Origin: Candidatus Acidiferrales bacterium
Lineage (GTDB): Bacteria > Patescibacteriota > Microgenomatia > Levybacterales > UBA12049
NCBI GenBank assembly: GCA_035533875.1
Contig: DATLSZ010000033.1
Location: forward strand, 1 to 58,519
Direction: 5' to 3'
Length of the DNA: 58,519 nucleotides
The notes beneath the pieces are model-generated. The model had not been told where the DNA came from. It worked only from the letters and a program-made list of their open reading frames with translations, and did no database searches. Every line of letters starts with the position of its first letter. The first letter of the stretch is position 1. Shown here piece after piece: positions 1 through 58,519 of this stretch. Both the position numbers and the translations under genes were made by a program.

Positions 1-140
<140 letters not shown>

Positions 141-316
141 AAGAAGTGATCCTCTGTAATAAATTACAGAATTGACTTCCGGATTCAGGTTTCTTTATTT
201 ACTCTTCATCATCTTTTGGATGAATCGGGGATTTAGGAATAACCTGAAAAATTCCTACCACATCTTGATCTTCGAGCGCTTTCGCGTGAAACGCGCTCGA
301 AAAGTGTACTGTCAAT

Positions 317-329
317 TTGTCAAAGAGCT
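317..329 (-). promoter_or_regulatory. boxA-like rRNA antitermination element
   Basis: Minus strand AGCTCTTTGACAA in the rrn leader, close to the boxA consensus (T)GCTCTTTAACA. Confidence 0.65.
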
Positions 330-408
330 TTCTGCAAAACTAAAGCTCTGCAGACCCCACGCAGCTTTATGCGTAGTGGGGTAAAATATGTAATGGCCCC
401 CAAAGATG

Positions 409-431
409 AAAAAACCCCGCCGCAGGCGAGG
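409..431 (-). terminator. Intrinsic terminator-like hairpin
   Basis: Minus strand CCTCGCC-TGC-GGCGGGG (7-bp stem, one G:U) followed by TTTTTT. Confidence 0.55.
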
Positions 432-477
432 TGAACTCGAAAAATCCTTGGCGAAAGACTTTACATACTGTCTACAC

Positions 478-505
478 ATTATAGACTATTTTAGCTTCAT
501 GTCAA
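478..505 (-). promoter_or_regulatory. Sigma70 promoter, probable rrn promoter
   Basis: TTGACA (505-500), 16-nt spacer, TATAAT (483-478), pointing to the 16S gene. A 16-bp spacer is typical of rRNA promoters. Confidence 0.75.
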
Positions 506-514
506 GCTGGAACT

Positions 515-1069
515 TTACCGCAGAAATTTTTTTAATTTCTCAAAATCTTCCTGCAGCAGAGGTTTATATTTATTTGGAAACCTGAGAGCCGCAGCAGGAT
601 GGAAGGTCAAAAAGTATTTTATTCCATCTTTTTCTTCAATAATTTGTCCATGCTCTTTGGCGACAGCTACTTTTTTTTCTAAAACACCTTCAGCTGCAAC
701 TCTACCTAGAAGCATGACAACCTTGGGTCGAATAACGGCAAATTGCTTCATCAGATGAATTCTGCCATGCGCGATATCTTGTGATGTCGGCGTTCCGCGG
801 TCAGGCAAATATTTCACCGGACTGGTGATATAGACGTCGTCCTCTTGTAAACCAATCCCACGGATCAGACTCCTCAGGAGCTGTCCTGATCTGCCGATAA
901 ACGGCCGGCCTGTCGCTGCTTCTTGTTTCCCCGGTGCCTCACCGATAAAAATAACCGAGGAATCAGAATTGCCTTCTCCCGGTACAGCCATGCCACTCTT
1001 GCGTTCTTTACAAATTTTGCAGTTCTCAATTTCTCGAGCGATTTTATCCAGTTCTTTTTGCTTATTCAT
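515..1069 (-). CDS. udg: Uracil-DNA glycosylase, family 4-like
   Basis: CxxC, GEG, FIGEAPG, PFIGRSG and HPAA motifs. Confidence 0.9.
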   Translation of the reverse strand: MNKQKELDKIAREIENCKICKERKSGMAVPGEGNSDSSVIFIGEAPGKQEAATGRPFIGRSGQLLRSLIRGIGLQEDDVYITSPVKYLPDRGTPTSQDIAHGRIHLMKQFAVIRPKVVMLLGRVAAEGVLEKKVAVAKEHGQIIEEKDGIKYFLTFHPAAALRFPNKYKPLLQEDFEKLKKFLR

Positions 1070-1076
1070 AAAATCT

Positions 1077-1610
1077 TTAATCTTTTCTAAACTCCATCAC
1101 TTTATACAGCATAATCCCCAAACTCACCATAACATTGAGACTAATATTGATTCCCCACATCGGCATTTCGGCAATATAATCAGACGCCTCCATAGCTTCT
1201 TTGGAAACCCCATCCGTCTCATGACCAATAATTAGTGCCATTGGAAACGTATAGGGAATCGTGTCATAGGGAACACTCCTATCATTTTGTTCAACGGAAA
1301 TAATTTGAATATCTTTAATCTTCAATCGTAAATCGTTAATCGCGTCAACAGCAGTGGGTCTGTACTCCCACGGTACCCATTCTGTCGTATTAATTGAAGC
1401 CTTTTTTATCCGGTGATGCGGCGGCGTTTCAGTCCCACCGCAGAGGTAAACTTTCTCAACAGCGACAGCATCAGCAAGCCGGAAGATCGCGCCGATATTG
1501 TACGTGTCGAGCACGTTGTCTACTATTATATAGATCGGATTGCGCTTGATCTTCTTCAACGCTTCCGGGTCATGTTCGCTTAAACGTAATTTCTTAGCAT
1601 CCAGTTTCAT
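1077..1610 (-). CDS. SpoU/TrmH-family RNA methyltransferase
   Basis: DNVLDTYNIGAIFR, IIGHETDG and SLNV SPOUT motifs. Start placed at ATG 1610 because TATAAT lies 6 nt upstream. Confidence 0.88.
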   Translation of the reverse strand: MKLDAKKLRLSEHDPEALKKIKRNPIYIIVDNVLDTYNIGAIFRLADAVAVEKVYLCGGTETPPHHRIKKASINTTEWVPWEYRPTAVDAINDLRLKIKDIQIISVEQNDRSVPYDTIPYTFPMALIIGHETDGVSKEAMEASDYIAEMPMWGINISLNVMVSLGIMLYKVMEFRKD

Positions 1611-1667
1611 AAAGATATTATACAACAGCTTATAAAAATAGCCACTGATCTGCTACAATCAGAACTA

Positions 1668-2573
1668 TTGATGCAATCTAAATTCAGTGATAAACAACTG
1701 GCACTTTTTACGATAATCGATGCGATCATTCTCGGTGGAGCGCTTGCTCCGTCAACAAAGATTTCTTTACAAAGTATTCCCGTGTTCAGCTATAATTTGA
1801 TTCGTTTTACCGGGGCAACACTTGTGCTTTTCCCCTTTTTTCTTAAGCATGCACCAAAAACGAGCAAACATTTTTATAAAGTTCTCTTTCTGTCTCTTTT
1901 TCTTACCGGCAATGTGATGCTTGCCCCAATCGGCATCGCATTAACAACAGCAACAATTTCACAGATGATCTATGTCTTCGTACCGATTATCGTTGCTGTT
2001 ATTTCCTATTTTATTGGGGTAGAAGTATTCAACATGAGAAAAATAACAGGGCTTATCATCGGGTTTCTCGGTGCAATCGTCATCATCATACTTCCTGAGA
2101 TTGAACATTTTTCACCATTCTCCGGCAATATTCAAGGCAATCTTATTATTTTTGCAGCAGCAATCACAATGGCTTTATACACAGTATTTTCAAAAAAGTA
2201 TCATACCCACTATACGCCGCTGCAACTGACATCATTTTTTGTATTTATCACCTTTGCCATAACGCTTCCTTTTGCAGTGAGTGATATTGTGTATCATCCG
2301 CTTTGGTGGCATCATGTTACTTCCGCTGCACTTATCGCTGCTCTTTATAATGGTATCTTGGGGACTACAGGATACTATCTTCTCTATCAGTATGCCATCA
2401 AACACGGCTCTCCGGTCATCGCGTCTATGCTGCTTTATTTACAACCAGCAGCGACTTTTGTCTGGGCATCACTGCTGCTCGGCGAACAAATAACCGCGGG
2501 ATTCTTGATTGGGACAACACTCGCCTTCATCGGAGTCTATCTGACAATAAACGCACGTATAACCCGCAAATAA
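1668..2573 (+). CDS. EamA/DMT-family transporter
   Basis: About 10 hydrophobic segments in two EamA-like repeats. Confidence 0.85.
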   Translation: MMQSKFSDKQLALFTIIDAIILGGALAPSTKISLQSIPVFSYNLIRFTGATLVLFPFFLKHAPKTSKHFYKVLFLSLFLTGNVMLAPIGIALTTATISQMIYVFVPIIVAVISYFIGVEVFNMRKITGLIIGFLGAIVIIILPEIEHFSPFSGNIQGNLIIFAAAITMALYTVFSKKYHTHYTPLQLTSFFVFITFAITLPFAVSDIVYHPLWWHHVTSAALIAALYNGILGTTGYYLLYQYAIKHGSPVIASMLLYLQPAATFVWASLLLGEQITAGFLIGTTLAFIGVYLTINARITRK

Positions 2574-2575
2574 CC

Positions 2576-4693
2576 TCATTTCGAAGGACGATACGATCTC
2601 CGCACAACCTTCTTCACCATATTCCTCTTTTTGGTAGCCTTCAAACTTGTCCCAGCTGTTTTCTTTTTGGGATCGGCAACCCCGCTTGTTTTGATATCAT
2701 CAAGCTTCCATGCGGCGAAGTTACAATTGGGATAATTGGAACAACCATAAAACTTGCGGCCTTTTCGGGTCTTTTTGATGATGATCTTCCCATTGTCTTT
2801 CGGACAAAGCACATTGGTTTCCTCAACAAACGGTTTGGTAAAATTGCAGTCGGGAAATGTGCTGCATGAAAAAAACTTTCCGAATCTACCGGTCCGGACA
2901 ACGAGGTTACCTTTACCACATTGCGGACAAACCTCATCGGTTTCTTCAACAGGGATCTTTACCCGCTCTGCATTTTCAACTTCTGCAATCGATTTTTCAA
3001 ATGGCTTGTAAAAATCTTTCATCATTGCCTTCCAGTCTTTTTCTCCATTTGCAATTGCATCCAATTCGTATTCCATAGAAGCGGTAAATGGAACATCATC
3101 AATCGTCGCAAAATTCTTGACGAGAAAATCATTAACGGCCATGCCGACAGAAGTCGGAAGAAACTTCCGCTCAACCCGTTCCACATATCCCCTGTCGGTA
3201 ATTGTAGAGATAATTGACGCATACGTTGATGGTCTACCAATTTCTTTTTCTTCAAGGGTTTTGATGAGGGATGCGTCATTATACCGCGGCGGTGGTGTTG
3301 TTTCATGTTCTTCAGAACGCACCTCAACGAATGATAATGACTCACCGGTTGTGAACTTAGGCAGCCGGGTATCCTCAAGTGCCTGTGGTGTTAGTTTTAA
3401 GAATCCATCAAATAACAAAACTGATCCGTTTGCCTTTAACCGGTAGACTTGCTTGGCATCATTGGGGGTATCCACAAGTACCGTCGTTGATTCAACAAGC
3501 GCATCGCTCATCTGTGACGCGATTGCACGCCGCCAGATCATGTCATATAATTTCGCGTACGCATCTCCCAAATCCGCTTTGACCCGATCCGCCATATGGG
3601 CAATTTTTGTAGGACGGATGGCTTCATGCGCTTCCTGCGCGTTTTTTTGTTTGGTGAAATAGGACCGGGGCGCTTGAGGAATATATGTGTCGCCGTATTG
3701 CTTTTGTACATATTCACGGATCTGTACAATCGCTGTTTGGGATATGATCACTGAATCGGTTCTGTGATACGTAATATACCCTTCCTCATATAATTTTTGC
3801 GCAAGACTCATGGTCCGTTTGCCGGGCAAACCAAACCGCTGCGCAGCCTGCTGCTGAAGCGTTGATGTGGTAAATGGTGGATACGGACTCCTTTTTGCCT
3901 GTCTAGTTATGACATCACTAACGATATATGTATGACCACGCAAATCGATGACTATTTTCTCTCCCTTTGCCAGAGTATCAATTGTTGTTTTGGCAAAGGT
4001 ATACTCACCATCATAAAGATTGAGCGTTTTTTTAATTTCTATTTTTTCTTTATTTATTTCAATCAGTTCAAATTCCGTATCTTGTCCTTTATTCGAAAGG
4101 ATAACATGAATGGTAAAGTACGGCTCTTTGCCGAATTTTTCAATCTCACGCTCCCTTTCAACCAAAAGTCTGAGTGCCACACTTTGCACCCGTCCGGCTG
4201 ATAATCCCCGTCTTACTTTCTTCCATAGAACCGGCGACAGCTGATAGCCAACGAGCCGATCCAGAACTCGTCTGGCTGTCTGCGCACTGACCAAATTATG
4301 ATCGACACCACGCGGATGTGATAAGGCGTCTTTTATCGCGCCTTCAGTAATTTCATGAAAGACAATCCGTTTGAATTTATCCTTACCAATCTTCTTATCA
4401 AGCAGCACCTCTTGGATATTTGCCGATATTGCTTCTCCTTCCCGATCAGGGTCGGTTGCAAGAAGAATAGCGTCAGCTCCTTTGGCCGCAGCTCGTAATT
4501 CTGCTATCAGCTTTTTTTTATCTTCGATGATTTCATACTGCGGTGCGAAATCATGTTCGATATCAATTGCCAACTTATTTTTGGGAAGATCAATAATATG
4601 CCCCATGGAAAATTTGATATCATAATCTTTTCCTAAGAACCGTGAGATTGTCTTTGCTTTGGTTGGTGATTCAACAATAACTAAGTTTTTCAT
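2576..4693 (-). CDS. topA: DNA topoisomerase I
   Basis: LVIVESPTKAK, ATDPDREGE, SAGRVQS, GYITYHRTD (catalytic Tyr) and C-terminal Zn ribbons. Confidence 0.98.
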   Translation of the reverse strand: MKNLVIVESPTKAKTISRFLGKDYDIKFSMGHIIDLPKNKLAIDIEHDFAPQYEIIEDKKKLIAELRAAAKGADAILLATDPDREGEAISANIQEVLLDKKIGKDKFKRIVFHEITEGAIKDALSHPRGVDHNLVSAQTARRVLDRLVGYQLSPVLWKKVRRGLSAGRVQSVALRLLVEREREIEKFGKEPYFTIHVILSNKGQDTEFELIEINKEKIEIKKTLNLYDGEYTFAKTTIDTLAKGEKIVIDLRGHTYIVSDVITRQAKRSPYPPFTTSTLQQQAAQRFGLPGKRTMSLAQKLYEEGYITYHRTDSVIISQTAIVQIREYVQKQYGDTYIPQAPRSYFTKQKNAQEAHEAIRPTKIAHMADRVKADLGDAYAKLYDMIWRRAIASQMSDALVESTTVLVDTPNDAKQVYRLKANGSVLLFDGFLKLTPQALEDTRLPKFTTGESLSFVEVRSEEHETTPPPRYNDASLIKTLEEKEIGRPSTYASIISTITDRGYVERVERKFLPTSVGMAVNDFLVKNFATIDDVPFTASMEYELDAIANGEKDWKAMMKDFYKPFEKSIAEVENAERVKIPVEETDEVCPQCGKGNLVVRTGRFGKFFSCSTFPDCNFTKPFVEETNVLCPKDNGKIIIKKTRKGRKFYGCSNYPNCNFAAWKLDDIKTSGVADPKKKTAGTSLKATKKRNMVKKVVRRSYRPSK

Positions 4694-4799
4694 ATGTATT
4701 TCATTCAAATACGTTAACGCGTTAACAAATAATAACTACGATTGTAGTCTACATTATACAAGGTGTGTCAAGGGGGTAGTTATTATAGTATACTTTATG

Positions 4800-5816
4800 T
4801 TATTGTAAGCTACTTCCAACTAATGCAATCATTGCAGTATCAATTTCGTCAGTTCTACCTTGCCATCGCCACCTATTTACATCAATGATACGATTAACAC
4901 CAGTTCTGTCTATTATACAATTATAACCGTTTCCAGCATCATCGGCTGGCAGAAGTGATGTTTCTGTACGGACTTGTTCCAAGAGAGAGGGAAGTGAAGG
5001 ACCACTTGATGACCCATATCCTTCATCAATATTTGCAACAACTAATGAAACTCTCCCATCCGGATTAACAATGAGCGCTTGAGGAATTTCAACAGGTATC
5101 CCATCTCTGTGTAACTCTGTTAACATTGCTGCCTCCCAAAATGTTTGCACCTCGACAAGCGGATCATGTATTGTCACAGGTTTAACTCCTGATCTATTCC
5201 CCTGCCACCAATATTGTCCTCTGGCAAGATCAGCTCTACTAGTAGTAAACCTTCTTTCTCCCTCTTTAACAACTATTTTAGGATTTTCTCCGGTAGATAA
5301 TTCATCGACTGTATAAACAGGTCGCTGATTACCCATTCCTGTTCTTCTTGCCCACCGCGTAACATCTAAACTTTCTTCTGAAACAGTTCTGCTCGGTAGT
5401 AACAATACCTGATGTCCTTCTGCAGTTTCTCTTACCTCTATCGGACCATATGCAGTGATAGCCTCCAAAGGACCACGCACAAAAGGAGAGTCTATCTTAA
5501 TAGATGAGTGTACATGATCTACTCCAACTTCTGCTGTTGCTGCTACAACCAGATCAGTAGTGACCCTTCGAAATCCATCTACTTGGACAGTCTCATCCGC
5601 TCCAGTTCTTGATAATGCTGAATGAAGTCCTCGTGGCATTACAGAACGGCCTACATTACCTCCTGTCCCTGTTCTTACAGCAACTGATGGACGTACTCGT
5701 GTTCTTGCATCAGATTTTTGTCTTTCAGATCCAGACAAGCCTGCAGAACCATGAATACTACTCGCTTCACCTGAAGCGAATGCCGAGCTTGAAATAGCTT
5801 TTGAATGTTCAGCCAT
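4800..5816 (-). CDS. Orphan protein; disordered N-terminus and putative protein-kinase-like C-terminal domain
   Basis: 338-aa ORF with its own intergenic space; motifs KIVVKE, WEAAMLTELHRDGIPVEIP, DDAGNGYN, IIDV. Confidence 0.7.
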   Translation of the reverse strand: MAEHSKAISSSAFASGEASSIHGSAGLSGSERQKSDARTRVRPSVAVRTGTGGNVGRSVMPRGLHSALSRTGADETVQVDGFRRVTTDLVVAATAEVGVDHVHSSIKIDSPFVRGPLEAITAYGPIEVRETAEGHQVLLLPSRTVSEESLDVTRWARRTGMGNQRPVYTVDELSTGENPKIVVKEGERRFTTSRADLARGQYWWQGNRSGVKPVTIHDPLVEVQTFWEAAMLTELHRDGIPVEIPQALIVNPDGRVSLVVANIDEGYGSSSGPSLPSLLEQVRTETSLLPADDAGNGYNCIIDRTGVNRIIDVNRWRWQGRTDEIDTAMIALVGSSLQ

Positions 5817-5873
5817 ATAAATCCATTCTTAAAACAAAAAAAACCTCCGCAATAGAGACGATTTTTTATAAAA

Positions 5874-6347
5874 TTAATTCTCTAACGTATTTACTGCAAA
5901 ATGCTGATGAAAAATTTTTTCCAGATATTCTTTATCAACATCATCAAATGAATCTTTCTCGGTACTATCCACATCAAATACGGCAATCAATTCTTTCTTA
6001 CTATTAAAAACTGGCACAACTATCTCAGATTGTGATCTACTGTCACAGGCAATGTGACCGGGGAATTTGTTTACGTCTTTTACGATCTGTGTCTTTTTTT
6101 CTTGTGCCGACGTTCCACAAACGCCCTTACCAAACGCAATATGCAGACAGCCAAGTGTCCCTTGATATGGGCCGACAATAAGCTCTCCGTTGTGAACGAG
6201 ATAAAATCCTGTCCAGAAATAATATGATAAGGTTTCCCGCAAAATACAATTTATCGTCGCCATCTTTACAATGATATGTGACTCACCTTCCAATACAGAA
6301 TCAATTTGCTTGAGTGCAAGTTGATACTTTATTGTTTTATCTTTCAT
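5874..6347 (-). CDS. msrC: GAF-domain free methionine-(R)-sulfoxide reductase
   Basis: FWTGFY, GPYQG, GKGVCG, FPGHIACD and SEIVVP motifs. Start at ATG 6347 behind a GGAGG. Confidence 0.85.
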   Translation of the reverse strand: MKDKTIKYQLALKQIDSVLEGESHIIVKMATINCILRETLSYYFWTGFYLVHNGELIVGPYQGTLGCLHIAFGKGVCGTSAQEKKTQIVKDVNKFPGHIACDSRSQSEIVVPVFNSKKELIAVFDVDSTEKDSFDDVDKEYLEKIFHQHFAVNTLEN

Positions 6348-6353
6348 AACAAC

Positions 6354-6377
6354 AAAAAAACCTCCCGGAAAGGAGGT
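6354..6377 (-). terminator. Riboswitch expression-platform terminator that also contains the SD of msrC
   Basis: ACCTCC-TTTCCG-GGAGGT followed by a T-tract. Confidence 0.75.
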
Positions 6378-6422
6378 CTTAAACAAAAAAATTGTTTTCC
6401 GTTTCTGCTCTCGCAGTTGGGA

Positions 6423-6535
6423 CTAATCCTCCCCCGTAGGGATTGGGTGGAGCACCCATCTCGGAAGCTTCAAACTAACCGAAGGGTTGCTGGATGGGTC
6501 ATCGAACCAATTCTCTCGCCATCTCTCTTGATTAA
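6423..6535 (-). promoter_or_regulatory. SAM-I-like (S-box) riboswitch, copy 1
   Basis: ATCAAGAG...GAGAGAATTGGTTCGATGA...CAGCAACC...GGTGCT; P1 TTAATC/GATTAG; upstream of a Met-related gene. Confidence 0.85.
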
Positions 6536-6548
6536 TTACATTATATCA

Positions 6549-7694
6549 CTAAATAAACTGCTCAGCAAGACGAGTGCCGCGTGTTTGGTTGACCAATTTT
6601 TGATGAGCGATATCCCATGTCCGTGTCCGCAAGCCGCAGTCAGGAGAAGGATTCACTAGTGCCGGATCACCAAGGACATTCACAGCATAAAGAATCCTGT
6701 CGCGGATCAGCTCAGGTGATTCGATAAAATCACTATGGATATCGGTAACTCCCAACCCGATACGTGATGGAATCTTATACTTTCGGAACCATTTCAAAAT
6801 TTCATACCCCGGACGAGTCCCTTCTTTTGTCCCAAGTTCTTTTGAATCACGGTTTGAGAGTTCCAGATCGTACTGGCTACACTGCTCCATCTTCTGAATA
6901 TGCGGAAAAAGGAGCGTATAGTCTGAAAAACAAATATGCACGCTGAATTCCCCTTTCAGACCTTTTACGGATTCATTAAATGACTCAACAAAAAGCGGCA
7001 CTTCAGATGGAATTGTCGTTGCTGCAGGCTCATCAATCTGTATCCACTGCGCGCCATTCTCAATAAGTTTTTGGATATTCGGCCGGAGTAAATTGCGCGC
7101 CACATCAAGGATAAACTGCCTTCGTGCTTTCTCACGGGATGCAAGTGATTTGACACTCCCGAGTTCCTGCACATTCTTTGCGTAATATTCATCAAAAGAC
7201 CACGCGGCGATTGTATACGCGCCGGTAATCGGTATTTTTATTTTCCGGTTGGTCAATTTCTGCAGGTTGAGGAACTCCTCGACATGCCAGGGTTTCTTGA
7301 GTTTTGGCTTGCTGACACAAGCGGCTTTTTGGTAGTATTTATTATCAAATGATCGAACAAGTCCTCGAAAAACAAAGCCGTCCGAAAGATTCACCGCATG
7401 CTGATACATCTCACTTCTGTTCTGCTCGCCGTCATAGACAACATCAACACCCGCATGCTCAATAAGCCGCAGCGCATACCGTGATGACCAGAGCATCACT
7501 TCTTCTTTTTCTTTTTGCGTCAGCGTCTTTTTCTTAAGAAGCGCAAGAAGCGGTTCATGATAGAGCCCGATGCGCTTGCCCCAATAGATCGCGTCATCAA
7601 TATCTCTTTGCGTGAATGGCTTGCCACGACCGACCTTCACCCGCCATTCGGGTTTGGCAAGACTTCCTATTTCATGTGTCAATAAATATGCCAT
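6549..7694 (-). CDS. metE: Cobalamin-independent methionine synthase, catalytic (C-terminal-half) subunit
   Basis: THEIGSL, DGEQNR, RSFDN, WIQIDEPA and Zn ligands HIC...E...PDCGL; only 381 aa. Confidence 0.85.
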   Translation of the reverse strand: MAYLLTHEIGSLAKPEWRVKVGRGKPFTQRDIDDAIYWGKRIGLYHEPLLALLKKKTLTQKEKEEVMLWSSRYALRLIEHAGVDVVYDGEQNRSEMYQHAVNLSDGFVFRGLVRSFDNKYYQKAACVSKPKLKKPWHVEEFLNLQKLTNRKIKIPITGAYTIAAWSFDEYYAKNVQELGSVKSLASREKARRQFILDVARNLLRPNIQKLIENGAQWIQIDEPAATTIPSEVPLFVESFNESVKGLKGEFSVHICFSDYTLLFPHIQKMEQCSQYDLELSNRDSKELGTKEGTRPGYEILKWFRKYKIPSRIGLGVTDIHSDFIESPELIRDRILYAVNVLGDPALVNPSPDCGLRTRTWDIAHQKLVNQTRGTRLAEQFI

Positions 7695-7698
7695 AATT

Positions 7699-8649
7699 TT
7701 ATTTAAAACTCTTTGTAACGTCTCCCAAAAGTCGTACTTTTTCTTTTGCGACAGGTTCCGGCAATAAATCCAGATCAGAATTATTACTCAGATAAATGTC
7801 GGTATCACCGAAATGCTTTTTTGCATTAGTAACAAAACGGGTAATCACCGTTTTTTCTTCAATAAGCGAATTCCTTCCGTCAACAACGCCGGCAATAATA
7901 GCATGTGGCAATTTTTTGGGCAAAGCAGCAAGCGGTGTAAAAACAAAATCGATACCAAGAACGTCCACTGCCTTATTACCGGCAAGTGCTGTTACGAGAT
8001 CAGTCGTATCGCCAAAATACCCATTCACTGCAAGGGCCGCTTTCCCTTTGGCTTTTTTCAATTGCAATAATGCTTTCCCGAGAAGCGCTATCTCTGATTT
8101 CTTAACTTTGTGATACGGAATAAACGGCTCATTCAATTGGATGAACGAAACGTTCTTTGCTGCAAGATAGATAAACAATTCTTCATAAAGTTTCGTTATC
8201 GCAGCCAGTGTTTTTTCAAATGAAGTTGTCGTAGTATCGTCAAGCAACTTTGCAAAAGTAAATGGCGATGCAAGTGTCACTTTCCACCGACCGGAAGTGG
8301 GTTTGATAAAATAGTCATCAAGCTTCTTTACCGATAGCTTCAATTTTCCGGTAATAATTGGCTGTCGGTAAAACGAATTGTTATCAAACCACCTTGTCAG
8401 TGAACCAACTTCCATGCCACTTGTTGCCGTAACAACCGGTCTAAAGATATCCTGCCAGTTAAGTTTACCATCTTCAAGAAATGCAAAGTTTGCCGTTTTC
8501 TGCACTGCCAATAATGCCGCACTATCTTTTGCTTGTTCTTTTTCTAATTCGGAAACCGTAACTCTCTTGCGGTCAAAGTCACGCGTTGTCTGGGCAAGAG
8601 ATCGTGACCGCGGATAGACACCATGGATAAATGCAGAAACTTTAGACAT
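7699..8649 (-). CDS. MetE N-terminal-half-like (folate-binding) subunit of a split MetE
   Basis: GVYPR, TRWFDNNSFYRQP, IQLNEP, AGVVDGRN; lacks Zn ligands; adjacent to the catalytic half; ATG 8649 overlaps the upstream stop. Confidence 0.75.
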   Translation of the reverse strand: MSKVSAFIHGVYPRSRSLAQTTRDFDRKRVTVSELEKEQAKDSAALLAVQKTANFAFLEDGKLNWQDIFRPVVTATSGMEVGSLTRWFDNNSFYRQPIITGKLKLSVKKLDDYFIKPTSGRWKVTLASPFTFAKLLDDTTTTSFEKTLAAITKLYEELFIYLAAKNVSFIQLNEPFIPYHKVKKSEIALLGKALLQLKKAKGKAALAVNGYFGDTTDLVTALAGNKAVDVLGIDFVFTPLAALPKKLPHAIIAGVVDGRNSLIEEKTVITRFVTNAKKHFGDTDIYLSNNSDLDLLPEPVAKEKVRLLGDVTKSFK

Positions 8650-9607
8650 ACAATGCTTGTCTCCTTTCTGCAGAGGCAGATTTTTCATACAGTGTCGTCA
8701 GTCTTTCAAGCAATGAAAAAGATGATTCGTAATTGTGTCTGTTGATATGTTCAACATTCAGACCGATTGGAATTCCGATATGCCCTTTTTCAACGAAACC
8801 CAGAATGTCTTCAAGAATATCCTGGCAGATCTGCAGCGACCGCCAACCGAGTCCGAGCCAACCGGTAGTCAATAATTCTTGTGTTTCATTTGGGATTTCA
8901 ACACCAAGCCACTTCAAAAGCTTGAGATCTGCGGCTGTCGTAAGCGGAGCAAAACTTAGAAAGATCATCTTTGGATCCACCTGTTCTTTCCGGCAGAGGT
9001 CCCAATAATCCTGTAAAAACTGCTTAGTTGACTGCGACTCATAGATAATTTGTGTTGTAAAGAATGTAACACCTGATAAGGATTTTCGCAAGACTCTTTT
9101 TTCTTCATGTAGTCTTGTAGGAATTACTATGCCACCCAAAACATCTCTCGGATATGCTGTACCCAGTGCTTTCGCCGTTTCTATGACGGACAAGCCAGGA
9201 TATGTAACCTTACTTGATTCTCCGCCGACGAGAATAAAATTATGAATACCAAACTTCTGTTGTGTCTCTTCAAACCACTCTTTTTGTTCATCCCATGGAA
9301 GATATACAACTGGCCGGTTAATGATAAGTTCACAATCGGTATATTTCTGTAAATATGTACACACAGTACGAGGTTCTAATTTTTCAATTGCCGCATCCCG
9401 CGTACCGCTTCTTGTTTCTTCCCTGACTTCTGGAATATTCACCGCATCAACCGGAAAGTGTTTGATCGTTGCCGAGAAGAGTGAAAAAGAACTATGCAGA
9501 TCTTCTTCGGGCAATGATTTCGGTAACGGTAGCAGTTCATACAAAATAGTCTTTTCGCCCCGTTCTATTTTCTGTTTTAACGTTAATTGTTTACTCTTTT
9601 TTTTCAT
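8642..9607 (-). CDS. metF: Methylenetetrahydrofolate reductase-like FAD oxidoreductase
   Basis: YELLP, DAVNIPE, LVGGE and FFTTQIIY resemble MTHFR barrel motifs; first gene of a SAM-riboswitch operon. Confidence 0.7.
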   Translation of the reverse strand: MKKKSKQLTLKQKIERGEKTILYELLPLPKSLPEEDLHSSFSLFSATIKHFPVDAVNIPEVREETRSGTRDAAIEKLEPRTVCTYLQKYTDCELIINRPVVYLPWDEQKEWFEETQQKFGIHNFILVGGESSKVTYPGLSVIETAKALGTAYPRDVLGGIVIPTRLHEEKRVLRKSLSGVTFFTTQIIYESQSTKQFLQDYWDLCRKEQVDPKMIFLSFAPLTTAADLKLLKWLGVEIPNETQELLTTGWLGLGWRSLQICQDILEDILGFVEKGHIGIPIGLNVEHINRHNYESSFSLLERLTTLYEKSASAERRQALYV

Positions 9608-9631
9608 AAAAAAACCTCCCTGGAAGGAGGT
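9608..9631 (-). terminator. Riboswitch terminator whose 3' arm is the SD of metF
   Basis: ACCTCC-TTCCAG-GGAGG-TTTTTTT-ATG. Confidence 0.75.
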
Positions 9632-9666
9632 TCAGTAATGTATTTCCATCTGCCAACTGGCAATGG

Positions 9667-9782
9667 CTAATCCTCCCCCGTAGGGATTGGGTGGAGCACC
9701 CATCTCGGAAGTTTCAAACTAACCGAAGGGTTGCTGGATGGGTCATCGGAGCCAATTCTCCATTCGCCATCACTCTTGATTA
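9667..9782 (-). promoter_or_regulatory. SAM-I-like (S-box) riboswitch, copy 2
   Basis: Same conserved core as copy 1; 9667-9748 matches 6423-6504 at 81 of 82 nt. Confidence 0.87.
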
Positions 9783-9799
9783 TTTTTAATAATACTCCT

Positions 9800-10900
9800 C
9801 TATTCTTTTGCTGTCAAGCCGAAAAAACCAGCATCCAAACTCTTCACAATTCCTTTCATCTCCATCAGTGACAACAATGTCCCCAGTTTGGCGGAATCCA
9901 AACCCGACTTCTTCACTATCTCGTCAAAATGTAATCTCTGATTCTGTAATAAATCAACAACCTTCGTTTCTTCCTTTGTTAAGCCTTTGATACTCCTAAT
10001 ACCTTTAATACCCTTGATATTGTAACTATTAATTCTTAATTCGCTGATAATATCTCCGGCTGTCGTTACCATTTTCGCACCGTTAGCAATGAGCGCAATC
10101 GGTCCTCTTGAAACTGATGAAGTGATCGGTCCTGGCACTGCAAAAACTTTTCGATTGTTATCAAATCCATCTTTTGCCGTAATCAAGCTTCCGCTATCCT
10201 GTGCCCCTTCGGTAACCAATACTCCGAGAGACAATCCAGCGATTATCCTGTTTCGTGCGGGAAAAGAGCCTTTCATAGGCATCATTCCAAGTGGCGTTTC
10301 AGAGACAATAGCACCTCCACTTTCCAAAATCTGATTGTACAAACTTGTATTTTCCTGCGGAGTACACACATCAACACCGCTTCCGAGAACTGCGATAGTC
10401 TTGCCTCCTGCTGAAATCGTCGCCCGATGTGCGCATGCGTCCACTCCTATCGCGAGTCCCGACACGATAACACAACCCGCTTGAACTAAGTCAGAAACGA
10501 GTAGTCCTGTTACCTCCTTCCCATAATCTGTAATCTTTCTTGTTCCGACAACAGAAACTAAGTTGTCATTTTCGTTAAATATATATGTTCCCTTTTTATA
10601 CAATACAACTGGTGGTTTTTTGATCTTTTTTAAAAGAGTTGGATAATCGACGTCTTGTAACGTAAAAAAGGTAACCTGTAGTCGATGTAATCGCTCTTCA
10701 TACTCCTCCAAAACAAACTTCTTTTTAAAATTCTCTACATCCTGGGCGAGCTTTTCTCCAATCCCCGACTCCTTGAGTTCACCCAGAGACGCATCCCACG
10801 CACGCTTTGCCGATCCGAAATATCGCAGTAACAGCTGAAACCGCACCGGCCCGATACCATTACATACAGACAACGCCAACCAATATCTTCGCTCATCCAT
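9800..10900 (-). CDS. dprA: DNA-processing protein A
   Basis: VSVVGTR, IVSGLAIGVD, SFPARNRIIAGLS, SGSLITA and C-terminal winged helix. Confidence 0.96.
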   Translation of the reverse strand: MDERRYWLALSVCNGIGPVRFQLLLRYFGSAKRAWDASLGELKESGIGEKLAQDVENFKKKFVLEEYEERLHRLQVTFFTLQDVDYPTLLKKIKKPPVVLYKKGTYIFNENDNLVSVVGTRKITDYGKEVTGLLVSDLVQAGCVIVSGLAIGVDACAHRATISAGGKTIAVLGSGVDVCTPQENTSLYNQILESGGAIVSETPLGMMPMKGSFPARNRIIAGLSLGVLVTEGAQDSGSLITAKDGFDNNRKVFAVPGPITSSVSRGPIALIANGAKMVTTAGDIISELRINSYNIKGIKGIRSIKGLTKEETKVVDLLQNQRLHFDEIVKKSGLDSAKLGTLLSLMEMKGIVKSLDAGFFGLTAKE

Positions 10901-10945
10901 AATCTCATCATACTTGGTTTTTATAAAATCTGCTACAATAATTAT

Positions 10946-11206
10946 ATGGGTAATAAAGTCACCAAACCAATCCTCCTCGTTAAAAAATCAGACTCTAAAA
11001 AAGGCAGTCTCTGGAACGACCTTACCAACAATCGGATCATAAAACAGCACGGTGGCCTTGATATTCCTGAAGGAGATCTCCATGCAATTAAGAGATTTGA
11101 TGGTCCGGTTATTATTCCCGAAACATCCCCTGAAGAAACAAAAGAGGCCCTCTCGCATTTGGAAGAAGAGATCCAATCTCTTAAGGAAAAAATAACGATA
11201 AGGTAA
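10946..11206 (+). CDS. Hypothetical protein (86 aa)
   Basis: ORF with TGCTACAAT 6 nt upstream of ATG; C-terminal coiled-coil-like end. Confidence 0.65.
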   Translation: MGNKVTKPILLVKKSDSKKGSLWNDLTNNRIIKQHGGLDIPEGDLHAIKRFDGPVIIPETSPEETKEALSHLEEEIQSLKEKITIR

Positions 11207-11227
11207 TTTCCGACAAGTCAAACTCTG

Positions 11228-11800
11228 ATGATAACTAAACAAAGCTACTTCACTCGACTATTTTCCGGACGGCTTAATCGGCAAAACTATATCATCGGGT
11301 CGACATTGTTATCCATACCGCCGCTGATCTGCTTCATGATCGTCATTTTCACCATTATGCTTTCTCCCTCTGCGCTTGCCATGCCGGCACTTGATAATCC
11401 TGCAAATCCAACCTCGATAATCATTCCGCAGGTATCTTTGACTTCCCTCCTGTTAACACCTGCCAATGAATTCTGGATAGCACTCGGGATATTTTTTATC
11501 ATTCTTTCAGTCCCCTATCTTTTTTCCCTGCAGATCCGCCGTCTCCACGATCTGGGTCTCAATGGATGGCTATGGATGATTAATTTCGTACCACTTATTT
11601 CTTTTTATACAACACCGATTCCGGGAATATATAATCCTCAACCAAACAGCTGGTTTCTTCTTTTAAATGTAATAGCGCTTCTTGCTACACTTTTTACTTT
11701 CTTTGTCACACTCTGGTCGGGAACAAACGGCCCGAATACCTATGGACCACAACCGCTTCCTCGTACCAGTCTTATGCATGACATTTTTGCGGCAAGATGA
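11228..11800 (+). CDS. DUF805-family membrane protein
   Basis: FSGRLNR..Y, IRRLHDLG..GW and G..GPNTYGP motifs. Confidence 0.85.
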   Translation: MITKQSYFTRLFSGRLNRQNYIIGSTLLSIPPLICFMIVIFTIMLSPSALAMPALDNPANPTSIIIPQVSLTSLLLTPANEFWIALGIFFIILSVPYLFSLQIRRLHDLGLNGWLWMINFVPLISFYTTPIPGIYNPQPNSWFLLLNVIALLATLFTFFVTLWSGTNGPNTYGPQPLPRTSLMHDIFAAR

Positions 11801-11853
11801 CTGAGGAGAACTATTTATTGGCTTTTGCTTATTGATTTGCTATAAATAATCCT

Positions 11854-12435
11854 ATGATAAAAGCGATTATTTTTGATTTTTTTGATGTGGTCAGAAATGA
11901 TACCTATAATGCATGGCTGAAATCACGCGGATACGTGCGTACCGGTGAATTCCATAAAGTTACACAACGGCTGGATGCAGGCAAAATTACATTTGATGAA
12001 TTCATGCAGACACTCACTCGGCTCAGCGGAGAAGAAATGACTCTTGAAAAACTTGAGGCGAACGCCAAAGTGAATTATGAGGTAATTGATATTATCAATG
12101 AACTGAGAAAAAAGTATCGAGTCGCTTTGCTTTCAAATGCTCCATCGGCATTCTTCCGTGATATCCTGAAAAAAAACAATCTTGAAAAATATTTTGATGA
12201 AATTGTCGTTTCAAGTGAAGTTGGCCATATAAAACCAAGCAGTGAAATCTTTGCAATAATGCTCAATCGGCTCGGGTTTGATGCGTCTGAAACCCTCTTT
12301 ACCGATGATAATATCCACAATATCCATGGAGCTGAAAAAGCAGGTATTAAAGGCATTCACTTTACATCAGCTGCTAAATTACGACAGGATCTGAAAGAAT
12401 TGGGAGTACAAATCACCGTACCCAAATCAATCTAA
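11854..12435 (+). CDS. HAD-superfamily phosphatase
   Basis: AIIFDFFDV, LLSN, KP, FTDD..N.GA..AG motifs. Confidence 0.9.
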   Translation: MIKAIIFDFFDVVRNDTYNAWLKSRGYVRTGEFHKVTQRLDAGKITFDEFMQTLTRLSGEEMTLEKLEANAKVNYEVIDIINELRKKYRVALLSNAPSAFFRDILKKNNLEKYFDEIVVSSEVGHIKPSSEIFAIMLNRLGFDASETLFTDDNIHNIHGAEKAGIKGIHFTSAAKLRQDLKELGVQITVPKSI

Positions 12436-12513
12436 ATTTAGATTACTTTATCTTTCACACTCGGTGCTCTCACGACGATAATTTCCAACTTCATATTTCC
12501 CTTATTGTTCATC

Positions 12514-13200
12514 TCAAACCTCTTTCGTGACAAATAATATATTATTTGCTTTATACACTGTGAGAACAAAATCGAATTTACTATATTCCAGCGCTAAATG
12601 AAAATCATCTTCACGGAATTCCGGCTGTAACGTATCAAAAAATTTCAAACCATGACTGTAGCTTCTCAAATGAGAGATAACTTTGGCAAAATCTATCTTA
12701 TTTCCAAGAAGCAGATCTTTTATCGCCTGTGCGCACATCTCATCTTCATCGGTTTTTTCTAGCCCATTATCACCCATCGCTACGAGTGTAACAACTGGTG
12801 GATTTTTTTTCTTTATATGATTAACAATCGCCTGAAGACAGACAAAACTCCCAAGGATTATTTCGTCGGCACCTGTTGCGTTAACAACACCTTGCGTTCC
12901 TGCTGATGTTGTTTGGATTACCGTTTTATTTGAAAAATCAACATGCTCAACTTCAGCGGGAGAGTTGCCATAGTCAAACCCTTCAATTTTTATTCCATTC
13001 CTTTCCCCTATTAAAATATAGTCAAGATTTTCTCTTTTTAACTGGCGTGCTTCTTCCACAGATCCGACAGGAATAATTTTTTCCGCTCCATTATGCATGA
13101 TATATGCTGCTGTGGAAAATGCACGGAAAACATCAATAATGACGACAACGCCTTTTGCTTTTTTTGAACCTTCAATGAGATGTTCAATTCTGATCTCCAT
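12514..13200 (-). CDS. 2-phosphosulfolactate phosphatase (ComB)-family protein
   Basis: VVIIDVFRAFST, GER, GFDYGNSP, TTSAGT and EDEMCA motifs. Confidence 0.88.
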   Translation of the reverse strand: MEIRIEHLIEGSKKAKGVVVIIDVFRAFSTAAYIMHNGAEKIIPVGSVEEARQLKRENLDYILIGERNGIKIEGFDYGNSPAEVEHVDFSNKTVIQTTSAGTQGVVNATGADEIILGSFVCLQAIVNHIKKKNPPVVTLVAMGDNGLEKTDEDEMCAQAIKDLLLGNKIDFAKVISHLRSYSHGLKFFDTLQPEFREDDFHLALEYSKFDFVLTVYKANNILFVTKEV

Positions 13201-13207
13201 AAATAAT

Positions 13208-13885
13208 TTATAAAATCCTATCCGGATAGTCGCTGAATACCCCGTCAACGCCCATATCTTTCATTTTTGCAATTTCACTTTTATTATTTACTGTGTAAGC
13301 AAAGAGTTTTAAACCGTACTTGTGAGCTTTCTCTACAGCCGACTTTCTCACCAGCTTTGACCAGATATTGACTGAGTGAGCACCCAGAGCAACATATTTA
13401 TCAAACTGAAGAATGATTCCTATAATAAGTACGCCGATTCTCACTTTGGGCAATAACTTTTTAAACACGAGTAATTCATGGAGATTAAAAGAAGAAACCA
13501 TAAAGTCACTATACTTCCAGTTCTTCTTGCGGACATATTCATTTATCAATATCGATACGGGAAATGCGGTATTTTTCCCTTTTAATTCAATATTGACCTG
13601 CACCTTTCTGTTCACGAGATCCAGTACTTCCTGAAGCGTCGGTATTTTTTCTCCATTTCCGGCATCTAGTAATTTTATTTCCTCGATCGTTTTTTTCGAT
13701 ATATATCCATAACCGTTTGTGGTTCTGTTGACTTTCTTGTCATGGATGACTACCAGCGTTCCGTCTTTCAACGAATGCACATCAAGCTCTATTGCATCAA
13801 CGCCCAGCTCGATTGCTTTTTTAAAAGATGCCAAGGTATTCTCCGGTTCATATCCCCCGGCACCCCGGTGACCAAACTTTTTCAT
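13208..13885 (-). CDS. Glycerophosphodiester phosphodiesterase
   Basis: GHRGA, PENT, IELDVH, HD, NIELK, YTVN and GVDGVFSDYP motifs. Confidence 0.92.
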   Translation of the reverse strand: MKKFGHRGAGGYEPENTLASFKKAIELGVDAIELDVHSLKDGTLVVIHDKKVNRTTNGYGYISKKTIEEIKLLDAGNGEKIPTLQEVLDLVNRKVQVNIELKGKNTAFPVSILINEYVRKKNWKYSDFMVSSFNLHELLVFKKLLPKVRIGVLIIGIILQFDKYVALGAHSVNIWSKLVRKSAVEKAHKYGLKLFAYTVNNKSEIAKMKDMGVDGVFSDYPDRIL

Positions 13886-13923
13886 ACCTTAATTATATCA
13901 GGTGATAACTATAGAGGACTAAT

Positions 13924-15717
13924 TTACTTCCCAAAATAGTTCTCCAGTATTTCCTTTGCTATCGGGCCTGCGATATTGGAGCCTTCACCTGATGACTCGT
14001 CAAGAACGGTTACGACAATCTGCGGCTTATAGGCGGGAGCAAACAGCGTAATCCACGCATGCGGCAATGTATCATTTCCCCCATGCTGCGCAGTGCCGGT
14101 TTTGCAGGCAATGGCAACATGCCGCATATCAGCAGAAACGGATGAAACTTGTGTAATATTCTTCCCGTCGATTGATAATTTCGGATTTTTTACCGCAAAG
14201 TTAAAGAGCGGCCATGCTACACCTCCGGTACTACACGCATCAATCATCCCCTGACGGATCAAATCTACCGTCTTCGCATCCAAAATGTCTTTTTCTTTCA
14301 TGACCGGATCATTTGTCATCAAGAGATGCGGCGCATACAGCGAGCCACCATTGGCAACTATTTGCGTCCATGCGTTGACCTGCAGGGGTGTCGTCAGCAA
14401 ATACCCCTGACCGATACCGTAATGGTATGTATCGCCCAAGTACCATTCCTGACCGAGCGTCTTTTGCTTCCATTGCGTTGTTGGTACCGTTCCCGAAGCC
14501 TCTCCTGCCAAATCGATCCCAAGGGGTACTCCAAGTCCCATCTTTTGCGCGAATGCGGATAATTTATCAACAGATATTTTTTCGGCAAGTTTGTAGAAAA
14601 AAATATCATTGGACCTGGCAAGCGCACTGATCACATTCAATGGCTTGGGTTCTTTGCGTCCGTAATCGGTGAAATACCAATTCGCGAATGTAAAATCACC
14701 GACCTTCAGTACTCCGGTATCTTCGACTGTATAATTCTGGTCTATGATATTATCTTGCAGACCTGCTGCCGCCGCGACTATCTTGAAGGTCGATCCGGGC
14801 GGATACAGTCCGCCTATCGCCCGGTCCAAAAGCGGCTGATTTTGCGAATCGGTCAGAATTGCCGATACCGATGTATAGGCACTGTCTGTCGCAGGTTTAT
14901 AGGTATTATCCAGCGTAAATAAATTCGGGTCATACGAGGGCTTGGAGACCATTGCGAGAATTTCACCGTCCGGTTTGGATACAATAACCGCACCTTTTTG
15001 AATTCCTTTCGCAGCAAGGTAGACTGCCTGCTGCAATTTCTGATCGATTGTCAGTGTGATATTTTGTCCCGGCACCGGATCCGTCTGACCGAGCGAGCGG
15101 ACTTTTTGCCCCATCGCGTTTACTTCAATCAGCGCCTTACCGTTCTGACCATGTAATACCTGCTCATATTCCCGCTCAATGCCGCTTTGACCCACCCACT
15201 CATCGGGTTGATATCCGGCATATTGTCCCGATGCCATTTCATCTAACGAAATTTGGCCGATATACCCGATAACATGGCTTAATTCATCATTGTACGGATA
15301 TTCCCGAAGCGAGTCCACCTGAACATTTTTGTCGCCTTTGGCAAGGAGACTCAGTGCTTCATCACGAGAAAGATGCGTAGTCTTGCATTTCGTCGGATCA
15401 CCATTTGCACAATTTTGCACCAAACGGAATCCCGGGATGTTATAGACAAGCGGTGTACCGTTCCGGTCAAAAATTACTCCGCGCTGGGCAGGAATGATTT
15501 GGGTCCGGATACGGTTTGAGTCGGATAATTGCTGAAAATAATTGCCTTGAACAATTTGTATGAAGAAAAGATTGAAGAATAACACAGCTCCTACCAAAAC
15601 AAGCACAACTGGAAGTAAATACCAGCGTAATTGAAGCGGTTTCGCATCTTCTTCATAATGCCGCCGCTTTATTTTCTCAGTCTTTATGTGGTCACCAAAT
15701 GCAAATCCAACTTTCAT
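13924..15717 (-). CDS. mrdA: Penicillin-binding protein 2
   Basis: N-terminal TM, RGVIFDRNG, STFK, SND and KTG motifs; follows mreD. Confidence 0.93.
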   Translation of the reverse strand: MKVGFAFGDHIKTEKIKRRHYEEDAKPLQLRWYLLPVVLVLVGAVLFFNLFFIQIVQGNYFQQLSDSNRIRTQIIPAQRGVIFDRNGTPLVYNIPGFRLVQNCANGDPTKCKTTHLSRDEALSLLAKGDKNVQVDSLREYPYNDELSHVIGYIGQISLDEMASGQYAGYQPDEWVGQSGIEREYEQVLHGQNGKALIEVNAMGQKVRSLGQTDPVPGQNITLTIDQKLQQAVYLAAKGIQKGAVIVSKPDGEILAMVSKPSYDPNLFTLDNTYKPATDSAYTSVSAILTDSQNQPLLDRAIGGLYPPGSTFKIVAAAAGLQDNIIDQNYTVEDTGVLKVGDFTFANWYFTDYGRKEPKPLNVISALARSNDIFFYKLAEKISVDKLSAFAQKMGLGVPLGIDLAGEASGTVPTTQWKQKTLGQEWYLGDTYHYGIGQGYLLTTPLQVNAWTQIVANGGSLYAPHLLMTNDPVMKEKDILDAKTVDLIRQGMIDACSTGGVAWPLFNFAVKNPKLSIDGKNITQVSSVSADMRHVAIACKTGTAQHGGNDTLPHAWITLFAPAYKPQIVVTVLDESSGEGSNIAGPIAKEILENYFGK

Positions 15718-15762
15718 TGATAAGAGTGTAAACAGAATCTGCAAAACCCACAGCGATAGCCT

Positions 15763-16197
15763 CTATAAGGCTTTAAATTGTAGATTCGCATTCTGGGTTT
15801 GACGGCTTGTCATTCTGCTTACTGAATAAATGAGCACCGAAAAAACCGAAGAAATACCTGCTTGAACTATCACAGCTTGATAGCCAAACACAATCAAATA
15901 AACAATCGATCCAATAAATGAAGCGATGAAAACAAACGGATAGGTATTGATCTCATATTTCCTCTGGTAAAGCAGCACCAACAAAATCGAGACAAGAAAA
16001 AAGATACTCGTTCCACCAATCGGACGAAGCGCAAAAGCATCCAGCAGAACGCCCGTAAGAAAGGCAAGGGAAAAAACAAACGGGTTTCTCATAAGTATTG
16101 TCAGACAAAGAAGACAAACGAAGACTAAGGGCAGCGCAGTAACCGTGCCCTCGAGGAATAAGGAAATAAATAAAAGAAAAAGTAAAAAGAAAAGCAT
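15763..16197 (-). CDS. mreD: Rod shape-determining protein MreD-like
   Basis: Very hydrophobic 144 aa with GVLLD motif, between mreC and mrdA. Confidence 0.7.
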   Translation of the reverse strand: MLFFLLFLLFISLFLEGTVTALPLVFVCLLCLTILMRNPFVFSLAFLTGVLLDAFALRPIGGTSIFFLVSILLVLLYQRKYEINTYPFVFIASFIGSIVYLIVFGYQAVIVQAGISSVFSVLIYSVSRMTSRQTQNANLQFKAL

Positions 16198-16238
16198 ATA
16201 AATGATATTCTAAGATCTAAAATCTGCGCTCTTTAGCA

Positions 16239-17000
16239 TTAATTCGCTCCTGTCATCACAAACACCATCCGCAGCTGCCCAACAGAAACAAGACTCTGCA
16301 CCTTTGCCGATTGGAAAAGACTGCTTGCTTGTTTGTCGATTGAAATAATTTTCCCGACAATCAGCTCTGGCGGAAATCCATTTCCTTGCATGTCGAGATT
16401 ACCCTTTGTTATGACAATATCATTTTTCTCGAGTTTGTCTGTCAAAACGACATTATCAAGAACAATGCTTCCTCCGTCCTGCGCTTTGACAATGCCAGAT
16501 GCGGAAGTCTTGACTGTTTCTGCGGTAAAAGATGTTGACGGATCGGTCAAAAGAGTCACGAGAGAAATATGTGGTGTTGTGCTGGCAACTTTACCGACAA
16601 TATTATTTTTATACACTACGACATCACCCTTATGGATGGCGTCCTGATCTCCTTTATCAATAAGAAGAGCGTTTTGTTGTGTTCCGACAACATTCGCTGG
16701 TAATAATTTTTGAGGCGTTGGTGTCGTTGTCTGGAATTGGTCATGCAGCGCCTGGTTATCTTTCTGCACTTCCTGCATCTGAGCAAGCTGCACACGCAGC
16801 TGACTGTTTTCTTCTTGGAGCTGCTGCTGTGATGCTGGTATATCTGTTGGTTTTGAACGTATACCGAACGTCCACTGTTGGATCGGCAAGGTAATCATTT
16901 GCAAACCTGCAGTCAATGGATTTTGAAAAAAGAAAAGGATGAGGATAGAAAGAAAGAGAAAAATTGAAAAAATTGGAAAAACAGCCTTGACACCTTTCAT
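16239..17000 (-). CDS. mreC: Rod shape-determining protein MreC
   Basis: TM, coiled coil (LQEENSQLR), IDKG..D.I.KGD.V and FPPELIVGKI; start ATG 17000 with TACAAT 7 nt upstream. Confidence 0.9.
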   Translation of the reverse strand: MKGVKAVFPIFSIFLFLSILILFFFQNPLTAGLQMITLPIQQWTFGIRSKPTDIPASQQQLQEENSQLRVQLAQMQEVQKDNQALHDQFQTTTPTPQKLLPANVVGTQQNALLIDKGDQDAIHKGDVVVYKNNIVGKVASTTPHISLVTLLTDPSTSFTAETVKTSASGIVKAQDGGSIVLDNVVLTDKLEKNDIVITKGNLDMQGNGFPPELIVGKIISIDKQASSLFQSAKVQSLVSVGQLRMVFVMTGAN

Positions 17001-17049
17001 ACCTGCTATTGTAGCCGCTTTGGATCCAAGAGGCAACCCACCGATGGTA

Positions 17050-18009
17050 TTAATAAGCCATCGAATAATTAAATACCTTTGAAGAATGAGTAAGCGCCCC
17101 AATAGAAATGACATCAACTCCTGTTGCTGCCCAATCGGTAAGGTTGGTCTGATTAATTTCCCCCGATGCTTCAATGAGAACGAGATCATAAATCGGAAGT
17201 TTCCGCAGAGACTCTACAAAGTTTTGAGCTGCTGCCGGCTTAAAATTATCAAGTAAGATGGCCATCATTTTTGGCTTTTGTTGTTTTGCATTCTCCCGAG
17301 TAAAAGTATGAAGAACTGCATTCGCCTGAGAAAGGGTATCAACTTCAATTTCAAAATAATCCATCGCCGAACGCATACATCGTGTCACTGCTTCTGCTGC
17401 TGCCTTTTCACTAGATTCTAACCCTAATTCTTTTTGCAGCATGCCGAGATGATTGTCTTTTATAAGAATTTCATCAGCCAAACTCAACCGGTGCGTCAAT
17501 CCCCCGCCGACTGCTACAGCTTTTTTATCAACAAACATCAGAGGTGTTTTTCTAAGCGTTGCGATGAAAGGAGCTCCCGGAATGTTTTTAATAGAAGCAA
17601 TAAGATTATTCGTTCCGGTCGCGATGCCGGACATTCTGCCGAGAATATTTAGAATCGTTCTTTCATATGCAAGTATTTCTGTATTCTCTCCTGAAACTTC
17701 TGCGAGGACATCATCTTGGACAAGATGCGCGCCGTCGATAACTTTTGGTTTGAAAACCAAAGTGGTATGTTTGGCAAGCAACTCGGTGAGTTCTTCTATC
17801 CCTGCTGCAATGCCCTCTTGTCTGCTGACAATTTTTGTTCTGCCTTTCCCTTTAAGTGCGAGTGTCTGTGAGGTGATATCATCATGCACTGCGTCAGCCT
17901 GTATCATCCAAAGAAAAAGTTCGGTGATATGATCTCGATAGAATGTTTTTGAGACAGACAGCTCGCCGGATTTTTGAAAATATTTCTGTATTGCGTCAAT
18001 TCTTTTCAT
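17050..18009 (-). CDS. nadC: Quinolinate phosphoribosyltransferase
   Basis: ER..LN, TLRKTP, THRLSL, ILIKDNH, EIEVD, LLDNF and IEASG motifs. Confidence 0.93.
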   Translation of the reverse strand: MKRIDAIQKYFQKSGELSVSKTFYRDHITELFLWMIQADAVHDDITSQTLALKGKGRTKIVSRQEGIAAGIEELTELLAKHTTLVFKPKVIDGAHLVQDDVLAEVSGENTEILAYERTILNILGRMSGIATGTNNLIASIKNIPGAPFIATLRKTPLMFVDKKAVAVGGGLTHRLSLADEILIKDNHLGMLQKELGLESSEKAAAEAVTRCMRSAMDYFEIEVDTLSQANAVLHTFTRENAKQQKPKMMAILLDNFKPAAAQNFVESLRKLPIYDLVLIEASGEINQTNLTDWAATGVDVISIGALTHSSKVFNYSMAY

Positions 18010-18010
18010 G

Positions 18011-19009
18011 TTAACTAATAGCAAACATCCGCTCAATCGGAAGCCTTGCCCTGTCTGCGATTTCTTTCTCAACTTTCACTTCGTATTCTAGATTGATCAA
18101 ACTATTGAGCAGTTTCTCTGTTGTTATCATCTTCATATACTCACATACCATATCTTTTCTCAATGGATAAAATTTCTTCTTGGGATTTTGCTTTTTTAAT
18201 TGATGGATAATTCCAGTCTCAGTCGCAACAACAAACGAATCTTTGGGAGATTCTTTTGCGTGCTTGAGCATACCACTTGTTGAAAGAATATGAGTTTTCT
18301 CCTCGGGGATCTGTTTTGTCGCGACGTAATGCATGCAATCCGAGACACACCCGCATTCCGGATGGATCAGAAATTCTGCAGCCGGATACCTGCCTAATTT
18401 CTTTATAACATCTTGTGCTTTGACCCGTGCATGCACGTGGCACTCGCCAGGATAGACATAAAAATTCTTCCGTCCTGTTTTGCGAGCAACGTAATCTCCC
18501 AAAAAAAGATCGGGAAGGAAAATAATCTCCCGGTCATCAGGAATTGACTGGACCACCTGTACGGCATTTGTTGATGTGACGCAATAATCGCTTTCCGCTT
18601 TGACTTCTGCAGTTGTGTTGACATAACTGACGACAAGCGCCTTTGGATAACGGCGTTTCCACTTCCTCAGTTCATCCGCGTCAATTGATGCAGCCAGACT
18701 GCAGCCCGCATTGGGATCGGGGATCAATACTGTTTTTTCAGGCGAGAAAATCGCGGCACTTTCCGCCATAAAATGCACACCACAAAAGACAATCAATTTT
18801 TGAGGAGCTTGGGCTGCTTTTTTGGCGATACCCAATGAATCTCCGACAAAATCTGCAATATCCTGAATATCCGGTATTTGATAATTGTGTGCGATGATCA
18901 AGGCGTTACGTTTTTCTTTCCATGCGAGGATTTGCTTCATCAGTTCGCGGCGTCTTTTTGGCGATGGTTCTTCAGGCTGAGCTCCCGGTACTTGCATTAT
19001 CGCTTGCAT
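18011..19009 (-). CDS. nadA: Quinolinate synthase A
   Basis: AHNYQ, FCGVHFMAE, GCSLA, YVNT, ECHVH, HPEC and CEYMK motifs. Confidence 0.96.
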   Translation of the reverse strand: MQAIMQVPGAQPEEPSPKRRRELMKQILAWKEKRNALIIAHNYQIPDIQDIADFVGDSLGIAKKAAQAPQKLIVFCGVHFMAESAAIFSPEKTVLIPDPNAGCSLAASIDADELRKWKRRYPKALVVSYVNTTAEVKAESDYCVTSTNAVQVVQSIPDDREIIFLPDLFLGDYVARKTGRKNFYVYPGECHVHARVKAQDVIKKLGRYPAAEFLIHPECGCVSDCMHYVATKQIPEEKTHILSTSGMLKHAKESPKDSFVVATETGIIHQLKKQNPKKKFYPLRKDMVCEYMKMITTEKLLNSLINLEYEVKVEKEIADRARLPIERMFAIS

Positions 19010-19014
19010 GTAGT

Positions 19015-19033
19015 TAGTGTATAATATACACCA
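19015..19033. promoter_or_regulatory. NrtR-type operator palindrome overlapping divergent nadA/nadB promoters
   Basis: TAGTGT-ATAATAT-ACACCA fits the GT-N7-AC NrtR core; an NrtR domain is encoded in the adjacent gene. Confidence 0.7.
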
Positions 19034-19038
19034 TCAAC

Positions 19039-21126
19039 ATGCAACCCACAAAAACAGTTGATTTTATTGTCATTGGCTCAGGTATCGCAGGGCTCAACAC
19101 GGCTCGTATTCTCTCTTCATATGGCAATGTTCTCATCGTTACTAAAAGTAACATAACTGATTCCTCAACTTCTCTTGCACAGGGAGGAATTGCCGCTGTT
19201 GTAAAGAATGATGACTCAGCAGCATCTCATATACAAGACACCCTCGATGCCGGATATCAGCATAATAATAAACGTGCGGTAGAATTTTTGGTGAAAGGCG
19301 GCAGACAGGCGGTTACGACGCTAACAAAACTTGGTGTGCAGTTTGACCGGAACTCGCAAGGTGATTTCATCTCGTCTTTTGAAGCCGCTCATTCCTCCCC
19401 TCGTATTCTTCACGCAACAGATTTCACCGGACAGGAAATAGAAAAAGTTCTTGTTGCCGATGTTTTAAAAAAACAATCAATAGAAGTCTGGACAAATACT
19501 TCGGCAGTTGATCTTATCGTACAAGATAACATTTGTTATGGCATACAAGTTCTCAAAAACGGAATTTTCTCTTCAATTTTTGCAAGAGCAGTAGTTATCG
19601 CGACAGGCGGCGTCGGATACCTCTATCAATGGACAGCTAATCCGAGTGTCGCAACAGGAGACGGTATCGCTATTGCCCTTCGAGCTGGAGCAGCAATGAA
19701 AGATCTGGAATTTATCCAGTTCCACCCCACAGCGCTTGCGGAAAACGCATCACCGCTCCTGCTTCTCTCAGAAGCGCTCAGAGGCGACGGTGCGGTGTTG
19801 ATAAATGCCAAACACGAACGCTTTATGCCACAGATCCATCCGCTTGCCGAACTCGCACCGCGAGATGTTGTCGCACGCGCAATTTTCCAAGAACAGAAAA
19901 ATGGCACTGTTTATCTGGACATCAGCCACCGAAAAAAAGATTTTATTATGATGCGTTTTCCCAATATCACCAAAGAACTGAAAAAAAGAGGCTGGGATCT
20001 TACCCGTGAACCCATCCCGGTAACTCCTGCTGCTCATTTTCTTTGCGGCGGCATTAAAACCGATCGGCATGGACGAACATCAATTAAAAATCTTTTTGCA
20101 TATGGCGAGACCGCCGCAACAGGAGTGCACGGAGCAAACCGCCTTGCTTCAAATTCCCTATTGGAAGGCATGGTATTTTCGGATCAAATTCAGTATTGTA
20201 TCGCTGATTTACCACAAACACCACACATAATCCCGGTACAAAAAGTCAGTATTACCAAACAAAACCGTGAAGATATCGACAAGCAAGTCCGGAAAATTAT
20301 GTGGCAATATGTGGGAATCATACGAACTTCTCAAGGATTGGCAATTGCTCGTAAAAAACTTGAAGCGTTACAATTGGAAATGCACCAAGTGGATGGAATA
20401 AATGCATCGATCATGCAGACAAAAAATATACTGGCTACAGCTCTTCTTATAACAAAAGCTGCTCAAAAACGGAAAAAAAGTCTTGGTACACATTTTATAA
20501 CGAATTCTCAAACTGATTTGCTACAATACACTGGAGTTATGCAACAGATCTCTATAAAAGTATCACTCGTTATTTTCCGGATTGAATCGGATTCTCTCTG
20601 TGTATATATACCCAACGGCAAACTTCCTTCTGAAAATATTTCACAGACAGTATCCCTGGATGATCAGGTAAAAGAAATTTTTCATGCTAGTCTCGGATTC
20701 CTGCTTGGCACTAATTATGCCGAACAGCTTTATACGGTTTCAGAAAAGAAAAATGAGATAACAATCGCGTATTATATTTTGCTATCTGATAGTGACAAAG
20801 TGAAAGCAAGAACAGAGCATTGGAAAAAAATTTCAGGCAAAGATCAACAGCAAATCATTGCATACGCAATCCAGCGGTTGCGATGGAAAATAGAATATAC
20901 CAATGTCGTATACAGTCTGCTCCCAAAAACGTTTACTTTAGGTGATCTGCAAAAGACGTATGAAATTATCCTTGGCAAAAAACTTGATAAACGGAATTTC
21001 AGGAAAAAAATTCTTTCGCTGCAATTTCTCAAGCAAACCGGAGAAAAAAGGACAGACAATGCCCGTCCTGCGCAGATGTATACCTTCACCAAACGCTCCC
21101 CGATGCTTGTCAAAGTGTTTTCTTAA
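19039..21126 (+). CDS. nadB: L-aspartate oxidase fused in frame to an NrtR-like Nudix/winged-HTH regulator
   Basis: IGSGIAG, AQGGI, EAAHS..RILHA, EFIQFHPT, SEALRG, PRDVVAR, GVHGANRLASNSLLEG; then wHTH FTL.DLQKTYEIILGKKLDKRNFRKKI...RPAQMY; no stop between. Confidence 0.9.
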   Translation: MQPTKTVDFIVIGSGIAGLNTARILSSYGNVLIVTKSNITDSSTSLAQGGIAAVVKNDDSAASHIQDTLDAGYQHNNKRAVEFLVKGGRQAVTTLTKLGVQFDRNSQGDFISSFEAAHSSPRILHATDFTGQEIEKVLVADVLKKQSIEVWTNTSAVDLIVQDNICYGIQVLKNGIFSSIFARAVVIATGGVGYLYQWTANPSVATGDGIAIALRAGAAMKDLEFIQFHPTALAENASPLLLLSEALRGDGAVLINAKHERFMPQIHPLAELAPRDVVARAIFQEQKNGTVYLDISHRKKDFIMMRFPNITKELKKRGWDLTREPIPVTPAAHFLCGGIKTDRHGRTSIKNLFAYGETAATGVHGANRLASNSLLEGMVFSDQIQYCIADLPQTPHIIPVQKVSITKQNREDIDKQVRKIMWQYVGIIRTSQGLAIARKKLEALQLEMHQVDGINASIMQTKNILATALLITKAAQKRKKSLGTHFITNSQTDLLQYTGVMQQISIKVSLVIFRIESDSLCVYIPNGKLPSENISQTVSLDDQVKEIFHASLGFLLGTNYAEQLYTVSEKKNEITIAYYILLSDSDKVKARTEHWKKISGKDQQQIIAYAIQRLRWKIEYTNVVYSLLPKTFTLGDLQKTYEIILGKKLDKRNFRKKILSLQFLKQTGEKRTDNARPAQMYTFTKRSPMLVKVFS

Positions 21127-21133
21127 AGAATTA

Positions 21134-22306
21134 TTACCGCAGTCCACCGATTACCTTAACCCGTTCAAGGAGTAAATCATCTTCAAGAACTTTTCCTGTA
21201 CCGCGGACAACTGACGTCAAAGAATCGTTGGAAACAACCACCGGCATATGGATACGTTCTGCCAACAATAAATCCAAACCGGAAAGCTGTGCTCCTCCTC
21301 CGGTTAATAAAACTCCCTGTTCCAAGATATCGGGGAGCAGTTCCGGCGGTGTCTCTTCCAGAACGTCAGCAACTGTTTGGGTAATCTGCGTAAGAATTGG
21401 TGATAACGCTTCGCGAATCTCAGCTTCGGTAATCTTAAGACTTCGCGGCAAACCGGTCTCAATATCCCGTCCCCGGATTATCATCATTTTCTCAAGATGC
21501 GGATTGCCTTCAATAACTTTATCTTTTTCATCTTTGCTATCAATCTGTTCCTTCAATTTTGAATTTTGTCGCGAGGATTCCCCTTGAGGGGAAACTTTGA
21601 ACTTTACATTTTTTTTATACGCACTGCCAATTCTCATTTTTATTTCCTCTGATGTTCTCTCTCCAATAATCAAGCCATGCCGCAGGCGGATATAATGCAG
21701 GATTGATTGATCCATATCATCTCCGGCGAGCTTGATTGACCGGCCGACAACAATACCGCCGAGTGAGATAACTGCGATTTCGGTTGTTCCTCCGCCAATA
21801 TCAACGACCATTGAACCTTTTGACTGAAATATCGAGACGCCTTCCCCAATCGCAGCTGCCATAGGCTCTTCGATAAGGTATGCTTCCCGTGCTCCTGCGG
21901 AAAGCGCAGCTTCCCATACCGCCCGCCTTTCGACTTCAGTGACAGCGGAAGGAATACCGATCACGACTTTAGGTCTTGCCAAAAGACGCGGCAGCGCACT
22001 TCCCATCTCATGAACTTGCTTTATATAATGGGCTATCATCGCTTCGGTCGCGTCAAAATCAGCGATCACACCGCCGCGGAGCGGCCTGATGGTCAGAATT
22101 GATGCCGGCGTTTTGCCAAGCATCTTTTTTGCATCAGTACCAATTGCGATAATCCGCTTTGTTTTTTTGTGTTTGGCAACAACAGACGGTTCGCGTATCA
22201 CGATTCCTTTATCTTTGACAAACACTAGTGTATTGGCTGTCCCCAAATCAATGCCGATGTCATGGGAGAAGAGACTGAAGAATTTATTGACGGGAGAAAA
22301 GTTCAT
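21134..22306 (-). CDS. mreB: Rod shape-determining protein MreB
   Basis: IGIDLGTANT, EPMAAAIG, DIGGGTTE and LTGGGA motifs; carries a low-complexity insertion. Confidence 0.96.
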   Translation of the reverse strand: MNFSPVNKFFSLFSHDIGIDLGTANTLVFVKDKGIVIREPSVVAKHKKTKRIIAIGTDAKKMLGKTPASILTIRPLRGGVIADFDATEAMIAHYIKQVHEMGSALPRLLARPKVVIGIPSAVTEVERRAVWEAALSAGAREAYLIEEPMAAAIGEGVSIFQSKGSMVVDIGGGTTEIAVISLGGIVVGRSIKLAGDDMDQSILHYIRLRHGLIIGERTSEEIKMRIGSAYKKNVKFKVSPQGESSRQNSKLKEQIDSKDEKDKVIEGNPHLEKMMIIRGRDIETGLPRSLKITEAEIREALSPILTQITQTVADVLEETPPELLPDILEQGVLLTGGGAQLSGLDLLLAERIHMPVVVSNDSLTSVVRGTGKVLEDDLLLERVKVIGGLR

Positions 22307-22463
22307 ACTTAATGAGCGTTTAGCGTCTAGCTGCTAGCGTTTAGTAAAAAAATTTATTTTAAACATAAAAACTAGATGCTCGATGCTATACCCTAGACGC
22401 TTCCGTCATTCTACCAGCTTGCTCAAGTTTTGCCAATATGATAGGATGAAAAAGAGTTAAAAA

Positions 22464-24737
22464 ATGAAGCTGCTGACTTACTGCAATAAGGTTATCGAGT
22501 ATTCCTTCTATGCTCTTTTCTTCCTCGTACCGCTTGTGTTCTCAGGCGATACGTCGGAACTCTTTGAACTGAACAAAATGTGGCTGACTTTCGCCATAAC
22601 GGCAATTATTGGAGCTGCGTGGGCCTCAAAAATGGTTCTTCAGAAAAAGATGGTAATCCAACGGACGCCAATAGATATCCTGCTGCTGCTGTTTCTTGTA
22701 TCGCAAATCATCTCCAGTATTTTTTCACTTGATCAGTATGTATCCTGGTGGGGGTATTATTCAAGGTTTAACGGCGGACTGCTTTCAACAATCTGTTATA
22801 TCATCCTGTACTATGCCTTTGTCAGCAACATGGAAGCCAAACAAGTCTTCAGGACAATACTTGTCAGCCTTATCTCCGGACTGTTTGTTTCGCTCTGGGG
22901 ATTTCCTTCCCATTTTGGTGCCGATCCGACTTGTCTTGTGTTCCGTGGGACGCTAGATACTTCCTGCTGGACCGATGCATTCAAACCCACGATTCGCGCC
23001 TTTTCAACATTGGGACAACCGGCATGGCTTGCAGCATATATGGCATTTCTTATACCAGTATCAATGGCCTATACAGTGAAGAATAGTACAAACAAAGTCA
23101 CATATATCAGTTATTTGCTCTTAACAATCTTCTTTTATCTCCTGCTTCTTTTTTCCGATACAAGAGCCGGTTATATAGCGTTTTGGGCGGCAAATATTTT
23201 ATTTTGGGCAGCGATCTTCTTCAAAAAAATGTACCCCAAGAAACAATTCTTCAAGCAGCTGCTTATCATCAATATTTTCCTAATTCTCTCAAGTTTCGTT
23301 TTCGGTCATGGGCTTGATTCATTTAGAAATTATGCCAGTCCGTTGTTCCCCAAACCCGCACCCACTGCAGCTCCCGCGCAAACACAAACTGCCCAAACCG
23401 GAAGCAACACCACGGCACCGGCATCTACTGCATCAATTCCCAATAGTATAAATATAACTGATTCCGGAAAAATCCGGCTTCTGGTTTGGAAAGGAGCCAT
23501 CAACGCATGGGAAAATAATCCTCTTTTTGGTACTGGTGTTGAGACATATGCGTTTGCGTACTATAAATACAAACTCCCTGCGCACAATCTCACATCCGAA
23601 TGGGATTATCTGTATAACAAAGCACACAACGAATATCTTAATTACCTCGCGACAACCGGAATTTTCGGTTTGGGAACCTATCTTGGATTCATCGGGGTCT
23701 TTCTATTTATGACAGGTAAGTGGTACATCAATAAAAGCTCCCAGAAAGATAAAGAGGCGTTTAAGGAAATTGATAAGCCCCTGGCGACTACATTGCTCGT
23801 CATCAGTATGATCGCAGGATATTTCACAATACTCATTTCCAACTTCTTTGGATTCTCTGTTGTTATTATTAATCTGTATGTCTTTTTGGTGCCGGGATTT
23901 GTTTTTATCCTTTTAGGAATGTTAAAGAGTAGACACCCACTCGTATTACCCGCAAGCGCAGCGCATGAGAAGACAACGCAGCATGTTGAAAAAATAAAAC
24001 CGTTTCAATGGACAATGATTGTAATTTTTGTCGGTATTGCCTGCTGGATGATTATCGGACTGATTTGGTTCCGTCAAGCAGATATCTCATATGCACTTGG
24101 AAATAATCTTGACAAAGTTGGAGATTACAAACAAGCATATCCTCAGTTATTGCAAGCGGTACAAATGGAACCAAACGAACCAACCTATAAAGATGAACTT
24201 GCAATTAATCTTGCAGCACTAGGTGCTATACTTTATAGTCAAAATGATGCTGCACAAGCATCGCAAGTGGCACAAAACGCGGTCGGTTTAAGTACCGATG
24301 TCGTAACCAATCATCCAAATAATGTTGTCTTTTGGAAAGACCGAGTACGAGTCTTTTATACACTCTCTGCAGGAGATACCAAAGACGCAGGAACGTATCT
24401 TCACGGTGCTGTCCAAGCGATCGATATAGCTCAAAACTTAGCACCAACTGATGCAAAAATTGCTTACAATCAAGGTGTCTTGTATGGGCAGATTGGAGAA
24501 TTACCACAGGCAATTCAAATGCTGAATAATACCATCAAACTCAGACCATACTATCTTGATGCCTATATTGCGCTTGGATTGTTCTATCATGAAGCTGCAA
24601 TTGATAAAAACGGTAAAGTCATCAATCCTGATATGCAGCAAAAAGCAATCGATGCATATAATTTTATTCTCCAGCACCTTGACCCGAATAACGCTACCGC
24701 TAAAAAAAGCTTAGAACAGTGGCGCACTGGCAAATAA
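22464..24737 (+). CDS. O-antigen ligase/O-oligosaccharyltransferase-like membrane protein with C-terminal TPRs
   Basis: Multi-TM, STLGQP..LA, TRAG, R..VW, GTG.ET, KAHNEYL...TTGIFG, then TPR-like helices. Confidence 0.85.
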   Translation: MKLLTYCNKVIEYSFYALFFLVPLVFSGDTSELFELNKMWLTFAITAIIGAAWASKMVLQKKMVIQRTPIDILLLLFLVSQIISSIFSLDQYVSWWGYYSRFNGGLLSTICYIILYYAFVSNMEAKQVFRTILVSLISGLFVSLWGFPSHFGADPTCLVFRGTLDTSCWTDAFKPTIRAFSTLGQPAWLAAYMAFLIPVSMAYTVKNSTNKVTYISYLLLTIFFYLLLLFSDTRAGYIAFWAANILFWAAIFFKKMYPKKQFFKQLLIINIFLILSSFVFGHGLDSFRNYASPLFPKPAPTAAPAQTQTAQTGSNTTAPASTASIPNSINITDSGKIRLLVWKGAINAWENNPLFGTGVETYAFAYYKYKLPAHNLTSEWDYLYNKAHNEYLNYLATTGIFGLGTYLGFIGVFLFMTGKWYINKSSQKDKEAFKEIDKPLATTLLVISMIAGYFTILISNFFGFSVVIINLYVFLVPGFVFILLGMLKSRHPLVLPASAAHEKTTQHVEKIKPFQWTMIVIFVGIACWMIIGLIWFRQADISYALGNNLDKVGDYKQAYPQLLQAVQMEPNEPTYKDELAINLAALGAILYSQNDAAQASQVAQNAVGLSTDVVTNHPNNVVFWKDRVRVFYTLSAGDTKDAGTYLHGAVQAIDIAQNLAPTDAKIAYNQGVLYGQIGELPQAIQMLNNTIKLRPYYLDAYIALGLFYHEAAIDKNGKVINPDMQQKAIDAYNFILQHLDPNNATAKKSLEQWRTGK

Positions 24738-24783
24738 GTCAAGTATTTTATTTCACGTACCAGATGAGGTATAATAGGCAGCA

Positions 24784-25374
24784 ATGAAGATTGTTCAAGC
24801 ACCCGATCAAGTACTTTCACAAGTTGCAAAACCTGTCGAAAGAGTAGATAAAACAATAAAAAAACTGCTGAAAGATATGGAACAAACATTGACCAGCCAA
24901 ACCGACCCTGAAGGCGTTGGTCTGGCAGCACCGCAAGTCGGTATATCGTCTCAGATTTTTATTGTCAAACAAGAACCCGATTCCCCTTTTATGACCTTTA
25001 TCAATCCAGTCATTGAAAAAACATTTGAAAAACCGGTCGAAAAATCAACAGCTATAAAACAAAGCATAAAAACAACAGCCGCAAAAAAGAAAGCAAAAAT
25101 AGATAAAGGAGTCCAACTAGAAGGCTGCCTCTCACTTAAAGATGTCTGGGGCGTTGTCAAACGTCCTTATGGAGTCATCCTTTCCTATGTGGATGAACAG
25201 GGAGTCAAACACAAAAAAACATTTGATGGTTTTCTTGCGACTATTATACAACATGAAGTTGACCATCTGCAGGGAATTCTGTTCCCAAAAAGAGTACTTG
25301 AACAACATAATCACCTCTACCACTCAGTAAAAAATAAGAAGGGTGAAGTGGAATTTGAGGAAATAGAAATCTAA
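24784..25374 (+). CDS. def: Peptide deformylase
   Basis: GVGLAAPQVG, EGCLS and QHEVDHLQG motifs. Confidence 0.97.
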   Translation: MKIVQAPDQVLSQVAKPVERVDKTIKKLLKDMEQTLTSQTDPEGVGLAAPQVGISSQIFIVKQEPDSPFMTFINPVIEKTFEKPVEKSTAIKQSIKTTAAKKKAKIDKGVQLEGCLSLKDVWGVVKRPYGVILSYVDEQGVKHKKTFDGFLATIIQHEVDHLQGILFPKRVLEQHNHLYHSVKNKKGEVEFEEIEI

Positions 25375-25377
25375 ACG

Positions 25378-25442
25378 AGATGTAAGATATAAGATTTAGG
25401 ATTAAAGAATACTTAAATCTTCAATCTTTAATCTTTAATCTA
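25378..25442. repeat. Inverted array of degenerate heptamers (AAGATTT / AAATCTT type)
   Basis: GAGATGT AAGATAT AAGATTT AGGATTA ... AAATCTT CAATCTT TAATCTT TAATCT. Confidence 0.8.
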
Positions 25443-25447
25443 ATTAC

Positions 25448-26320
25448 ATGAAAGTCATATTCTTTGGTACTCCAAAAGAAGTTGTTCCGGTCTTAGAAAA
25501 TATATCCAAACAGTATGACGTTATCGCCGTAGTCACAGCTCCAGACCAAAAAGCAGGACGCAAACAGCTACTGACAGCACCCCCTGTCAAAACCGCAGCG
25601 CAAAAGTTAGGAATTCCAGTCATCCAACCCGAAAATAATAATTCTCTTAAATCTTCACTCTTTAATCTTACATCTGATTTATATGTTGTCGCAGCATACG
25701 GAGCGATAATCTCGGATTCGATTTTGCATCTGCCAAAATATGGTGCGATAAATATTCACCCGTCGCTTCTTCCAAAATATCGGGGCCCAACACCGATCCA
25801 GACTACCTTACTTAATGGTGATCAAACATCAGGTGTTACGTTTATCAAAATGGATAAACAAATGGATCACGGTCCGATTTTACATCAAATTCCATTTACT
25901 TTGGAAAAAACAGATACATTTGACTGGCTCATGCAGAGCATGTTTGCCCAAGCTGCGGTAATCTTGCCGAATGTGATTCACGACTTTGTCTCCGGTAAAA
26001 TCACACCTCAGCAGCAAGATGAAACCAAAGCAACATATACAAAAATAATCACCAAACAAGATGGATATATTGATCTATCAGATTTAGAAACTCTTAAACC
26101 AGTGGAAATTGAAAATTGGAAATTGAAAAATGAGCGAAAAATTCGCGCCTATTATCCATGGCCGACAGTATGGACAAAAGCGAAAATAAACGACCGGGAG
26201 ACGCGAATTAATTTTCTTCCACAAAAAAAACTACAGGTCGAAGGAAAAAATCCGATAAGTCTTAAAGACTTTCTTAACGGCTATCCGTATATGGAAAAAT
26301 CCGTAGGGAAACTTTATTAA
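25448..26320 (+). CDS. fmt: Methionyl-tRNA formyltransferase
   Basis: VIFFGT, VVAAYG, NIHPSLLPKYRGPTP and MDHGPI motifs; follows def. Confidence 0.95.
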   Translation: MKVIFFGTPKEVVPVLENISKQYDVIAVVTAPDQKAGRKQLLTAPPVKTAAQKLGIPVIQPENNNSLKSSLFNLTSDLYVVAAYGAIISDSILHLPKYGAINIHPSLLPKYRGPTPIQTTLLNGDQTSGVTFIKMDKQMDHGPILHQIPFTLEKTDTFDWLMQSMFAQAAVILPNVIHDFVSGKITPQQQDETKATYTKIITKQDGYIDLSDLETLKPVEIENWKLKNERKIRAYYPWPTVWTKAKINDRETRINFLPQKKLQVEGKNPISLKDFLNGYPYMEKSVGKLY

Positions 26321-26345
26321 TATTTTAACTACAGGCCTAAATATA

Positions 26346-26374
26346 TTGACAAGTTCCTTGTTTTTTGCTATGAT
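26346..26374 (+). promoter_or_regulatory. Sigma70 promoter
   Basis: TTGACA-N17-TATGAT with TG extension, 10 nt before ATG 26385. Confidence 0.75.
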
Positions 26375-26384
26375 ATAGCAACTT

Positions 26385-26603
26385 ATGAGTGACCCATTTA
26401 CCGGCGCAACAGGTGATGCCATGGCCGACGCGATAGGCGGACTATTTGAGCTCCCTGAAGTAGATCTTGACAACCAACTTGTAGAAATTGCTAGTGGAGA
26501 AGGCTCTACAAGTGATTCAAGTTCTGATACTGAAGATACCAATGCTATAGAGGGCGATGGCAGCCTCGATGCTGCCCTTATTGACTTAATCCCTACACCG
26601 TAA
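26385..26603 (+). CDS. Small, highly acidic hypothetical protein (72 aa)
   Basis: ORF behind a consensus promoter; 17 D/E and no K/R/H. Confidence 0.7.
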   Translation: MSDPFTGATGDAMADAIGGLFELPEVDLDNQLVEIASGEGSTSDSSSDTEDTNAIEGDGSLDAALIDLIPTP

Positions 26604-26704
26604 GAATAATACCGCACAAGACACCCTTACGCAAGACTGTCTTTTAGATTGATCTTTTAAGAGAATACTTAGAAACTAATCTTACTGTTCTTTCCTTAAT
26701 TTTA

Positions 26705-26941
26705 TTACGCGGCTGTCTGTGGAACTGTTTCTGTGGGAATTTCAACAGGCTCTTCTACCCGAATTTTCTTAAGTGTTCGCAGACATTTTGTGCACAGCTT
26801 AAGACGGACAAAACCGGTCGTGGTTTTGACGCGTGCACTGTGCAAATTTGGTTTGAATACTCGTGGTGTGCGGCGTTTGGAATGAGACACATTGTGCCCA
26901 TACATTACACCTTTGCCGCAATACATACATTTCATTGCCAT
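26705..26941 (-). CDS. rpmB: 50S ribosomal protein L28
   Basis: CxxCGKG...G.NVSHS.RRT.R.FKPNL...CTKCLR. Confidence 0.95.
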   Translation of the reverse strand: MAMKCMYCGKGVMYGHNVSHSKRRTPRVFKPNLHSARVKTTTGFVRLKLCTKCLRTLKKIRVEEPVEIPTETVPQTAA

Positions 26942-27076
26942 AGAATAGTATGATATCATATAACCGAGCTTATCTCAAGCCCAGAAAACTCAGACAACTC
27001 AGTTGACCAGAATTTTTGATAATCAGATTTTCTGAAATTCAGACATTCCGGCTCTCCGAGTTTTCCGAAATTATAT

Positions 27077-27706
27077 ATGGATATTATTTTAGTTCTATTC
27101 ATTCTTCTCTACTCAGCAATCCTTCATGAAATCATGCATGGATTTATTGCCTATCGTTTGGGAGATCCTACCGCAAAATTGTTAGGGAGGCTTACATTAA
27201 ATCCCGTCAAACATCTTGATATCTTCTATAGTTTACTTCTCCCGCTTGGGTTATTCCTCAGTCATTTACCGATTATCGGAGGCGCCAAACCAGTTCCTGT
27301 AGATCCATTCAATCTCCGCGACGGAATGAAAGATTTCGCGCTTGTCTCTGTTGCTGGCCCTCTGACCAATATCTCTTTGGCGATCATCGCAAGTCTTATC
27401 GCCCATCTCGTTTTTCCGCATATGTCGTTTGCAGAATTAGGCACAGTAAATTTTTTTGGTGTAATTCTTTACTACGTTATTCAAATTAATCTTGCGTTAG
27501 GAATCTTTAATTTAGTTCCGATCCCGCCGCTTGACGGTTCCAAACTCGTTGCGCTGCTGCTTCCGGAAAGAATTGCAGCATCGTATCTTGCGCTTGGTAA
27601 TGGTGGATTGGGGCTAATCTTAATTGTTGTACTCTTCTACATGCTGGGGTTTGGCAGTCTTCTTTATTCCCTTATATATGGCGCGATCAGGATTCTCGGG
27701 TTCTAA
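27077..27706 (+). CDS. Site-2 protease (M50) family protein
   Basis: LHEIMH (HExxH), GDPTAK..GRLTLNP, AGP and NLVPIPPLDG motifs. Confidence 0.92.
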   Translation: MDIILVLFILLYSAILHEIMHGFIAYRLGDPTAKLLGRLTLNPVKHLDIFYSLLLPLGLFLSHLPIIGGAKPVPVDPFNLRDGMKDFALVSVAGPLTNISLAIIASLIAHLVFPHMSFAELGTVNFFGVILYYVIQINLALGIFNLVPIPPLDGSKLVALLLPERIAASYLALGNGGLGLILIVVLFYMLGFGSLLYSLIYGAIRILGF

Positions 27707-27754
27707 TAAATTATTTACTAGCTTCACAGAGCATCTGTCTCTTTTGTCAAGATC

Positions 27755-27783
27755 TTGACTTTTCACAAGTCCGGAAATATACT
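27755..27783 (+). promoter_or_regulatory. Sigma70 promoter
   Basis: TTGACT-N17-TATACT, with no credible ORF downstream before the tRNAs. Confidence 0.7.
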
Positions 27784-27789
27784 GTATTT

Positions 27790-28051
27790 GCTCTTTGATA
27801 TTGGATATTGGTTGTCTTAATTTTTCTCTACTTCTACATTCCTGAGGTACTGTCTGGAGTGTGAACTCTTGATGGGACGAGGTCGTTTTTGTAGCTTACT
27901 GAGGTAAGATGCATAACCTTCCTAATTGTAACTTTGGGAAAAATGCCAACCAAGTCCGTATCTAAGAGCACTGAACTTATCTTTTTTATCTCGTTAACTT
28001 TTTGGAAACTGATAAAAAATCTCCTTTGCCCGGAGCGGCAAATTGTTTCTT
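27790..28051 (+). ncRNA. Candidate structured ncRNA (possibly 6S-like rod)
   Basis: Bounded by a promoter and a TTTGCC/GGCAAA hairpin plus T-rich tail; by-eye rod-like pairing 27858-27972. Confidence 0.3.
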
Positions 28052-28125
28052 CGTAAGTAAGCCTTGCTCAAGTTCCTCCACTTTGATAAAATTGCATATA
28101 CCTTTTCCATTCTGCTATGCAGAAT

Positions 28126-28197
28126 GCCGTCTTAGCTCAGTGGTAGAGCAGCTGTTTTGTAAACAGCAGGTCGTCGGTCCGAATCCGACAGACGGCT
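28126..28197 (+). tRNA. trnT: tRNA-Thr(UGU)
   Basis: Acceptor GCCGTCT/AGACGGC; anticodon arm GCTGT-TTTGTAA-ACAGC. Confidence 0.95.
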
Positions 28198-28370
28198 CAG
28201 AGAACTGCACGAACGTGCAGAGTTAAGAGATAACGATTCGAGTTATAATAGAAGTTGATAGCAGAATAAAATAATTGCGCGTCGCGGCGACGCAACACGA
28301 TCAAATGCCGCCGCGCTTCTCTAAAGGGAAAATCGTTGGGACAAAACCGTGAGGTTTTGTCCCATAGACC

Positions 28371-28455
28371 GCTGGGTTGGCGGAGTAGTCAATCGCACCT
28401 CGCTGTAGACGAGGCGGCCGTACGGCCTACGGGAGTGCAAATCTCTCACCCAGCA
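28371..28455 (+). tRNA. trnY: tRNA-Tyr(GUA)
   Basis: Acceptor GCTGGGT/ACCCAGC; anticodon arm CCTCG-CTGTAGA-CGAGG; long variable arm. Confidence 0.95.
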
Positions 28456-28499
28456 CAAGAATAGCTTTTAGCTAACTGCCAAAAGCCAACAGCTAAGTT

Positions 28500-28571
28500 G
28501 CCGACATGGCTCAGTGGTAGAGCAAGTCATTGGTAATGACTAGATCATGGGTCCGATTCCCATTGTCGGCT
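28500..28571 (+). tRNA. trnT: tRNA-Thr(GGU)
   Basis: Acceptor GCCGACA/TGTCGGC; anticodon arm AGTCA-TTGGTAA-TGACT. Confidence 0.95.
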
Positions 28572-28690
28572 CAGAAAATAAACGGTTAATACATCAACTC
28601 TTCCCTTCACGGCTCTTATATGATAAAATATGTGGACGTTATGAGCTTTGATCTATAAACTAGACGCTCAGTGATAAACGCTAAAAAGAT

Positions 28691-28867
28691 ATGGCAAAAA
28701 AAGGAGAACATCGCATAACAATCGGACTCGTGTGCCAGGTTTGCAAAAACCGGAATTATGTTACACAAAAAAATAAAATGGAAACACCTGAGAAATTGGT
28801 ACTGAAGAAATTCTGCAAACACTGCCGCAAAGTAACTGATCACAAAGAAGTAGAGAAATTGAAATAG
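28691..28867 (+). CDS. rpmG: 50S ribosomal protein L33 (below the ORF-track cutoff)
   Basis: 58 aa MAKKGEHRITIGLVCQVCKNRNYVTQKNK...LVLKKFCKHCRKVTDHKE. Confidence 0.96.
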   Translation: MAKKGEHRITIGLVCQVCKNRNYVTQKNKMETPEKLVLKKFCKHCRKVTDHKEVEKLK

Positions 28868-28966
28868 ATATATTTTCAAACTTTTTACTGAGGCGTATGG
28901 TAAGATAGCTTACGATACGCTTTTTTTGTATAATACGAAGGCAATTAGTTATTACTAATTGCGCCT

Positions 28967-29037
28967 AGGGGTATCGGTTAACGGTAAACCAGCGGTCTCC
29001 AAAACCGCGACTGGGGGTTCGATTCCCTCTACCCCTG
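28967..29037 (+). tRNA. trnW: tRNA-Trp(CCA)
   Basis: Acceptor AGGGGTA/TACCCCT; anticodon arm GCGGT-CTCCAAA-ACCGC; canonical TTCGA T-loop. Confidence 0.96.
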
Positions 29038-29058
29038 CTGCACAGACTCGAACCTTTT

Positions 29059-29916
29059 TTATTTTATAAAGTATTGGAGAATTTCAAGAAGTCCATTTTC
29101 ATCTACGGAACCCTTACTTACAAAATATTTTCCTTCACCTTTTGATTTTATATTTTCTTTTAATTCCTCCGTTCCATTTGAAAGGGTTGCACCGTAACCG
29201 CATAACTGGATAAAATTCCAATCACTCGTGCTGTCACCGATACCCAAAACATCATCGAAAGAAATTCCTAGACTTTTAACGATCGCTTCTGCTCCTTCTT
29301 TTTTCGAACTTTCGGGCGCTGTAATGATGCCAAATTGCAGCGGCAACGCGACCGGATGCACTCCCCAACTGATTGATGCTTTTGCGTTAAACTTCTCCAA
29401 AACATCTGAAATCCGCTTTTTATCCTCGTTATCAGCCCCAATTGGCATGATCTTCGTAATCTCGTAATCGCCACTTTCTTCAACAATATCGGTAAGCAAA
29501 ACCGGATCTCGCTGGAGAATGTGTGTATGCTTTATTGTTGTTTCTGATACACTATCTTTTTGAATAAAGTAATCTTCTACTGTGTAGAACTCCACATAAA
29601 CATCTGCCTCCCGCAATGTGTGTAAAATTTCTTTGACCAAGCCTTTATCAAGCACATGTTTCTCAACGATGATCTTATCGATCGGATCAATAATTACGGC
29701 TCCTGCATCTGCAATATGCGGGTTATGCAAATTCGGCTGATTTATTTCTTCTGCTATCGAATAGTGAGGCTTCGCAGTACAAAGACAGACGGCAATTCCT
29801 TTTTCTCTGACCTTTTTTAAGGCCACGACTACATCTGGATGTGGATGAGGAGAATTGTATCCGATCTTTTCACCTATAATAACGCCGTCGACATCAAGAA
29901 TTATTGCTTTTATCAT
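29059..29916 (-). CDS. Cof-type HAD-IIB hydrolase
   Basis: AIILDVDG, CTAK and GIGDSTSD motifs. Confidence 0.85.
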   Translation of the reverse strand: MIKAIILDVDGVIIGEKIGYNSPHPHPDVVVALKKVREKGIAVCLCTAKPHYSIAEEINQPNLHNPHIADAGAVIIDPIDKIIVEKHVLDKGLVKEILHTLREADVYVEFYTVEDYFIQKDSVSETTIKHTHILQRDPVLLTDIVEESGDYEITKIMPIGADNEDKKRISDVLEKFNAKASISWGVHPVALPLQFGIITAPESSKKEGAEAIVKSLGISFDDVLGIGDSTSDWNFIQLCGYGATLSNGTEELKENIKSKGEGKYFVSKGSVDENGLLEILQYFIK

Positions 29917-29951
29917 TACATGAGTATTTTATCAAAGATCAGGCAAAAGAT

Positions 29952-30030
29952 GGAATATAAAACTCACCATTTCGTGCGTAAAAAGTTCTAACGTTGTACC
30001 CAAGCCTCTGCAGATAACTTTTTTCTTCAA
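29952..30030 (+). repeat. att-like repeat R1
   Basis: GGAATATAAAACTCACCATTTCGTGCGTAAAAAGTTCTAACG...GCCTCTGCAGA; 61/70 nt identical to R2. Confidence 0.9.
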
Positions 30031-30072
30031 ACTAAAAAATACGCCAGCAAACACATATCAGTATAAGAAGAT

Positions 30073-30432
30073 TTATTTGAAAAACAGCATTTTAATTGCA
30101 ATCAGTAAAACCGAAAAGCCGAAAATTCTCTCCAGCCATAATGAAGATAAGTTAGTAGCAAACTTAGCACCCAACCATCCTCCGACCAGAAAACCAATAG
30201 CTAAAAACAAAGCTATCTTAATATCAACATACCCTTGCTTATAATAAGCTAATACGGCAAGTAAGCCCACAGGTGGTAAAAGAAGAGCTAGTGTAGTTCC
30301 CTGCGCAACTTTTTGAGTGAGACCGAAAAGATAAATTAGAGCCGGTACAATAATAATGCCTCCACCGATTCCTACTAACCCACTAGCTACACCTGCAAGT
30401 AATCCTAAAAGTAAAATGCCAACGATAACCAT
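30073..30432 (-). CDS. TauE/SafE (TSUP) half-size membrane protein
   Basis: GLVGIGGG..IVP and AQGTTL motifs; 119 aa. Confidence 0.85.
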   Translation of the reverse strand: MVIVGILLLGLLAGVASGLVGIGGGIIIVPALIYLFGLTQKVAQGTTLALLLPPVGLLAVLAYYKQGYVDIKIALFLAIGFLVGGWLGAKFATNLSSLWLERIFGFSVLLIAIKMLFFK

Positions 30433-30483
30433 AGTATGTATACTTTACCTGAAACAGAAGATACTGTATAATTATCGTCGGAT

Positions 30484-31305
30484 ATGTCCGATAAATTAGA
30501 TAAAATTCAGCATAGATTAGCAGAAAAACTTAGTGCTTTTGGACTAAGTGATGTTGAAGCAAAAATTTATCTTCATTTACTCAATAAAGAGCCGAAAACA
30601 ACAACTGAGATTGCAAAAGAGCTTGAGCTTCCGCGAACATCCGTCTATGATAATTCACAAAAATTGCTAACAAAAGGTCTTGTTACGAGTGTTAAAAAAT
30701 ATAAAAGTCAGAAGTTGCAAGCTTTGTCTATCGATATATTGCAGACAATTATCACAAAAGAAAAAGAGAATATTGAACGTTTGGAAGAGAACTTCATTCA
30801 GTTAAAAGAAAACATCCAGCTTTCTTTTAACCCTTCATACAATACAGAAATCAAGTATTATCATGGCAAGCAAGGACTTATGCAAATGATGTGGAATACC
30901 CTTTCAGCTAAAGATGAAATTGTCCGGTATCCTGAATACGGCAGAATTGAAGTTGTAGGGAAAAAATTTTTCTTATCATGGGCTCATGAAATAATTGAAA
31001 AAAAGATTATTGAGAAAGCACTTATTAACCCAAAACCTGAATCACTTCGTCATTTTTTAGAAACAGATCAACATGCTTTAAGAATGGTCTATCAATATAC
31101 CCGAACATTGCCCGAGGATACGTTATATGTCTCTGGAGACACAACGATTTATAATAATACCTTTGCAGTTAGTTATTGGAAACAAGGAGAAATAGTAGGT
31201 GTGGAGATAGAGAATCCCGAACTGGTAAAAACACAAAAATCTATTTTTGAAACATTATGGAAAATCTCAAAACCCGTCGATTATTCCAATTTTGGAACAA
31301 ATTGA
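30484..31305 (+). CDS. TrmB-like transcriptional regulator
   Basis: GLS..EAKIYL.LL, IAKEL.LPRTSVY...KLL.KGLV HTH; C-terminal PLD-like effector (IYNNTFA...). Confidence 0.85.
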   Translation: MSDKLDKIQHRLAEKLSAFGLSDVEAKIYLHLLNKEPKTTTEIAKELELPRTSVYDNSQKLLTKGLVTSVKKYKSQKLQALSIDILQTIITKEKENIERLEENFIQLKENIQLSFNPSYNTEIKYYHGKQGLMQMMWNTLSAKDEIVRYPEYGRIEVVGKKFFLSWAHEIIEKKIIEKALINPKPESLRHFLETDQHALRMVYQYTRTLPEDTLYVSGDTTIYNNTFAVSYWKQGEIVGVEIENPELVKTQKSIFETLWKISKPVDYSNFGTN

Positions 31306-31320
31306 GAAAATAAAAAATTT

Positions 31321-31400
31321 GGAATATAAAACTTACCATTTTGTGCGTAAAAGGTTCTAACGTCGTACACGAGCCCCTGCTGATGACTTTTTAGCTTCAA
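31321..31400 (+). repeat. att-like repeat R2
   Basis: GGAATATAAAACTTACCATTTTGTGCGTAAAAGGTTCTAACGTCGTACACGAGCCCCTGCTGATGACTTTTTAGCTTCAA. Confidence 0.9.
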
Positions 31401-31461
31401 TTTGTGCCTAAAAAATCCCCTATCCACAACTATACGTTAGCACCTCTGGTATAATTCTCTT

Positions 31462-32226
31462 ATGAAACTCATGTCCTACAATATCCTTGATGGCGGAGTT
31501 GATCGCCTCCCTCTCATTATTGATGCTATTAAAAAAGAAGCTCCTGATTATCTCACCATAAACGAAGCAAATACGTTTGCGCAAGATGATAATAAGATTT
31601 TGAAAGAATTGACTCAACAGATTGATCTTCCCTATTTCGATGTTGCTTTATCAGAGGAATATGATTACCATGTTGCCGCTTTTTCTAAATATCCTTTTAA
31701 GCATACCACCAAACCCCACCCGTTGACGAGAGCTTGCCTAATAACGCTCATTGATACAGACTTGGGAGAGCTTTCGGTCGCCAGTCTACATCTTACTCCT
31801 TATGCAGAAGATCTACGACACCCAGAAATAGACTTAATTATCAAAGCCCAAAAACAATATGAAAACCGAATTTTAATGGGAGATATGAATTCTCTTTCAC
31901 AAAGTGACAACTATGATTCGCAAATAATACAACAGTTTACTGTGGCTCAGCTTAAAAAATTTACAACCGACACACAAATACGTTTTGATGCGATAAATAA
32001 AATACTCTCAGTTGGTTATTATGACGTTGCAAAGGAACTGGAGAAAAATAAAGAAAATACTGTTCCTACACCTACTAGTAAAGATACTTCTCATTCTCAG
32101 ATGAGATTGGATTACATATTTATTTCTGACTCACTTCTTCCTCATCTGAAAGATTATTCAGTAGTAAAAAATAAAATAACTGATAAAGCATCAGATCACT
32201 ATCCAATCATCGCAGAATTGAAGTAA
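31462..32226 (+). CDS. Endonuclease/exonuclease/phosphatase (EEP) family protein
   Basis: MSYNI, INE, LHL, MGDMNS, RLDYIF and SDHYP motifs. Confidence 0.9.
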   Translation: MKLMSYNILDGGVDRLPLIIDAIKKEAPDYLTINEANTFAQDDNKILKELTQQIDLPYFDVALSEEYDYHVAAFSKYPFKHTTKPHPLTRACLITLIDTDLGELSVASLHLTPYAEDLRHPEIDLIIKAQKQYENRILMGDMNSLSQSDNYDSQIIQQFTVAQLKKFTTDTQIRFDAINKILSVGYYDVAKELEKNKENTVPTPTSKDTSHSQMRLDYIFISDSLLPHLKDYSVVKNKITDKASDHYPIIAELK

Positions 32227-32234
32227 TAGATCCC

Positions 32235-32277
32235 ATTCGCTACGACTTATCCCCTGCTGACAATTTTTAGCTTTGAA
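32235..32277 (+). repeat. att-like repeat R3
   Basis: TTCGCTACGACTTATCCCCTGCTGACAATTTTTAGCTTTGAA. Confidence 0.75.
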
Positions 32278-32344
32278 TACCCTACTCTACGTGATTCGTA
32301 TCATTGTAAAATTATTCTTATTGAATTACCATTGGTATACATTT

Positions 32345-32866
32345 ATGCAATATAAATTGCTCAGGCAGAGTCATCTAATACTCGTAGCACGCTTAATAGG
32401 GTTGGATATAATAATAACCATTCTTTATCTTTTTTTCAGAATTTCCATTACTGTCCTTCAGTTGTTACAGGTAAGTACTGCGGGTTTTTATGGAGTCAGC
32501 ATCATCGATATTGTTTATTTTATCATTATAACTGTTGCTGAATTAACTTTAGGCACCTGGATTGTGCTTTCATGGGCTAATGAAGAATGGGAAATTAAAG
32601 AAGGGGTAATCTTTCATCGAAGAGGAATTTTTCATATGAAAGAAGATGCTTACTCTCTCAAACAGATTGGTTCAACGACATTAAATCAAGGTTTATTAGG
32701 TAAATTATTTAATTATGGCACCATTAAGATCTTTAGCCCCCTTTTAAAACAAGATTATTATCTGATGAATATTCATAATCCAAGAGAGATTGCCAAAACA
32801 CTTGAAGATGAGGTTGCTGGTACAAACCAAAAACATGGAACAAATATTTTCTTTAAAAAAAGCTGA
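32345..32866 (+). CDS. Bacterial PH-domain membrane protein
   Basis: Two TM segments, then RRGIF...QGLLGKLFNYGTIKI...NIHNP. Confidence 0.75.
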   Translation: MQYKLLRQSHLILVARLIGLDIIITILYLFFRISITVLQLLQVSTAGFYGVSIIDIVYFIIITVAELTLGTWIVLSWANEEWEIKEGVIFHRRGIFHMKEDAYSLKQIGSTTLNQGLLGKLFNYGTIKIFSPLLKQDYYLMNIHNPREIAKTLEDEVAGTNQKHGTNIFFKKS

Positions 32867-32933
32867 TTATCAAAATATATTAACCCTCTACTGTGCATCA
32901 GAATTTCTGTTATAATTTATTTGGGAGGTCATC

Positions 32934-33323
32934 ATGAAATCTCAACACCTTATCACTTGGATTAGCTTAGCAGGAATAATAGGAGCACTCTTTGGTATCT
33001 TTTATGCATTCTTCGGACTTAATGGCCTACCGGTGTATCAAAAATTAGTACCTGCTACTGTCTATACATCTTGGAGCAACGGACTTTACGGAGCTGTTTT
33101 TATCGGTTTTAGTGTGTTGCTTTTCTTAATCGGCAGACATGCATTCAAGAATAAGGATAAATTTCTTATGAAAGCACTTCTTTATGGATTGGCATCTTGG
33201 TTGATTGTTGAAGCATCCTTTTCTTTCTATTATGGTATTTATTTCAATATAGGTGTCGACGTATTTCTCATGATTTTCATAGGCTTCCCACTCGTAGTTG
33301 GCATACGTTCAAAAAAAACCTAA
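32934..33323 (+). CDS. Hypothetical membrane protein
   Basis: 129-aa ORF with about 4 TM segments and a GGAGG SD. Confidence 0.75.
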   Translation: MKSQHLITWISLAGIIGALFGIFYAFFGLNGLPVYQKLVPATVYTSWSNGLYGAVFIGFSVLLFLIGRHAFKNKDKFLMKALLYGLASWLIVEASFSFYYGIYFNIGVDVFLMIFIGFPLVVGIRSKKT

Positions 33324-33390
33324 CTATAGTGGAACTTCTTGAAAGAAGAAATAGGTTCCTACAAAGTTGTCCTTCGATACTTCAGGACCC

Positions 33391-33428
33391 TCGACTTAGC
33401 CCCTGCAGATATTTTAACTGGATTCGAA
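33391..33428 (+). repeat. att-like repeat R4
   Basis: TCGACTTAGCCCCTGCAGATATTTTAAC; shares CGACTTA-CCCCTGC-GA with R3. Confidence 0.65.
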
Positions 33429-33481
33429 TTTTCTAGTAGAATAGGTGCTATGACGAAACGAGATCAAAATATATCTGAAGT

Positions 33482-34450
33482 CTACATTAAAGAAGTAAGG
33501 TGGTCCAGTACTTCCTGATAATCACACATTGCAAGACATATTCCTTGGTCGCCTGATCCGTAGTATACATAAAGGTTTTCTCCAAATACCACAGCTCCTT
33601 CCGGGAAAGCAACATGATTTACCACCCCGTGCCTTTCACGTTCTGTTTCAGGTCTGAGAACATGGTCAACATTTGCCAGGATCTTTCGTGGGTCATGCAG
33701 ATCAAGAAGCGCTGCGCTGATTGACCACTCTGTATGGTCATTGACCGTACTGAGCGCGCTATAAATAAAAAGCCATCCATGAGGCGTCTTGATAGGCACC
33801 GCTCCTACTTCATTTCCCCTGCCATCACTTGGCCGGAATACTACTTGATCCTCATATTCTTCATTCACGATCCGGTTCATTTTTTCTTGTGAGGGATAAA
33901 ACAAGTCATAAAGATCATCAAATTGAGCCATCATAATGGTCGCTTTTGGACTTTCCAGCTCAAAGGTAAAGAGCATTGTGTATTTCCCATTAATCTTTTC
34001 AGGAAAAAGGCATGCTGCTTTTGAAAAAAGATCCGGTCCTACTATTCCGTGTTTGTTCCAGTGAATAAAATCCTTACTGGTGGCCAAAGCAATTCTCACC
34101 TTTTGTTCATGTCCCGAGCCTCCCACAGCTGTATAATAGCAGTAATATACTCCATCAATTTTGGTTATCCGGGGATCTTCACATCCCATACCGTTCTCAT
34201 AACTTTCTGTAGGGGCAATAAGGGGTTCTTCAAATCTTTCAAAATGCATACCATCAACACTTTCCGCATATCCGAGAGACGATATATATGCGCCTTCCTG
34301 GTCAGGATGGACGTCATTGGTTGCTCGATACATCATTCGAAAAAATCCATTTTCATAAATTACCCCAGGATTCAGAACAGATCCTCTTTCCCAATCATGG
34401 TTGGGATTCAATTCAAGAATTGGATCCCCCCGAAAACGTTTTAGTTTCAT
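33482..34450 (-). CDS. GH130-like glycosidase/phosphorylase (5-bladed beta-propeller)
   Basis: NPIL, LNPGV, M.YRA, GCEDPRIT, K.A.LFPEKINGKY, FPEGAV and YVYYG motifs. Confidence 0.85.
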   Translation of the reverse strand: MKLKRFRGDPILELNPNHDWERGSVLNPGVIYENGFFRMMYRATNDVHPDQEGAYISSLGYAESVDGMHFERFEEPLIAPTESYENGMGCEDPRITKIDGVYYCYYTAVGGSGHEQKVRIALATSKDFIHWNKHGIVGPDLFSKAACLFPEKINGKYTMLFTFELESPKATIMMAQFDDLYDLFYPSQEKMNRIVNEEYEDQVVFRPSDGRGNEVGAVPIKTPHGWLFIYSALSTVNDHTEWSISAALLDLHDPRKILANVDHVLRPETERERHGVVNHVAFPEGAVVFGENLYVYYGSGDQGICLAMCDYQEVLDHLTSLM

Positions 34451-34586
34451 ATAATTATTGTAACACTATCACTAATTTAATTGTCAAGTAAATAAAGTAC
34501 CACTTGATTCCTTATTCCTCTGAGAAAGAATATATATAGTGATCTTAATCACACTTTTTCTTATGATAAAATTGTATCATGAACAT

Positions 34587-35108
34587 ATGAAGAAAAGTCG
34601 TTTTTTTATTATTATTTTCACAATACTTCTTATTGGTGCAGCCAGCATTGCATTTATCCTCTATAACAGGGTGCAAGCTCAACAAAAAATCCATTATCAT
34701 GCTGGTTTTGTGGTGTTTAAGAACAATACAAAGCTTAGTTTTTCCGATAAGAAATACATGTATACGAAACCTTGCACGCTTAATGGAAAAGAAGATACGA
34801 CAAATGAAAATGACCAACTGGAAAAAGCACATTTGCACGATAATGTCGGGGATGTCGTCCATATTGAAAGAAGTGGTGCAGTTTGGCAAGATTTATTCAC
34901 AAACATTAAATTCCCTCTTGATTACAGCAAAACTGAAGGATTTATCAACGGACAAAAAGTAACAAACTATCAAACACAACCGATCAAACCAGATGATAGT
35001 CTTGTTGTTTTTATGGGAAATAATGATATTACAAAAGACTTAAAACAAGCTCCTACAAAAGATTACATGGAGCGAATGGCAAAGAAAAGTGGTACTTGTA
35101 GTGACTGA
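34587..35108 (+). CDS. Membrane-anchored hypothetical protein with His motifs
   Basis: N-terminal TM; HYH, HLHD and VVH motifs; start 34587 is 6 nt after TATCAT. Confidence 0.7.
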   Translation: MKKSRFFIIIFTILLIGAASIAFILYNRVQAQQKIHYHAGFVVFKNNTKLSFSDKKYMYTKPCTLNGKEDTTNENDQLEKAHLHDNVGDVVHIERSGAVWQDLFTNIKFPLDYSKTEGFINGQKVTNYQTQPIKPDDSLVVFMGNNDITKDLKQAPTKDYMERMAKKSGTCSD

Positions 35109-35121
35109 TTACCTATAAATT

Positions 35122-35199
35122 GGAATATAAAATCAGCATTTTGTGCGTAATAAGTTCTAACGTCATACACGAGCCCCTTCATTAAAACTTAGTTTCAAA
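35122..35199 (+). repeat. att-like repeat R5
   Basis: GGAATATAAAATCAGCATTTTGTGCGTAATAAGTTCTAACGTCATACACGAGCCCCTTC, clearly homologous to R1 and R2. Confidence 0.88.
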
Positions 35200-35254
35200 T
35201 AACTATATCAAACTATACTACCCTGAGCCGATTCGAACTTTAACCTCAGAAATC

Positions 35255-35284
35255 TTGACAATAGCACTTCCCTCGTGAGATAAT
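35255..35284 (+). promoter_or_regulatory. Sigma70 promoter
   Basis: TTGACA-N18-GATAAT just upstream of the riboswitch. Confidence 0.6.
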
Positions 35285-35292
35285 TTACCTAC

Positions 35293-35340
35293 AAGCGATG
35301 AAGTTCGCTTCTAAATGCCTCAAAAGCTAATGACTTCTAC
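35293..35340 (+). promoter_or_regulatory. Fluoride (crcB) riboswitch
   Basis: AAGCGATGAAGTTCGCTT-CTAAATGC...GCTAATGACTTCTAC matches the crcB motif GATG..GTTC.CC...GCT.ATGAC..CTAC. Confidence 0.82.
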
Positions 35341-35362
35341 CATACGTGGTAGGAGTTTTTTT
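35333..35362 (+). terminator. Riboswitch terminator overlapping the aptamer 3' end
   Basis: ACTTCTACCA-TACG-TGGTAGGAGT followed by a T-tract. Confidence 0.78.
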
Positions 35363-35384
35363 ATTTTTAACTCCCATCTATTTT

Positions 35385-36536
35385 ATGTCAATTTTCTTAG
35401 TTGCGACTATTTTTTTTGGTTTAGTTTTCTTTGCCAGTCTCATCTCAATTGAGTACGGAATTGCGGCGGCAATATCGGAAATTTTCTTTGGTGTTATTGC
35501 TGGGAATTTTCTTCATGTACCAACACATCTTGCTGTTCTTTCATTCCTTGCCTCTTTTGGCAGTATTTATCTTACCTTTCAAGCTGGAACAGAAGTTGAT
35601 GTTAAGCTATTCAAAAAGCATTGGATGGAGGCGTTTCTCATTGGTGGAGGTTCTTTTGTTGTTCCTTTTATCGCAGAATTTTTAGCTGCTTACTATTGGC
35701 TTCACTGGACGTTCGGTGCATCGGAGATCGCTGCTCTTGCTCTTTCAACAACATCACTTGCGGTAGTATACTCGGTTCTTGTCGAAACTGGACTGTCATC
35801 AACCAATTTTGGTAAGAGATTAATGGCTGCAACCTTTGTAGAAGATGCTTTAACGGCTGTATTCTTAACGCTTCTTTTCCTTCATGTGAATTGGTATACG
35901 TTTTTCTTCATCATTGCATCAATCGTTATTTTGATCGGGTTGCCAAAATTATATCCGATGATTGTGAAGAAATTTGGTAACAAAGTGGTTGAGCCAGAGT
36001 TGAAATTTTTATTCTTTTGTCTTTTTATTCTGTTGTGGCTTGGAAGTGCAGGTAATAATCAGCCGGGACTTCCAGTATTTTTCTTGGGTCTTTTGCTTTC
36101 GCCTTTCCTAACAAAAAATGAAGCATTACGAAAAAAGATGAGAACCATTGCCTTTGCAATGATAACACCCTTCTTTTTCTTTCAAGGTGGACTGAATGTT
36201 GATTTACGTTTTGTCTTAGCAGGCTTAGGAGTTTTTATCGCACTTCTTCTTATAAAGCTTATAACGAAATTTATCGGTGTCTGGCCATTTGCCAAAAAGT
36301 ATCATGGAGCAAATAGCATGTTTACCACACTGCTTATGAGTACCGGGCTTACCTTTGGAACGATTTCTTCATTGTATGGATTAAATAATCATATTATTTC
36401 TGTCCAACAATTCTCCCTTTTGATTACTGCCGTTATTATATCTGCTATTCTTCCTACTATTGTTGCTTTGAAATTCTATCCACCGAAAACAGAAAAATTA
36501 AAAGATATTATTACAACTGAAGGCGCAGAGGGATAA
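35385..36536 (+). CDS. Cation:proton antiporter (CPA2-like)
   Basis: About 12 TM segments; LTFQAGTEVD, STTS.AVV, AATFVED and FFF..GL.VD motifs. Confidence 0.85.
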   Translation: MSIFLVATIFFGLVFFASLISIEYGIAAAISEIFFGVIAGNFLHVPTHLAVLSFLASFGSIYLTFQAGTEVDVKLFKKHWMEAFLIGGGSFVVPFIAEFLAAYYWLHWTFGASEIAALALSTTSLAVVYSVLVETGLSSTNFGKRLMAATFVEDALTAVFLTLLFLHVNWYTFFFIIASIVILIGLPKLYPMIVKKFGNKVVEPELKFLFFCLFILLWLGSAGNNQPGLPVFFLGLLLSPFLTKNEALRKKMRTIAFAMITPFFFFQGGLNVDLRFVLAGLGVFIALLLIKLITKFIGVWPFAKKYHGANSMFTTLLMSTGLTFGTISSLYGLNNHIISVQQFSLLITAVIISAILPTIVALKFYPPKTEKLKDIITTEGAEG

Positions 36537-36574
36537 TGATAACTAATTATAAATTATAAAAATACGTCCATCCA

Positions 36575-36610
36575 ATTCACTCTGCCCCTGCTGATCACTT
36601 TTATATTCAA
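36575..36610 (+). repeat. att-like repeat R6
   Basis: TTCACTCTGCCCCTGCTGATCACTTTTATATTCAA. Confidence 0.7.
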
Positions 36611-36676
36611 ATTCTCTTTTTCTTAACCTCGACGGCGGAAGGACTCTAACCTTATATCTGATGCTATAATGATAAA

Positions 36677-37237
36677 GTGCAAGCACTGTTGGGTTTTTCA
36701 GCTTTAGTTTTAAACGTAATAGGATATATTCCCTATATTCGCGATATCTTTCGAAAAAAAGTAAAACCTCATCCATATACCTGGGTTATTTGGACAATTC
36801 TTACAACTATTTTAGCATTTAACCAAATAATAAATGGAGGAGGTTATTCTTCACTTTTCTTTATTAGTACAGCTATTCTGGTAGGATTTGTTTTTATCCT
36901 CTCACTCCATTTTGGCATGGGAGATACTTCAAAAATTGATCGCATTTGCCTTATCTTAGCCTCCATTCTTTTATTTTATTGGTTAACTACTCATGATACA
37001 CGGATTAGCACGATTTATGCAGTCATCATTGATGGAATTGGAGCTGTACCTACTCTGATAAAAACATATAATCATCCAACGAGTGAAACATATATTCAAT
37101 GGGTATTATCATCACTTGCCGGTTTATTAACCTTGCTCTCGGTGCCTATGTCTGATTGGATACTGTTAATCTATCCTTTCTATGTCTTTTTAATGGATGG
37201 TGCTATTGTAAGTATCAAATATTTCCGAGAACGATGA
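36677..37237 (+). CDS. Hypothetical membrane protein, PQ-loop-like internal duplication
   Basis: IPYIRDI..K..KP..YTW and VPTLIKTY..P..E..IQW repeats; GTG start 6 nt after TGCTATAAT. Confidence 0.7.
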   Translation: MQALLGFSALVLNVIGYIPYIRDIFRKKVKPHPYTWVIWTILTTILAFNQIINGGGYSSLFFISTAILVGFVFILSLHFGMGDTSKIDRICLILASILLFYWLTTHDTRISTIYAVIIDGIGAVPTLIKTYNHPTSETYIQWVLSSLAGLLTLLSVPMSDWILLIYPFYVFLMDGAIVSIKYFRER

Positions 37238-37267
37238 AACTAACTTTTAAATGTATTTCAAAAAAAA

Positions 37268-37330
37268 CGTTCTGACAACGTTGTTCATCTCCTGCTGCAT
37301 TTTTTAGCCTCAATTTATGCCCTAAAACCC
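37268..37330 (+). repeat. att-like repeat R7
   Basis: CTCCTGCTGCATTTTTTAGCCTCAATTTATGCCCTAAAA, homologous to the right flank of R2. Confidence 0.75.
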
Positions 37331-37372
37331 TCGCCCGCAATAGTACGTCCGCACTTCTGATATAATTACGTT

Positions 37373-37744
37373 ATGGGAAGTTTTGTTGAACTTAACGATA
37401 CTCTTCAAATAACAAAAGAACAGGGATTCCCCCCTGAACTCGATTTAGAGAAACATGTACAGACTCCTTTTACTGCAGAAGATTTCAAAGATACCATTTT
37501 TGAATTTCATGACAAACCCGGAGTGAGGATATATCATTTGCCTCCTGTACGAAATTTCTTTGCAGAAAATAGAGATGGAAAGTGGATTTATTGGGGTCTT
37601 GTCCATATCGTGGAGACGACGTGTGATTATATTGCAAAGACAACTTCAGGGAAATTTAAAATAATCTATATCAATACACCAGATGAAATGAAAAAAGCTC
37701 ACGAGCTTATCGATAGAAGATCTGAAACACAATACTTCAAATAA
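37373..37744 (+). CDS. Hypothetical protein (123 aa)
   Basis: Clean ORF, ATG 6 nt after TGATATAAT. Confidence 0.75.
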   Translation: MGSFVELNDTLQITKEQGFPPELDLEKHVQTPFTAEDFKDTIFEFHDKPGVRIYHLPPVRNFFAENRDGKWIYWGLVHIVETTCDYIAKTTSGKFKIIYINTPDEMKKAHELIDRRSETQYFK

Positions 37745-37781
37745 AATTCTTTTCGGTAAATTCTCCTGATATAATAAATAC

Positions 37782-38363
37782 GTGTTCAAAAATCGTATCG
37801 AATCATTTGCCAAATACGCTGGCGTAGCAACAGTCTGTGTCGAATGGCTGGCCTTACTTCTCTACTACCTCCAAATGCCGGCATACTTTGGTGGGCAATA
37901 TCCCATCAGTTATTTTGCTTCATTGCCACAGACTCGACTTGTGTTCAACATCTGCTACACGCTCGCAGGGATCTTTTTCTGGATCTTTATCAGACACCAT
38001 CTTCATAAGTTCTATCCGGCACCTATTAAAATTATCGGTTTGTCTATGATCCTATTTATTGGATTGGCATTGGTACCGTTCAATCCGAACAATCCTACCA
38101 GCGATCACATTCATAGTACTTTGGGATTGACATCGGCTATTCTGCTCACCGTTGGTTTATACGTTATGGCAAAAAAATCCCATAACCGCTCGGTTTATCG
38201 TACAACGATTTTTGCACTCATTGTGAGCTTATTACTTTTTATTGCGTTTGTCGTATCACCCAAAAACAGCCATCTGATTTTCACTTTTGAGGCAAGTTCT
38301 TGGCTTGTTATACAAGCATGGGTACTCTGGATATCATTTTACAGTTATAAAAATGCTCGTTAA
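37782..38363 (+). CDS. Hypothetical membrane protein (DUF998-like)
   Basis: About 5 TM segments; PISYFA...T..VFN and H motif; GTG 6 nt after TGATATAAT. Confidence 0.65.
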   Translation: MFKNRIESFAKYAGVATVCVEWLALLLYYLQMPAYFGGQYPISYFASLPQTRLVFNICYTLAGIFFWIFIRHHLHKFYPAPIKIIGLSMILFIGLALVPFNPNNPTSDHIHSTLGLTSAILLTVGLYVMAKKSHNRSVYRTTIFALIVSLLLFIAFVVSPKNSHLIFTFEASSWLVIQAWVLWISFYSYKNAR

Positions 38364-38401
38364 AAAAGGTTCCAGCACCTGTCCTGAGCATGCTGAAGGA
38401 A

Positions 38402-38420
38402 CGCAGCTTATCCCCTTCTT
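38402..38420 (+). repeat. Possible weak att-like repeat R8
   Basis: CGCAGCTTATCCCCTTC resembles R3 (CGACTTATCCCCTGC) and R5 (GCCCCTTC). Confidence 0.35.
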
Positions 38421-38453
38421 TACTTTTTCATATATCTCTTATACGCTTTAAGA

Positions 38454-39119
38454 GTGGATATCGTGCCCGTAGAAGCATCTGTTTGGTCAAGACTCAGGCA
38501 TCATGAAAAATGGGCGGCTTTCATGGTCAGTCTTGAAGGAATCCTTACGGTTCTTCTTCTTGCAAATATTGTCTATTTGAATCTCTATATCTTTGATAAT
38601 GGGCTATTTGCAAAATCAGCTGATAATAAAAGTATACAATCCCCTGTTGGGGCTTCTCCTTCACCCACAGCGCTTCCTACAACCTGTCCAAGCTGCGTAA
38701 CGGCAAGTATCACGCCAAAAAGCACAGCACAGACCGCAACTGTTATACAGGATTCTGTAAAAGATTTTTACGTTTCACTCGGATCAGGGACAAATCAGAC
38801 AAGTGACTGGACTGATGTACCGGGAGTGCAGGCTGTTATCGATTTTGGTCAGTATCCGCGTATCAAAGAAATCCATTTTGAAGTATCTCTTTATGTGCCA
38901 AGTGCAAACGAATGGGTATCTGTCAGACTTTACAACGTAACAGACAAACATCCGGTATGGTATTCGGAAATGACGATGAACGCAAACACCACTGCGTATC
39001 TGACTTCACCGGCACTCAGTTATGATACCGGCTCCAAGTTATATCAAGTCCAGATGAAGACCCAGCTGCAGGCTCCCGCGACGCTCGTTCAAGCAAGAAT
39101 CCATATAGCACTGCAATAA
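38454..39119 (+). CDS. Membrane-anchored hypothetical protein with P/S/T linker and beta-rich C-terminal domain
   Basis: TM, SPSPTALPTTCPSC linker, soluble C-terminal domain. Confidence 0.7.
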   Translation: MDIVPVEASVWSRLRHHEKWAAFMVSLEGILTVLLLANIVYLNLYIFDNGLFAKSADNKSIQSPVGASPSPTALPTTCPSCVTASITPKSTAQTATVIQDSVKDFYVSLGSGTNQTSDWTDVPGVQAVIDFGQYPRIKEIHFEVSLYVPSANEWVSVRLYNVTDKHPVWYSEMTMNANTTAYLTSPALSYDTGSKLYQVQMKTQLQAPATLVQARIHIALQ

Positions 39120-39169
39120 AATCATTTAAAATATTGCAATACTATGAGTTCTTTGTTAGAATACACGCT

Positions 39170-41614
39170 ATGTCGACCCCATTTAGAGAAATTCCAAGTA
39201 GAGGTGGTTTGGGTAATGAGGCTGGGAATAGTCGCCTTCCAATAGGAGGACCCATTGAGCCTAGACTCTCAACCTCAGTCCATGTCCGTAGGCCTGCTCA
39301 GGATCTAGGAGGAGTTTCGTTCCCTACCTTAACGGGGATTGTCCGAAGAGGTCTCACTGGTATCGCAACACCGATTACAGACGGACAGGCTGCCATTACT
39401 GCTGCACGCAGGGTAGCTGCCCTTCCCGGTGCAAATCAACATGGACATGATGAGAGAGGCCGCTCTTCTCTTGCACAAGTAAGAACTGCAAACAGTGGTG
39501 TTGCTGATAGCGACGGGAGAGATCTCCCTTCGGCAACACACGCTCTGGTTAATGAAGCTCATACTATGTTAGGCCCGTATACCGAGCTCCCAAGAACGCA
39601 TGGACTAACTGAAGACGATAGATATTCCACAGATCCTGAACGGTCAAGACTTTATTTACTCCATAACACTGCAAAGCTTCTGCAACATGTTGTGGATCGT
39701 GCTCAGCAGTTCCGCTCACAATTGCCAGAAAATATCAGAGCTGTTTTGAGAACAGGTAGATTAGCTTCTGGGACAATCGTAGAAACATATTTTGGAATGA
39801 TAACAAGTGATATCCCACCTCATCAGGAGCAACTCGGGGATGCGATATCGGAAGTGAGCGATATCATGACGACAAAAGGATTTCAAGATCCACAGTTTGT
39901 ACTTACCCCACGCGAACATGAACAAATCCACAGCAGCGGATTTGCCGGTATTTATGCAGAGACAGACCCTGATGTACCGGTCCCTGTCCTCCGCGCTCAG
40001 TTAATAAGAGATGGACTGATTGAACCTGACCGTGGGGCGACTCTTACCTTGGAAGAGGCTGACCGTGCCCGCAGGCTTTTGGGAAAGACCCGGCTTGACT
40101 TAAATACAGGGAGAGTTACTGACGAAAGAGACGAGGCAGCAGCCAGAGACTCCTATCATTTTCTCTCAGCGGAAGAGGAAAATATTGTGAGAGATCGAGA
40201 ACAGCGTGTCCTTGCGGAGATTGATGCTATTGCCGCATCATCTGTCTCGGAACTTCCACAAGCAGCCCTTTTTGTATCTGCGCTTGATCAATATAGCAGA
40301 GGGGAATTATCGCTGGAAGCATTACAGGAAACTCGTCAAAGTATGATTAATTTGATAGGACAAAGAAGTAACATTGATTGGAACACATATATTCAAGAAA
40401 TGCGAACGATAGCTTTCCAATCCGGTGCCTGGGACCGCATACTTTCACCGCAAGAAATCCTGTTAAGAGACAACGTTACTCCTGACGATTTGGATCCGCG
40501 GTATCGAGAACATCCATATACGCCTCTTGCTATTCAAGACGGAGAGCCAATCGAAGCTATTGCACGTCTCAGAGAAAGCGAAGGGTATATGGATGTATCA
40601 ACTGGAATTTTACAATATAGACCGCTATGGCGGTTTGGGCTAGCATCACTAAATCCTGAAGGATCTACTGAACACAGCCCGGCTATTCTGGACCAAAGAA
40701 GTAATGAACCTATTGGGGAAGATGTCAGAGAATATTTTGGTCCGAGAATTGATGTGCCATTTGCCCGACGAGGTGAATGGTATTTTAAGGAACATTGGGA
40801 ACGAGAGTTGCCTGGCCTGGATACGTCCTTGGAAAGATACCTGGAAAATCAAAGAGGAGAAAGTGGGCTTTTCGGAACAGCACTTGATCTCCAGACCCCC
40901 TACTCGGCACTTGTTGCAACACTTGGGAGAGAGGTGCTCCATGCACGAGAACCTGAGCCCAAAAGTGTTATCTGTATGGACGGCGGTGTTGAGTCACCTA
41001 CCGATATGGCAGTCCGCGTGGCAGGACCGGTGACGCTTTTTCAACGGACGCTTGCAATACTTACGCAGCGGATTGCCAACGGCGAATTAACTGTCAGTCA
41101 AGTCTGCAATCATAAAGGCTGCGGCGCATTGGGATTGGATTTGGAAGCGAGAGACATGGCACATGCAGATAAGGTCAGTATCGGAGAAAAACAAACAAAG
41201 AGATTTGCAAACAATTTGCCAGGTAACGTTCCTTATGGAGGAGCACTCGAACTTACGCGACGTCCTGAAGATCTTCATTCCGAACAAATCATTATTGTTG
41301 ACGGCAGAGCAAATGGACTCGATCCGTCCCGATTCCTGCCGCCTTCAGTACCGGCATTTGGCATCACTGACTTGGACCGGGATGCGACGAGAGAATATAC
41401 AGGTGTTGCGATAGCTATTGCATTCGGTGGACATGGACTTGGTGAGCAATTAACAAAAGACAATCCGCTGCATTTGGTGGGTATTGCCGAAAACGAAGCT
41501 GCAAGGGCGGATCTTGAAAGAAGACTTGAGACTATCAGAACAGCAAGCGGTGAAGAATTTAAAGACCGGATAAAGGTAACCGTTATTACAGATGCTGGTG
41601 GCCCCACCAACTAA
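39170..41614 (+). CDS. Large orphan protein (814 aa) with C-terminal beta/zeta-carbonic-anhydrase-like Cys/His motif
   Basis: CMDGG...HKGCGA; start 39170 is 7 nt after TGTTAGAAT. Confidence 0.7.
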   Translation: MSTPFREIPSRGGLGNEAGNSRLPIGGPIEPRLSTSVHVRRPAQDLGGVSFPTLTGIVRRGLTGIATPITDGQAAITAARRVAALPGANQHGHDERGRSSLAQVRTANSGVADSDGRDLPSATHALVNEAHTMLGPYTELPRTHGLTEDDRYSTDPERSRLYLLHNTAKLLQHVVDRAQQFRSQLPENIRAVLRTGRLASGTIVETYFGMITSDIPPHQEQLGDAISEVSDIMTTKGFQDPQFVLTPREHEQIHSSGFAGIYAETDPDVPVPVLRAQLIRDGLIEPDRGATLTLEEADRARRLLGKTRLDLNTGRVTDERDEAAARDSYHFLSAEEENIVRDREQRVLAEIDAIAASSVSELPQAALFVSALDQYSRGELSLEALQETRQSMINLIGQRSNIDWNTYIQEMRTIAFQSGAWDRILSPQEILLRDNVTPDDLDPRYREHPYTPLAIQDGEPIEAIARLRESEGYMDVSTGILQYRPLWRFGLASLNPEGSTEHSPAILDQRSNEPIGEDVREYFGPRIDVPFARRGEWYFKEHWERELPGLDTSLERYLENQRGESGLFGTALDLQTPYSALVATLGREVLHAREPEPKSVICMDGGVESPTDMAVRVAGPVTLFQRTLAILTQRIANGELTVSQVCNHKGCGALGLDLEARDMAHADKVSIGEKQTKRFANNLPGNVPYGGALELTRRPEDLHSEQIIIVDGRANGLDPSRFLPPSVPAFGITDLDRDATREYTGVAIAIAFGGHGLGEQLTKDNPLHLVGIAENEAARADLERRLETIRTASGEEFKDRIKVTVITDAGGPTN

Positions 41615-41752
41615 AACCCCCATCACTGCTGCAGTAAAAAACCAACGCCTCTAATATAATGACGGCATGAAGATAAAAGGATTTGCAGATACCGTTGCAT
41701 GGTAGAATCAGCATTCAGAGACCAATGCCAATCAGGGGAATATCATTACCAA

Positions 41753-43039
41753 CTACTTACCCAACCGCTTCAATAGTATCTTCTTTATAGAACCGTAATC
41801 ACTTGACGAGTTGACAACTCGCTTCTCTTTCTTCCGTAGAGTATTGAGTACTTCCCTATTATCAACAGCAAGTCCTGTCTCCTCTTTCATTTCTTTGGCA
41901 AACTTCACCGGTGAGGCTGTCGAAACAATAATTGTTTCTAACCCAGAAACGTGAAGTTTTTCTGCGGCACAATACGCAACAGCCGTATGAAAATCCATGA
42001 GATACGTTCCTTCTCCGTAAACTTTTTTAATAGTCTCTCTTGTTTCTGTATCGGTTACTTTCACAGCTGTAATCAACTTACAGAACTCATCATGGTTGTT
42101 TTGAAAGAGTTCCAAAATCCGCTCGAAATTACTTGGATTACCGATATCCATGGCTGTTGAAAGTGTCTGAACCGACTGTTTGCTTTGATATATTCCGGTC
42201 TTGTAATACTGCACGGCGACATCATTCTCATTTGTCGCAATGATAAGTGACGCAATCGGTATTCCCATTCTTTGTGCAAGAAGTGCAGCAGTCGCATTCC
42301 CCATATTCCCGGATGGTACTACAAAACGCAATGTTTTTTCCCTCGACTGTACATATGCCCAAACATAATAAATTACTTGCGGAAGGAGACGCCCGATATT
42401 GATTGAATTCGCGGTTGTCAGATGAAATTTCTCCAGATCAGGTTCACGGAATGCGTGTTTGACAAACGATTGGCAATCATCATATGCGCCGTCAATTGCG
42501 ATTGATAATACATTTTCATCAACCCGTGTCAGTTGATCTTCCTGGAGTTCACTTACTTTCCCGGTAGGATACAACACCACTACTCTCACCCGTGATATGC
42601 CTGAAAATGCCTGCGCGATCGCTCCCCCCGTATCACCTGAGGTTGAGACCAAAATCGTTATGTTTTTCTTTTCTTTCTCCAGATAGAATTCAAACAATCT
42701 CGCCAGCATTCGTGCCGGTATATCTTTGAATGCCATTGTCGGCCCATGGAACAGTTCAAGAATCGAATAATCGCCGACACGGACAAGAGGGATTGGAAAG
42801 GTAAAAGCCTCTTGAATAAGAGGCTTTAAATTATCATTAGATATATCATCGGAATCCATCCACTTCCGCATGACCATACAAGCAACATCTTCCAATGTTG
42901 CCGCAGTTGCTAATTCTTTTTGAGAAAACTGAGGTATCATTCGTGGCATATAGAGCCCGCCGTCTGGAGCAAGGCCTTGAAAGATAGCGGTTTTGAAATC
43001 AACCTCCGGCGTTTTTTTTCTGGTACTATAGAATTTCAT
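41753..43039 (-). CDS. thrC: Threonine synthase
   Basis: GLAPDGGLY.P, ELFHGPT.AFKD (PLP Lys), STSGDTG, ANSINIGRL and VPSGN.GN motifs. Confidence 0.95.
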   Translation of the reverse strand: MKFYSTRKKTPEVDFKTAIFQGLAPDGGLYMPRMIPQFSQKELATAATLEDVACMVMRKWMDSDDISNDNLKPLIQEAFTFPIPLVRVGDYSILELFHGPTMAFKDIPARMLARLFEFYLEKEKKNITILVSTSGDTGGAIAQAFSGISRVRVVVLYPTGKVSELQEDQLTRVDENVLSIAIDGAYDDCQSFVKHAFREPDLEKFHLTTANSINIGRLLPQVIYYVWAYVQSREKTLRFVVPSGNMGNATAALLAQRMGIPIASLIIATNENDVAVQYYKTGIYQSKQSVQTLSTAMDIGNPSNFERILELFQNNHDEFCKLITAVKVTDTETRETIKKVYGEGTYLMDFHTAVAYCAAEKLHVSGLETIIVSTASPVKFAKEMKEETGLAVDNREVLNTLRKKEKRVVNSSSDYGSIKKILLKRLGK

Positions 43040-43085
43040 AACCAAGGTATTTTATCAGATCAGCTATATATGATAAAGTGGAGAT

Positions 43086-43541
43086 ATGAAGATCGATTCA
43101 CTCGCAGAAATTAAAGAGCAATTTCCCCCGCTACACAACACCAATCAAACGCACAGAAGCCGCCTGTCACCACTTGAAAAATTGGGACTACTTGTGACCG
43201 ATCACGTCGGGACAATGGGATTCTTTTTTATTATCTTGCTGTGGACTATTCTTTGGCTCGGATGGAATATCGCGGCTCCGCAAAAACTCAGATTTGATCC
43301 GTATCCGGCATTTGTCCTATGGCTATTTATCTCAAATCTTATCCAACTGCATTTACTGCCGCTTCTTATGGTCGGACAAAATATTCAAAGCAAACATGCT
43401 GAGCTTCGTTCAGACCATGACTATCAAACCAACAGAAAAGCGGAAAAAGAAATAGAGACGATTATTCTACATTTGGAAAATCAAAAAGAGCTTATGAATG
43501 AACTATTAAAACGCGTTGAAAATTTGGAGAAGAAAAAATAA
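43086..43541 (+). CDS. DUF1003-family membrane protein
   Basis: VGTM.FF, W..WN, FDPYP.F.L and P.LMVGQN motifs. Confidence 0.85.
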   Translation: MKIDSLAEIKEQFPPLHNTNQTHRSRLSPLEKLGLLVTDHVGTMGFFFIILLWTILWLGWNIAAPQKLRFDPYPAFVLWLFISNLIQLHLLPLLMVGQNIQSKHAELRSDHDYQTNRKAEKEIETIILHLENQKELMNELLKRVENLEKKK

Positions 43542-43549
43542 CAGCAAAC

Positions 43550-43969
43550 TCACTTTTTCGCTTTGTAGAGTCCCCAACCGTAGGAGATAAATGCGAGGAT
43601 AAAAGCAACTGCCATAATATACGAATAGACATCTTGTTGCGTCGGGACAAACCGAGCTCCTGCAATACCTGCTACAAGCATACTAAACAATCCCACACTT
43701 GCAGCAATAATCCACTGTTTATCCTTTCTCCGAATTGTACGGATAAGAAATACAATGCCACCGATAACTAATAATGCCCCAAGGATAATATGTGTCATAA
43801 CCGGCCATTGACCTTTGGCAAACTCCCAAAGCTTTACCTCATTGGTTGTATCGGGAAACTGCACAAACATATTGGCAAACATGCCCAACAGATATTGCAA
43901 AATCAAAAAACCAAGAAGAAAATGTGAATGTATTCGTATTGGATCTTTTTTCATAAAAGACAAAGACAT
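43550..43969 (-). CDS. Hypothetical 4-TM membrane protein
   Basis: Hydrophobic ORF filling the intergenic space. Confidence 0.7.
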   Translation of the reverse strand: MSLSFMKKDPIRIHSHFLLGFLILQYLLGMFANMFVQFPDTTNEVKLWEFAKGQWPVMTHIILGALLVIGGIVFLIRTIRRKDKQWIIAASVGLFSMLVAGIAGARFVPTQQDVYSYIMAVAFILAFISYGWGLYKAKK

Positions 43970-44041
43970 TGCAACCCTAATAACTACAAATTATATACTA
44001 ATCATTTCAAATAAATCGTAAATATTTTGTAAAAATTTGCA

Positions 44042-44293
44042 TTAACTTTTTGCGTGTTTCTTCAACACAGCAAGCCTCTTCTCGTACTCTTTTTCATCAA
44101 TCTCCCCGTGTGCAAAACGATCTGCCAATACTTCTTCAGCTGTCATATCTTTTCGCGAGTCGTTGTGATATCTGTCCCATCGGTGGTGGCGTCCCCAACG
44201 ACCGAAAATCAAAAAAATAATGATAAGCCAAAAAGCTACCCAAATGAGTGGTTCGAAAGGAAATCCCCACCCGCCAAATCCGTAATGATACAT
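44042..44293 (-). CDS. SHOCT-domain membrane protein
   Basis: TM followed by AEEVLADRFAHGEIDEKEYEKR..VL. Confidence 0.85.
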   Translation of the reverse strand: MYHYGFGGWGFPFEPLIWVAFWLIIIFLIFGRWGRHHRWDRYHNDSRKDMTAEEVLADRFAHGEIDEKEYEKRLAVLKKHAKS

Positions 44294-44373
44294 AATTTGT
44301 CACCTGCCTCTCTTTGTCATCTTACACCTATACATACCTTTAGACAAGTGCATTTGCTATACTCATAAGGAAT

Positions 44374-45579
44374 ATGTTTGGTATCATAGCATCTTGGAAA
44401 AAAATTCCCCGTACGGTAATTTTCTTAGGTCTGGTCAGCTGCTTTAATGACCTTTCATCCGAGATGATCTATCCGATCGTCCCGATCTTCCTCACCTCGG
44501 TTCTTCATGCATCTGTTCCTATCTTAGGACTCATCGAAGGCATCGCTGAAGCAACCGCTGCGGTCGGCAAATTCGTCTTCGGATCGTATTCGGATTATCT
44601 CCAGAAAAGAAAACCATTTGTTGTCGCAGGCTATTCCTTTGGCGCAGCCTCCAAACTTTTGATCGGGCTTGCGGCAACGTGGCACTTTGTCCTCTTCGCA
44701 CGCTTCATCGACCGGCTCGGTAAAGGACTGCGGACATCAGCCCGCGATAGTATTCTCCTTGAAAATACAGAATCCAGAAATAAAGGCTTTATCTTCGGAT
44801 TCCACCGCGCGTTTGACAGTCTCGGTGCAGTACTCGGCCCACTTGTCGCATTATTCTTTATCGCGGTCATGCATGATAATCTCCGGCTCGTATTCATTAT
44901 CGCGTTTGTTCCCTCGGTGGTTGCCGTCCTGCTACTCTATTTTTTTGTGAAAGAGCAAAAACGACACAATGTCGTCAAAAAATTCCGCTTGCAATCCCTT
45001 CGCTGGAGTATGATAAATTCCAAACTCAAACTCTTTATCCTCATCAGTTTTCTTTTTTCCGCGGGCAATAGTTCTGATGCTTTTCTGTTGTTGCGGGCAA
45101 AATATCTAGGCTTGTCGGTAGCGCTGGTCATCATTGTCTATGTTCTCTATAATCTGATGCAGACGGTTTTTGCAACACCCTTGGGCAAACTCGCAGACAG
45201 GATAGGAGCCAAACACGTCTTTTCGCTCGGACTTGTTATCTTTGCAGTTGTCTATTTCTTCTTTGGATTAACGCAAACATCGTTCTGGCTTTGGTTGCTG
45301 TTCCCTATCTACGGCATCTACATCGCCGCAACGGACGGTGTATCCAAAGCGTACATCGGTGAATTTATATCGCATGATATATCGGGAACTTTTTATGGCT
45401 TTTATTATTTCATCACGGCAATCGGGACATTTCTTGCATCTTTCATCGGCGGACTGTTGTGGCAAATGATAAATCCCTCCGCGACATTCTATTTCGGCAG
45501 CATCATGGCATTTGCGGCATTCCTGATCTTTACGATGTTCCCAAAAAAGCTGCCTTCTACAATGCAATCAAAGCACTAA
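44374..45579 (+). CDS. MFS transporter
   Basis: 12 TM segments; ND.SSEM.YP, G..SD..KRKP, RF.DR.GKG.R..ARD and G.LADRIG motifs. Confidence 0.92.
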   Translation: MFGIIASWKKIPRTVIFLGLVSCFNDLSSEMIYPIVPIFLTSVLHASVPILGLIEGIAEATAAVGKFVFGSYSDYLQKRKPFVVAGYSFGAASKLLIGLAATWHFVLFARFIDRLGKGLRTSARDSILLENTESRNKGFIFGFHRAFDSLGAVLGPLVALFFIAVMHDNLRLVFIIAFVPSVVAVLLLYFFVKEQKRHNVVKKFRLQSLRWSMINSKLKLFILISFLFSAGNSSDAFLLLRAKYLGLSVALVIIVYVLYNLMQTVFATPLGKLADRIGAKHVFSLGLVIFAVVYFFFGLTQTSFWLWLLFPIYGIYIAATDGVSKAYIGEFISHDISGTFYGFYYFITAIGTFLASFIGGLLWQMINPSATFYFGSIMAFAAFLIFTMFPKKLPSTMQSKH

Positions 45580-45613
45580 GCATCCATTATTTATATAAGC
45601 CTACCGGTAAAAC

Positions 45614-45680
45614 GAGGAACAAATTTTTTCGCAGAATGGATGACGAAGTATGTATTCAAGAAAAAATTTCGTTCCGAGCG
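45614..45680. repeat. Paired palindromic element, copy A (upstream of guaB)
   Basis: GAGGAACAAATTTTTTCGCAG...TTCAAGAAAAAATTTCGTTCCGAGCG. Confidence 0.8.
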
Positions 45681-45729
45681 ATTTATGTGAAATGAGAGTT
45701 TTTTAACATAAACCTTATGCTGGAATATC

Positions 45730-45758
45730 TTGACAAAAACGCACTTTTCAGGTAAAGT
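45730..45758 (+). promoter_or_regulatory. guaB promoter (leaderless)
   Basis: TTGACA-N17-TAAAGT, 5 nt before the ATG. Confidence 0.65.
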
Positions 45759-45763
45759 GAATT

Positions 45764-46903
45764 ATGGACGCGCATATTTTCCCTACGGGCATCACCTTTG
45801 ACGACGTTCTATTAATCCCCGGTTATTCTGGTTTTTCTCGTTCCGATATTGACCTTTCAACACAGCTTACAAAAAAAATAAAACTCACACTTCCATTGAT
45901 TTCGGCACCCATGGACACAGTAACGGAAAGCAGACTTGCTATCCAGCTTGCCGAGCAAGGTGGCATCGGCATCATCCATAGAAATTTAACAATCGAAGAC
46001 CAAGCAGATCACGTCGCGGAAGTAGTGAAACACAATCTCTTGGTCGGCGCAGCAATTGGAGCAAACGTCGGATTTGAAGACCGAGCCAAAGCGCTGGTGT
46101 CGGCAGGTGTATCGGTTATCGTTATTGATTCCGCCCACGGCAATGCCAAACCTATCATAGATACGATTCATTATGTTAAAAGTACCTTCCCCGATGTGGA
46201 AGTTATCGCCGGCAATATCGCCACAAAAGAAGGTGCCGAGAACTTGATAAAGGCCGGTGCTGATGGTCTCCGGGTTGGTATGGGACCGGGTGCTATTTGT
46301 ACAACCAGAATTATATCGGGCATGGGTGTCCCCCAACTCACCGCGATTATGGATACATTTTCAGTTGCGAAAAAACACAATGTCCCCGTTATCGCCGACG
46401 GCGGGATTAAATATTCGGGAGATATGGTCAAAGCATTTGCCGCCGGCGCATCAAGTGTCATGATGGGAAGTTATTTTGCAGGAGCTTTGGAAGCGCCGGG
46501 CAGAGTGCACGAATTAACACCAGAACAAGTTCCTTCACGATTCAAGAGTATCTTGAGTAAAAAGCAAGATACATATACCTTTAAAGAATATCGTGGTATG
46601 GGATCTGTCGCAGCGATGCAGGAAGGAGCACGGATCAAATCCGAAGACGAATTCCACGGTAAAAGTTACAAAGACCGCGTGTTGGTCGCCGAAGGCGTTG
46701 AATCATTAACGCCTGTCAAAGGGACACTGAAACAAATTGTCGATCAAACTGTCGGCGGCATCCGCTCGGGACTCTACTATGTCGGTGTACGAACGATACA
46801 TGAGCTCCAGGAAAAAGGCAGATTTATCCAGATCACCCAAGCATCACTCACCGAGAGTCACCCGCATGATATCCTCATCACCAACCCCGGAGAAAACTAC
46901 TAA
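45764..46903 (+). CDS. guaB: IMP dehydrogenase (no CBS domains)
   Basis: [39 protein letters not shown] and YRGMGS motifs. Confidence 0.95.
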
Positions 46904-46924
46904 TCCTTTAGTCACAAATATGTT

Positions 46925-48361
46925 CTATTCAAGCCGTGGCCGGTTGCGCTGTCCAAGAGACTCTCTATGGGACGGCAGTGCTGACTCTCTTCTTGAAGGA
47001 GTCCACGTGATAAGTGGTCTCCCGGGATCATGCATTGCCGGATAGTGTGTTGGCTGGACGGCTCTGGGATCATAGAGAACGCGAACAGTACGCCGATCCT
47101 GCGATTGACGATAAAGATCGGGACGATGCGCGCGCAGCGTCCGCGTTGCTCTGAGAAAGGCGTCTGCATAACGTTCTGAAATGTAATCTGACCGATCATC
47201 ATATCCTAATACTGTCGCTTTTCCTGCAGATAAGGGTAAATGAAAGACAGCTGCAAACCGTACGTCATTTGCGATCTGAACCGGAAGTGGCGCTGTAAGA
47301 GAATAATCTTTTCCCAGTCGATCCCACAACGTTACTTCTGCCATAAATTTTGCCCATTGTCTTTCGATATATGGACCCATCCTATTTCCGTATGGGTACT
47401 GCGTTGGTGCAAAATTAGCATTGGCAAAAGCGACGATAGCTTCACGTGACATCGTTTGTGCTTGATCTGCGCCTTGTGCAATACCGGTTCCAAATATGCT
47501 ATATTTTGCTTTCAGGAGATTATTACCCTGAATAGATACGGCATACAGCTCTTCTACTGTAGGTGTTCCGGCAGCTGTATTTGCGCATGCTCGCTCAAAC
47601 CACTCACCACCAAGTCGTCTGCTCGCAACTTCTCGTACTGTTCTATATGCCCTTTGCTCCTGTTGAAATACATCATAGCCTGCTTCGTTTTTGGAAATAT
47701 ATGCTGCGGCTTGGGCGCGCAAACTCCACGCCATCCAAATTCCGGCTAGTTGATCATCTGTCGTGAATGAAGAATATAGAATATGAGGAGTCAAAGCCTT
47801 ATCAGAACTTAGTGCATCTTCTACTGATGCAGGGAGTTTTTCCCGAACAAATTCAGGTCCTGTCCCTGCCATTTCACGAGGTGATCGACGCACAACACTT
47901 CCATCTGTAGCCACTTCAAATACTTCTGCTCTTTCGCTTACTCTTCTTGCTAATGCTCGTGATGGTACTTCTGCGCCTGATGCCGCTACATCAGTATGCC
48001 CACTGCGGCCTGGAGCACTTTGGTCACTTTGTCTACCATCGTTGCCTGCGCCTGGCAGCGAGCTACTTACTGTACTTCTTCCCCTCTCTTGGTCAGATGC
48101 AGGCGTGGTTCCTGCCAAAGGAGCGCTTTGCCTTTCCGGTGTACCCATCGCTCCTCTTACTCTCGCAATAATAGCTGCTATACCCCTTGTATGTACTCCC
48201 CTATTCCCTGGATTATGATCGCTAGAAGAGGCACTTTCTCTGACAACTACCGAATCTGAAGCTCTTTCAGACCTTCCACCAATAGGCAGAGAAAGGGCGC
48301 GTAGTTTATCACTCAGGGAACGCCCTTTTCCATTTTCACCGCCAGCCTCTCTCGGTTGCAT
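46925..48361 (-). CDS. Large orphan protein (478 aa) with disordered G/S/R-rich N-terminus
   Basis: Long ORF; ATG 48361 lies 9 nt after TGTTATAAT. Confidence 0.7.
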   Translation of the reverse strand: MQPREAGGENGKGRSLSDKLRALSLPIGGRSERASDSVVVRESASSSDHNPGNRGVHTRGIAAIIARVRGAMGTPERQSAPLAGTTPASDQERGRSTVSSSLPGAGNDGRQSDQSAPGRSGHTDVAASGAEVPSRALARRVSERAEVFEVATDGSVVRRSPREMAGTGPEFVREKLPASVEDALSSDKALTPHILYSSFTTDDQLAGIWMAWSLRAQAAAYISKNEAGYDVFQQEQRAYRTVREVASRRLGGEWFERACANTAAGTPTVEELYAVSIQGNNLLKAKYSIFGTGIAQGADQAQTMSREAIVAFANANFAPTQYPYGNRMGPYIERQWAKFMAEVTLWDRLGKDYSLTAPLPVQIANDVRFAAVFHLPLSAGKATVLGYDDRSDYISERYADAFLRATRTLRAHRPDLYRQSQDRRTVRVLYDPRAVQPTHYPAMHDPGRPLITWTPSRRESALPSHRESLGQRNRPRLE

Positions 48362-48370
48362 ACTTATAGG

Positions 48371-48401
48371 ATTATAACACAACTATAAGTTGTGTTATAA
48401 T
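48371..48401. repeat. Perfect 14-bp inverted repeat containing TGTTATAAT on both strands
   Basis: ATTATAACACAACT-ATA-AGTTGTGTTATAAT. Confidence 0.85.
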
Positions 48402-48482
48402 TGTTCTCTGCAGGGATAATGACTTACATTATATCTTTTTAGTGCAATACATACTTCACACCAATCAATGCTCTATGTAGAA

Positions 48483-48620
48483 TCACTCACAGCAGGGGTC
48501 TTTGAAACCGCAGTTATGGCAGACAGCATCGCGACTCCCCGGCATATCGCCCATCGGCTCGCCGCATACAGGACAGTTCTGTGTCCGGAGCATTATATAG
48601 ATAAACTCCTCTTTTGCCAT
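48483..48620 (-). CDS. Small Cys-rich zinc-ribbon-like protein (45 aa; not in the ORF track)
   Basis: MAKEEFIYIMLRTQNCPVCGEPMGDMPGSRDAVCHNCGFKDPCCE; TGCTATACT 6 nt upstream of ATG. Confidence 0.72.
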   Translation of the reverse strand: MAKEEFIYIMLRTQNCPVCGEPMGDMPGSRDAVCHNCGFKDPCCE

Positions 48621-48756
48621 AATCCAAGTATAGCAATTCTCTCAATATCAAACTACTAGAAAGCATCTGATACCCTTGATACTCCTGATACTTTTGACAC
48701 TTTTAAATTTCCTCCTTGTATTCTGCTCACCCACTCTTTATAATGAAAACCGTTTT

Positions 48757-50094
48757 ATGCGTGCCTCGTTCATCATAGGCTCTCAATGGGGCGATGAAGG
48801 AAAAGGAAAGATTATTGATTTCCTTTCTGACAAAGCAGACTACGTCGTACGCTTCAATGGAGGCAACAACGCAGGTCACACCGTCATCAACAAATACGGC
48901 AAATTCCCTCTTCATCTTATCCCGTCCGGTATTTTTTCAAACGCTACCGCATGTATAGCCAACGGTACCGTCCTTGATCTGGAAGTGCTTGCTGATGAAA
49001 TAGCCCTTCTTGAAAAAGCCGGGATCCAGCTCAAAGGCCGCCTTTTTATCTCTCCCCGCTGCCATGTCATCATGCCGTATCACAAAATTCTGGAAAGCCT
49101 GCATGAAAAAGCAAAGGGGAAAAATAAGATCGGCACAACGGGACGTGGGATCAGTCCTGTGTATGCAGATAAAGTGATGCATGACGGGATCCGACTCTTT
49201 GATCTCATGGATAAAAAACAACTATCGGAAAAACTTGCCGTGCAGCTTTTGGTAAAAAATAAGATCATCACCGCACTCAGTGACACTGAAAATCTTTTTC
49301 CTTACCGCAAGCATGCCGGTGTTAAAAACAAAGTCATGAAAGCAATTGCCGCAAAACCGCTTGATCAGAAAGAAATTGAAAAAAATCTGCTAAAAGCCTT
49401 CGCAAAAATAAAACCGTTCATCAAAGAACCCCATCCGGTACTGATGCAAGCGATAAAATCCAATAAATATATTTTATTCGAAGGAGCACAAGCGGTATTT
49501 CTTGACAATGATTGGGGTACCTATCCCTTCGTCACCAGCTCGACTATCTTAACCGGCGGCATCAATGCCGGCGCGAGTGTGCCGGTTGGGGGTCTGACGG
49601 ATGTTATCGGTGTTGTAAAAGCATATACGACTAGAGTCGGCGCAGGACCTTTTCCGACAGAACTTTTTGATAAAGACGGCGATACACTACGGAATGAAGG
49701 TGGCGAATACGGCACAACAACCGGCAGACCGAGACGATGCGGATGGTTTGATGCCGAGCTGATCAAATTTGCCGCTGAGCTCAACGGATTTTCAAGCATC
49801 GCGATCACCAAACTTGATGTCCTGGATACGTTCAAAACAATAAAAATCTGTACCGGCTACACCTATAAAGGCAAAGCGGTAAGATATTATGATGGTGGCG
49901 CGGAATTTTTGAGCAAGGTAAAACCGGTGTACAAAACGCTACCCGGTTGGCAGAAATCAACCAAAGGAGTTACATCATTTGCCAAACTTCCTGCAAATGC
50001 GCAGAAATATATCAAAGAAATGGAGCGGCTCACCGGAGTTAAAGCATCTCTCATCTCAACCGGACCCGAACGCGAAGCAACAATCAGTAGATAA
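48757..50094 (+). CDS. purA: Adenylosuccinate synthetase
   Basis: QWGDEGKGK, GGNNAGHT, IGTTGRGI.P, EGAQ, GTYPFVTSS and EYGTTTGRPRRCGW motifs. Confidence 0.97.
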   Translation: MRASFIIGSQWGDEGKGKIIDFLSDKADYVVRFNGGNNAGHTVINKYGKFPLHLIPSGIFSNATACIANGTVLDLEVLADEIALLEKAGIQLKGRLFISPRCHVIMPYHKILESLHEKAKGKNKIGTTGRGISPVYADKVMHDGIRLFDLMDKKQLSEKLAVQLLVKNKIITALSDTENLFPYRKHAGVKNKVMKAIAAKPLDQKEIEKNLLKAFAKIKPFIKEPHPVLMQAIKSNKYILFEGAQAVFLDNDWGTYPFVTSSTILTGGINAGASVPVGGLTDVIGVVKAYTTRVGAGPFPTELFDKDGDTLRNEGGEYGTTTGRPRRCGWFDAELIKFAAELNGFSSIAITKLDVLDTFKTIKICTGYTYKGKAVRYYDGGAEFLSKVKPVYKTLPGWQKSTKGVTSFAKLPANAQKYIKEMERLTGVKASLISTGPEREATISR

Positions 50095-50111
50095 CAATTA
50101 GTCTAAAAATT

Positions 50112-52643
50112 TCAGCTGTCATTCTTCAATTTTCCAAGTAGGTCATGAATCATTGCTCTCATACCGGAATGAGCGCCTGAAGAGTCACTGCTTATTGTAC
50201 CTAACACATCAAAAAGCATAACTGTCGTTTGTGCTTTTAATTCTGGGGTTAATAGATCATACTGTTTGGCTATCGTATGAATTGCTGAAGAGATAAATGC
50301 GGTGCTTGTTGCTGTATTCGCAATCGAGATAAGTACTGGAATCCCTTCCGGATGCTGACCTAACTGTGCGTAATAATTATGCTGAAAATAGTGCGCCCAA
50401 GCAAAACTTCCTTTTCCTTCAAGCAGTGATACTAATTGTTTAATCTGACCGATCGTCGGTTCTTGCCCTTCCGGTGTTTTCATCGCCTGTGCCACAGCAA
50501 AGCCAAATGCGTCTCCCATTACATATTCTTCAATTATTCTCTCTGACAAAATCTCAGCTTTCTTCCTTGCTGCCTTAAAATCTTCATCTTGAAAATGGAA
50601 CATTGTGCTTCTTGTTGCAACGGCTCCCAGTGCACTTCTAATCGCCAATAATTCTTCTTGTGTCATCGTACTATGATGCATATATAAAATAAGTTCTGTT
50701 GTGTTGATACTCGATAAAACATCTTTAAACCTAAATAACGCGCCATCCGGTGTGCCTGAAATAACCTGTAAGAGCGCTGGCAACGCCTCTTTCGGATACA
50801 TACGCACTATCTCGTACAGAGTAAAATAAGAAATACTGGCATCAATCTGGTTTGCAAAATCTGCTACCAATTGCGCTTGTTCTTCCTGAAATGCCTGAGT
50901 AATCCCACTTGGCTCGATACCAATATATCTCCCCAACCATCTCGATTGCTCAAAAGGAACCACTTGCAACAGCGCTTCAGCTTTTCCTTCAGTTATCTCT
51001 TCTCCAACAACAGGTTCTCCATTCAACTTAGCGGTAAGCCAGTTCGTTTCCTGTCTTCTAAGATTTGCTGCTAGCCATTGATATACTCTCACTTGACCTA
51101 AATATTTCGCAAAAGCATCCTTATAGACTCCATAGACTGCTGCTTTATCCTCTGGTGACATAACAACAGCATCTACTTCTTGAAGATAATCCTTTATAGC
51201 CGTTAAATCTCCAAGAAAATATTTACCACCCAAATGCGTTATGGGATGACGGTAATATTCACTTTTCACTCCGTGACCAAATAAATAAGCGAGCGCTTCG
51301 TTTTTTGCACGATCAGTAAATTGCTCGAGCAATTCTCTTGCATGCTGCCGATGCCCTCGCAAATCCAGCTTCTGTCCTCTTTCGCCGGAAGCTGCTTGAG
51401 CTTGTATCTCACCTACTCTTTTTACTACTTCTTTCGCCGCAACTAAACTTTCTCTCCCTTGAAATGCATGCGAGAAGAGCATATGTCTCTCTTCATGAGC
51501 TCTTAAATCTCTTAACCAAAACGGATCAAACCCATTTGCTCCTCTATTAACAACACCTATACGATCATCTAACTCAGGCCTTGATTGCAGACTTATGACG
51601 CTACCACTTGACTCTTTGTTTAATGTTGCTTTGTAATCTCTATCACTGAGATAAAACATAAGACCGTAAGGGGTCGCTTCTCCATATACAGGCATGGCAA
51701 AACTTCTTTGGAAGATTGCTTGTGCAATACCATCTCTTACGTCAGGATTAAATTGATTTACATACGAAGTAACGATTGCCTGTCCTTCGATAAAATTAGA
51801 AATCCCTAATTTTACTCCTCTTCGTAGCTCTCTTGAATATCTTTGTTCTATCTCATCTTGTTCACTTGTTCCAAAAGCAACATGGATCAGTCTTTGATAC
51901 ATATCCTCAGGCGGCAACTGCCAAAACGCATCTTGACGTTTTGCAGCTATTTCAGCAGGTGATAAATCCCCGAATTCATGTTTGCCAACCGAGCGACTTG
52001 CTATAAATCTTGTTAATTTATATACAATATCTGCTGATGCATCTATTTCATCTCGTTTGACTCGCAACCTGTCGCCACGAGAAAGTTGCCGTATGTGCCT
52101 ATCGCGTTCACCAGCAGGCTCTGCAAGGATAACTGCCCTCGCAATAGCTGGAGTATATTCATGACGAGGAGAATATGCTGTAAACGCTTGTCTTGCGTGA
52201 GGAGAATATGGATTCGCGAGCATTGTTCTAAAAACTTGTTGGTCTATGTTTGCAAGTGCTTCTCCAGCCCTTATAAGCTTATCTGTTGAAGTACGCAACA
52301 GACCTGGATGACGAGCAAGAACTCTCTCTCTTGGTGTTAAACTGAGTGTTTGTCTGGGACGTTTTGCCAAAGCGCCATCACGTCTCCTCGAACCAACTGT
52401 ATCATCTCTTGTAATAAGCGTTTGGTCAGCACCCCTGGGTCGCAACTGTGGTGCTGTTGGGGTAAGTGAGCCACCAGGAGTACTCCTTACATTAACGCTT
52501 CTTCGTACAGGAGTTGTACGAAGAACAGGCACGGTCCGCCCTTCACTCGTAAATTCTCCTAAAATCTTTCTTCTTATTACAGAAGGTCGCTCACCTTGGG
52601 GTAATCCTCCCCCACTTGATTCGCCATGTTCTGAGGGTTTCAT
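50112..52643 (-). CDS. Large orphan protein (843 aa) with HExxH motif and helical C-terminus
   Basis: AHEERH...KNEALAY; ATG 52643 lies 9 nt after TGTTATAAT. Confidence 0.72.
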   Translation of the reverse strand: MKPSEHGESSGGGLPQGERPSVIRRKILGEFTSEGRTVPVLRTTPVRRSVNVRSTPGGSLTPTAPQLRPRGADQTLITRDDTVGSRRRDGALAKRPRQTLSLTPRERVLARHPGLLRTSTDKLIRAGEALANIDQQVFRTMLANPYSPHARQAFTAYSPRHEYTPAIARAVILAEPAGERDRHIRQLSRGDRLRVKRDEIDASADIVYKLTRFIASRSVGKHEFGDLSPAEIAAKRQDAFWQLPPEDMYQRLIHVAFGTSEQDEIEQRYSRELRRGVKLGISNFIEGQAIVTSYVNQFNPDVRDGIAQAIFQRSFAMPVYGEATPYGLMFYLSDRDYKATLNKESSGSVISLQSRPELDDRIGVVNRGANGFDPFWLRDLRAHEERHMLFSHAFQGRESLVAAKEVVKRVGEIQAQAASGERGQKLDLRGHRQHARELLEQFTDRAKNEALAYLFGHGVKSEYYRHPITHLGGKYFLGDLTAIKDYLQEVDAVVMSPEDKAAVYGVYKDAFAKYLGQVRVYQWLAANLRRQETNWLTAKLNGEPVVGEEITEGKAEALLQVVPFEQSRWLGRYIGIEPSGITQAFQEEQAQLVADFANQIDASISYFTLYEIVRMYPKEALPALLQVISGTPDGALFRFKDVLSSINTTELILYMHHSTMTQEELLAIRSALGAVATRSTMFHFQDEDFKAARKKAEILSERIIEEYVMGDAFGFAVAQAMKTPEGQEPTIGQIKQLVSLLEGKGSFAWAHYFQHNYYAQLGQHPEGIPVLISIANTATSTAFISSAIHTIAKQYDLLTPELKAQTTVMLFDVLGTISSDSSGAHSGMRAMIHDLLGKLKNDS

Positions 52644-52726
52644 TAAGAAAAGATTATAACAAAAAAAACGAAAATCAACTATAGGCCAATTCAAGCCTTA
52701 ATTCATTCCTTATGAAGAGAAAAAAA

Positions 52727-52990
52727 TTAGAGGTAGACTTCATCGACATAGCACCACGTGAATTCCTCCCCAGGAGTAACTGATTTCATAATCGGATGTC
52801 CGGTCTCTTTAAAATGCTTGGTCGCGTGCTTATTCTTCGAATCGTCACAACAACCAACATGGCCGCATGTCAGGCATTGCCTAAGCATTACCCAATCATC
52901 TCCGATTTTTATACAATCTTCACAGACAGTGGTATCATGTGGTGGAAAATCTTTAATCTGCTCCCGATGTGTACAAACTTTATCCGCCAT
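52727..52990 (-). CDS. UBP-type zinc-finger protein
   Basis: C.H...CEDC...W..LR.CLTCGHVGCCD.SKNKHATKHF..TGHPIM.S..PGE...WCY.DE. Confidence 0.9.
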   Translation of the reverse strand: MADKVCTHREQIKDFPPHDTTVCEDCIKIGDDWVMLRQCLTCGHVGCCDDSKNKHATKHFKETGHPIMKSVTPGEEFTWCYVDEVYL

Positions 52991-53030
52991 ATCTAGACTA
53001 TACCATTTTTTATGCGGTTTGTTAAACTAT

Positions 53031-54863
53031 CTATCCCCACAATCCGTCTTTATTTTTTGCGGCTATGGCGTCCAGATCCAAGCGCTTTGTTTTGGACCTT
53101 GTCCTGGCATCGAAACGATAGCGGATCAATTTGGCCGGCACACCACCAACAATCGCATAGGGCTTTACATCTTTGGTCACGACAGCTCCTGCCGCAACCA
53201 TCGATCCACGTCCTATTGTTACCCCGCCGAGAACCGTCACATTGGCACCGATCCAGACATCATCCTCAATGGTAATTGGTGATTCGGAAACCGGTTGAAA
53301 GATCATCGGCTTTTTCCAATCGGCAAATCCATGATGCACTGTTGCAAAAAGACAATATGGCCCAATCATCACATAACTACCGATCTTCATCCCGTGCGGT
53401 GTAGAAAAGACCGTATTGTGATTGATAAAAATGTATTTACCAAACTGCATATCCCGGACATTTTCAAATTTGCACCCAGGCATAAGATAAATTTTTCTCT
53501 GGTAATTTTTTATATTAAACCCAATCAGTACCGACCGGAGCCGCGCAAAAAAATATTTTGACCCAACATAAGTATCAATCAATTTAGTAAGAACCACCCT
53601 TTTAGTAGAAGCTCCTCCGATTGCGATAATATACAGAATATTTTTCGCAAGATGCCCAATGAGCCACGCAAACCCGATACCTGTCAGCGCATAATTCCGC
53701 AGTACATAACTCAGACCCAAAATAATGATCGTACCGACGATGTTAATAGCAAACAATGCCTTCATCCGACGCTGGACGTTCATGATTGTCAGACCAAGAT
53801 AATTAATCGAAACAGGAATCCCCGCAAGAGCCAGTAACTGAAGGAATTGCACTCCTTCATCCGAATAACTTTTTCCGAAAAAGATGAGCACGTATTTTCC
53901 TATCAACGCAAGAACAAAAATCGAAGGAATAAGCAGCATAAAGATAAACCGCAACGACTTCCAAACGCTTTGCCAGAAATTTTTGATGTCATGGGATCCT
54001 TCGGCAAAGAGCGACTGTGAAGTCGCGTACGGAATCGTATAGAGCAGATTGGCGATCATAAATGAGACATAAAAATACGCAGAAGTTTGCGGATTGATTG
54101 TATTGGTAATCAGAACCGGCAGGAACAATCCTGGTGCAATACCCAAAAGTCCGACCAAAAAATTGATCATTGAAAAGCTCATCATCATCGAGAGTTTGTC
54201 ACGGGGAAAAATCGAAGAGAACCGAAAAGAAAATCTCGTCATCAAGATATACGCACTTACGGTCAGCGCACTCGCGATCGCTAGTGCCCACGCGCTGAAA
54301 ATGCCAACCGCGCCAAGTCCCACAAAAAATACCGGAAGCACTATCTTGCATACAGACACCAGAGTATTTTTCAAAAAAATGTATTTTCCTGAGCGTAGTG
54401 CGAGAAAAAGACCTTCGGTAAAAAAATCAGCAGAAATTGCTATCGTAAAGATGAGAAACAACCACCCGCTTGCTCCTTCGCGCAGAAATAGCAACCGGGG
54501 TGAAAAATATGGAAGGAATAATAAGAAGGTACCTGCACAGATTGCCGCTGCAGCACTAATAACAATCAAACTCCCCGAGATAACCTGATTTTTGTCTTTC
54601 ATGCGGGTGTATTTAGGTAGAAAGCGGATGATACTGTAATTGAGCCCCAATATACTCAAATTCATAATGAAGGTCGCAACGGAGATAATTGCTGTTGCCA
54701 AACCGACCTGCACATCATGATAGAGATGCGCAACAATCAGCCAAAAGAAAAAGCCGCTGCCGGTGACAAGTGCGGTACTTGCCATCATAAAGAAGGAATT
54801 TTGATAGAGTAAGTCACGTCTCAGTGACCAAATATGTGATGTAACAGATCGTAATTTTTGCAT
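53031..54863 (-). CDS. Wzx-like polysaccharide flippase fused to a hexapeptide-repeat O-acyltransferase
   Basis: About 12 TM segments ([25 protein letters not shown]), then [43 protein letters not shown]. Confidence 0.85.
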
Positions 54864-54995
54864 GTATTCCTCGGATGAGCAGAGGCAGAAGTGAGGAACT
54901 TTAGTATACCATATTTTTTTGTCGCTCAAATGGGAATTTCGGATTTTCGCTTGACAGCATCCTGCCTTTTTCTCTACTGTTAATATAGGGATTGT

Positions 54996-57647
54996 ATGGC
55001 ACAAAAACTGCTTTCTAAAAAATATGTTTTTATCGGGTTAGGATTGATCGCGCTATTCGGCATTGCCTTTATCAGTTACAATGGCGCACAAATCAGCAAG
55101 ACTCCTCCCACTGCTCCTTCATCAAGAACATTTCAACCAAAAACGGCTACAATGCCCAAACCGGTTAAAGACAAACCCGTCACCGGACAGATTATTGTAA
55201 AATTTAAGCCGCAATATACGTCAGCGCAAATCAATGATCACCTCAAGCAATATCACGCGAGTATCATCAAGACAATTGAAGGCATCAATCAGACCGTTGT
55301 GAAAGTTCCTGCAGGGCAAGAAGATACAATAATACAACAGTTGGCATCCGATCCGTATGTACAGACTTCTCAGCGGGATTATACCACTCATGCATTTTTT
55401 GTGCCCAATGATCCGCAATTTGGGACGCAATACGCATTTAACAATAATGGTCAATCAGTGCAGGGACAAAATGGATCGCCGCATGCAGACATTGGTATTG
55501 AATCTGCATGGGATGTTACCCGCGGCAACGGGGTAAAAGTCGCCATTCTTGATACCGGCATCAATCTCAATCATCCCGATCTTGCCGGCAAAGTAATCGT
55601 ACAAAAATCATTTATCTCATCAAGTGTTGAAGACGGCAATGGACATGGTACCCATGTCGCAGGTATCCTTGCAGCGGATACAAATAATGGTATCGGCGTT
55701 GCTGGCACCTGCCCCGGATGCAAATTGATTATCGGAAAAATCCTCGATGATACCGGTACCGGGACAACATCAGACGCGACCGCAGGCATCACATGGGCAG
55801 CGGATCAGGGAGCAAAAATAATCAATTTGAGCCTCGGAACAAATGATGTCCAAACCGCATCCCTTTACAATCAAGCAGTTGCGTATGCAATGCAGAAAGG
55901 AGCTGTTGTCGTTGCTGCCGCGGGAAACGATGGTTCAACGCAGTTCTCCTACCCCGCCGCTGCCAATGGTGTGGTATCAGTTGCCGGAACAGATAATAAC
56001 GACAAAAAAGCCAGCTGGTCTGATTTCGGCTCGTGGGTAAAGATTGCCGCTCCTGGGAAAAATATTCTTTCAACAGCCCCAACTCATACGTTTCAGCTTG
56101 AACCGTTTGGCTATAACACCTCAGTGCCCTATATGTATCTTTCAGGAACTTCAATGTCCGGACCGTATGTCGCAGGCGTAGCCGCACTTGTTTCAACAAC
56201 ACAATATGGAACAACTCCTCAAGCAATTATCAATCGCTTATACGCAACTGCAGATAAAATAGGCGGCACCGGCACATTCTGGGTAAATGGAAGGGTCGAC
56301 GCAGCAAAAGCAGTAGGGCCTGCTCCTACCGCGGTTCCAAACACCAGTACGCTTATCACACCCACCCTTTTTTGTGTCGGCGGAGCCGGCGTACCACCTT
56401 GTGCAACAATCCCACCAGGAGTATCAACAGTACCTCCTGCCTCAGGAGGTAGCGGTGGGACAAACCCTTCGGGCACAGCTGCTTCTCCCGCAGTCAGCGG
56501 TGGAGCCAATCCGTCAGCATCACCGTTTCCTGAAACGAATACAAGCCCCAGTCCCGCAGTAAGCGGCACTCCAAGTAATGGCAGTAATCTCGCTTGTACA
56601 AATATCCAAATCAAAAATGCATTTTATAATCTTGCCAATCAACAGACAAAATCCAAAACCAAAAGCGCAGAAAAGGTACATATAAAATGTCACTCCGGCA
56701 GCAAGAAAGGCAAAGGCGGAGGCGGCGACAATGACGATAATCCAAATCCCAATGGAGGATGGCTAAGTAAATTTATTGGCTTCCTGCTCCAGCTTCTGCA
56801 GCAGCTCCTGCAGTTGATCCAGCAGTGCACGGGGCAAACGCCAGGAGGTACCCCAGCACCATCAGTAAGTCCATCGGTGTCGAACTCACCGTCTGGGGTT
56901 TCTCCATCAGTGGCGGTACCGTCGGTCTCTCAAACCCCTTCTACAAACCCTTCAAATCCTGCACCGACGAGCTCAACGACTTCTTCTTCCTGTACGAATC
57001 CCACTCATGTCATCCCGATGAATCCATCCAATCCGCAGGACGGCATCACCATCGGTAATTTTTATCTCACGAATGATACCTGGAATGCATCAAAATATCA
57101 GGTCTCGCAAACGCTCTCTATCTGTAACTATAATAACTGGTATGTGACTGCTACGATGAACAATAACAGTGGTGACGGAGCGGTCAAAACATATCCGAAT
57201 GTCCACGAAGACTTTAACAATTCTCCCAAGATTAGTTCGTTCCACACAATAGCAAGTAGTTTTGCAGAAAGCGGTCCCCACGTCGGTATCTATGAATTCG
57301 CCTACGATATGTGGCTCAACGGCGTTGCGGGCGGCGGTTCAACAGAAGTCATGATATGGAATGATAACTTCGGACAAACCCCCAGTGGATCGCAACAGGC
57401 AACATTTACGGACAGCGGACAAACATATAAAGTATATAAATCAGGCAGTTATATTGCATTCGTTGATAACTCGAACGTTACTTCAGGAACGGTCAATCTT
57501 CTGAACTTTTTTAACTTTATCATCTCAAAGGGATGGATTCCTTCAACATCGACTATCGGGCAAATAGACTATGGCGCAGAACTGGTATCTACGAACAATA
57601 CCCCTGCTACATTCAAAGTCACCAACTTCTCCCTCACTGCTAACTAA
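54996..57647 (+). CDS. Membrane-anchored S8 subtilase - P/S/T linker - GH12-like glycoside hydrolase fusion
   Basis: Triad D186 (ILDTG), H217 (HGTHVAG), S386 (GTSMS); GH12 motifs ND.WN, VKTYPN, YD.W, EVMIW (E784) and GAE (E862). Confidence 0.85.
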
Positions 57648-57674
57648 AACAAACATATAAGCATATGAAAAAGT

Positions 57675-57743
57675 GAGGAACAAATTTTTTTCGCAGGAAG
57701 AAAGGCCGGGTCCGGTTTCAAGAAAAAATTTTGTTCTGAACGC
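57675..57743. repeat. Paired palindromic element, copy B (upstream of guaA)
   Basis: GAGGAACAAATTTTTTTCGCAG...TTCAAGAAAAAATTTTGTTCTGAACG. Confidence 0.8.
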
Positions 57744-57809
57744 TTTCAAACCCCGAATTGTTACACAAACGTATTGACGAAATGCATTTTGCCTCTATAA
57801 TATAAGTAC

Positions 57810-58519
57810 ATGATCCTCATAGTCGATTTTGGTTCGCAGACTGCTCACCTCATCGGCAGACGATTGCGGCAAATTGGCGCAAAAACAGCATACACAAACC
57901 CTGAAGACGCACTTTCCGAAATAAAGAAGCAAAAACCAAATGGTATCGTCTTATCCGGCGGACCGGATTCAGTATACGCAGAAGGCGCACCAACGGTCTC
58001 AAAAGATATTTTTAGCCTCGGTATCCCGATACTCGGTATCTGCTATGGCTGGCAGTTAATGGCGAAGCTTCTCGGTGCAAGTGTTAAAAATACCGCAAAA
58101 GAATACGGACCGGAAAAAGTTACTGTTGTAAAACCCCTCGGTATCCTGAGCAAACTCCCCAAAAAACAATTTACTGCCATCGTTTCTCACGGAGATACTG
58201 TTATGTCATTGCCTGAGGGATTTGTCAAAACCGCAACAACGCAGCAGGTCGAGTTTACTGGGGTACAAAATATTGCAAAACATTTATATGGCATTCAATT
58301 TCATCCGGAAGCACATCATACAGAATGTGGACTTTCGGTTTTACAAAACTTCGCAGCAATTTGTAAAGAAGAACTTGAACCAACAGTTCTCGATCCGGAA
58401 AAAATTATTGCGGATATTAAAAAAACTGTCGGCAATAAGAAAGTAATCTGCGCAGTTTCCGGCGGGGTTGATTCAACAGTCGCCGCTTTTCTTATCGGAA
58501 AAGCTATAGGGAAAAATCT
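57810..58519 (+). CDS. guaA: GMP synthase (glutamine-hydrolysing), 5' part; runs off the window end
   Basis: ILIVDFGSQ, LSGGP.SVY, LGICYG.Q, SHGD, QFHPE..HT and AVSGGVDSTV motifs. Confidence 0.95.
   Translation, partial: MILIVDFGSQTAHLIGRRLRQIGAKTAYTNPEDALSEIKKQKPNGIVLSGGPDSVYAEGAPTVSKDIFSLGIPILGICYGWQLMAKLLGASVKNTAKEYGPEKVTVVKPLGILSKLPKKQFTAIVSHGDTVMSLPEGFVKTATTQQVEFTGVQNIAKHLYGIQFHPEAHHTECGLSVLQNFAAICKEELEPTVLDPEKIIADIKKTVGNKKVICAVSGGVDSTVAAFLIGKAIGKN

Follow-up and report, generated by a model that had tools for sequence, protein, structure and literature searches.

A putative SAM-repressed methionine-regeneration operon with a split methionine synthase in a Patescibacteria genome

Described relatives of the locus

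Split MetE, a cobalamin-independent methionine synthase encoded by two adjacent genes, was predicted as a class in 2021, with methyl-pterin as the predicted methyl donor and hosts mainly among Halobacteria and Thermoprotei, along with one bacterium, Sulfobacillus (Price, Deutschbauer and Arkin 2021, PMC7857596; prototype P. furiosus PF1268 + PF1269), and it is still listed as “predicted” in GapMind 2026 (PMC13759103). Among methylene-tetrahydrofolate reductases, the flavin-independent mycobacterial Mfr enzymes (MSMEG_6649/MSMEG_6596, Rv2172c, and Mycolicibacterium hassiacum hMfr; PDB 7WMW, 8BGR) adopt a (beta-alpha)8 fold and have four catalytic positions, A to D, defined by mutagenesis (PMC11094777). 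A further protein of MTHFR fold, Cthe_2304 of Clostridium thermocellum (PDB 3IJD), is an uncharacterised structural-genomics entry. The S-box (SAM-I riboswitch) methionine regulon of Bacillota, finally, places an aptamer and then a terminator ahead of methionine-synthesis genes, in several units per genome that answer to one signal. Models of CPR/Patescibacteria usually assume that these bacteria cannot make amino acids, and literature searches on CPR SAM riboswitches, on Patescibacteria methionine synthase, and on 3IJD/Cthe_2304 returned nothing relevant.

The locus described here lies in a 58,519-nt contig (hereafter the window) of a 1.28 Mb genome. Named relatives of its TopA are mostly Levybacteria or “Patescibacteria group” (69–79% identity), with a few high-identity matches labelled otherwise (Sulfotelmatobacter 81%, Methylomirabilota 72%, Saccharimonadales 68%), and sampled phylum-mates (in the grouping used for sampling) have genomes of 0.8–1.1 Mb, in agreement with the CPR origin proposed in the original prediction.

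Gene content, residues and fold

Three co-directional genes on the minus strand (9607-6549), in open reading frames at 8642-9607, 7699-8688 and 6549-7694, encode an MTHFR-fold protein, a MetE N-terminal half, and a MetE catalytic half. Gene 1 (P0001, 321 aa) spans 8642..9607 and gene 3 (P0003, 381 aa) 6549..7694. For gene 2, the listed frame starts at 8688, its relatives align from residue 13-14 of that frame, and the ATG at 8649 is preceded by a GAAAGGAG Shine-Dalgarno sequence 10 nt upstream, giving a 316-aa protein at 7699..8649. This ATG overlaps the stop codon of gene 1 as ATGTCTAA, and 4 nt separate the stop of gene 2 from the ATG of gene 3, consistent with the coupling of both MetE halves to the MTHFR-like gene that had been proposed from the sequence.

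Gene 2 matched Meth_synt_1 (PF08267, 79.1 bits, cut-off 27) without any match to PF01717, and gene 3 matched Meth_synt_2 (PF01717, 107.5 bits, cut-off 21). Both components (gene 2, 316–329 aa; gene 3, 381 aa) fall within the limit of 400 aa applied to split MetE (Price 2021), and the model for canonical MetE as a single ~750-aa chain with both barrels (TIGR01371) scored 97.5 and 76.9 bits on the two genes against a cut-off of 929.95. Alignment placed the zinc ligands of gene 3 at H253, C255, E278 and C353, and its homocysteine-binding residues at S11, E90 and D221. Across 22 split and 7 full-length MetE sequences, H253, C255, S11, E90 and D221 were invariant, and the other two zinc positions held Glu in 19 and Cys in 20 of the 22 split sequences, respectively. 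In gene 2, the zinc positions are occupied by N, Y, D and S and the homocysteine positions by V, K and N, so that gene 3 is the only predicted catalytic half. The earlier description of two separate MetE genes, one of 316 aa lacking zinc ligands and one of 381 aa with the complete His-Cys-Glu-Cys set, next to an MTHFR-like gene, thus proved correct, and the three-gene operon is real.

Gene 1 had no match to the FAD-dependent MTHFR/MetF family (PF02219) at E <= 0.01 and a sub-threshold one to MTHFR_2 (PF19345, 17.4 bits, cut-off 27); it matched PDB 3IJD (E 3.6e-17). Among 20 members of its family, 12 had weak PF02219 matches (best 1.1e-09) and 10 weak PF19345 matches, and a family profile retrieved MSMEG_6649 at 2.1e-08 and hMfr at 2.9e-06. 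An AlphaFold2 model (mean pLDDT 90) returned 3IJD as first Foldseek match, followed by the FAD-independent MTHFRs 7WMX, 7WMZ, 8BGR and 8QPJ (E ~1e-16, TM 0.70–0.72), with FAD MetF enzymes ranking below (E 1e-11 to 1e-13, TM 0.61–0.65). In a profile alignment to 8BGR/7WMW, E24, L234, Q186 and E63/E64 align with E9, L221, Q177 and E55/E56 of hMfr, i.e., with its positions A, B, C and D. Over 135 diverse representatives of the family, which comprises ~500 clusters at 50% identity, Q186 was conserved in 100%, L234 in 93%, and E24 in 81%. This 3IJD-like clade is, by sequence and predicted fold, nearest to the flavin-independent mycobacterial reductases, with the four catalytic positions kept in gene 1, and we propose that gene 1 is a methylene-THF reductase that is probably flavin-free.

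Regulatory elements and genomic context

Upstream of gene 1, a sigma-70-type promoter (TTGACA-17-TATTAT, 9789..9817, minus strand, 11 of 12 consensus matches) overlaps the 3′ end of dprA and is followed on the same strand by a SAM-I-type riboswitch aptamer in the operon leader (9665..9785, RF00162 24.0 bits) and an intrinsic terminator (9612..9633, 9-bp stem and T run), whose 3′ arm, GGGAGG, doubles as the Shine-Dalgarno sequence of gene 1. A second aptamer (6421..6537, minus strand, 42.3 bits, E 1.6e-07) and its terminator (6357..6380, 10-bp stem) head the gene next after the operon, a GAF-type free methionine-(R)-sulfoxide reductase (fRMsr, 5874..6347, minus strand) with full-length matches to PDB 3KSF (9.4e-43), 3MMH (4.5e-31) and YebR 1VHM (6.9e-31); its true start is ATG 6347, the listed TTG at 6386 falling within the terminator. 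Both aptamers score below the RF00162 gathering score of 44.4 bits, and Rfam at that threshold reported no riboswitch in the operon region; they were revealed by a permissive scan together with relatives. The two copies share an 82-nt stretch at 99% identity, RF00162 matches of 41–55 bits (including 55.2, 50.8 and 47.2) occur at the equivalent place upstream of gene 1 in relatives, and a four-helix P1-P4 consensus shows compensatory changes in 7 of its 24 pairs, with terminators after both copies. The promoter, riboswitches and terminator did not figure in the original prediction.

The operon and fRMsr, together with a 338-aa orphan (4800-5816) located on the topA side of fRMsr, lie between dprA (9800..10900, upstream) and topA (2576..4708, downstream), both on the minus strand and assigned by Pfam/NCBIfam matches. 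Of 29 same-class loci, 16 have these two genes side by side. Among 400 sampled genomes of the phylum there was no close homolog of the operon, which is thus rare in Patescibacteria. The locus fits a horizontal acquisition by insertion at the dprA-topA junction, because of this rarity, the gene trees and the insertion itself, which supports the acquisition suggested earlier. Composition was ruled out as a sign of transfer, the operon having the same GC content (41–44%) as the rest of the window.

Homologs of gene 1 provide a broader view of this association. Out of 82 copies (81 loci and the window), 72 have a methionine synthase in the fetched flank, usually adjacent: MetH in 40, typically arranged as MetH-g1-MetK-AhcY, full-length MetE in 7, and the split MetE pair in 25, the latter conserved across at least 6 phylum labels. 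The original statement that split forms are described mainly from archaea understates how common these forms are in uncultured bacteria. An apparent “core MetE” upstream of Legionella-type homologs, for which tblastn had matched 280 residues only, was resolved by ORF calling as full-length MetE of 751–775 aa. Canonical MetF was found in none of 22 carrier genomes, whose labels include Marinimicrobia (Fidelibacterota), marine group II/III archaea, other Thermoplasmatota, two Legionella species, Acetothermia (Bipolaricaulota), Fraserbacteria, one Aenigmatarchaeota archaeon, and Patescibacteria. The only PF02219 signals in these genomes scored 18–40 bits, and those with coordinates compared to the fetched loci were the gene 1 homologs themselves; the window's own genome (75% complete) had no PF02219 match.

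Proposed function and comparison with known systems

From the genes present, their residues and fold, the homology of the riboswitches, the synteny and the distribution, we infer a SAM-repressed methionine-regeneration operon, in which an Mfr-like reductase and a two-subunit cobalamin-independent methionine synthase are controlled by a SAM-I riboswitch (probability about 0.7). Transcripts from the strong promoter (9817-9789) would enter the riboswitch; when SAM is plentiful, the aptamer would allow the terminator (9633-9612) to form and hide the ribosome-binding site of gene 1, turning the operon off, and when SAM is scarce the three coupled genes would be expressed. Gene 1 would then reduce 5,10-methylene-THF, supplied by GlyA (serine hydroxymethyltransferase) and FolD encoded elsewhere in the genome, to 5-methyl-THF, probably in the manner of mycobacterial Mfr, with NAD(P)H passing its hydride on directly and no flavin taking part. 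Genes 2 and 3 would form the two-subunit synthase, with the gene 3 half activating homocysteine on zinc and accepting the methyl group from 5-methyl-THF, and the gene 2 half providing structure and binding the folate tail, as the MetE N-domain does. The methionine produced would pass to MetK, also present in the genome, and the second riboswitch copy would place fRMsr under the same SAM signal. The whole block would have entered the dprA-topA junction within a single small Levybacteria/Shapirobacteria-related sublineage.

We consider it highly improbable that gene 3 acts as a “core” methionine synthase of the Mes type, taking its methyl group from something other than folate (a corrinoid protein or another donor), and that genes 1 and 2 serve unrelated roles, even though gene 3 is core-sized at 381 aa and MesA is ~38% identical to split-MetE catalytic subunits (Price et al. 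2021, PMC7857596). Homologs of gene 3 always have an N-domain partner and an MTHFR-fold gene alongside, both neighbouring it in each of the 11 Patescibacteria copies (10 loci and the window) and in several other phyla, and no corrinoid protein gene occurs in the operon. Gene 3 reached 249 bits on NF003317 (cut-off 406) and 251 bits on NF002272 (cut-off 399), archaeal short “methionine synthase” models that we take to be of split-MetE type, versus 77 bits on NF002119 (cut-off 258), 70 bits on NF006589 and 17 bits on NF004712, presumably MesA-, MesD- and MesC-type models, respectively. The Trp of the TGxxTxxxWSF motif that gene 3 shares with full-length MetE, a residue that stacks on the pterin, is invariant in the aligned set. 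At the position of E. coli E484, MesA and MesC carry Gln, whereas gene 3 has Glu90 (Price 2021, PMC7857596). These features support the folate dependence put forward in the original prediction. A role for gene 1 other than reduction, as a methyl-folate-binding or carrier subunit handing 5-methyl-THF to split MetE or as a regulator of it, with 5-methyl-THF imported or made otherwise, also seems unlikely to us. Such a role would suit 3IJD, which was crystallised with two 5-methyl-THF molecules and carries Gly where the catalytic Glu would be, and the ~15% of family representatives with G or T at this position; however, the Glu is retained in gene 1 and in 81% of the family, gene 1 keeps the other three Mfr positions as well, and no other MTHFR was found in the 22 genomes checked. 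Moreover, gene 1 homologs occur equally often by MetH, whose own pterin-binding domain would make an adaptor needless.

The source of homocysteine bears on the role of the pathway rather than on its chemistry. As the original prediction noted, no homocysteine-producing gene lies within the window. SAH hydrolase (AhcY), LuxS, a Pfs-type nucleosidase, homoserine dehydrogenase and MetX were not found in this genome, nor was MetH in a tblastn search with a single Marinimicrobia-type query, and because the genome is 75% complete these negative searches are no evidence of absence. Of 10 relatives with the operon, 9 encode AhcY, one of them (L006) right beside the operon, and homocysteine would most likely derive from S-adenosylhomocysteine via SAH hydrolase, as in these relatives. 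A possible though doubtful alternative is that the same chemistry completes a de novo pathway to methionine, whose homocysteine would come from aspartate or cysteine. In one relative (L003), genes for an aspartokinase-homoserine dehydrogenase fusion and for aspartate-semialdehyde dehydrogenase immediately precede the operon and a gene for a Cys/Met PLP enzyme lies downstream of it, another (L011) has a SAM riboswitch (RF00162, 44.6 bits) before a Cys/Met PLP-enzyme gene adjoining the operon, and homoserine dehydrogenase is found in 6 of 10 relatives, but AhcY is the commoner partner. The window's genome encodes a CBS/CysK-like and cystathionine gamma-synthase/lyase-like pair on contig C6, yet no riboswitch precedes this pair, and homoserine dehydrogenase and MetX are among the genes not found in the incomplete assembly. 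De novo synthesis and SAH recycling are not exclusive roles.

More broadly, we lean modestly towards viewing the gene 1 family as a third kind of methylene-THF reductase, so far uncharacterised and most likely working without flavin, which would act as the sole MTHFR of the 22 carrier genomes checked, serve MetH, MetE and split MetE alike, and have entered Patescibacteria along with split MetE in a single mobile block under riboswitch control, sparing the cell a need for external methionine in its methyl cycle. Judging from the genomes checked, several abundant uncultured groups apparently have no MTHFR outside this family, and, if this function is confirmed, MetF-based automated pathway tools would cease reporting a false gap in them. 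The solved but unexplained 3IJD family would likewise receive a concrete, testable function. For Patescibacteria, a lineage that gained regulated methionine and SAM regeneration from homocysteine would indicate that metabolic dependence is non-uniform even within one class, and the operon contributes one more split MetE from bacteria, one whose regulatory signal is clear and which could be used for a first biochemical test of the split enzyme.

Compared to the split MetE class predicted in 2021, of which this operon is a rare further example, the pair is alike in consisting of neighbouring genes whose products do not exceed 400 aa, the first carrying Meth_synt_1 only and the second Meth_synt_2 and the full zinc and homocysteine set, and the same methyl-pterin donor would be expected. 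Unlike the examples in PMC7857596, it has a Patescibacteria host and an Mfr-like reductase gene and SAM-I riboswitch ahead of it, and gene 3 scores ~250 bits on the archaeal models, below their curated cut-offs of 399 and 406. Gene 1 resembles Mfr in its (beta-alpha)8 fold, in the Foldseek ranking of Mfr above FAD enzymes, in the Glu, Leu, Gln and IPxxxEE acid of positions A to D, and in its predicted methionine-cycle role, and differs from it in an identity of 16–19%, a PF19345 score of 17 bits against a cut-off of 27, and its placement in a separate clade. Its closest solved relative is 3IJD (profile E 1.7e-43; TM-scores of 0.77 and 0.86 when normalised to the model and to 3IJD, respectively), which indicates that the gene 1 fold can bind methyl-folate. 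The leader follows the order of the Bacillota S-box, aptamer and then terminator ahead of methionine-synthesis genes, with more than one unit under one signal, and departs from it in its Patescibacteria host, in copies below the Rfam threshold, in a terminator arm that is also a Shine-Dalgarno sequence, and in a unit placed on fRMsr.

A predicted split methionine synthase beside an MTHFR-fold protein

The operon consists of three minus-strand open reading frames (ORFs) in the ORF listing, namely gene 1 (9607-8642), encoding an MTHFR-fold protein, gene 2 (listed as 8688-7699), and gene 3 (7694-6549). The original prediction of a split MetE with an MTHFR-like gene was confirmed in every detail by ORFs, Pfam domains, gene start, gene spacing, and zinc-ligand alignment. 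Gene 2 passed the Pfam Meth_synt_1 model (79 bits) and gene 3 the Meth_synt_2 model (107.5 bits). The predicted length of 316 aa for the N-terminal half also held: from the sequence, gene 2 almost certainly starts at ATG 8649, as alignments of its relatives begin at residue 13-14 of the longer listed ORF, a GAAAGGAG Shine-Dalgarno lies 10 nt 5' of this ATG, and the ATG overlaps the gene-1 stop in the shared sequence ATGTCTAA. Four nucleotides separate the gene 2 stop from the gene 3 start.

When gene 3 is aligned to 21 further split MetE sequences and 7 full-length ones, it is seen to retain the zinc ligands H253, C255, E278, and C353, the homocysteine-binding residues S11, E90, and D221, and, within the TGxxTxxxWSF motif, the Trp. 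Gene 2 instead carries N, Y, D, and S at the zinc positions and V, K, and N at the homocysteine positions, bearing out the predicted contrast between a half with zinc ligands and one without. On two NCBIfam models for short archaeal “methionine synthases”, which we presume to be of split-MetE type, gene 3 reached 251 and 249 bits; it scored 97 bits on the full-length MetE model, and 77, 70, and 17 bits on NCBIfam models presumed to be of MesA, MesD, and MesC type, respectively.

The gene-1 family and its methionine synthase partners

The gene-1 family (about 500 clusters at 50% identity) is not covered by any Pfam or NCBIfam model, and its members match PF02219 and PF19345 only weakly; gene 1 itself reached 17.4 bits on PF19345, the mycobacterial MTHFR model, below the cut-off of 27. 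It matched PDB 3IJD, an uncharacterised C. thermocellum protein whose crystal holds two 5-methyl-THF molecules, at 3.6e-17 as a single protein and 1.7e-43 as a family profile. The AF2 model is a TIM barrel (pLDDT 90), for which Foldseek ranked 3IJD first, followed by FAD-independent mycobacterial reductases and then FAD-dependent MetF enzymes. The family profile also matched MSMEG_6649 (2.1e-08) and the flavin-independent MTHFR (Mfr) of M. hassiacum (2.9e-06), and aligned gene-1 E24, L234, Q186, and E63/E64 with Mfr E9, L221, Q177, and E55/E56, four pterin-site positions defined by mutagenesis (PMC11094777). Q186 is present in all 135 representatives (50% clustering), L234 in 93% of them, and E24 in 81%. 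In about 15% of representatives E24 is replaced by Gly or Thr, as in 3IJD, the only solved family member, which has Gly where the window protein has its catalytic-site Glu24; this subgroup may be non-catalytic or differently acting.

The window and 80 loci taken from species-representative genomes were surveyed for genomic context, giving 81 loci and 82 copies, one locus having two. MetH flanks 40 of the 82 copies, typically in the order MetH-gene 1-MetK-AhcY, in records labelled as Marinimicrobia or as marine group II/III archaea. This cluster, seen in L024 (1465-8658), L029, L039, and some 37 other loci, makes up a complete activated-methyl cycle in which a 3IJD-like protein takes the MTHFR slot. 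A full-length MetE precedes gene 1 in seven copies (by ORF order), labelled Legionella, Berkiellales, other Pseudomonadota, and, for one record, Methanobacteriota; the homolog lies directly 3' of MetE in L031 and L036 (Legionella erythra and L. rubrilucens), L015, L026, L027, and L034. Split MetE neighbours accompany a further 25 copies, which are labelled Patescibacteria, Acetothermia/Bipolaricaulota, Fraserbacteria, Acidobacteria, Thermoplasmatota, Aenigmatarchaeota, a Halobacteriales-labelled MAG, and two unlabelled bacteria, along with a Legionella-labelled locus (L025) whose MetE is probably full-length but truncated where the contig ends. The gene-1 tree branches largely by partner type.

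A PF02219 search detected no canonical MetF in 22 gene-1-carrying genomes, including the two Legionella isolates, nor in the window's own genome; the only PF02219 signals in those 22 genomes were weak (18-40 bits), and those whose coordinates were compared with the fetched loci coincide with the gene-1 homologs. Partnership with MetH, MetE, or split MetE, together with the lack of canonical MetF, is what one would expect were the gene-1 family to act as the MTHFR of its carrier organisms, and argues against gene 1 being a MetE-specific adaptor.

SAM-I-type riboswitches and methionine supply

The original prediction recovered the genes and missed their promoter, SAM-I-type aptamers, and terminators. 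The minus-strand operon lies behind a near-consensus promoter (TTGACA-17-TATTAT, 9817-9789) and a leader terminator (9633-9612) that has the gene-1 Shine-Dalgarno as its 3' arm; between promoter and terminator, a first aptamer matches RF00162 at 24 bits. Another aptamer (6537-6421, 42.3 bits), 99% identical to the first over 82 nt, is followed by a terminator of its own (6380-6357). Both score below the RF00162 gathering score of 44.4 bits. Relatives carry RF00162 matches at the same site 5' of gene 1 (55.2, 50.8, and 47.2 bits, and two more at 41-41.5), and L011 has a SAM-I riboswitch (8092-8221, 44.6 bits) 5' of a Cys/Met PLP-enzyme gene directly after the operon. Eight aptamer sequences share a fold of four helices typical of SAM-I, and 7 of its 24 pairs show compensatory changes.

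Aptamer 2 and its terminator belong to a separate unit (5874-6537, minus strand) encoding a 157-aa GAF protein, predicted from its PDB match (3KSF, 9.4e-43) to be a free methionine-R-sulfoxide reductase (fRMsr). Its true start is ATG 6347, the mechanically listed TTG 6386 falling within the terminator. That two methionine-supply units share one SAM signal is strong, if circumstantial, evidence for a role of the operon in supplying methionine and SAM. Elsewhere in the window, a fluoride riboswitch (35285-35346, plus strand; RF01734, 44.1 bits) scores above its gathering score.

As originally stated, no homocysteine source was found within the window. Its genome encodes MetK, GlyA, and FolD, and another of its contigs, C6, carries a CBS/CysK-like and cystathionine gamma-synthase/lyase-like pair; AhcY, LuxS, Pfs, MetX, and homoserine dehydrogenase were not found in this 75% complete assembly. 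Among ten operon-bearing relatives, nine encode AhcY (adjoining the operon in L006) and six homoserine dehydrogenase. In the 0.9-Mb relative L003, an aspartokinase-homoserine dehydrogenase fusion, aspartate-semialdehyde dehydrogenase (asd), and a 212-aa unknown protein (604-4758) lie just 5' of riboswitch and operon, with a divergent Cys/Met PLP enzyme 3', a set that may allow this Patescibacterium to make methionine de novo. The L011 PLP enzyme has a 46%-identical homolog on C6, behind the CBS/CysK-like gene and without a riboswitch. The likeliest role here is recycling of SAH-derived homocysteine, with de novo methionine synthesis possible in some relatives.

Distribution, origin, and comparison with known systems

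The window, whose start cuts off a bacterial 16S rRNA gene and leaves the gene's 5' end at 1-140 on the minus strand, belongs to an assembly of 1.28 Mb in 39 contigs. Named TopA relatives (69-79% identity) are mostly Levybacteria or “Patescibacteria group”, a few having other labels. When 400 genomes were sampled evenly across the phylum, only two had so much as a distant gene-3 match (38% and 35% identity), and none of the same-family or same-class genomes in the sample had any. A same-order operon occurs in about ten species-level genomes, with gene 3 65-84% identical. Four of the ten operon relatives (L003, L004, L009, and L010) are labelled “uncultured Gammaproteobacteria”, probably wrongly: they are 0.9-1.3 Mb in size with a Patescibacteria-type operon, and in L010, the one with topA in its locus, this gene shares 64% identity with the window copy.

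In both gene-3 and gene-1 trees the Patescibacteria copies group in a single, well-supported clade (SH-aLRT 98 and 100), with an unclassified bacterium, L040, as sister; in the gene-3 tree, these adjoin Bipolaricaulota/Fraserbacteria and then Thermoplasmatota copies. Among 29 same-class loci retrieved with dprA, none of which showed the operon in the stretch retrieved, 16 have the flanking genes dprA and topA side by side (gap <=202 nt). In the window, 5.1 kb separates the two, taken up by the operon, the fRMsr unit, and a single orphan gene, with nothing else between. Of three operon relatives checked, L002 kept dprA, L010 topA, and L011 both. Operon GC content does not deviate. Given the rarity, the one-clade trees, and the dprA-topA junction, the operon is best explained by one old insertion event in this sublineage.

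Genes 2 and 3 agree with the split-MetE criteria of Price et al. 2021 for domain, length, and adjacency, and gene 3 differs from the MesA and MesC of that study in having Glu where these have Gln. Split MetE was proposed there and remains a prediction in GapMind 2026. What sets this case apart is its CPR host, a clear insertion, a pair of riboswitches, and an uncharacterised Mfr-like reductase clade, and it is the gene-1 family that represents the most promising lead.

Follow-up and report, generated by a model that had tools for sequence, protein, structure and literature searches.

A NadB-NrtR fusion with a candidate operator and a promoter-like junction motif in soil Patescibacteria

Textbooks illustrate how regulators arise with PutA, NadR and BirA, enzyme-repressor fusions that to our knowledge have ancient origins with no intermediates left. 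The proline dehydrogenase flavoenzyme PutA binds DNA through an N-terminal ribbon-helix-helix domain; this repressor domain works at the divergent regulatory region of the operon that encodes it, and it has been demonstrated to switch with the redox state of the flavin. NadR is widespread in its clade, and we know of no nested second product from its gene. The enterobacterial NadR, in which a HTH is joined to an NMN adenylyltransferase and a ribosylnicotinamide kinase, has enzyme domains that are still active (PMC2330246). [quoted passage not shown] 2008, PMC2330246); by the family rule its operators are symmetrical over 21 bp, with GT-N7-AC at the core. For the mycobacterial protein, autorepression of a divergent nadABC unit has been described. 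Further NrtR references are the Shewanella structures 3GZ5 and 3GZ6 and M. smegmatis NrtR (PMC6800001).

Here we describe an ORF from soil Patescibacteria in which the gene for the predicted first enzyme of NAD synthesis is fused, in a single frame, to that of the pathway's putative repressor. Close relatives among soil Patescibacteria have the two genes separate, overlapping or fused. With a few such natural variants it should be testable how an enzyme-regulator fusion is born or reversed, and what it adds compared with an unfused pair. The window, that is, the whole stretch of 58,519 nucleotides that was analysed, carries the following features at this locus.

17050..18009, minus strand: nadC, quinolinate phosphoribosyltransferase, probably 319 aa from MKRIDAIQ (ORF and orthologues)
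18011..19009, minus strand: nadA, encoding a 332-aa quinolinate synthase and divergent from nadB (PF02445 in syntenic loci)
19014..19034, no strand: 21-bp NrtR-type candidate operator TTAGTGTATAATATACACCAT, a palindrome within the 29-bp nadA/nadB spacer
19039..20505, plus strand: NadB module, aa 1-489 (TIGR00551, 1CHU alignment)
20506..20538, plus strand: linker SQTDLLQYTGV, 11 codons, presumed former nadB-nrtR intergenic spacer
20519-20527, plus strand: promoter-like motif TGCTACAAT of the extended -10 type, with 11 nt between it and the internal ATG, apparently the retained nrtR promoter
20539..20541, plus strand: in-frame ATG, Met501, where the ancestral free-standing nrtR presumably started
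20539..20898, plus strand: shortened, degenerate Nudix-like effector domain, aa 501-620 (AF2, Foldseek)
20911..21087, plus strand: NrtR-type winged-helix DNA-binding domain, PF21906 (Pfam)
21124..21126, plus strand: TAA stop codon of the fused ORF (ORF reading)

The convergent mreB ends 7 nt beyond this TAA. For nadC, a listed ORF of 340 aa from a TTG would overlap nadA.

Like NrtR, the fusion combines a predicted Nudix-like domain with a PF21906 winged helix in a two-domain fold, and has a 21-bp GT-N7-AC palindrome at a divergent nad promoter with nadA, nadB and nadC co-located. Unlike NrtR, its regulator is covalently joined to NadB, and its Nudix-like domain is ~30 aa shorter and is without Nudix box, RDPR and LAFDH. 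With PutA it shares the presence of an FAD pathway enzyme and a repressor domain in one polypeptide (PutA is mentioned in PMC2330246), but NadB-NrtR has a complete C-terminal regulator with an effector-type domain of its own. As in NadR, an NAD-pathway enzyme is fused to a putative repressor of NAD biosynthesis, although the two proteins differ in which enzyme they contain, in how the DNA-binding part is folded and in the order of their domains. AraR of Bacteroides and NadQ of Agrobacterium, the best matches of the regulator module by structure and, within the PDB, by sequence, belong to the same superfamily of Nudix fold plus winged helix (5bs6, TM 0.76; 7q91, TM 0.73); their effectors are, according to the PDB entry titles, L-arabinose for AraR and ATP or NAD for NadQ. 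Unlike NadB-NrtR, both lack a fused enzyme, and they have other regulons and operators. With its open frame, intact modules and candidate operator at its own promoter, NadB-NrtR fits the enzyme-repressor class of PutA, NadR and BirA at the level of sequence.

The ORF at 19039-21126 on the plus strand encodes 695 aa without an internal stop, in the order intact L-aspartate oxidase (NadB), 11-aa linker and short NrtR-type regulator, and the peptide across the junction is SLGTHFITNSQTDLLQYTGVMQQISIK. The NadB equivalog model TIGR00551 matched aa 7-488 with 524.3 bits (cut-off 452.75), and Pfam placed PF00890 at aa 8-374 and PF02910 at aa 415-489. Aligned with residues 5-527 of E. coli NadB (1CHU), the module keeps fEaaHS, QFHPTAL, LAPRDVVARAI, PAAHFLCGG and HGANRLASNSLLE, motifs that presumably surround E121, H244, R290, H351 and R386 (E. 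coli numbering). Near the N-terminus, the FAD motif GxGxxG reads GSGIAG (aa 13-18). The module finishes at ...SLGTHFITN, the usual NadB C-terminus, where free NadBs of the relatives stop as well. From this conservation and the neighbouring nadA and nadC, we infer that the module converts L-aspartate to iminoaspartate.

At the other end of the protein, PF21906 (NrtR_WHD) matched aa 625-683 with 88.3 bits (93 bits in a six-frame search; cut-off 27). The two modules agree with an earlier sequence-only reading, in which a full NadB was said to read through into a degenerate Nudix domain and an NrtR-like winged helix. Relatives show hardly any variation in the winged helix, its LDKRNFRKKILSL stretch included, and because the NadB module also lies above the equivalog cut-off with its catalytic motifs, both modules appear to be under selection. 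The same reading had called the Nudix domain degenerate, lacking the GX5EX7REUXEE box, and this was borne out. Within aa 500-620 there was no match to Pfam NUDIX (PF00293) even at E<=1; in an alignment with canonical NrtR the box position reads KLPSENISQTVSLDDQVKEIFHASLGF, with the catalytic residues gone, and the PFxxxWA, GG..E..REUXEE, RDPR and LAFDH segments are absent or replaced. The AF2 model of the regulator nevertheless had a pLDDT of 90.5, and a Foldseek search with both domains returned AraR 5bs6, NrtR 3gz6 and NadQ 7q91 at TM 0.73-0.77. With the model of the characterised NrtR equivalog, NF050029, the score was 71.7 bits, far short of the cut-off of 400, and the matching part was the winged helix only. 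The C-terminal module is a member of the wider NrtR superfamily that lies outside the ADP-ribose-responsive NF050029 equivalog.

Free-standing proteins of ~200 aa are the rule in this wider NrtR-like family: the 34 other matches at E<1e-30 were all 143-217 aa long, and their neighbours, where read, include pncB, pncA or nadABC. Because these free-standing regulators have the same degenerate domain, the Nudix degeneracy predates the fusion. This weakens the earlier idea that the FAD enzyme might supply the sensing now that the Nudix site is degenerate, and none of our findings requires such a role for the NadB domain.

The fusion is rare. The 695-aa protein occurs in identical form on 8 contigs, which belong to four assemblies or more, and where the DNA of four assemblies was compared at the fused gene, there were 0-1 synonymous differences. 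As the sequence-only reading had suggested looking for, single-ORF NadB+NrtR architectures are found in other genomes, namely in three further fused lineages of 67-71% identity that have the gene order and the LLQY-frame linker in common. Because the identical protein occurs on 8 contigs and three ~70%-identical lineages have an in-frame junction, the fusion is, on these comparisons, neither an assembly error nor a recent stop-codon loss in the source genome, the alternatives that had been named at the outset. Among 1.84 billion representatives the NadB-NrtR architecture forms one 50%-identity cluster, and it was found in 1 of the 194 species of the GTDB family. A metagenome scan gave no new fused loci among the matches listed, the best of which was 49% identical, and a scan of genome contigs gave relatives of at most 46% identity, none of them fused to NadB. 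Our literature search found no NadB-NrtR fusion described.

The candidate operator has a perfect 15-bp core, GTGTATA-A-TATACAC, which includes the GT-N7-AC core, and the palindrome overlies a -10-like TATAAT on the plus strand and a TATATT on the minus strand. Its core is invariant in 9 loci, the genes of which are ~30% divergent (consensus TTAGTGTATAATATACAC(C/T)A). Within the 1.28-Mb genome it is unique at 0-1 mismatch, where none is expected by chance. We rejected extra genomic operators: the only 2-mismatch match and an inspected 3-mismatch site (C16:11122 and C16:17230) lie within coding sequence and look like chance. Similar palindromes adjoin nrtR and NAD salvage genes in two other genera, and the assembled source genome holds a single NrtR_WHD match. 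On the other side of the operator, nadC is the second gene of a divergent nadA-nadC unit; in two other loci (L002 and L003) nadA is immediately followed by a 319-aa nadC orthologue that carries PF02749 and PF01729. Because an NrtR-type palindrome nearly fills the nadA/nadB spacer, the fused gene very likely represses its own transcription and that of nadA-nadC, as judged from comparative genomics and knowledge of the family. The C-terminal winged helix would bind the 21-bp palindrome over both -10 boxes and so repress both units, de novo NAD synthesis would form a single-operator regulon, a one-operator circuit of this clade, and the fusion would couple repressor dose to enzyme dose.

How the fusion may have arisen can be read from close relatives. 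In four of them (G003, L179, L180 and L181) the order is nadB, TAA, spacer, nrtR, with a spacer after the TAA of 23 nt in G003, ~30 nt in L180 and L181, and 118 nt in L179. In an overlap intermediate (P0158), the NadB frame ends with ...NPRDNLLQYT after a 4-nt overlap with the nrtR ATG, and one sample, JGI 3300050821, contains overlapping and fused forms together. A stop near HF(I)T in close relatives, coupled with a TAA in the raw reads, had been named in advance as evidence against the fusion; a stop after HFI(K/T)(N/Q/T) is indeed present in some of them, but the fusion is common to others. Free homologues start at Met501 (query residues 1-8 align with protein residues 1-9), and Met501 is invariant across the four fused proteins. 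Taken together, the gene arrangements show the fusion to derive, by all appearances, from neighbouring nadB and nrtR genes. A short-subfamily nrtR would have stood directly 3' of nadB, and loss of the nadB stop with a frame-restoring change in the spacer would have given the 695-aa ORF. The former spacer now reads as a linker that is predicted to be flexible, residues 491-500 of the AF2 model having a mean pLDDT of ~51. Trees of the two modules point in no single direction: fused forms group weakly in the NrtR tree (66/74), they form a grade below an unfused clade in the NadB tree, and a single fused clade is not rejected by an AU test (p=0.106). This disagreement over fusion versus fission inside the clade counts against the explanation that we favour below. 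The three junction states among close relatives amount to a lability that is compatible with a nearly neutral fused state.

The sequence-only reading had placed an internal promoter and an RBS at the junction, and the features it named are present: TGCTACAAT at 20519-20527, GGAG at 20533-20536 and the in-frame ATG at 20539. The promoter-like motif held up, being kept in fused and unfused genes. Three fused genes have it letter for letter, although their synonymous sites are scrambled elsewhere, and among the four unfused relatives with DNA, all four have TG(C/T)TA(C/A)AAT 4-9 nt (4 or 7, 8, 9) before the separate nrtR ATG, in non-coding sequence and in differing frames. In a synonymous-site test on the three fused DNA sequences, 8 of 8 codons in aa 485-497 were identical, the longest such run in the fused gene (site-specific probability 3.5e-4; any such run in the gene, 0.014). 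Every synonymous position of H-F-N-D-L-L-Q-Y was frozen, against 32% identical codons gene-wide, and no other 20-mer of the fused gene is as well conserved as 20512-20531, with 19 of 20 positions kept versus a mean of 58%. Across the genome, TGnTAnAAT occurs 430 times, and in 53 cases an ORF of 100 aa or more starts exactly 6 nt after it; the distance peaks at 6-9 nt (53, 16, 12 and 15 cases), with 7 of the 430 at 11 nt. TGnTAnAAT is the source genome's main promoter class for leaderless or short-leader genes. We conclude that TGCTACAAT is most plausibly the ancestral extended -10 promoter-like element of nrtR surviving inside the fused ORF: a former promoter motif still frozen within a gene, and a candidate promoter inside an ORF, from a genome with many start codons directly preceded by extended -10 promoters.

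The proposed RBS did not hold up. GGAG lies 2 nt from the ATG and is replaced by AAAAGCT or AAAAGAT in the other fused genes; unconserved, and with a 2-nt gap versus the genome's weak 8-10 nt spacing, it was rejected as a Shine-Dalgarno sequence. A second operator at the junction was rejected as well, only the half-site ATACAC being in common (12 of 29 positions in a by-eye alignment). Since TGCTACAAT contains this ATACAC of the operator's right half, its conservation could reflect a non-promoter role. The earlier expectation of two products nonetheless remains reasonable, given the promoter-like element and the original nrtR start, once the GGAG is dropped from it. A free 195-aa product is plausible because the junction motif is conserved, precedes the unfused nrtR and belongs to the main promoter type, and the balance tips slightly towards the locus making a free 195-aa NrtR besides the 695-aa fusion.

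We therefore favour, as the probable explanation taken as a whole, a genuine nadB::nrtR fusion under selection, with autorepression and a second product. The old nrtR promoter TGCTACAAT would still fire within the ORF and give a short-leader mRNA for the free 195-aa NrtR, so that the locus would have two outputs, a regulated enzyme-repressor fusion and an operator-independent, basal free repressor. The most serious competitor, which we consider clearly less probable yet worth keeping in mind, accepts the fusion as real and takes the 695-aa protein as its sole product, with TGCTACAAT and the ATG as functionless relics of a gene boundary. The 11-nt spacing misses the genome's 6-9 nt optimum, and translation of a short-leader mRNA may therefore be inefficient; the GGAG is unconserved and too near the ATG; Met501 and the MQQI stretch could be kept for protein reasons; and a simple -35/-10 scan, which covers classical promoters and leaves the extended -10 class aside, found no promoter at the junction. 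A relic, however, would be expected to drift over ~30% protein divergence, and the synonymous sites described above are frozen; unfused relatives also have the motif in their non-coding spacers, as the obvious promoter of nrtR.

It is improbable, in our view, that the protein is a PutA-like trigger enzyme in which NadB senses, through FAD redox state or occupancy by substrate or NAD+, switches the winged helix and replaces the Nudix site. The loss of the Nudix box and of several ligand-site segments would suit such a switch, as would the active enzyme-repressor precedents of PutA, NadR and BirA (PMC2330246), but many ~200-aa free regulators of the same subfamily have the degenerate domain without any NadB, and AraR and NadQ are box-less Nudix folds that still bind effectors. 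Separate genes with the same operator suffice in close relatives, and a linker predicted to be flexible also speaks against a switch of this kind. Inhibition by NAD+ is a property of E. coli NadB that can be counted in its favour. An elaborated form is similarly doubtful: nested products under different control, with the fusion made from the operator-controlled promoter and free NrtR from an intra-ORF promoter outside the operator, would form mixed dimers, and the state of NadB (flavin, substrate or NAD+) would modulate operator binding, giving an ultra-small bacterium a PutA-like trigger enzyme of NAD synthesis. Least credible by far is an artefact or a decaying locus, with the frame opened by faulty sequencing or assembly, or by an inconsequential stop loss of very recent date. 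The stop codons of some close relatives are what such a reading would predict, but it sits badly with an identical protein on eight contigs, with a frame that is open in all four fused lineages and with two intact domains.

Returning to the genome as a whole, TGnTAnAAT lies 4-12 nt before an in-frame internal ATG in 6 of 4604 cases (0.13%), counted over ORFs of at least 300 aa. As candidates for further fusions, three of the five other than Met501 were translated; one product is TsaD-like, another is a sensor kinase and the third has no known function, and all three look like chance occurrences. Met501 is the sixth.

An open reading frame at 19039-21126 of the forward strand (695 codons without a stop) joins an L-aspartate oxidase to an NrtR-type regulator. 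Its N-terminal part matches the NadB equivalog TIGR00551 over residues 7-488 at 524 bits (cut-off 452.75), and an alignment with E. coli NadB (1CHU) covers residues 5-527 with the known active-site motifs kept. Its C-terminal part matches the NrtR winged-helix domain PF21906 over residues 625-683 at 88 bits (cut-off 27). AF2 modeling of residues 491-695 with 98 homologues gave a pLDDT of 90.5 and a pTM of 0.85, with an average pLDDT of about 51 for the first ten linker residues. Foldseek aligned AraR (5bs6), Shewanella NrtR on DNA (3gz6) and NadQ (7q91) across both domains at TM 0.73-0.77, and a PDB sequence search returned the same three. An earlier, sequence-only reading had described a full oxidase running without a stop into an NrtR-like winged helix, and the two domain matches within one ORF bear this out. 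We conclude that nadB::nrtR is one conserved reading frame in which NadB and the NrtR-type regulator are both intact.

That reading had also raised an assembly error or a recent stop-codon loss as the alternative, and replication of the ORF argues strongly against either. Eight contigs encode the identical 695-aa protein; the four that were read, from three ENA assemblies and the Logan assembly of SRR8554501, match the window apart from at most one synonymous base. The same fusion occurs at 67-71% identity in three further 90%-identity clusters: P0002 (692 aa), P0003 (706 aa; 5 contigs, an NCBI MAG among them) and P0004 (694 aa; JGI sample 3300050821). The fused lineages share the LLQY-frame linker and, where the contig is long enough to judge, a gene order of mreC, nadC and nadA on one strand, nadB::nrtR divergent and mreB convergent. 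Keeping the frame open over ~30% protein divergence, with synonymous sites scrambled, requires selection. On the P0004 contig, the fused gene and mreB are separated by a NUDIX-like gene of 250 aa. E. coli NadB is longer, and its natural C-terminal tail DYPELLTHSG (residues about 515-527) aligns with the linker SQTDLLQYTG (window 20491-20538); the likeness is probably due to chance, since this DNA does not code for protein in relatives.

The search for NadB-NrtR single ORFs in other genomes, as the earlier reading had proposed, recovered P0002, P0003 and P0004, and the fusion is restricted to a single small clade. When 1.84 billion representatives were scanned, without a profile, with the C-terminal 195 aa, P0002 was the sole fused cluster; 34 further matches with E<1e-30 are free-standing proteins of 143-217 aa, which in nearly every case begin at the position of Met501, the internal ATG. 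In the GTDB family of G000, the genome holding the window (1.28 Mb, 39 contigs, 75% complete), NrtR occurs in 12 of 194 species and NadB above the curated cut-off in 9, while only in G000 do the two share a frame. Across 185,579 species representatives, the 80 best NrtR loci include no case of nadB fused upstream of nrtR, and 16 have nadA, nadB or nadC nearby. The closest NadB and NrtR homologues carry source names such as Patescibacteria group, Gottesmanbacteria, Roizmanbacteria and Levyibacteriota. Other long NrtR architectures were also seen (P0080, 550 aa; P0005-P0007 and P0142, 374-404 aa): in P0080, an unannotated 340-aa N-terminal part is followed by NUDIX and NrtR_WHD, and Woesearchaeota proteins carry two Nudix domains ahead of the winged helix.

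Every other state of the junction is found among the closest NadB relatives (62-69% identity).

Junction states in unfused relatives
L177, L178: nadB alone, adjoining mreB or an uncharacterised gene
G003 (locus L012), L179, L180, L181: nadB ending in TAA and separated from nrtR by 23 to 118 nt
P0158: NadB extended to ...HFIKNPRDNLLQYT and a stop, with a 4-nt overlap with the nrtR ATG

P0158 comes from the same JGI metagenome, sample 3300050821, as the fused P0004. The stop near HF(I)T that the earlier reading had envisaged in close relatives is thus present as TAA in G003, L179, L180 and L181, but others are fused. Outside the clade, NadB always ends 2-5 residues past SLGTH(F/Y), so separate genes are the older condition. 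In the NrtR tree, the fused forms make up a clade with G003 (100/99) that falls among free forms, and monophyly of the fused forms is weakly supported (66/74). In the NadB tree, the fused forms are a grade below a clade of six relatives (88/91), five of which are known with a separate downstream nrtR; a single fused clade is not rejected by the AU test (p=0.106). Whichever the direction of change, only one or two mutations separate the states. In L181, the nrtR ATG is already in the nadB frame and the TAA alone divides the genes. NrtR and its operators have been described before, and so have autoregulated divergent nad operons and the enzyme-repressor fusions PutA, NadR and BirA; the searchable literature yielded no NadB-NrtR fusion. 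The locus is of value mainly as a natural series in which the genes are separate, overlapping or fused, the fused gene preserving a promoter that is probably still active.

The start codons of nadA and nadB are 29 bp apart, and this spacer contains TTAGTGTATAATATACAC(C/T)A, a palindrome of 21 bp in which the 15-bp core is perfect. This core does not vary among nine loci with ~30% gene divergence, and the palindrome is unique in G000 at 0-1 mismatch, with none expected by chance; no NrtR palindrome was found elsewhere in this 75%-complete genome. It overlies -10-like TATAAT and TATATT in both directions, and related palindromes GTGTAATATTTACAC, GTGTTAAATATACAC and GTGTATTAATTACAC, all with flanking TTA/TAA-like bases, occur next to nrtR and salvage genes in two further genera. 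The palindrome fits the NrtR operator rule of 21-bp symmetry and a GT-N7-AC core (PMC2330246). Together, these features establish a conserved putative operator at the fused gene's own divergent promoter. NrtR_WHD has a single match in G000, so the fused gene is the only visible repressor source. By analogy with mycobacteria, for which PMC6800001 and a table in PMC2330246 give a divergent nrtR/nadABC arrangement with autorepression, the fused gene very likely represses its own expression and that of nadA-nadC. L177 (2665-2707) and L178 (2960-3001) keep the putative operator (TTAGTGTATACTATACACTAG and TTAGTGTATAATATACACTAT) in a 41-bp spacer though no nrtR follows nadB; there, NrtR must be encoded elsewhere.

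Three features read in the sequence at the junction were correctly placed by the earlier reading.

Features at the junction
20519-20527, forward strand: extended -10-like motif TGCTACAAT
20533-20536, forward strand: GGAG
20539, forward strand: in-frame internal ATG

Across three fused genes GATTTGCTACAATACAC is identical, while adjoining codons differ (CGG/CGA/CGT, CTT/CTC, GGT/GGC). Among 412 columns where a degenerate amino acid is conserved, 32% show the same codon in all three; the longest identical run in the whole gene, 8/8, falls at aa 485-497 (site-specific probability 3.5e-4; 0.014 for any such run in the gene). The most conserved 20-mer of the fused gene is 20512-20531 (19/20 positions vs a mean of 58%). 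Unfused relatives carry TG(C/T)TA(C/A)AAT 4-9 nt ahead of the nrtR ATG, in non-coding DNA and in reading frames unlike the fused one, so the constraint is on DNA, not peptide. L179 has a hairpin and 118 nt between nadB and the motif, a layout that would fit independent nrtR transcription. These comparisons demonstrate conservation of a putative ancestral promoter and start codon inside the fused ORF.

Of 430 TGnTAnAAT motifs in G000, 53 lie 6 nt and 43 lie 7-9 nt ahead of where an ORF of 100 aa or more starts, against mostly 0-2, and at most 4, per distance bin for two control patterns. Extended -10 promoters directly ahead of start codons, as would be expected for leaderless mRNAs, thus look common in this genome; among in-frame internal ATGs of long ORFs, only 0.13% have the motif 4-12 nt upstream. 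The distance in the fused genes is 11 nt, shared by only 7 of the 430 motifs, so the mRNA leader would be about 5 nt. The earlier reading had proposed two products, with GGAG as ribosome-binding site. The promoter motif and start codon are conserved, but GGAG is discounted: among fused genes it is limited to G000, and its 2-nt distance from the ATG does not match the weak Shine-Dalgarno signal of G000, which is spaced at 8-10 nt. GGAG near starts is rare in G000 (within 20 nt in about 70 of 1004 ORFs). We slightly favor the view that the internal promoter, which has been fossilised inside the fused gene and is probably still working, gives rise to a free 195-aa protein as a second product. The repressor from the fused gene would autorepress nadB::nrtR and nadA-nadC, and the fusion would couple repressor dose to enzyme dose. 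The internal promoter would make free NrtR alongside the fusion and, having no full operator, would provide a basal repressor supply independent of the repressed promoter. The nadB start (window 19026-19047) and the internal nrtR start (20526-20547) both read ATACAC, 7 nt, ATGCAAC: TATAATATACAC-CATCAAC-ATGCAACCC at the main promoter and TACAATACAC-TGGAGTT-ATGCAACAG at the junction. A half-site at the internal promoter is possible, since ATACAC is the operator's right half.

As the earlier reading had noted, the Nudix domain is degenerate. Pfam NUDIX gives no match between NadB and the winged helix even at E<=1, and unlike canonical NrtRs the domain lacks the PFxxxWA loop, the RDPR and LAFDH segments and the GG..E..REUXEE box, with KEIFHASLG replacing RELxEETG. 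From this degeneracy, the FAD enzyme had been suggested to supply the sensing. However, free-standing short NrtRs of related genomes share the degeneracy, which is therefore older than the fusion, and AraR and NadQ bind effectors despite having no Nudix box. Both points weaken the argument, and a PutA-like sensor role for the NadB domain seems unlikely. The free-standing regulators adjoin NAD genes (named from N-terminal sequence reading and tblastn): pncB-nrtR-permease-pncA in G016, a pncB-like gene in G025, pncB in G051 and nadC-nadA/nadB in a Gottesmanbacteria MAG.

No nadD (TIGR00482) or NAPRTase (PF04095) was found in the 75%-complete G000; an NAD synthase (PF02540) fragment at window 58401-58514 is cut by the contig end. 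The NAD genes at window 16239-22306 lie between mreB and mreC-mreD-PBP2. In G016, from another genus, the same slot (L013, 643-8789) has pncB, nrtR, the permease and pncA, which share the strand of mreB, and an NrtR palindrome lies 14 bp ahead of the permease start. NAD modules thus seem to be interchangeable in this slot, with nrtR kept.

Follow-up and report, generated by a model that had tools for sequence, protein, structure and literature searches.

In staphylococcal SCC and SCCmec composites, which are built by Ccr large serine recombinases (LSRs), recombinase-bearing and recombinase-less elements are stacked at one site. In the accounts of these composites considered here, short direct repeats separate the elements and the ccr-less ones depend on the recombinases of others. 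In Dehalococcoides ssrA islands, an LSR (DsiB, CcrB-like) integrates at the 3' end of the tRNA-like gene, in the T-loop region (McMurdie et al. 2011, PMC3146451). Several islands lie there in tandem, bounded by direct repeats of the gene 3' end. About half have no integration module and were read as cis-mobilisable, and the LSR gene overlaps attL and reads into the target gene (PMC3146451). In the CIME or accretion-mobilisation model, att sites are kept after loss of the integration genes, new arrivals insert next to them in tandem and the resulting composites can move as one (Pavlovic 2004; Bellanger 2011; PMC5704250). Tycheposon islands of Prochlorococcus gain cargo at tRNA genes in a streamlined genome. 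Successive integrations push older elements deeper, and earlier events are recognisable by partial copies of tRNAs and by remnants (bioRxiv 10.1101/2020.12.28.424599).

The locus described here lies in a stretch of 58,519 nucleotides (the window) from an ultra-small CPR bacterium, genome G000. Downstream of tRNA-Trp, a 9.4-kb array is a stack of eight one- or two-gene units, foreign by its low GC (0.366 versus 0.42 and 0.444 in the flanks) and its patchy genes. The EEP gene was found in 5 of 150 family genomes and in none of the same genus, the GH130 protein has homologues at 88-91% amino acid identity in five other genera but none in its own, and the CPA gene is similarly patchy. Beyond J8, which is probably the right end of the island, GC rises to 0.45. 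The tRNA-Trp core CCCCTGC is repeated in seven clear copies and one weak copy, in a single orientation between 30005 and 38418, and every copy is intergenic (Table 1). The window has 7 matches to GCCCCTGCWGA with at most one mismatch where 1.16 are expected, a number reached in 0 of 100 shuffles; three of the four exact occurrences in the 1.28-Mb genome are inside the array. A 67-nt junction HMM scanned against this genome gave seven matches at E<0.01, all on the + strand within 29974-37321, and no match outside the array, where the next best had E=0.77; the eighth copy near 38400 reached E=5 only. Three left arms of ~55 nt form one repeat family, D1 (29945-30023, 31314-31392 and 35114-35192). 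These results bear out the initial annotation, which had described intergenic copies in one orientation at tRNA-Trp, three of them with a left arm of ~50 nt; they also show the repeats to exceed chance and to be restricted to this locus, not scattered. Its gene content between the repeats, including the fluoride riboswitch, was found as listed, and its statement that no integrase or transposase is present agrees with contig C33, that of the window, on which no recombinase gene was found. As it had said, secE is outside the window; secE-nusG was located on contig C15, after glmS.

Table 1. Annotated parts of the tRNA-Trp locus (positions in the window)
Feature	Position	Strand	Basis
rpmG (ribosomal protein L33), conserved left neighbour of tRNA-Trp	28691..28867	+	PF00471 in identical public contigs; DNA match to relatives
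tRNA-Trp(CCA)	28967..29038	+	ARAGORN; Rfam 60.2 bits
Core CCCCTGCTG at tRNA 3' end	29032..29040	+	inferred crossover region
Unit 1: HAD-like hydrolase (gene 29059-29916), GC 0.39	29041..29952	-	Pfam PF08282, 5e-32
J1: type-A P arm + core CCTCTGC (30005-30011)	29953..30011	+	family D1; HMM E=1e-9
Unit 2: half-size TauE (30073-30432, -) + TrmB-family regulator (30484-31305, +)	30012..31319	mixed	Pfam
J2: type-A P arm + core CCCCTGC (31374-31380)	31320..31380	+	repeat family; HMM
Unit 3: endonuclease/exonuclease/phosphatase (EEP) family protein (31462-32226)	31381..32233	+	Pfam PF03372
J3: short left arm ...cgacttat + core CCCCTGC (32251-32257)	32234..32257	+	HMM E=0.0065
Unit 4: bacterial PH-domain membrane protein (32273-32866) + 129-aa membrane protein (32934-33323)	32258..33348	+	Pfam PF03703
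J4: long left arm + core CCCCTGC (33400-33406)	33349..33406	+	HMM; arm comparison
Unit 5: GH130 phosphorylase (33482-34450, -) + 189-aa hypothetical (34539-35108, +)	33407..35120	mixed	Pfam PF04041, 3e-41
J5: type-A P arm + decayed core CCCCTTC (35174-35180)	35121..35180	+	repeat family; HMM
Unit 6: promoter (35255-35284, 11/12 match), fluoride riboswitch (35285-35346), cation/H+ antiporter (CPA; 35346-36536)	35181..36557	+	Rfam RF01734 44.1 bits; Pfam PF00999
J6: type-B-like P arm (aaatacgtccatccaattcactctg) + core CCCCTGC (36585-36591)	36558..36591	+	HMM E=6e-5
Unit 7: 186-aa membrane protein (36677-37237), PQ-like	36592..37259	+	67%-identical homologue after G002 array junction
J7: degenerate P arm + core CTCCTGC (37289-37295), then long right arm	37260..37295	+	HMM E=4e-7
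Unit 8: 123-aa hypothetical (37373-37744) + DUF998-like membrane protein (37782-38363)	37296..38361	+	Pfam, weak PF06197
J8 (weak): AGGTTCC..TGTCC arm + hairpin-like segment + CCCCTTC (38412-38418)	38362..38418	+	HMM E=5

The tRNA-Trp gene ends in ...GGTTCGATTCCCTCTACCCCTG, followed by CTG. Its GTTCGA motif starts 22 nt before the core end, as in every tRNA junction compared, and in all listed arms of type A or type B GTTC[TCA]A begins at -27. The +5 shift is also found in a tRNA-Ser-targeting relative. It agrees with the published geometry of LSR sites, in which the motif of the zinc-ribbon domain is shifted by 5 bp between attP and attB (PMC3783163), so most junctions look like attR-type scars. 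The T-loop and acceptor end of tRNA-Trp would form the B half-site of an LSR attB, and the T-loop-like left arm is predicted to be the P half of the element's attP. Among 23 copies of the type-A arm block TTTGTGCGTAAAAAGTTCTAACGTC, drawn from many Microgenomates, the sequence hardly varies, and the tRNA-end cores behind it differ. Judged by sequence, the left arms are conserved element arms and not tRNA fragments, the repeated tRNA part being only 7-9 nt long. The right arm TTTTAGCCTCAA resembles the sequence that directly follows the tRNA in several relatives, as a B'-type half-site would, which again makes most junctions attR-like; its motif is degenerate and the B' class is a soft assignment. 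Directly after the tRNA-end core lies the arm cacagactcgaacc, which recurs past an internal junction of G006 and at the HAD unit of G004, and a longer related arm, ...gccggaatcgaacc, occupies this position in G016. J2 is followed by a right arm of ~80 nt (TTTTTAGCTTCAAT...TATAAT) common to J7 and to junctions of G004 and G008. The left arm of J4 has a type-B start (AATAGGTTCC..GTTGTCC) and then a 27-nt GTCCT...AGGAC hairpin segment. This composite arm was found four times in the G008 array and is similar in form to the J8 arm, while J6 resembles junctions of G006 and G004. The presence of at least three arm types (A, B and long B with hairpin) indicates that several element lineages used one site.

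In two genomes of the same genus, G001 and G002, an LSR gene adjoins the tRNA-Trp end. The G001 protein (540 aa) has Resolvase, Recombinase and Zn_ribbon_recom domains, and its gene runs into the acceptor end of tRNA-Trp, where it stops. At its far side this 10.6-kb element carries the type-A arm of the window plus CCCCTGC, at 88-93% identity (93% for J1). The second LSR, in G002, is 26% identical to the first, and its element ends in a type-B arm. Behind the type-A attR of G001 lies the 160-bp stump of an LSR gene of the G002 type, which is direct evidence of tandem insertion and decay at that locus. The window was searched for an LSR gene or stump and neither was detected; the link to LSRs therefore comes from relatives. 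At tRNA-Ser(gct), G000 encodes an intact LSR of type A that shares only 62% identity with the tRNA-Trp type and whose P arm differs at five positions. The proposal of a site-specific recombinase acting at the tRNA end stood, with the enzyme now read as an LSR in place of a tRNA-targeting tyrosine integrase and, in relatives, placed in cis adjoining the tRNA. The view that the repeats arose by site-specific recombination at the 3' end of tRNA-Trp and bound small recombinase-less units of foreign DNA was supported.

Arrays elsewhere also supported the idea that this site is a hot spot in relatives. In G008, tRNA-Trp is followed by eight junctions with the exact core within 7 kb, with cargo different from that of the window; the G004 array has 6-7 junctions, and smaller tandems occur in other genera. 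Units are shared and re-ordered between species. The HAD unit of G000 recurs in the arrays of G004 and G016 (86% and 79% amino acid identity) with a related left arm, ends at a P arm and has different neighbours each time, and DUF998 homologues are present in the same two arrays, again with different neighbours. The arm that closes the HAD cargo is of type A in G000 and G016 and of type B in G004, an observation that runs counter to the preferred explanation given below. So does the finding that in three or more species the units are uniformly small (0.7-1.8 kb) and their genes intact, which is poorly predicted by simple decay of ~10-kb elements.

As in the Dehalococcoides ssrA islands, the recombinase gene of G001, of G002 and of contig C4 continues across attL into the target gene. 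The differences are the target, which is tRNA-Trp (relatives of the type-A recombinase use other tRNAs), the shared core of 7-9 bp against 20 bp, the CPR host, and the size of the units, with one or two genes against phage-genome-size islands with a six-gene integration module. Like SCC, as far as the accounts considered describe it, the array is a stack at one chromosomal site with short direct repeats between units, but SCC targets the 3' end of rlmH (orfX), its elements are tens of kb long and it uses CcrAB pairs or CcrC. The CIME cases described involve mostly tyrosine integrases and conjugative transfer. Tycheposons and related elements have tyrosine recombinases in 910 of 937 cases and often carry replication genes, and their repeats are partial tRNAs, against LSR sites of a P arm plus 7-bp core here. 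As in integrons, small units with diverse accessory cargo are stacked in one orientation at a fixed site with recombination sites between them. The array is nevertheless not an integron. It is without IntI, attI and, as had been stated, attC hairpins; its enzyme class is serine recombinases on double-stranded sites, and its units, mixed in gene orientation, are equipped with promoters of their own. The initial comparison with a cassette stack is reasonable at the level of function, and integron membership fails on every defining feature tested.

The array is best read as the product of tandem accretion and cis-mobilisation at the attB of an LSR, comparable to the ssrA islands of Dehalococcoides and to SCC composites but with integron-sized units; we give this reading a probability of about 0.7. 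The tRNA-Trp 3' end would be the chromosomal attB for LSR-driven integrative elements in this Microgenomates family. Each window repeat would be an attR-type hybrid site composed of a P-type half-site from the element's attP with the T-loop mimic GTTC(T/C)AAC, the 7-bp core common with the tRNA end, where strand exchange probably occurs, and, in most cases, a right half of B' type (TTTTAGCCTCRAA) similar to what directly follows the tRNA in relatives. Repeated integration at the tRNA would have built the array, earlier stacked units probably being carried along by LSR elements through alternative distal attR sites. Recombinase modules may later have been excised or lost, and cargo alone remained. 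Many units start with a B'-type arm and not the LSR-side P' arm, which requires either cis-mobilisation or B'-like P' arms. The suggestion that the newest unit lies next to the tRNA found no support, as core decay along the array shows no clear gradient.

An active integron-like system, in which single circular units with a P-core-right-arm site are captured, excised and reshuffled in trans by a resident or visiting LSR, is unlikely. It would suit the very small units, up to eight with intact genes and wholly different cargo in G000, G008 and G004, the exact cores at all eight G008 junctions, and the recurrence of junction-bounded HAD, DUF998 and PQ-like units beside different neighbours. Arrays also contain attP-like (P-core-P') and attB-like sites in direct orientation, which an LSR could use for deletion, and an intact type-A LSR is encoded at tRNA-Ser(gct) in G000, although its divergence from the tRNA-Trp type and its altered P arm speak against its use here. 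Most junctions, however, are attR-type, a kind of site that canonical LSRs recombine neither with attB nor with a second attR (PMC3783163). Mutations are present in three or four of the window cores, the HAD-to-DUF998 order is maintained in all three genomes, and shared units have only 71-81% DNA identity between species, giving no sign of recent movement. All public contigs examined with the EEP or HAD protein were colinear with the window (seven aligned, 99.8-100% identity), and no unit was missing or moved in them. The earlier claim that each 0.7-1.8-kb unit was inserted alone by a recombinase in trans is accordingly unsupported.

It is very improbable that the repeats spread by duplication as modules for regulation or RNA processing (promoter, terminator, tRNA-like processing). 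Right arms do have a TATAAT box at their end, ahead of cargo genes, the type-A arm in antisense reads TTTACG-N17-TATATT ahead of the HAD gene, and the HAD-side arm block is 96% identical between G000 and G016 against 76% for the gene. But junction DNA has no stable fold (z -0.65 to +1.15), no terminator-like hairpins were found at junctions, promoter-like sites are not enriched (39 against 33.5 expected), no copy of the motif lies elsewhere in the genome, and LSR elements of relatives are bounded by these same arms. A promoter role of the junctions may be secondary and does not explain the architecture. Tyrosine integrases usually target tRNA 3' ends, and tandem islets with partially copied tRNAs are frequent (Islander and tycheposon literature). 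Such classical islets, with displaced tRNA fragments as repeats, are hardly credible here, where six genus genomes have no PF00589 gene near tRNA-Trp (the matches being Xer-like genes elsewhere), so little of the tRNA is repeated, the left arms carry the +5-bp motif shift, and LSR genes adjoin the site.

The array of the window species now has no recombinase in cis and appears to be fixed. It records how the reduced genomes of Patescibacteria/Microgenomates gain accessory genes.

The source genome (1.28 Mb in 39 contigs, of which the window is contig C33 in its entirety) was analyzed for the repeats which follow tRNA-Trp. The core CCCCTGC, common to the tRNA-Trp 3' end and to the junctions between cargo units, was found to recur in one orientation and only in intergenic positions 3' of tRNA-Trp, as the initial annotation had described, with seven clear copies and a weak one at the last junction, J8. 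Allowing one mismatch at most, the pattern GCCCCTGCWGA gave 7 matches against 1.16 expected, a number reached in 0 of 100 shuffles, so its clustering is not due to chance. Of the 4 exact matches to the pattern genome-wide, 3 fall inside the array. Searching the genome with a 67-nt junction profile returned seven matches with E<0.01, all on the + strand and all within 29974-37321, and the next best match in the genome had E=0.77; the motif is thus confined to the array. Chance or a genome-wide motif as the source of the repeats is ruled out by the shuffles, the exact-match count and the profile search. A core-like site at C35:14955 was dismissed, as it lies in coding-looking sequence and is unmatched by the junction HMM.

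Coordinates of the tRNA-Trp gene, the core copies and other features of the window
Feature	Position	Strand	Remark
tRNA-Trp	28967-29038		after rpmG; 3' end ...GGTTCGATTCCCTCTACCCCTG-CTG
Core copy CCTCTGC	30005	same as tRNA-Trp	
Core copy CCCCTGC	31374	same as tRNA-Trp	
Core copy CCCCTGC	32251	same as tRNA-Trp	
Core copy CCCCTGC	33400	same as tRNA-Trp	
Core copy CCCCTTC	35174	same as tRNA-Trp	
Core copy CCCCTGC	36585	same as tRNA-Trp	
Core copy CTCCTGC	37289	same as tRNA-Trp	
Core copy CCCCTTC	38412	same as tRNA-Trp	weak
TauE-family gene	30073-30432		half-size, 119 aa (profile positions 129-237); divergent pair with TrmB-type regulator
GH130 gene	33482-34450		
Fluoride-controlled unit	35255-36536		self-contained: promoter, fluoride riboswitch, terminator-like hairpin, Na+/H+-exchanger-family gene
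Promoter TTGACA-18-GATAAT	35255-35284		near-consensus, 11/12 matches
Terminator-like hairpin	35332-35357		overlaps fluoride riboswitch
82-nt direct repeats	6423-6504 and 9667-9748		99% identical, 3.2 kb apart; unrelated to tRNA-Trp array
64-nt repeat	45621-45684 and 57683-57746		73% identity; upstream of two genes

The GC content of the array is 0.366 compared to 0.42 on its left and 0.444 on its right. Individual units range from 0.33 to 0.39 and the value rises directly past 38420, which delimits a compositional island at 29039-38420. Five genomes of the same genus contain no homologues of the genes to the right of the array (38454-43045), namely those for a 221-aa protein and an 826-aa orphan, and thrC. 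Since thrC and the orphan lack such counterparts, the right boundary is drawn from the GC shift and the weak J8. The flexible region may extend past this last junction, yet the GC there is not low (0.45). The absence of secE from the window was confirmed; secE-nusG is situated on another contig, 3' of glmS, and so could not be used as the right flank for defining an empty site.

Profile search identified no recombinase gene on C33, in agreement with the initial annotation; in the source genome PF00589 is limited to C2, and PF00239 occurs on C4 and C17. No remnant of a large serine recombinase (LSR) pseudogene was detected in the window by tblastn (best E>0.4, nothing placed at a junction). Two relatives of the same genus, G001 and G002, possess an LSR gene directly at the tRNA-Trp end, reading towards the tRNA. 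The G001 enzyme has 540 aa and its stop codon lies within the tRNA-Trp acceptor stem. The G002 enzyme has 502 aa and shows only 26% identity to it, and both possess the same Resolvase, Recombinase and Zn_ribbon_recom domains. Tyrosine integrases (PF00589) were rejected as the agents, since none was detected in the vicinity of tRNA-Trp among six genomes of the genus.

The ends of these elements recur in the window. The G001 element spans 10.6 kb and its far end, ggaatataaaaatctccattttgtgcgtaaaaagttctaacgtcttctacgagCCCCTGC, is the approximately 55-nt left arm (type A) of junctions J1, J2 and J5 at 88-93% identity. The G002 element ends with aataagttccaacatagttgctcagCCCCTGC, a second arm type (type B) which is also present in G004, G006 and G008 and in decayed form at J6 and J7 of the window. 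Directly after the attR of G001, a 160-bp remnant of a recombinase gene of the G002 type was found. Tandem insertion at the tRNA and subsequent decay can thus be seen directly in a relative. The source genome itself possesses an intact LSR of type A, which shares 62% identity with the G001 enzyme and belongs to an element integrated at tRNA-Ser(gct). The attL of this element is on C4 and an attR-like arm with a tRNA-Ser-like core (TCCTCCGCC) is at C29:1035, hence the element is split across two contigs (C4:1-2630 and C29:1015-1090). Its LSR gene, apparently intact, runs from C4:728 to at least 2434, into the tRNA 3' end (C4, complement of 2431-2519).

The geometry of the sites was highly regular. 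The distance from the start of the T-loop GTTCGA to the core end is 22 nt at every tRNA junction examined, and from the start of GTTC(T/C/A)A it is 27 nt in every type-A or type-B arm compared, from at least 8 genomes. The same shift of +5 was observed at a tRNA-Ser-targeting relative of the type-A element (23 versus 18 nt). In serine integrases, the zinc-ribbon-domain motif is positioned 5 bp nearer the centre in attB than in attP (Rutherford et al., PMC3783163). The 5-bp shift thus identifies the left arms as P-type (attP) half-sites and the tRNA as a B-type (attB) half-site. With the motif set at positions 16-24 (attP) and 11-19 (attB), we infer that the centre would fall inside CCCCTGC. 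The expected offset, 5 bp further out in the attP half, was found for the left halves and is only suggestive for the right halves, and dyad symmetry of the sites is partial. The tRNA and the arms have only CCCCTGC(T) in common and their flanks are otherwise unrelated, as LSR partner sites require.

Comparison of 23 distinct arm copies revealed a block, TTTGTGCGTAAAAAGTTCTAACGTC, which is almost invariant at all codon positions, followed by cores that differ: CCCCTGC (Trp), CCGCA (Ser) and CTGGA (others). This conservation fits a protein-binding site. The antisense of the type-A arm (29953-30011, 31320-31380 and 35121-35180 in the window; also L022:11580-11640) continues the LSR frame across the core (..QG LVxDVRTFYAQNGxFYIP..), so the C-terminus of the enzyme is completed only across attP. 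Conservation at all codon positions points to constraint at the DNA level as well. As read from these frames, the LSR C-terminus differs between the circular (attP) and the integrated (attL) states. The possibility of an attP-completed C-terminus was raised by McMurdie et al. (PMC3146451) for DsiB, whose gene overlaps attL.

Most right arms begin with N4-7-TTTTAGCCTCRAA. The same sequence adjoins the tRNA in G012, G004 and locus L043 and, in diverged form, in G006, which makes most junctions P-core-B', that is, attR-type. A few junctions of G008 contain an inverted ACGTTAGAAC at a position approximately 5 bp more distal, and this resembles a P' half; the classification of right halves is soft. 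One class of right arm (window 36592-36660; L035:1587-1640; reverse complement of L063, 120-160 and 1108-1150) has an inverted piece resembling the tRNA 3' end (..GACGGCGGACGGAATCGAACC, reverse complement GGTTCGATTCCGTCCGCCGTC); the piece in L043 copies the tRNA-Trp T-arm itself in inverted form. Such a piece may be a relic, or else a second docking site that faces the opposite way. Long left arms were also observed (33349-33399 and 38362-38411), with an insert of 27-31 nt after AGGTTCC..GTTGTCC forming a short stem, GTCCT/AGGAC, around a variable loop. The same long arm is present in G008 (reverse complement of L071, 2830-2889, 3430-3489, 6510-6569 and 7391-7450) with the stem GTCCTC/GAGGA. 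Folding of seven junctions as single strands gave z values of -0.65 to +1.15 against shuffles, with no signal of attC-like or terminator hairpins, and the expected absence of attC hairpins was thereby upheld. The conserved arm matched no Rfam family at the gathering score. Interpretation of the arm copy at L034/L041 as a small RNA was dropped, given the tRNA-Ser core and the LSR stump beside it.

The gene content between junctions agreed with the initial list. Three of the 12 array genes are on the minus strand. A fluoride riboswitch (Rfam, 44.1 bits) precedes the cation/proton antiporter (CPA) gene. The EEP, CPA and GH130 cargo shows a patchy distribution: EEP is present in 5 of 150 family genomes, a close CPA homologue in 1 of 150 (59% identity), and the array GH130 shares 88-91% protein identity and 78-83% DNA identity with genes of five other genera. 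Within the genus, GH130 genes are paralogues only 38% identical, in a three-gene cluster which is also present in the source genome on C38. No junction-bounded context was found for GH130, EEP or CPA homologues in other genera outside G016, where GH130 is near the HAD and DUF998 units.

Of the 151 family genomes, 30 contain the arm-plus-core pattern with at most one mismatch, some 20 of them convincingly; most have 1-2 copies, and some have tandem pairs about 2 kb apart. G008, of the same genus, has eight exact-core junctions within 7 kb of tRNA-Trp, bounding units of 0.6-1.5 kb that have no protein in common with the window array. G004 has six to seven junctions, and the complete genome G012 has none, with an attB-like site at its tRNA. 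The content 3' of tRNA-Trp is different in every species of the genus. Homologues of the HAD unit occur in G004 and G016 (86% and 79% amino acid identity). Its left arm is related in the source genome and G004 (..acagactcNaacc..attttataa) and is found in a longer related form (..gccggaatcgaacc..) in G016, and in all three genomes the unit ends directly at a P arm, of type A in the source genome and G016 and of type B in G004. The unit takes the first place after the tRNA in the source genome and roughly the fourth in G004, and in G016 it lies beside DUF998. HAD precedes DUF998 in each of the three genomes, where the two units have different neighbours.

These features would be accommodated by accretion of LSR elements. 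Elements would integrate at the attB of tRNA-Trp. With a directionality factor, attL could recombine with any downstream attR, so that the element departs with the units stacked behind it and delivers them to the tRNA-Trp of another genome. Later excision via the proximal attR would restore a B-core-B' site at the tRNA and leave units behind, each with a B'-type arm at its start and a P arm at its end. Only canonical LSR reactions are needed. Such a scheme explains the attB-like tRNA junctions of G004, G006 and G012, the mixed arm types, the missing recombinase and the constant order of common units. Accretion with cis-mobilisation is known from CIMEs (PMC5704250), and an identical scheme has been proposed in Dehalococcoides, for those ssrA islands that lack a recombinase (PMC3146451). 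Like these, the window has recombinase-less units with att-type direct repeats at a site which autonomous LSR elements occupy in G001 and G002.

Among known systems, the Dehalococcoides ssrA islands are closest, followed by SCC composite islands. The present array differs from both in targeting tRNA genes by way of the T-loop, in its 7-bp core, and in its integron-sized units and CPR host group. Tycheposons mostly employ a tyrosine recombinase and partial-tRNA repeats, whereas here an LSR is found and the repeats match only 7-9 nt of the tRNA. The array is not an integron. An integron has an IntI-type tyrosine recombinase beside the array, attC sites that fold as single-stranded hairpins, and mostly promoterless cassettes in one orientation behind a platform promoter, while here six genomes of the genus lack an IntI in the vicinity of tRNA-Trp, the junctions give no fold signal, and units have their own promoter-like sites and mixed orientation. 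Literature searches found no published description of this system in CPR.

The array was further compared among public contigs (ENA, JGI, Logan) with the exact EEP or HAD protein. The 8 and 9 contigs read showed one gene order throughout, and seven aligned as DNA were colinear at 99.8-100% identity. No structural variants of the array were found in the contigs examined, so independent insertion of single units, as initially proposed, was not seen: all had the same array. Three or four of the eight cores in the window are mutated, and units common to different species share 71-81% DNA identity. Mobility of single cassettes proper is unlikely, and some room is left for it by the uniform small unit size and the differing P arms of HAD, which accretion poorly explains. 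A wider reading would see in Microgenomates (CPR) a serine-recombinase counterpart of the integron. A family of LSRs would read the T-loop GGTTCGA, universal in tRNA, as the attB half and T-loop mimics as the attP half, and cassettes of 1-2 genes, with one compact P-core site apiece, would be captured, stacked, excised and exchanged in trans at tRNA 3' ends as the main route of accessory-gene flux. It is suggested by arrays in which attB-, attR- and attP-like sites are mixed in direct orientation and by the LSR frame completed only across attP, with the conserved tail ..DVRTFYAQ; we consider it improbable as a whole. If true, these two features would amount to a built-in switch between integrated and excised states, and if single units are mobile, the system would resemble an integron while relying on another class of enzyme.

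The recombinases also have practical interest: the LSR series combines one recognisable half-site motif with varied central sequences (tRNA-Trp, tRNA-Ser and others) and hence offers a test bed for re-programming of LSR target choice. To map such islands throughout Microgenomates, the conserved 25-nt arm can serve directly as a marker. The genomes of CPR/Patescibacteria are tiny, and descriptions of mobile elements in them are, to our knowledge, few. The locus and its relatives represent a concrete route of accessory-gene gain in this group, in which LSRs use the T-loop and acceptor end of tRNA genes as docking sites and give rise to stacks of very small cargo units. The cargo gained here includes a fluoride-riboswitch-controlled antiporter, a GH130 phosphorylase, a HAD hydrolase and membrane proteins.

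Follow-up and report, generated by a model that had tools for sequence, protein, structure and literature searches.

Repeats bounding small gene cassettes downstream of tRNA-Trp are probable junction scars of elements whose large serine recombinase gene spans its own attP

The window (the whole 58,519-nt stretch of DNA analysed here) carries a tRNA-Trp gene followed by an array of small gene cassettes. The cargo includes, by Pfam, a HAD hydrolase, a truncated TauE fragment with a TrmB regulator and an EEP nuclease/phosphatase, and further along a bPH protein, ORF129, GH130, ORF189, and a fluoride riboswitch (Rfam) with a Na+/H+ exchanger. The cassettes lie in both orientations, each with its own signals. 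Pfam searches of the cassette genes revealed no large serine recombinase (LSR) with Resolvase, Recombinase and Zn-ribbon domains, and no integrase of any kind was found among the ORFs annotated around the array; in the whole genome, PF07508 matched contigs C4 and C17 only. The window appears to hold scars of LSR integrative elements rather than a complete member.

Direct repeats mark the cassette boundaries. R1, R2 and R5 belong to a 79-nt family (29945-30023, 31314-31392 and 35114-35192), for which chance is excluded: the 24-nt core pattern has three matches against 0.00 expected, and core plus right arm four against 0.13. A whole-genome nhmmer search recovered R1, R2, R5 and one copy on contig C29, with no others. 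On the minus strand R1 reads ...SYLQRLGYNVRTFYARNGEFYIPSFA and R2 ...KSHQQGLVYDVRTFYAQNGKFYIPNFLFSQFVPKLE, each followed by a stop, while R5 reads ...MKGLVYDVRTYYAQNADF before the frame is lost; FYIP is then found in another frame, a 1-nt frameshift which sets the motif offset at 8 instead of 9. These strings, including the frameshift, are exactly those given in a preliminary description of the locus, which also held that the same frame read through the real tRNA yields QQG and a stop. This is the case: the tRNA flank reads ...KRFESVQQG, stop, RESNPQ. Its statement that the changes between copies are mostly conservative or synonymous does not hold inside the window, where R1 and R2 differ by two synonymous and eight non-synonymous codons (5/5/3 across codon positions), and codon bias appears only across about 25 copies from elsewhere. 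The three copies are decaying scars. The native stop of R2 is gone and its frame continues to 31281; about 20 nt separate the R1 tail from the downstream start of the HAD gene, a pairing found again in two related genomes, G011 and G016.

The final 6 nt of the tRNA gene (CCCCTG) form the left part of a shared core, CCCCTGCTG, present at the tRNA, R2, R3 and R6 and in degenerate forms at R1 and R5. Together, the tRNA T-arm and the core with its flank make a 39-bp inverted arrangement, GGTTCGA...TCGAACC, with seven contiguous complementary positions in a dyad scan; comparable flanks (..TCGAACC) are seen in G012, G008 and G028. R2-type sites carry a weaker dyad (CTAA..TCGT/ACGA..TTAG). The attP/attB geometry of LSRs, with the outer motif shifted by 4-5 bp, seemed suggestive by eye but is not relied on here, because the inferred dyad centres of the tRNA site and the R2-type sites disagree, lying about 2.5 nt apart; for LSR sites one expects imperfect dyad symmetry, over about 50 bp in attP and about 40 bp in attB, around a single central dinucleotide. 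Comparing the R3 and R6 left arms by eye with the tRNA T-arm, we saw a weak resemblance of R3 to the tRNA 3' end and, in R6, about 19 of 27 positions shared with the tRNA-Trp 3' end. By our own count, then, R6 looks like an attL-like scar. This junction and the 186-aa gene after it are also present in G002.

Table 1. Coordinates of the tRNA-Trp site, the cargo and the repeat copies in the window.
Feature	Position	Strand	Basis or remark
tRNA-Trp(CCA), putative integration target	28967..29037	+	ARAGORN; Rfam tRNA 60.2 bits
Core CCCCTGCTG then flank CACAGACTCGAACC	29032..29055	+	Antisense reading KRFESVQQG, stop
Cargo between junctions	29059..36536		Pfam, Rfam; without recombinase
R1 orphan tail LQRLGYNVRTFYARNGEFYIPSFA and stop codon	29939..30013	-	Core mutated to CCTCTGCAG, 30005-30013
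R1 right arm (ATAACTTTTTTCTTCAAACTA..)	30014..30040	+	About 27 nt common to other junctions; arm alignment
R2 orphan tail QQGLVYDVRTFYAQNGKFYIPNFL	31311..31382	-	Best-preserved copy; core CCCCTGCTG intact, 31374-31382
R2 right arm (ATGACTTTTTAGCTTCAATTTG..)	31383..31410	+	Homologous to widespread TTTTAGCCTCGAA arm
R3, core CCCCTGCTG and common right arm	32230..32283	+	Left arm not the tail
R5 orphan tail KGLVYDVRTYYAQNADF	35120..35182	-	1-nt frameshift ahead of FYIP; degenerate core CCCCTTCAT, 35174-35182
R6, core CCCCTGCTG and common right arm	36565..36617	+	Junction common to G002

The peptide read from these repeats belongs to a family. The motif QGLVxDVRTFYAQNxxFYIPxF(A/T), closed by a stop codon, was met in some 50 distinct copies from related CPR genomes and from metagenomes: it occurs in 13-14 genomes of the order, often with two to four copies clustered in a few kb, at a distance of 4-8 kb downstream of tRNA-Trp, and on 27 metagenome contigs. 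The window's own genome has a matching orphan tail, RRIVDDVQTFYAQFPQKYYIPNFA plus stop, on contig C29. Counted from the core, conservation spans about 66 nt of the left arm but only about 27 nt of the right. Most junctions can't be read through, because the common right arm often has an in-frame TAA four to five codons before QG.

What such a tail may once have been attached to is indicated by the relatives. In the same genus, LSR genes are convergent with tRNA-Trp and overlap its 3' end antisense, reading through the shared core CAG GGG (QG) into tRNA-derived residues after ...WQG or ...LQG. In G002, the gene for LSR-A (502 aa, with Resolvase, Recombinase and Zn-ribbon domains) overlaps tRNA-Trp, its product terminating in ...ENENWQG/CTDSNREKQFWRLL, and LSR-B of G001 (540 aa, same domains) ends ...YAQNSSLQG at the tRNA. 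The G001 element is intact, and its far end, 10.6 kb away, carries exactly this tail, reading ...ENWQG/LVEDVRTFYAQNGDFYIPAFT and a stop. What precedes the slash is left over from an older LSR-A and measures 80 aa; the frame of CAG GGG does not change between the two junctions. A second intact element, of 11 kb, is found in G216, where the LSR ends ...KDNVQG/WRESNPQ... at tRNA-Trp and the far end carries a diverged tail, ...ILQG/LVDFVRTHF..., running to a stop. The CAGGGG core is thus at both junctions of the G001 element, and the G216 junctions lie 11 kb apart; these attL/attR pairs are observed directly. In-frame fusions of an LSR C-terminal remnant to the tail also occur, namely in the 80-aa ORF of G001 and in P0006, P0010 and P0014. 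By domain content (PF00239), the junction enzymes belong to the serine recombinases and have no tyrosine recombinase catalytic domain. As occurs in these relatives, both LSRs of the window's genome overlap tRNA 3' ends, in this case those of tRNA-Ser and tRNA-Ile; at 75% completeness, the genome showed no LSR of the tRNA-Trp type. Joining C4 and C29 as one tRNA-Ser element was tried and rejected: the orientations are compatible, but the contig ends have no overlap.

We propose, with a probability of roughly 0.8, that R1, R2 and R5 are junction scars of LSR integrative elements which target the 3' end of tRNA-Trp and carry attP inside the LSR gene. The boundary peptide would then be, in essence, the leftover last 22 or so codons of LSR genes that hold the recombination site within their own 3' end. 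In such an element the LSR gene would run antisense to the tRNA, cross the core as CAG-CAG-GGG (QQG or WQG) and continue for about 22 more codons, LVxDVRTFYAQNxxFYIPxF(A/T) and a stop, so that the enzyme of the circular (attP) form ends in the tail. Integration would part the LSR body from the tail, which remains at the far end of the element, and the integrated body would end in antisense-tRNA residues or, with the tRNA allele of the window, at an immediate TAG. Successive insertions at tRNA-Trp, with the LSR genes lost afterwards, could leave a tandem array of small cargo islets, each bounded by a tail, a core and about 27 nt from the 3' arm of an older element; the order of these events is one that we infer. 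Note that simple tandem accretion fails to explain two features, the tRNA flank of the window, which resembles an intact symmetric site and not an occupied attL, and the left arms of R3 and R6, which are tRNA-like and not tail-like. The preliminary description had also proposed that a recombinase gene spans attP and that integration swaps its C-terminal tail. The antisense overlaps of LSR genes with tRNA-Trp and the far-end tails of G001 and G216 support this, as do the features by which it could be judged, a codon-position bias across the family and recombinase remnants fused in frame to the tail.

Alternatively, the junctions might still be active, with LSR-less cassettes that carry a compact site (tail, core, 27 nt) being captured and shuffled at tRNA-Trp by an LSR acting in trans, in the manner of an integron or a cis-mobilizable element (CIME). 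A uniform right-arm length of about 27 nt characterises R1-R6 as well as many metagenome copies, where random deletion remnants would vary in length, and the same cassettes stand in different array contexts: HAD in the window, G004, G011 and G016, and the 186-aa gene in G002. Moreover, Dehalococcoides has tandem islands downstream of one small-RNA gene, a serine-integrase hotspot, and many of them are without an integration module and have been proposed to be cis-mobilizable by accretion (PMC3146451). Against continued activity, the cores of R1 and R5 are mutated, the window's genome yielded no LSR of the tRNA-Trp type, and the LSR remnants of 26-90 aa found at the same kind of junction fit progressive decay. 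We consider ongoing shuffling unlikely. Integron attC sites were also considered and set aside, as 16 copies gave no conserved imperfect hairpin in RNAalifold and the cassettes lie in both orientations with signals of their own.

It could also be argued that the repeat is a DNA recombination site only, an attP left half-site with its surroundings, whose open frame is incidental and never translated. All copies found are orphaned, R1, R2 and R5 lack codon bias, and the codons of the VRTFYAQN block (GAC GTT AGA ACT TTT TAC GCA CAA AAT, with the preceding aspartate) are almost invariant, third positions included, even though the search pattern had placed no constraint on those. However, the att half-site of phage LSRs measures about 20-25 bp, far less than the roughly 66 nt conserved here from the core. 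In the FYIPxF block, which lay outside the search pattern used to collect copies, entropy across the 25 or so copies from other genomes was 0.41/0.57/1.31 by codon position; variation was almost confined to third positions, and for I, P and F entirely so. Of the 21 copies with a YIP, 19 place it 9, 12 or 15 nt after AAT, the others being R5 and a single off-frame match, which we take as chance; spacers that differ by 3 or 6 nt keep IP in frame. The stop follows two to three codons after IP in most copies, and similarity ends there. Because of this third-position variation, the frame-keeping indels and the conserved stop position, the tail is protein-constrained across the family, and a site conserved as DNA only is very unlikely. 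With so little third-position variation in the VRTFYAQN codons, some of the conservation acts on the DNA itself, and this suggests a block that is frozen as DNA too and doubles as the attP half-site. The D-V-R-T codons had been read as a degenerate antisense T-loop; a GGTTC resemblance is all that speaks for such an origin, and they fit better as a portion of the conserved left arm of attP.

The idea of the repeat as a small protein gene in its own right, or as a structured RNA, is effectively refuted: gene callers did predict proteins of 44-136 aa ending in the tail, but the start codon is not conserved, the open frame ahead of the tail runs for anything from 3 to 65 codons, with sequence unrelated between copies, the repeats have no Rfam match, and RNAalifold on 16 copies gave zero conserved pairs.

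Searches for an intact LSR reading into the tail were negative in 245 genomes of the order, where open frames reached 94 aa at most, and among 56 collection matches (GTDB contigs, metagenome contigs and IMG/VR, the last giving one chance match inside a 588-aa frame). An HMM search of 1.84 billion protein cluster representatives gave no full-length protein ending in the tail, only products of 44-136 aa; this does not bear out the earlier suggestion that CPR serine recombinases end in such tails. The best HMM match, P0006, was rejected as a decayed remnant on a 607-bp contig. The tail-bearing isoform, which we infer to be made from the excised circle, is for these reasons reconstructed and not observed.

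Across the crossover, the QG frame of G001, the fused remnants and the codon bias indicate different C-termini for the circular and the integrated form. Since a peptide orphaned in every sampled genome is nevertheless constrained at the codon level, the tail of the circle form presumably matters. We tentatively suggest that the tail swap is a built-in isoform switch, in which only the excised-circle enzyme has the tail and recombination changes the activity or directionality of the integrase; this is possible, although doubtful. With the tRNA allele of the window, the integrated enzyme would stop right after QG. Such a switch would be compatible with compact tail, core and 27-nt sites still permitting mobilisation of LSR-less cassettes in trans at tRNA genes. 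In systems of the BPs/Brujita type, an integration-dependent switch works through a C-terminal ssrA-like degron. An ssrA-like degron was rejected here, as the tmRNA tag frame (...RAYATLAA, stop) has no resemblance to the tail (...FYIPSFA, stop); the tmRNA of this genome lies at C29:11668-12102 and was missed by ARAGORN. If the tail does affect activity, a serine integrase would have self-contained sensing of integration, with consequences for how directionality is controlled, a long-standing question, and for genome engineering with these enzymes.

The closest described cases are IntP/IntX of myxophage Mx8 and the DsiB islands of Dehalococcoides. In Mx8, attP lies inside the integrase coding sequence, and on integration the gene is recombined and acquires a different 3' end, the altered enzyme remaining active with changed properties (Tojo 1996; Magrini 1999; reviewed in PMC6070905). 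The elements proposed here likewise would have an integrase gene spanning its own attP and a C-terminus swapped on integration; unlike the phage tyrosine recombinase, theirs is a serine recombinase of small integrative elements. In the DsiB islands at ssrA, a CcrB-like LSR adjoins attL and the 3' end of dsiB always overlaps the att repeat or target RNA gene; the target is tmRNA, with crossover in the T-loop and a 20-bp repeat, and the overlapping tail was judged non-functional and divergent by the authors (McMurdie et al. 2011, PMC3146451). An LSR overlapping its target RNA gene, tandem arrays and LSR-less islands are shared with our case. In contrast, the elements here target the final bases of a tRNA, their attP-side tail forms a motif that is conserved, with codon-level constraint, across genera, and the islets, of 1-3 kb, are in a CPR/Microgenomates host. 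They also resemble CIMEs of the ICESt1/ICESt3 type, recombinase-less islets with att-type flanks stacked at one integration hotspot, except that CIMEs were described for tyrosine-integrase ICEs and islet mobility is only a candidate property here. The relatives' enzymes share with phiC31, Bxb1, A118/LI, TP901-1 and SPbeta SprA the Resolvase, Recombinase and zinc ribbon domains and short, simple att sites around a small core. To our knowledge, attP lies outside the int gene in all of these, and their targets are protein genes or intergenic sites.

A 2015 survey stated that tRNA genes were unknown as targets of serine integrases (PMC4383910); on the present reading they would join those targets, and a conserved enzyme tail existing only in the excised state would be documented, in a reconstructed isoform. 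Stacked serine-integrase islets would then account for the hypervariability of the region downstream of tRNA-Trp in these ultra-small bacteria, and in CPR genomes the peptide repeats could be used as markers of island boundaries.

Our results suggest that the recombinase gene of this element family spans attP, and that integration would swap its C-terminal tail. This proposal of the preliminary description is supported by pairs of junctions in two related genomes, G001 and G216. In G001, an intact large serine recombinase (LSR-B; 540 aa, with Resolvase, Recombinase and Zn-ribbon domains) adjoins tRNA-Trp and ends in ...MMYIYAQNSSLQG, its stop being the TAG of the tRNA antisense strand. Located 10.6 kb from it, an 80-aa ORF (...APALFKSSKPALQRELLRFVVSNLYLKDKKFDFELKMPFNIVAQYSESENWQG/LVEDVRTFYAQNGDFYIPAFT, then stop) corresponds up to WQG to the C-terminus of homologues (P0003) of another recombinase, LSR-A, and continues as the tail. 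LSR-A itself was found in G002, where this 502-aa protein with the same three domains overlaps tRNA-Trp by 54 nt and ends in ...EYKENENWQG/CTDSNREKQFWRLL and a stop. Read at the sequence level, G001 shows the full logic: the LSR-B element would have entered next to tRNA-Trp and displaced an earlier LSR-A from it, with tRNA/LSR-B as the putative attL and LSR-B's own tail/core/LSR-A remnant as the putative attR. Among the genes enclosed by the junctions are XRE/ImmA-like pairs and one for an MBL-fold protein, a content expected of a mobile element. Moreover, the CAG GGG frame is identical at both junctions, so an excised circle would encode ...SSLQG-LVEDVRTFYAQNGDFYIPAFT and a stop. At the predicted circle (attP) junction of a G001-type element, ...SSLQG of LSR-B would be joined directly to LVEDVRTFYAQN..., and the crossover dinucleotide would lie in the stretch CAGCAGGGG. 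The same layout was observed over 11 kb in G216, which belongs to a different genus, with a diverged tail (...ILQG/LVDFVRTHF..., then stop), and three junctions beyond the LSR-A element of G002 carry a shorter variant, QG/LSN(Y/S)V(G/R)T...

LSRs are common in these genomes, and many of their C-termini are plainly antisense tRNA (for example ..RDSNP.. or ..GGIEPPT..). In the genome of the window, both LSRs overlap tRNA 3' ends, those of tRNA-Ser(GCT) on contig C4 and tRNA-Ile on contig C17, and contig C29 carries a matching orphan tail (..LWRR/IVDDVQTFYAQFPQKYYIPNFA, then stop). In addition, in three database proteins the C-termini of different LSRs continue in frame into the tail: P0010 (..FEPEEK..AQNYTLQG/DVNDVRTFYAQ..), P0014 (..FAFLHPEVRG/NCNDVRTFYAQN..) and P0006. 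Note that tRNA-Trp occurs as two clearly different alleles in one genus (G000, the genome of the window, G001 and G036 vs G002, G004 and G008; loci L027, L029, L033, L085 and L087), with differences in the anticodon stem, the variable region and the T-arm; an LSR reading into tRNA-Trp meets an immediate stop (TAG) with one allele and 14 further codons with the other. G036 (C77, L029, about 2068-2140) has the 3' end of tRNA-Trp repeated in inverted orientation (TAGAGGGAATCGAACCC) some 40 nt downstream of the gene itself, so that 19-nt inverted repeats flank the common right arm. On C29 of G000 (1100-1360, L088), a tRNA-Ser gene, to which ARAGORN assigned an unusual ACT anticodon, is immediately preceded by three tandem copies of its own 5' end (AAAAATCAAGGAGAGGTCG..); at 1002-1076, about 200 nt upstream, there is an orphan LSR tail. 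The same contig carries a tmRNA gene (11668-12102, minus strand; Rfam 121.5 bits) that ARAGORN missed, in one frame of which a candidate tag of unusual length can be read, ending in ...SAFAPQRAYATLAA and a stop.

Integrase genes that span attP have been described before. In the myxophage Mx8, integration rewrites the 3' end of such a gene (PMC6070905), and SSV is organised likewise (PMC4383910). The Mx8 enzyme, however, is a tyrosine integrase, whereas those found here are, from their sequence, serine recombinases, for which, according to the Islander paper, tRNA genes are not known as targets (PMC4383910). The overlapping tail of Dehalococcoides DsiB was judged by its authors to be non-functional and divergent (PMC3146451). 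No description of the CPR design or of the tail was found in the literature searched, whose coverage was partial.

The motif QGLVxDVRTFYAQNxxFYIPxF was present in 14 of 61 related genomes and, across the order, in 13 of 245, usually in 2-4 copies per genome with a few kb between them. Where contigs were long enough (G008, G036 and G004), the distance from tRNA-Trp to the downstream tail is 4-8 kb, and the peptide reads antisense to the tRNA. Further copies in GTDB contigs and in 27 metagenome contigs were revealed by a degenerate DNA pattern for (D)VRTFYAQN, bringing the distinct copies to about 50. All copies are orphaned, a short open frame of 3-94 codons preceding the motif. Annotated recombinases with this tail as their C-terminus, which had been anticipated, did not emerge: a 21-copy profile run against 1.84 billion protein representatives placed the tail at the extreme C-terminus of predicted proteins of 44-136 aa and returned no full-length enzyme carrying it. 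Three GTDB contigs (L063, L076 and L078, labelled Patescibacteria, uncultured bacterium and Azotimanducaceae) carry a separate conserved family, LRTFEAVRTFYAQND(I/V)(N/K)V(M/V)LP(D/N)LQ, in short open frames, which may be a related tail family of other lineages.

The tail is conserved at both the protein and the DNA level. The FYIPxF block, which was part of none of the search patterns, has entropies of 0.41, 0.57 and 1.31 at the three codon positions (25 distinct copies), and its I, P and last F/L vary at position 3 only. Of the 21 copies with a YATNCC motif, 19 have it 9, 12 or 15 nt past the AAT codon; the exceptions are the frameshifted R5 and one off-frame match, taken to be chance. In most copies a stop follows 2-3 codons past IP, where the similarity ends. 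The codons GAC GTT AGA ACT TTT TAC GCA CAA AAT are nearly invariant, third positions included. We read this near-invariance as a second, DNA-level constraint, and the stretch, no more than about 40 nt from the core, probably also belongs to the left arm of attP. The previous suggestion that the DVRT codons derive from the T-loop was not supported. Conservation of the right arm extends for about 27 nt only (consensus TTTTAGCCTCGAA, in tRNA orientation). Family-wide, the motif is a conserved, codon-constrained integrase tail, predicted to exist in the excised state only.

The genome that contains the window is small (1.28 Mb, 39 contigs) and of CPR type, and its relatives in collection matches are Roizmanbacteria/Microgenomates-like MAGs. 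A tRNA cluster (Thr, Tyr, Thr), rpmG and tRNA-Trp are followed by a series of unrelated accessory genes.

Target tRNA and repeat copies in the window
Feature	Position	Strand	Description
tRNA-Trp	28967-29037	+	target at the start of the accessory run
R1	29945-30023		79-nt direct repeat between accessory genes
R2	31314-31392		79-nt direct repeat between accessory genes
R3	~32251		shorter copy; shares only CCCCTGCTGA..ACTTTTTA..TTCAAA with R1, R2 and R5
R5	35114-35192		79-nt direct repeat between accessory genes
R6	~36585		shorter copy; shares only CCCCTGCTGA..ACTTTTTA..TTCAAA with R1, R2 and R5

The core, CCCCTGCTG, comprises the final 6 nt of tRNA-Trp and the 3 nt after it. Pattern matches in the window are far above expectation by chance and, except for one diverged copy on C29, the repeats are confined to this locus in the genome. 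The antisense strings first reported at R1, R2 and R5 are real: minus-strand translation reproduced them exactly, including the frameshift in R5 and the QQG plus stop read through the tRNA. R1, R2 and R5 are decaying copies, not under maintenance: their differences show no codon bias (2 synonymous vs 8 non-synonymous for R1 against R2), R1 and R5 have mutated cores, and R5 carries the frameshift. Within the window, the feature consists of scars and does not form a functioning system.

We infer that the array most likely arose by successive insertions followed by LSR loss. LSR elements would insert one after another at tRNA-Trp, each leaving a junction of new tail, core and the 3' arm of the previous occupant, and later deletion would remove the LSR genes and some cargo. 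This type of junction is directly seen in G001. Members of the genus are syntenic upstream of tRNA-Trp, but from this gene to about 44.3 kb they are hypervariable; the HAD gene with its tail recurs in other contexts (G004, G011 and G016), as does the R6 junction with a 186-aa gene in G002. A minority view, that of a trans-mobilised, CIME-like or integron-like array, is kept alive by the uniform trimming of the right arms to about 27 nt, by the left arms of R3 and R6, which are tRNA-like and not tail-like, and by a neat 39-bp palindrome (GGTTCGA..TCGAACC) at the tRNA flank, resembling an unoccupied site. The dyad centres of this palindrome and of the R2-type sites are about 2.5 nt apart, and the left arms of R3 and R6 may be displaced tRNA ends of another kind of insertion.

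Some of the cargo deserves mention. At 29916-29945, TTGATAAAATACTCATGTAATG and the start codon of HAD come within about 20 nt after the stop codon of the tail, a layout repeated at homologous sites in G004, G011 and G016; the -10-like box and start of HAD are thereby glued to the junction, a pairing conserved across genera. A 119-aa ORF adjoining the R1 junction (30073-30432, minus strand) appears to be a truncated gene, since its match to the TauE/SafE sulfite-exporter family is limited to the C-terminal half (positions 129-237 of the 237 in the profile). Finally, a fluoride riboswitch (crcB motif; 35285-35346, 44.1 bits vs a gathering score of 34) immediately precedes a gene of the Na+/H+ exchanger family (35346-36536), the two forming a self-contained cassette between R5 and R6.
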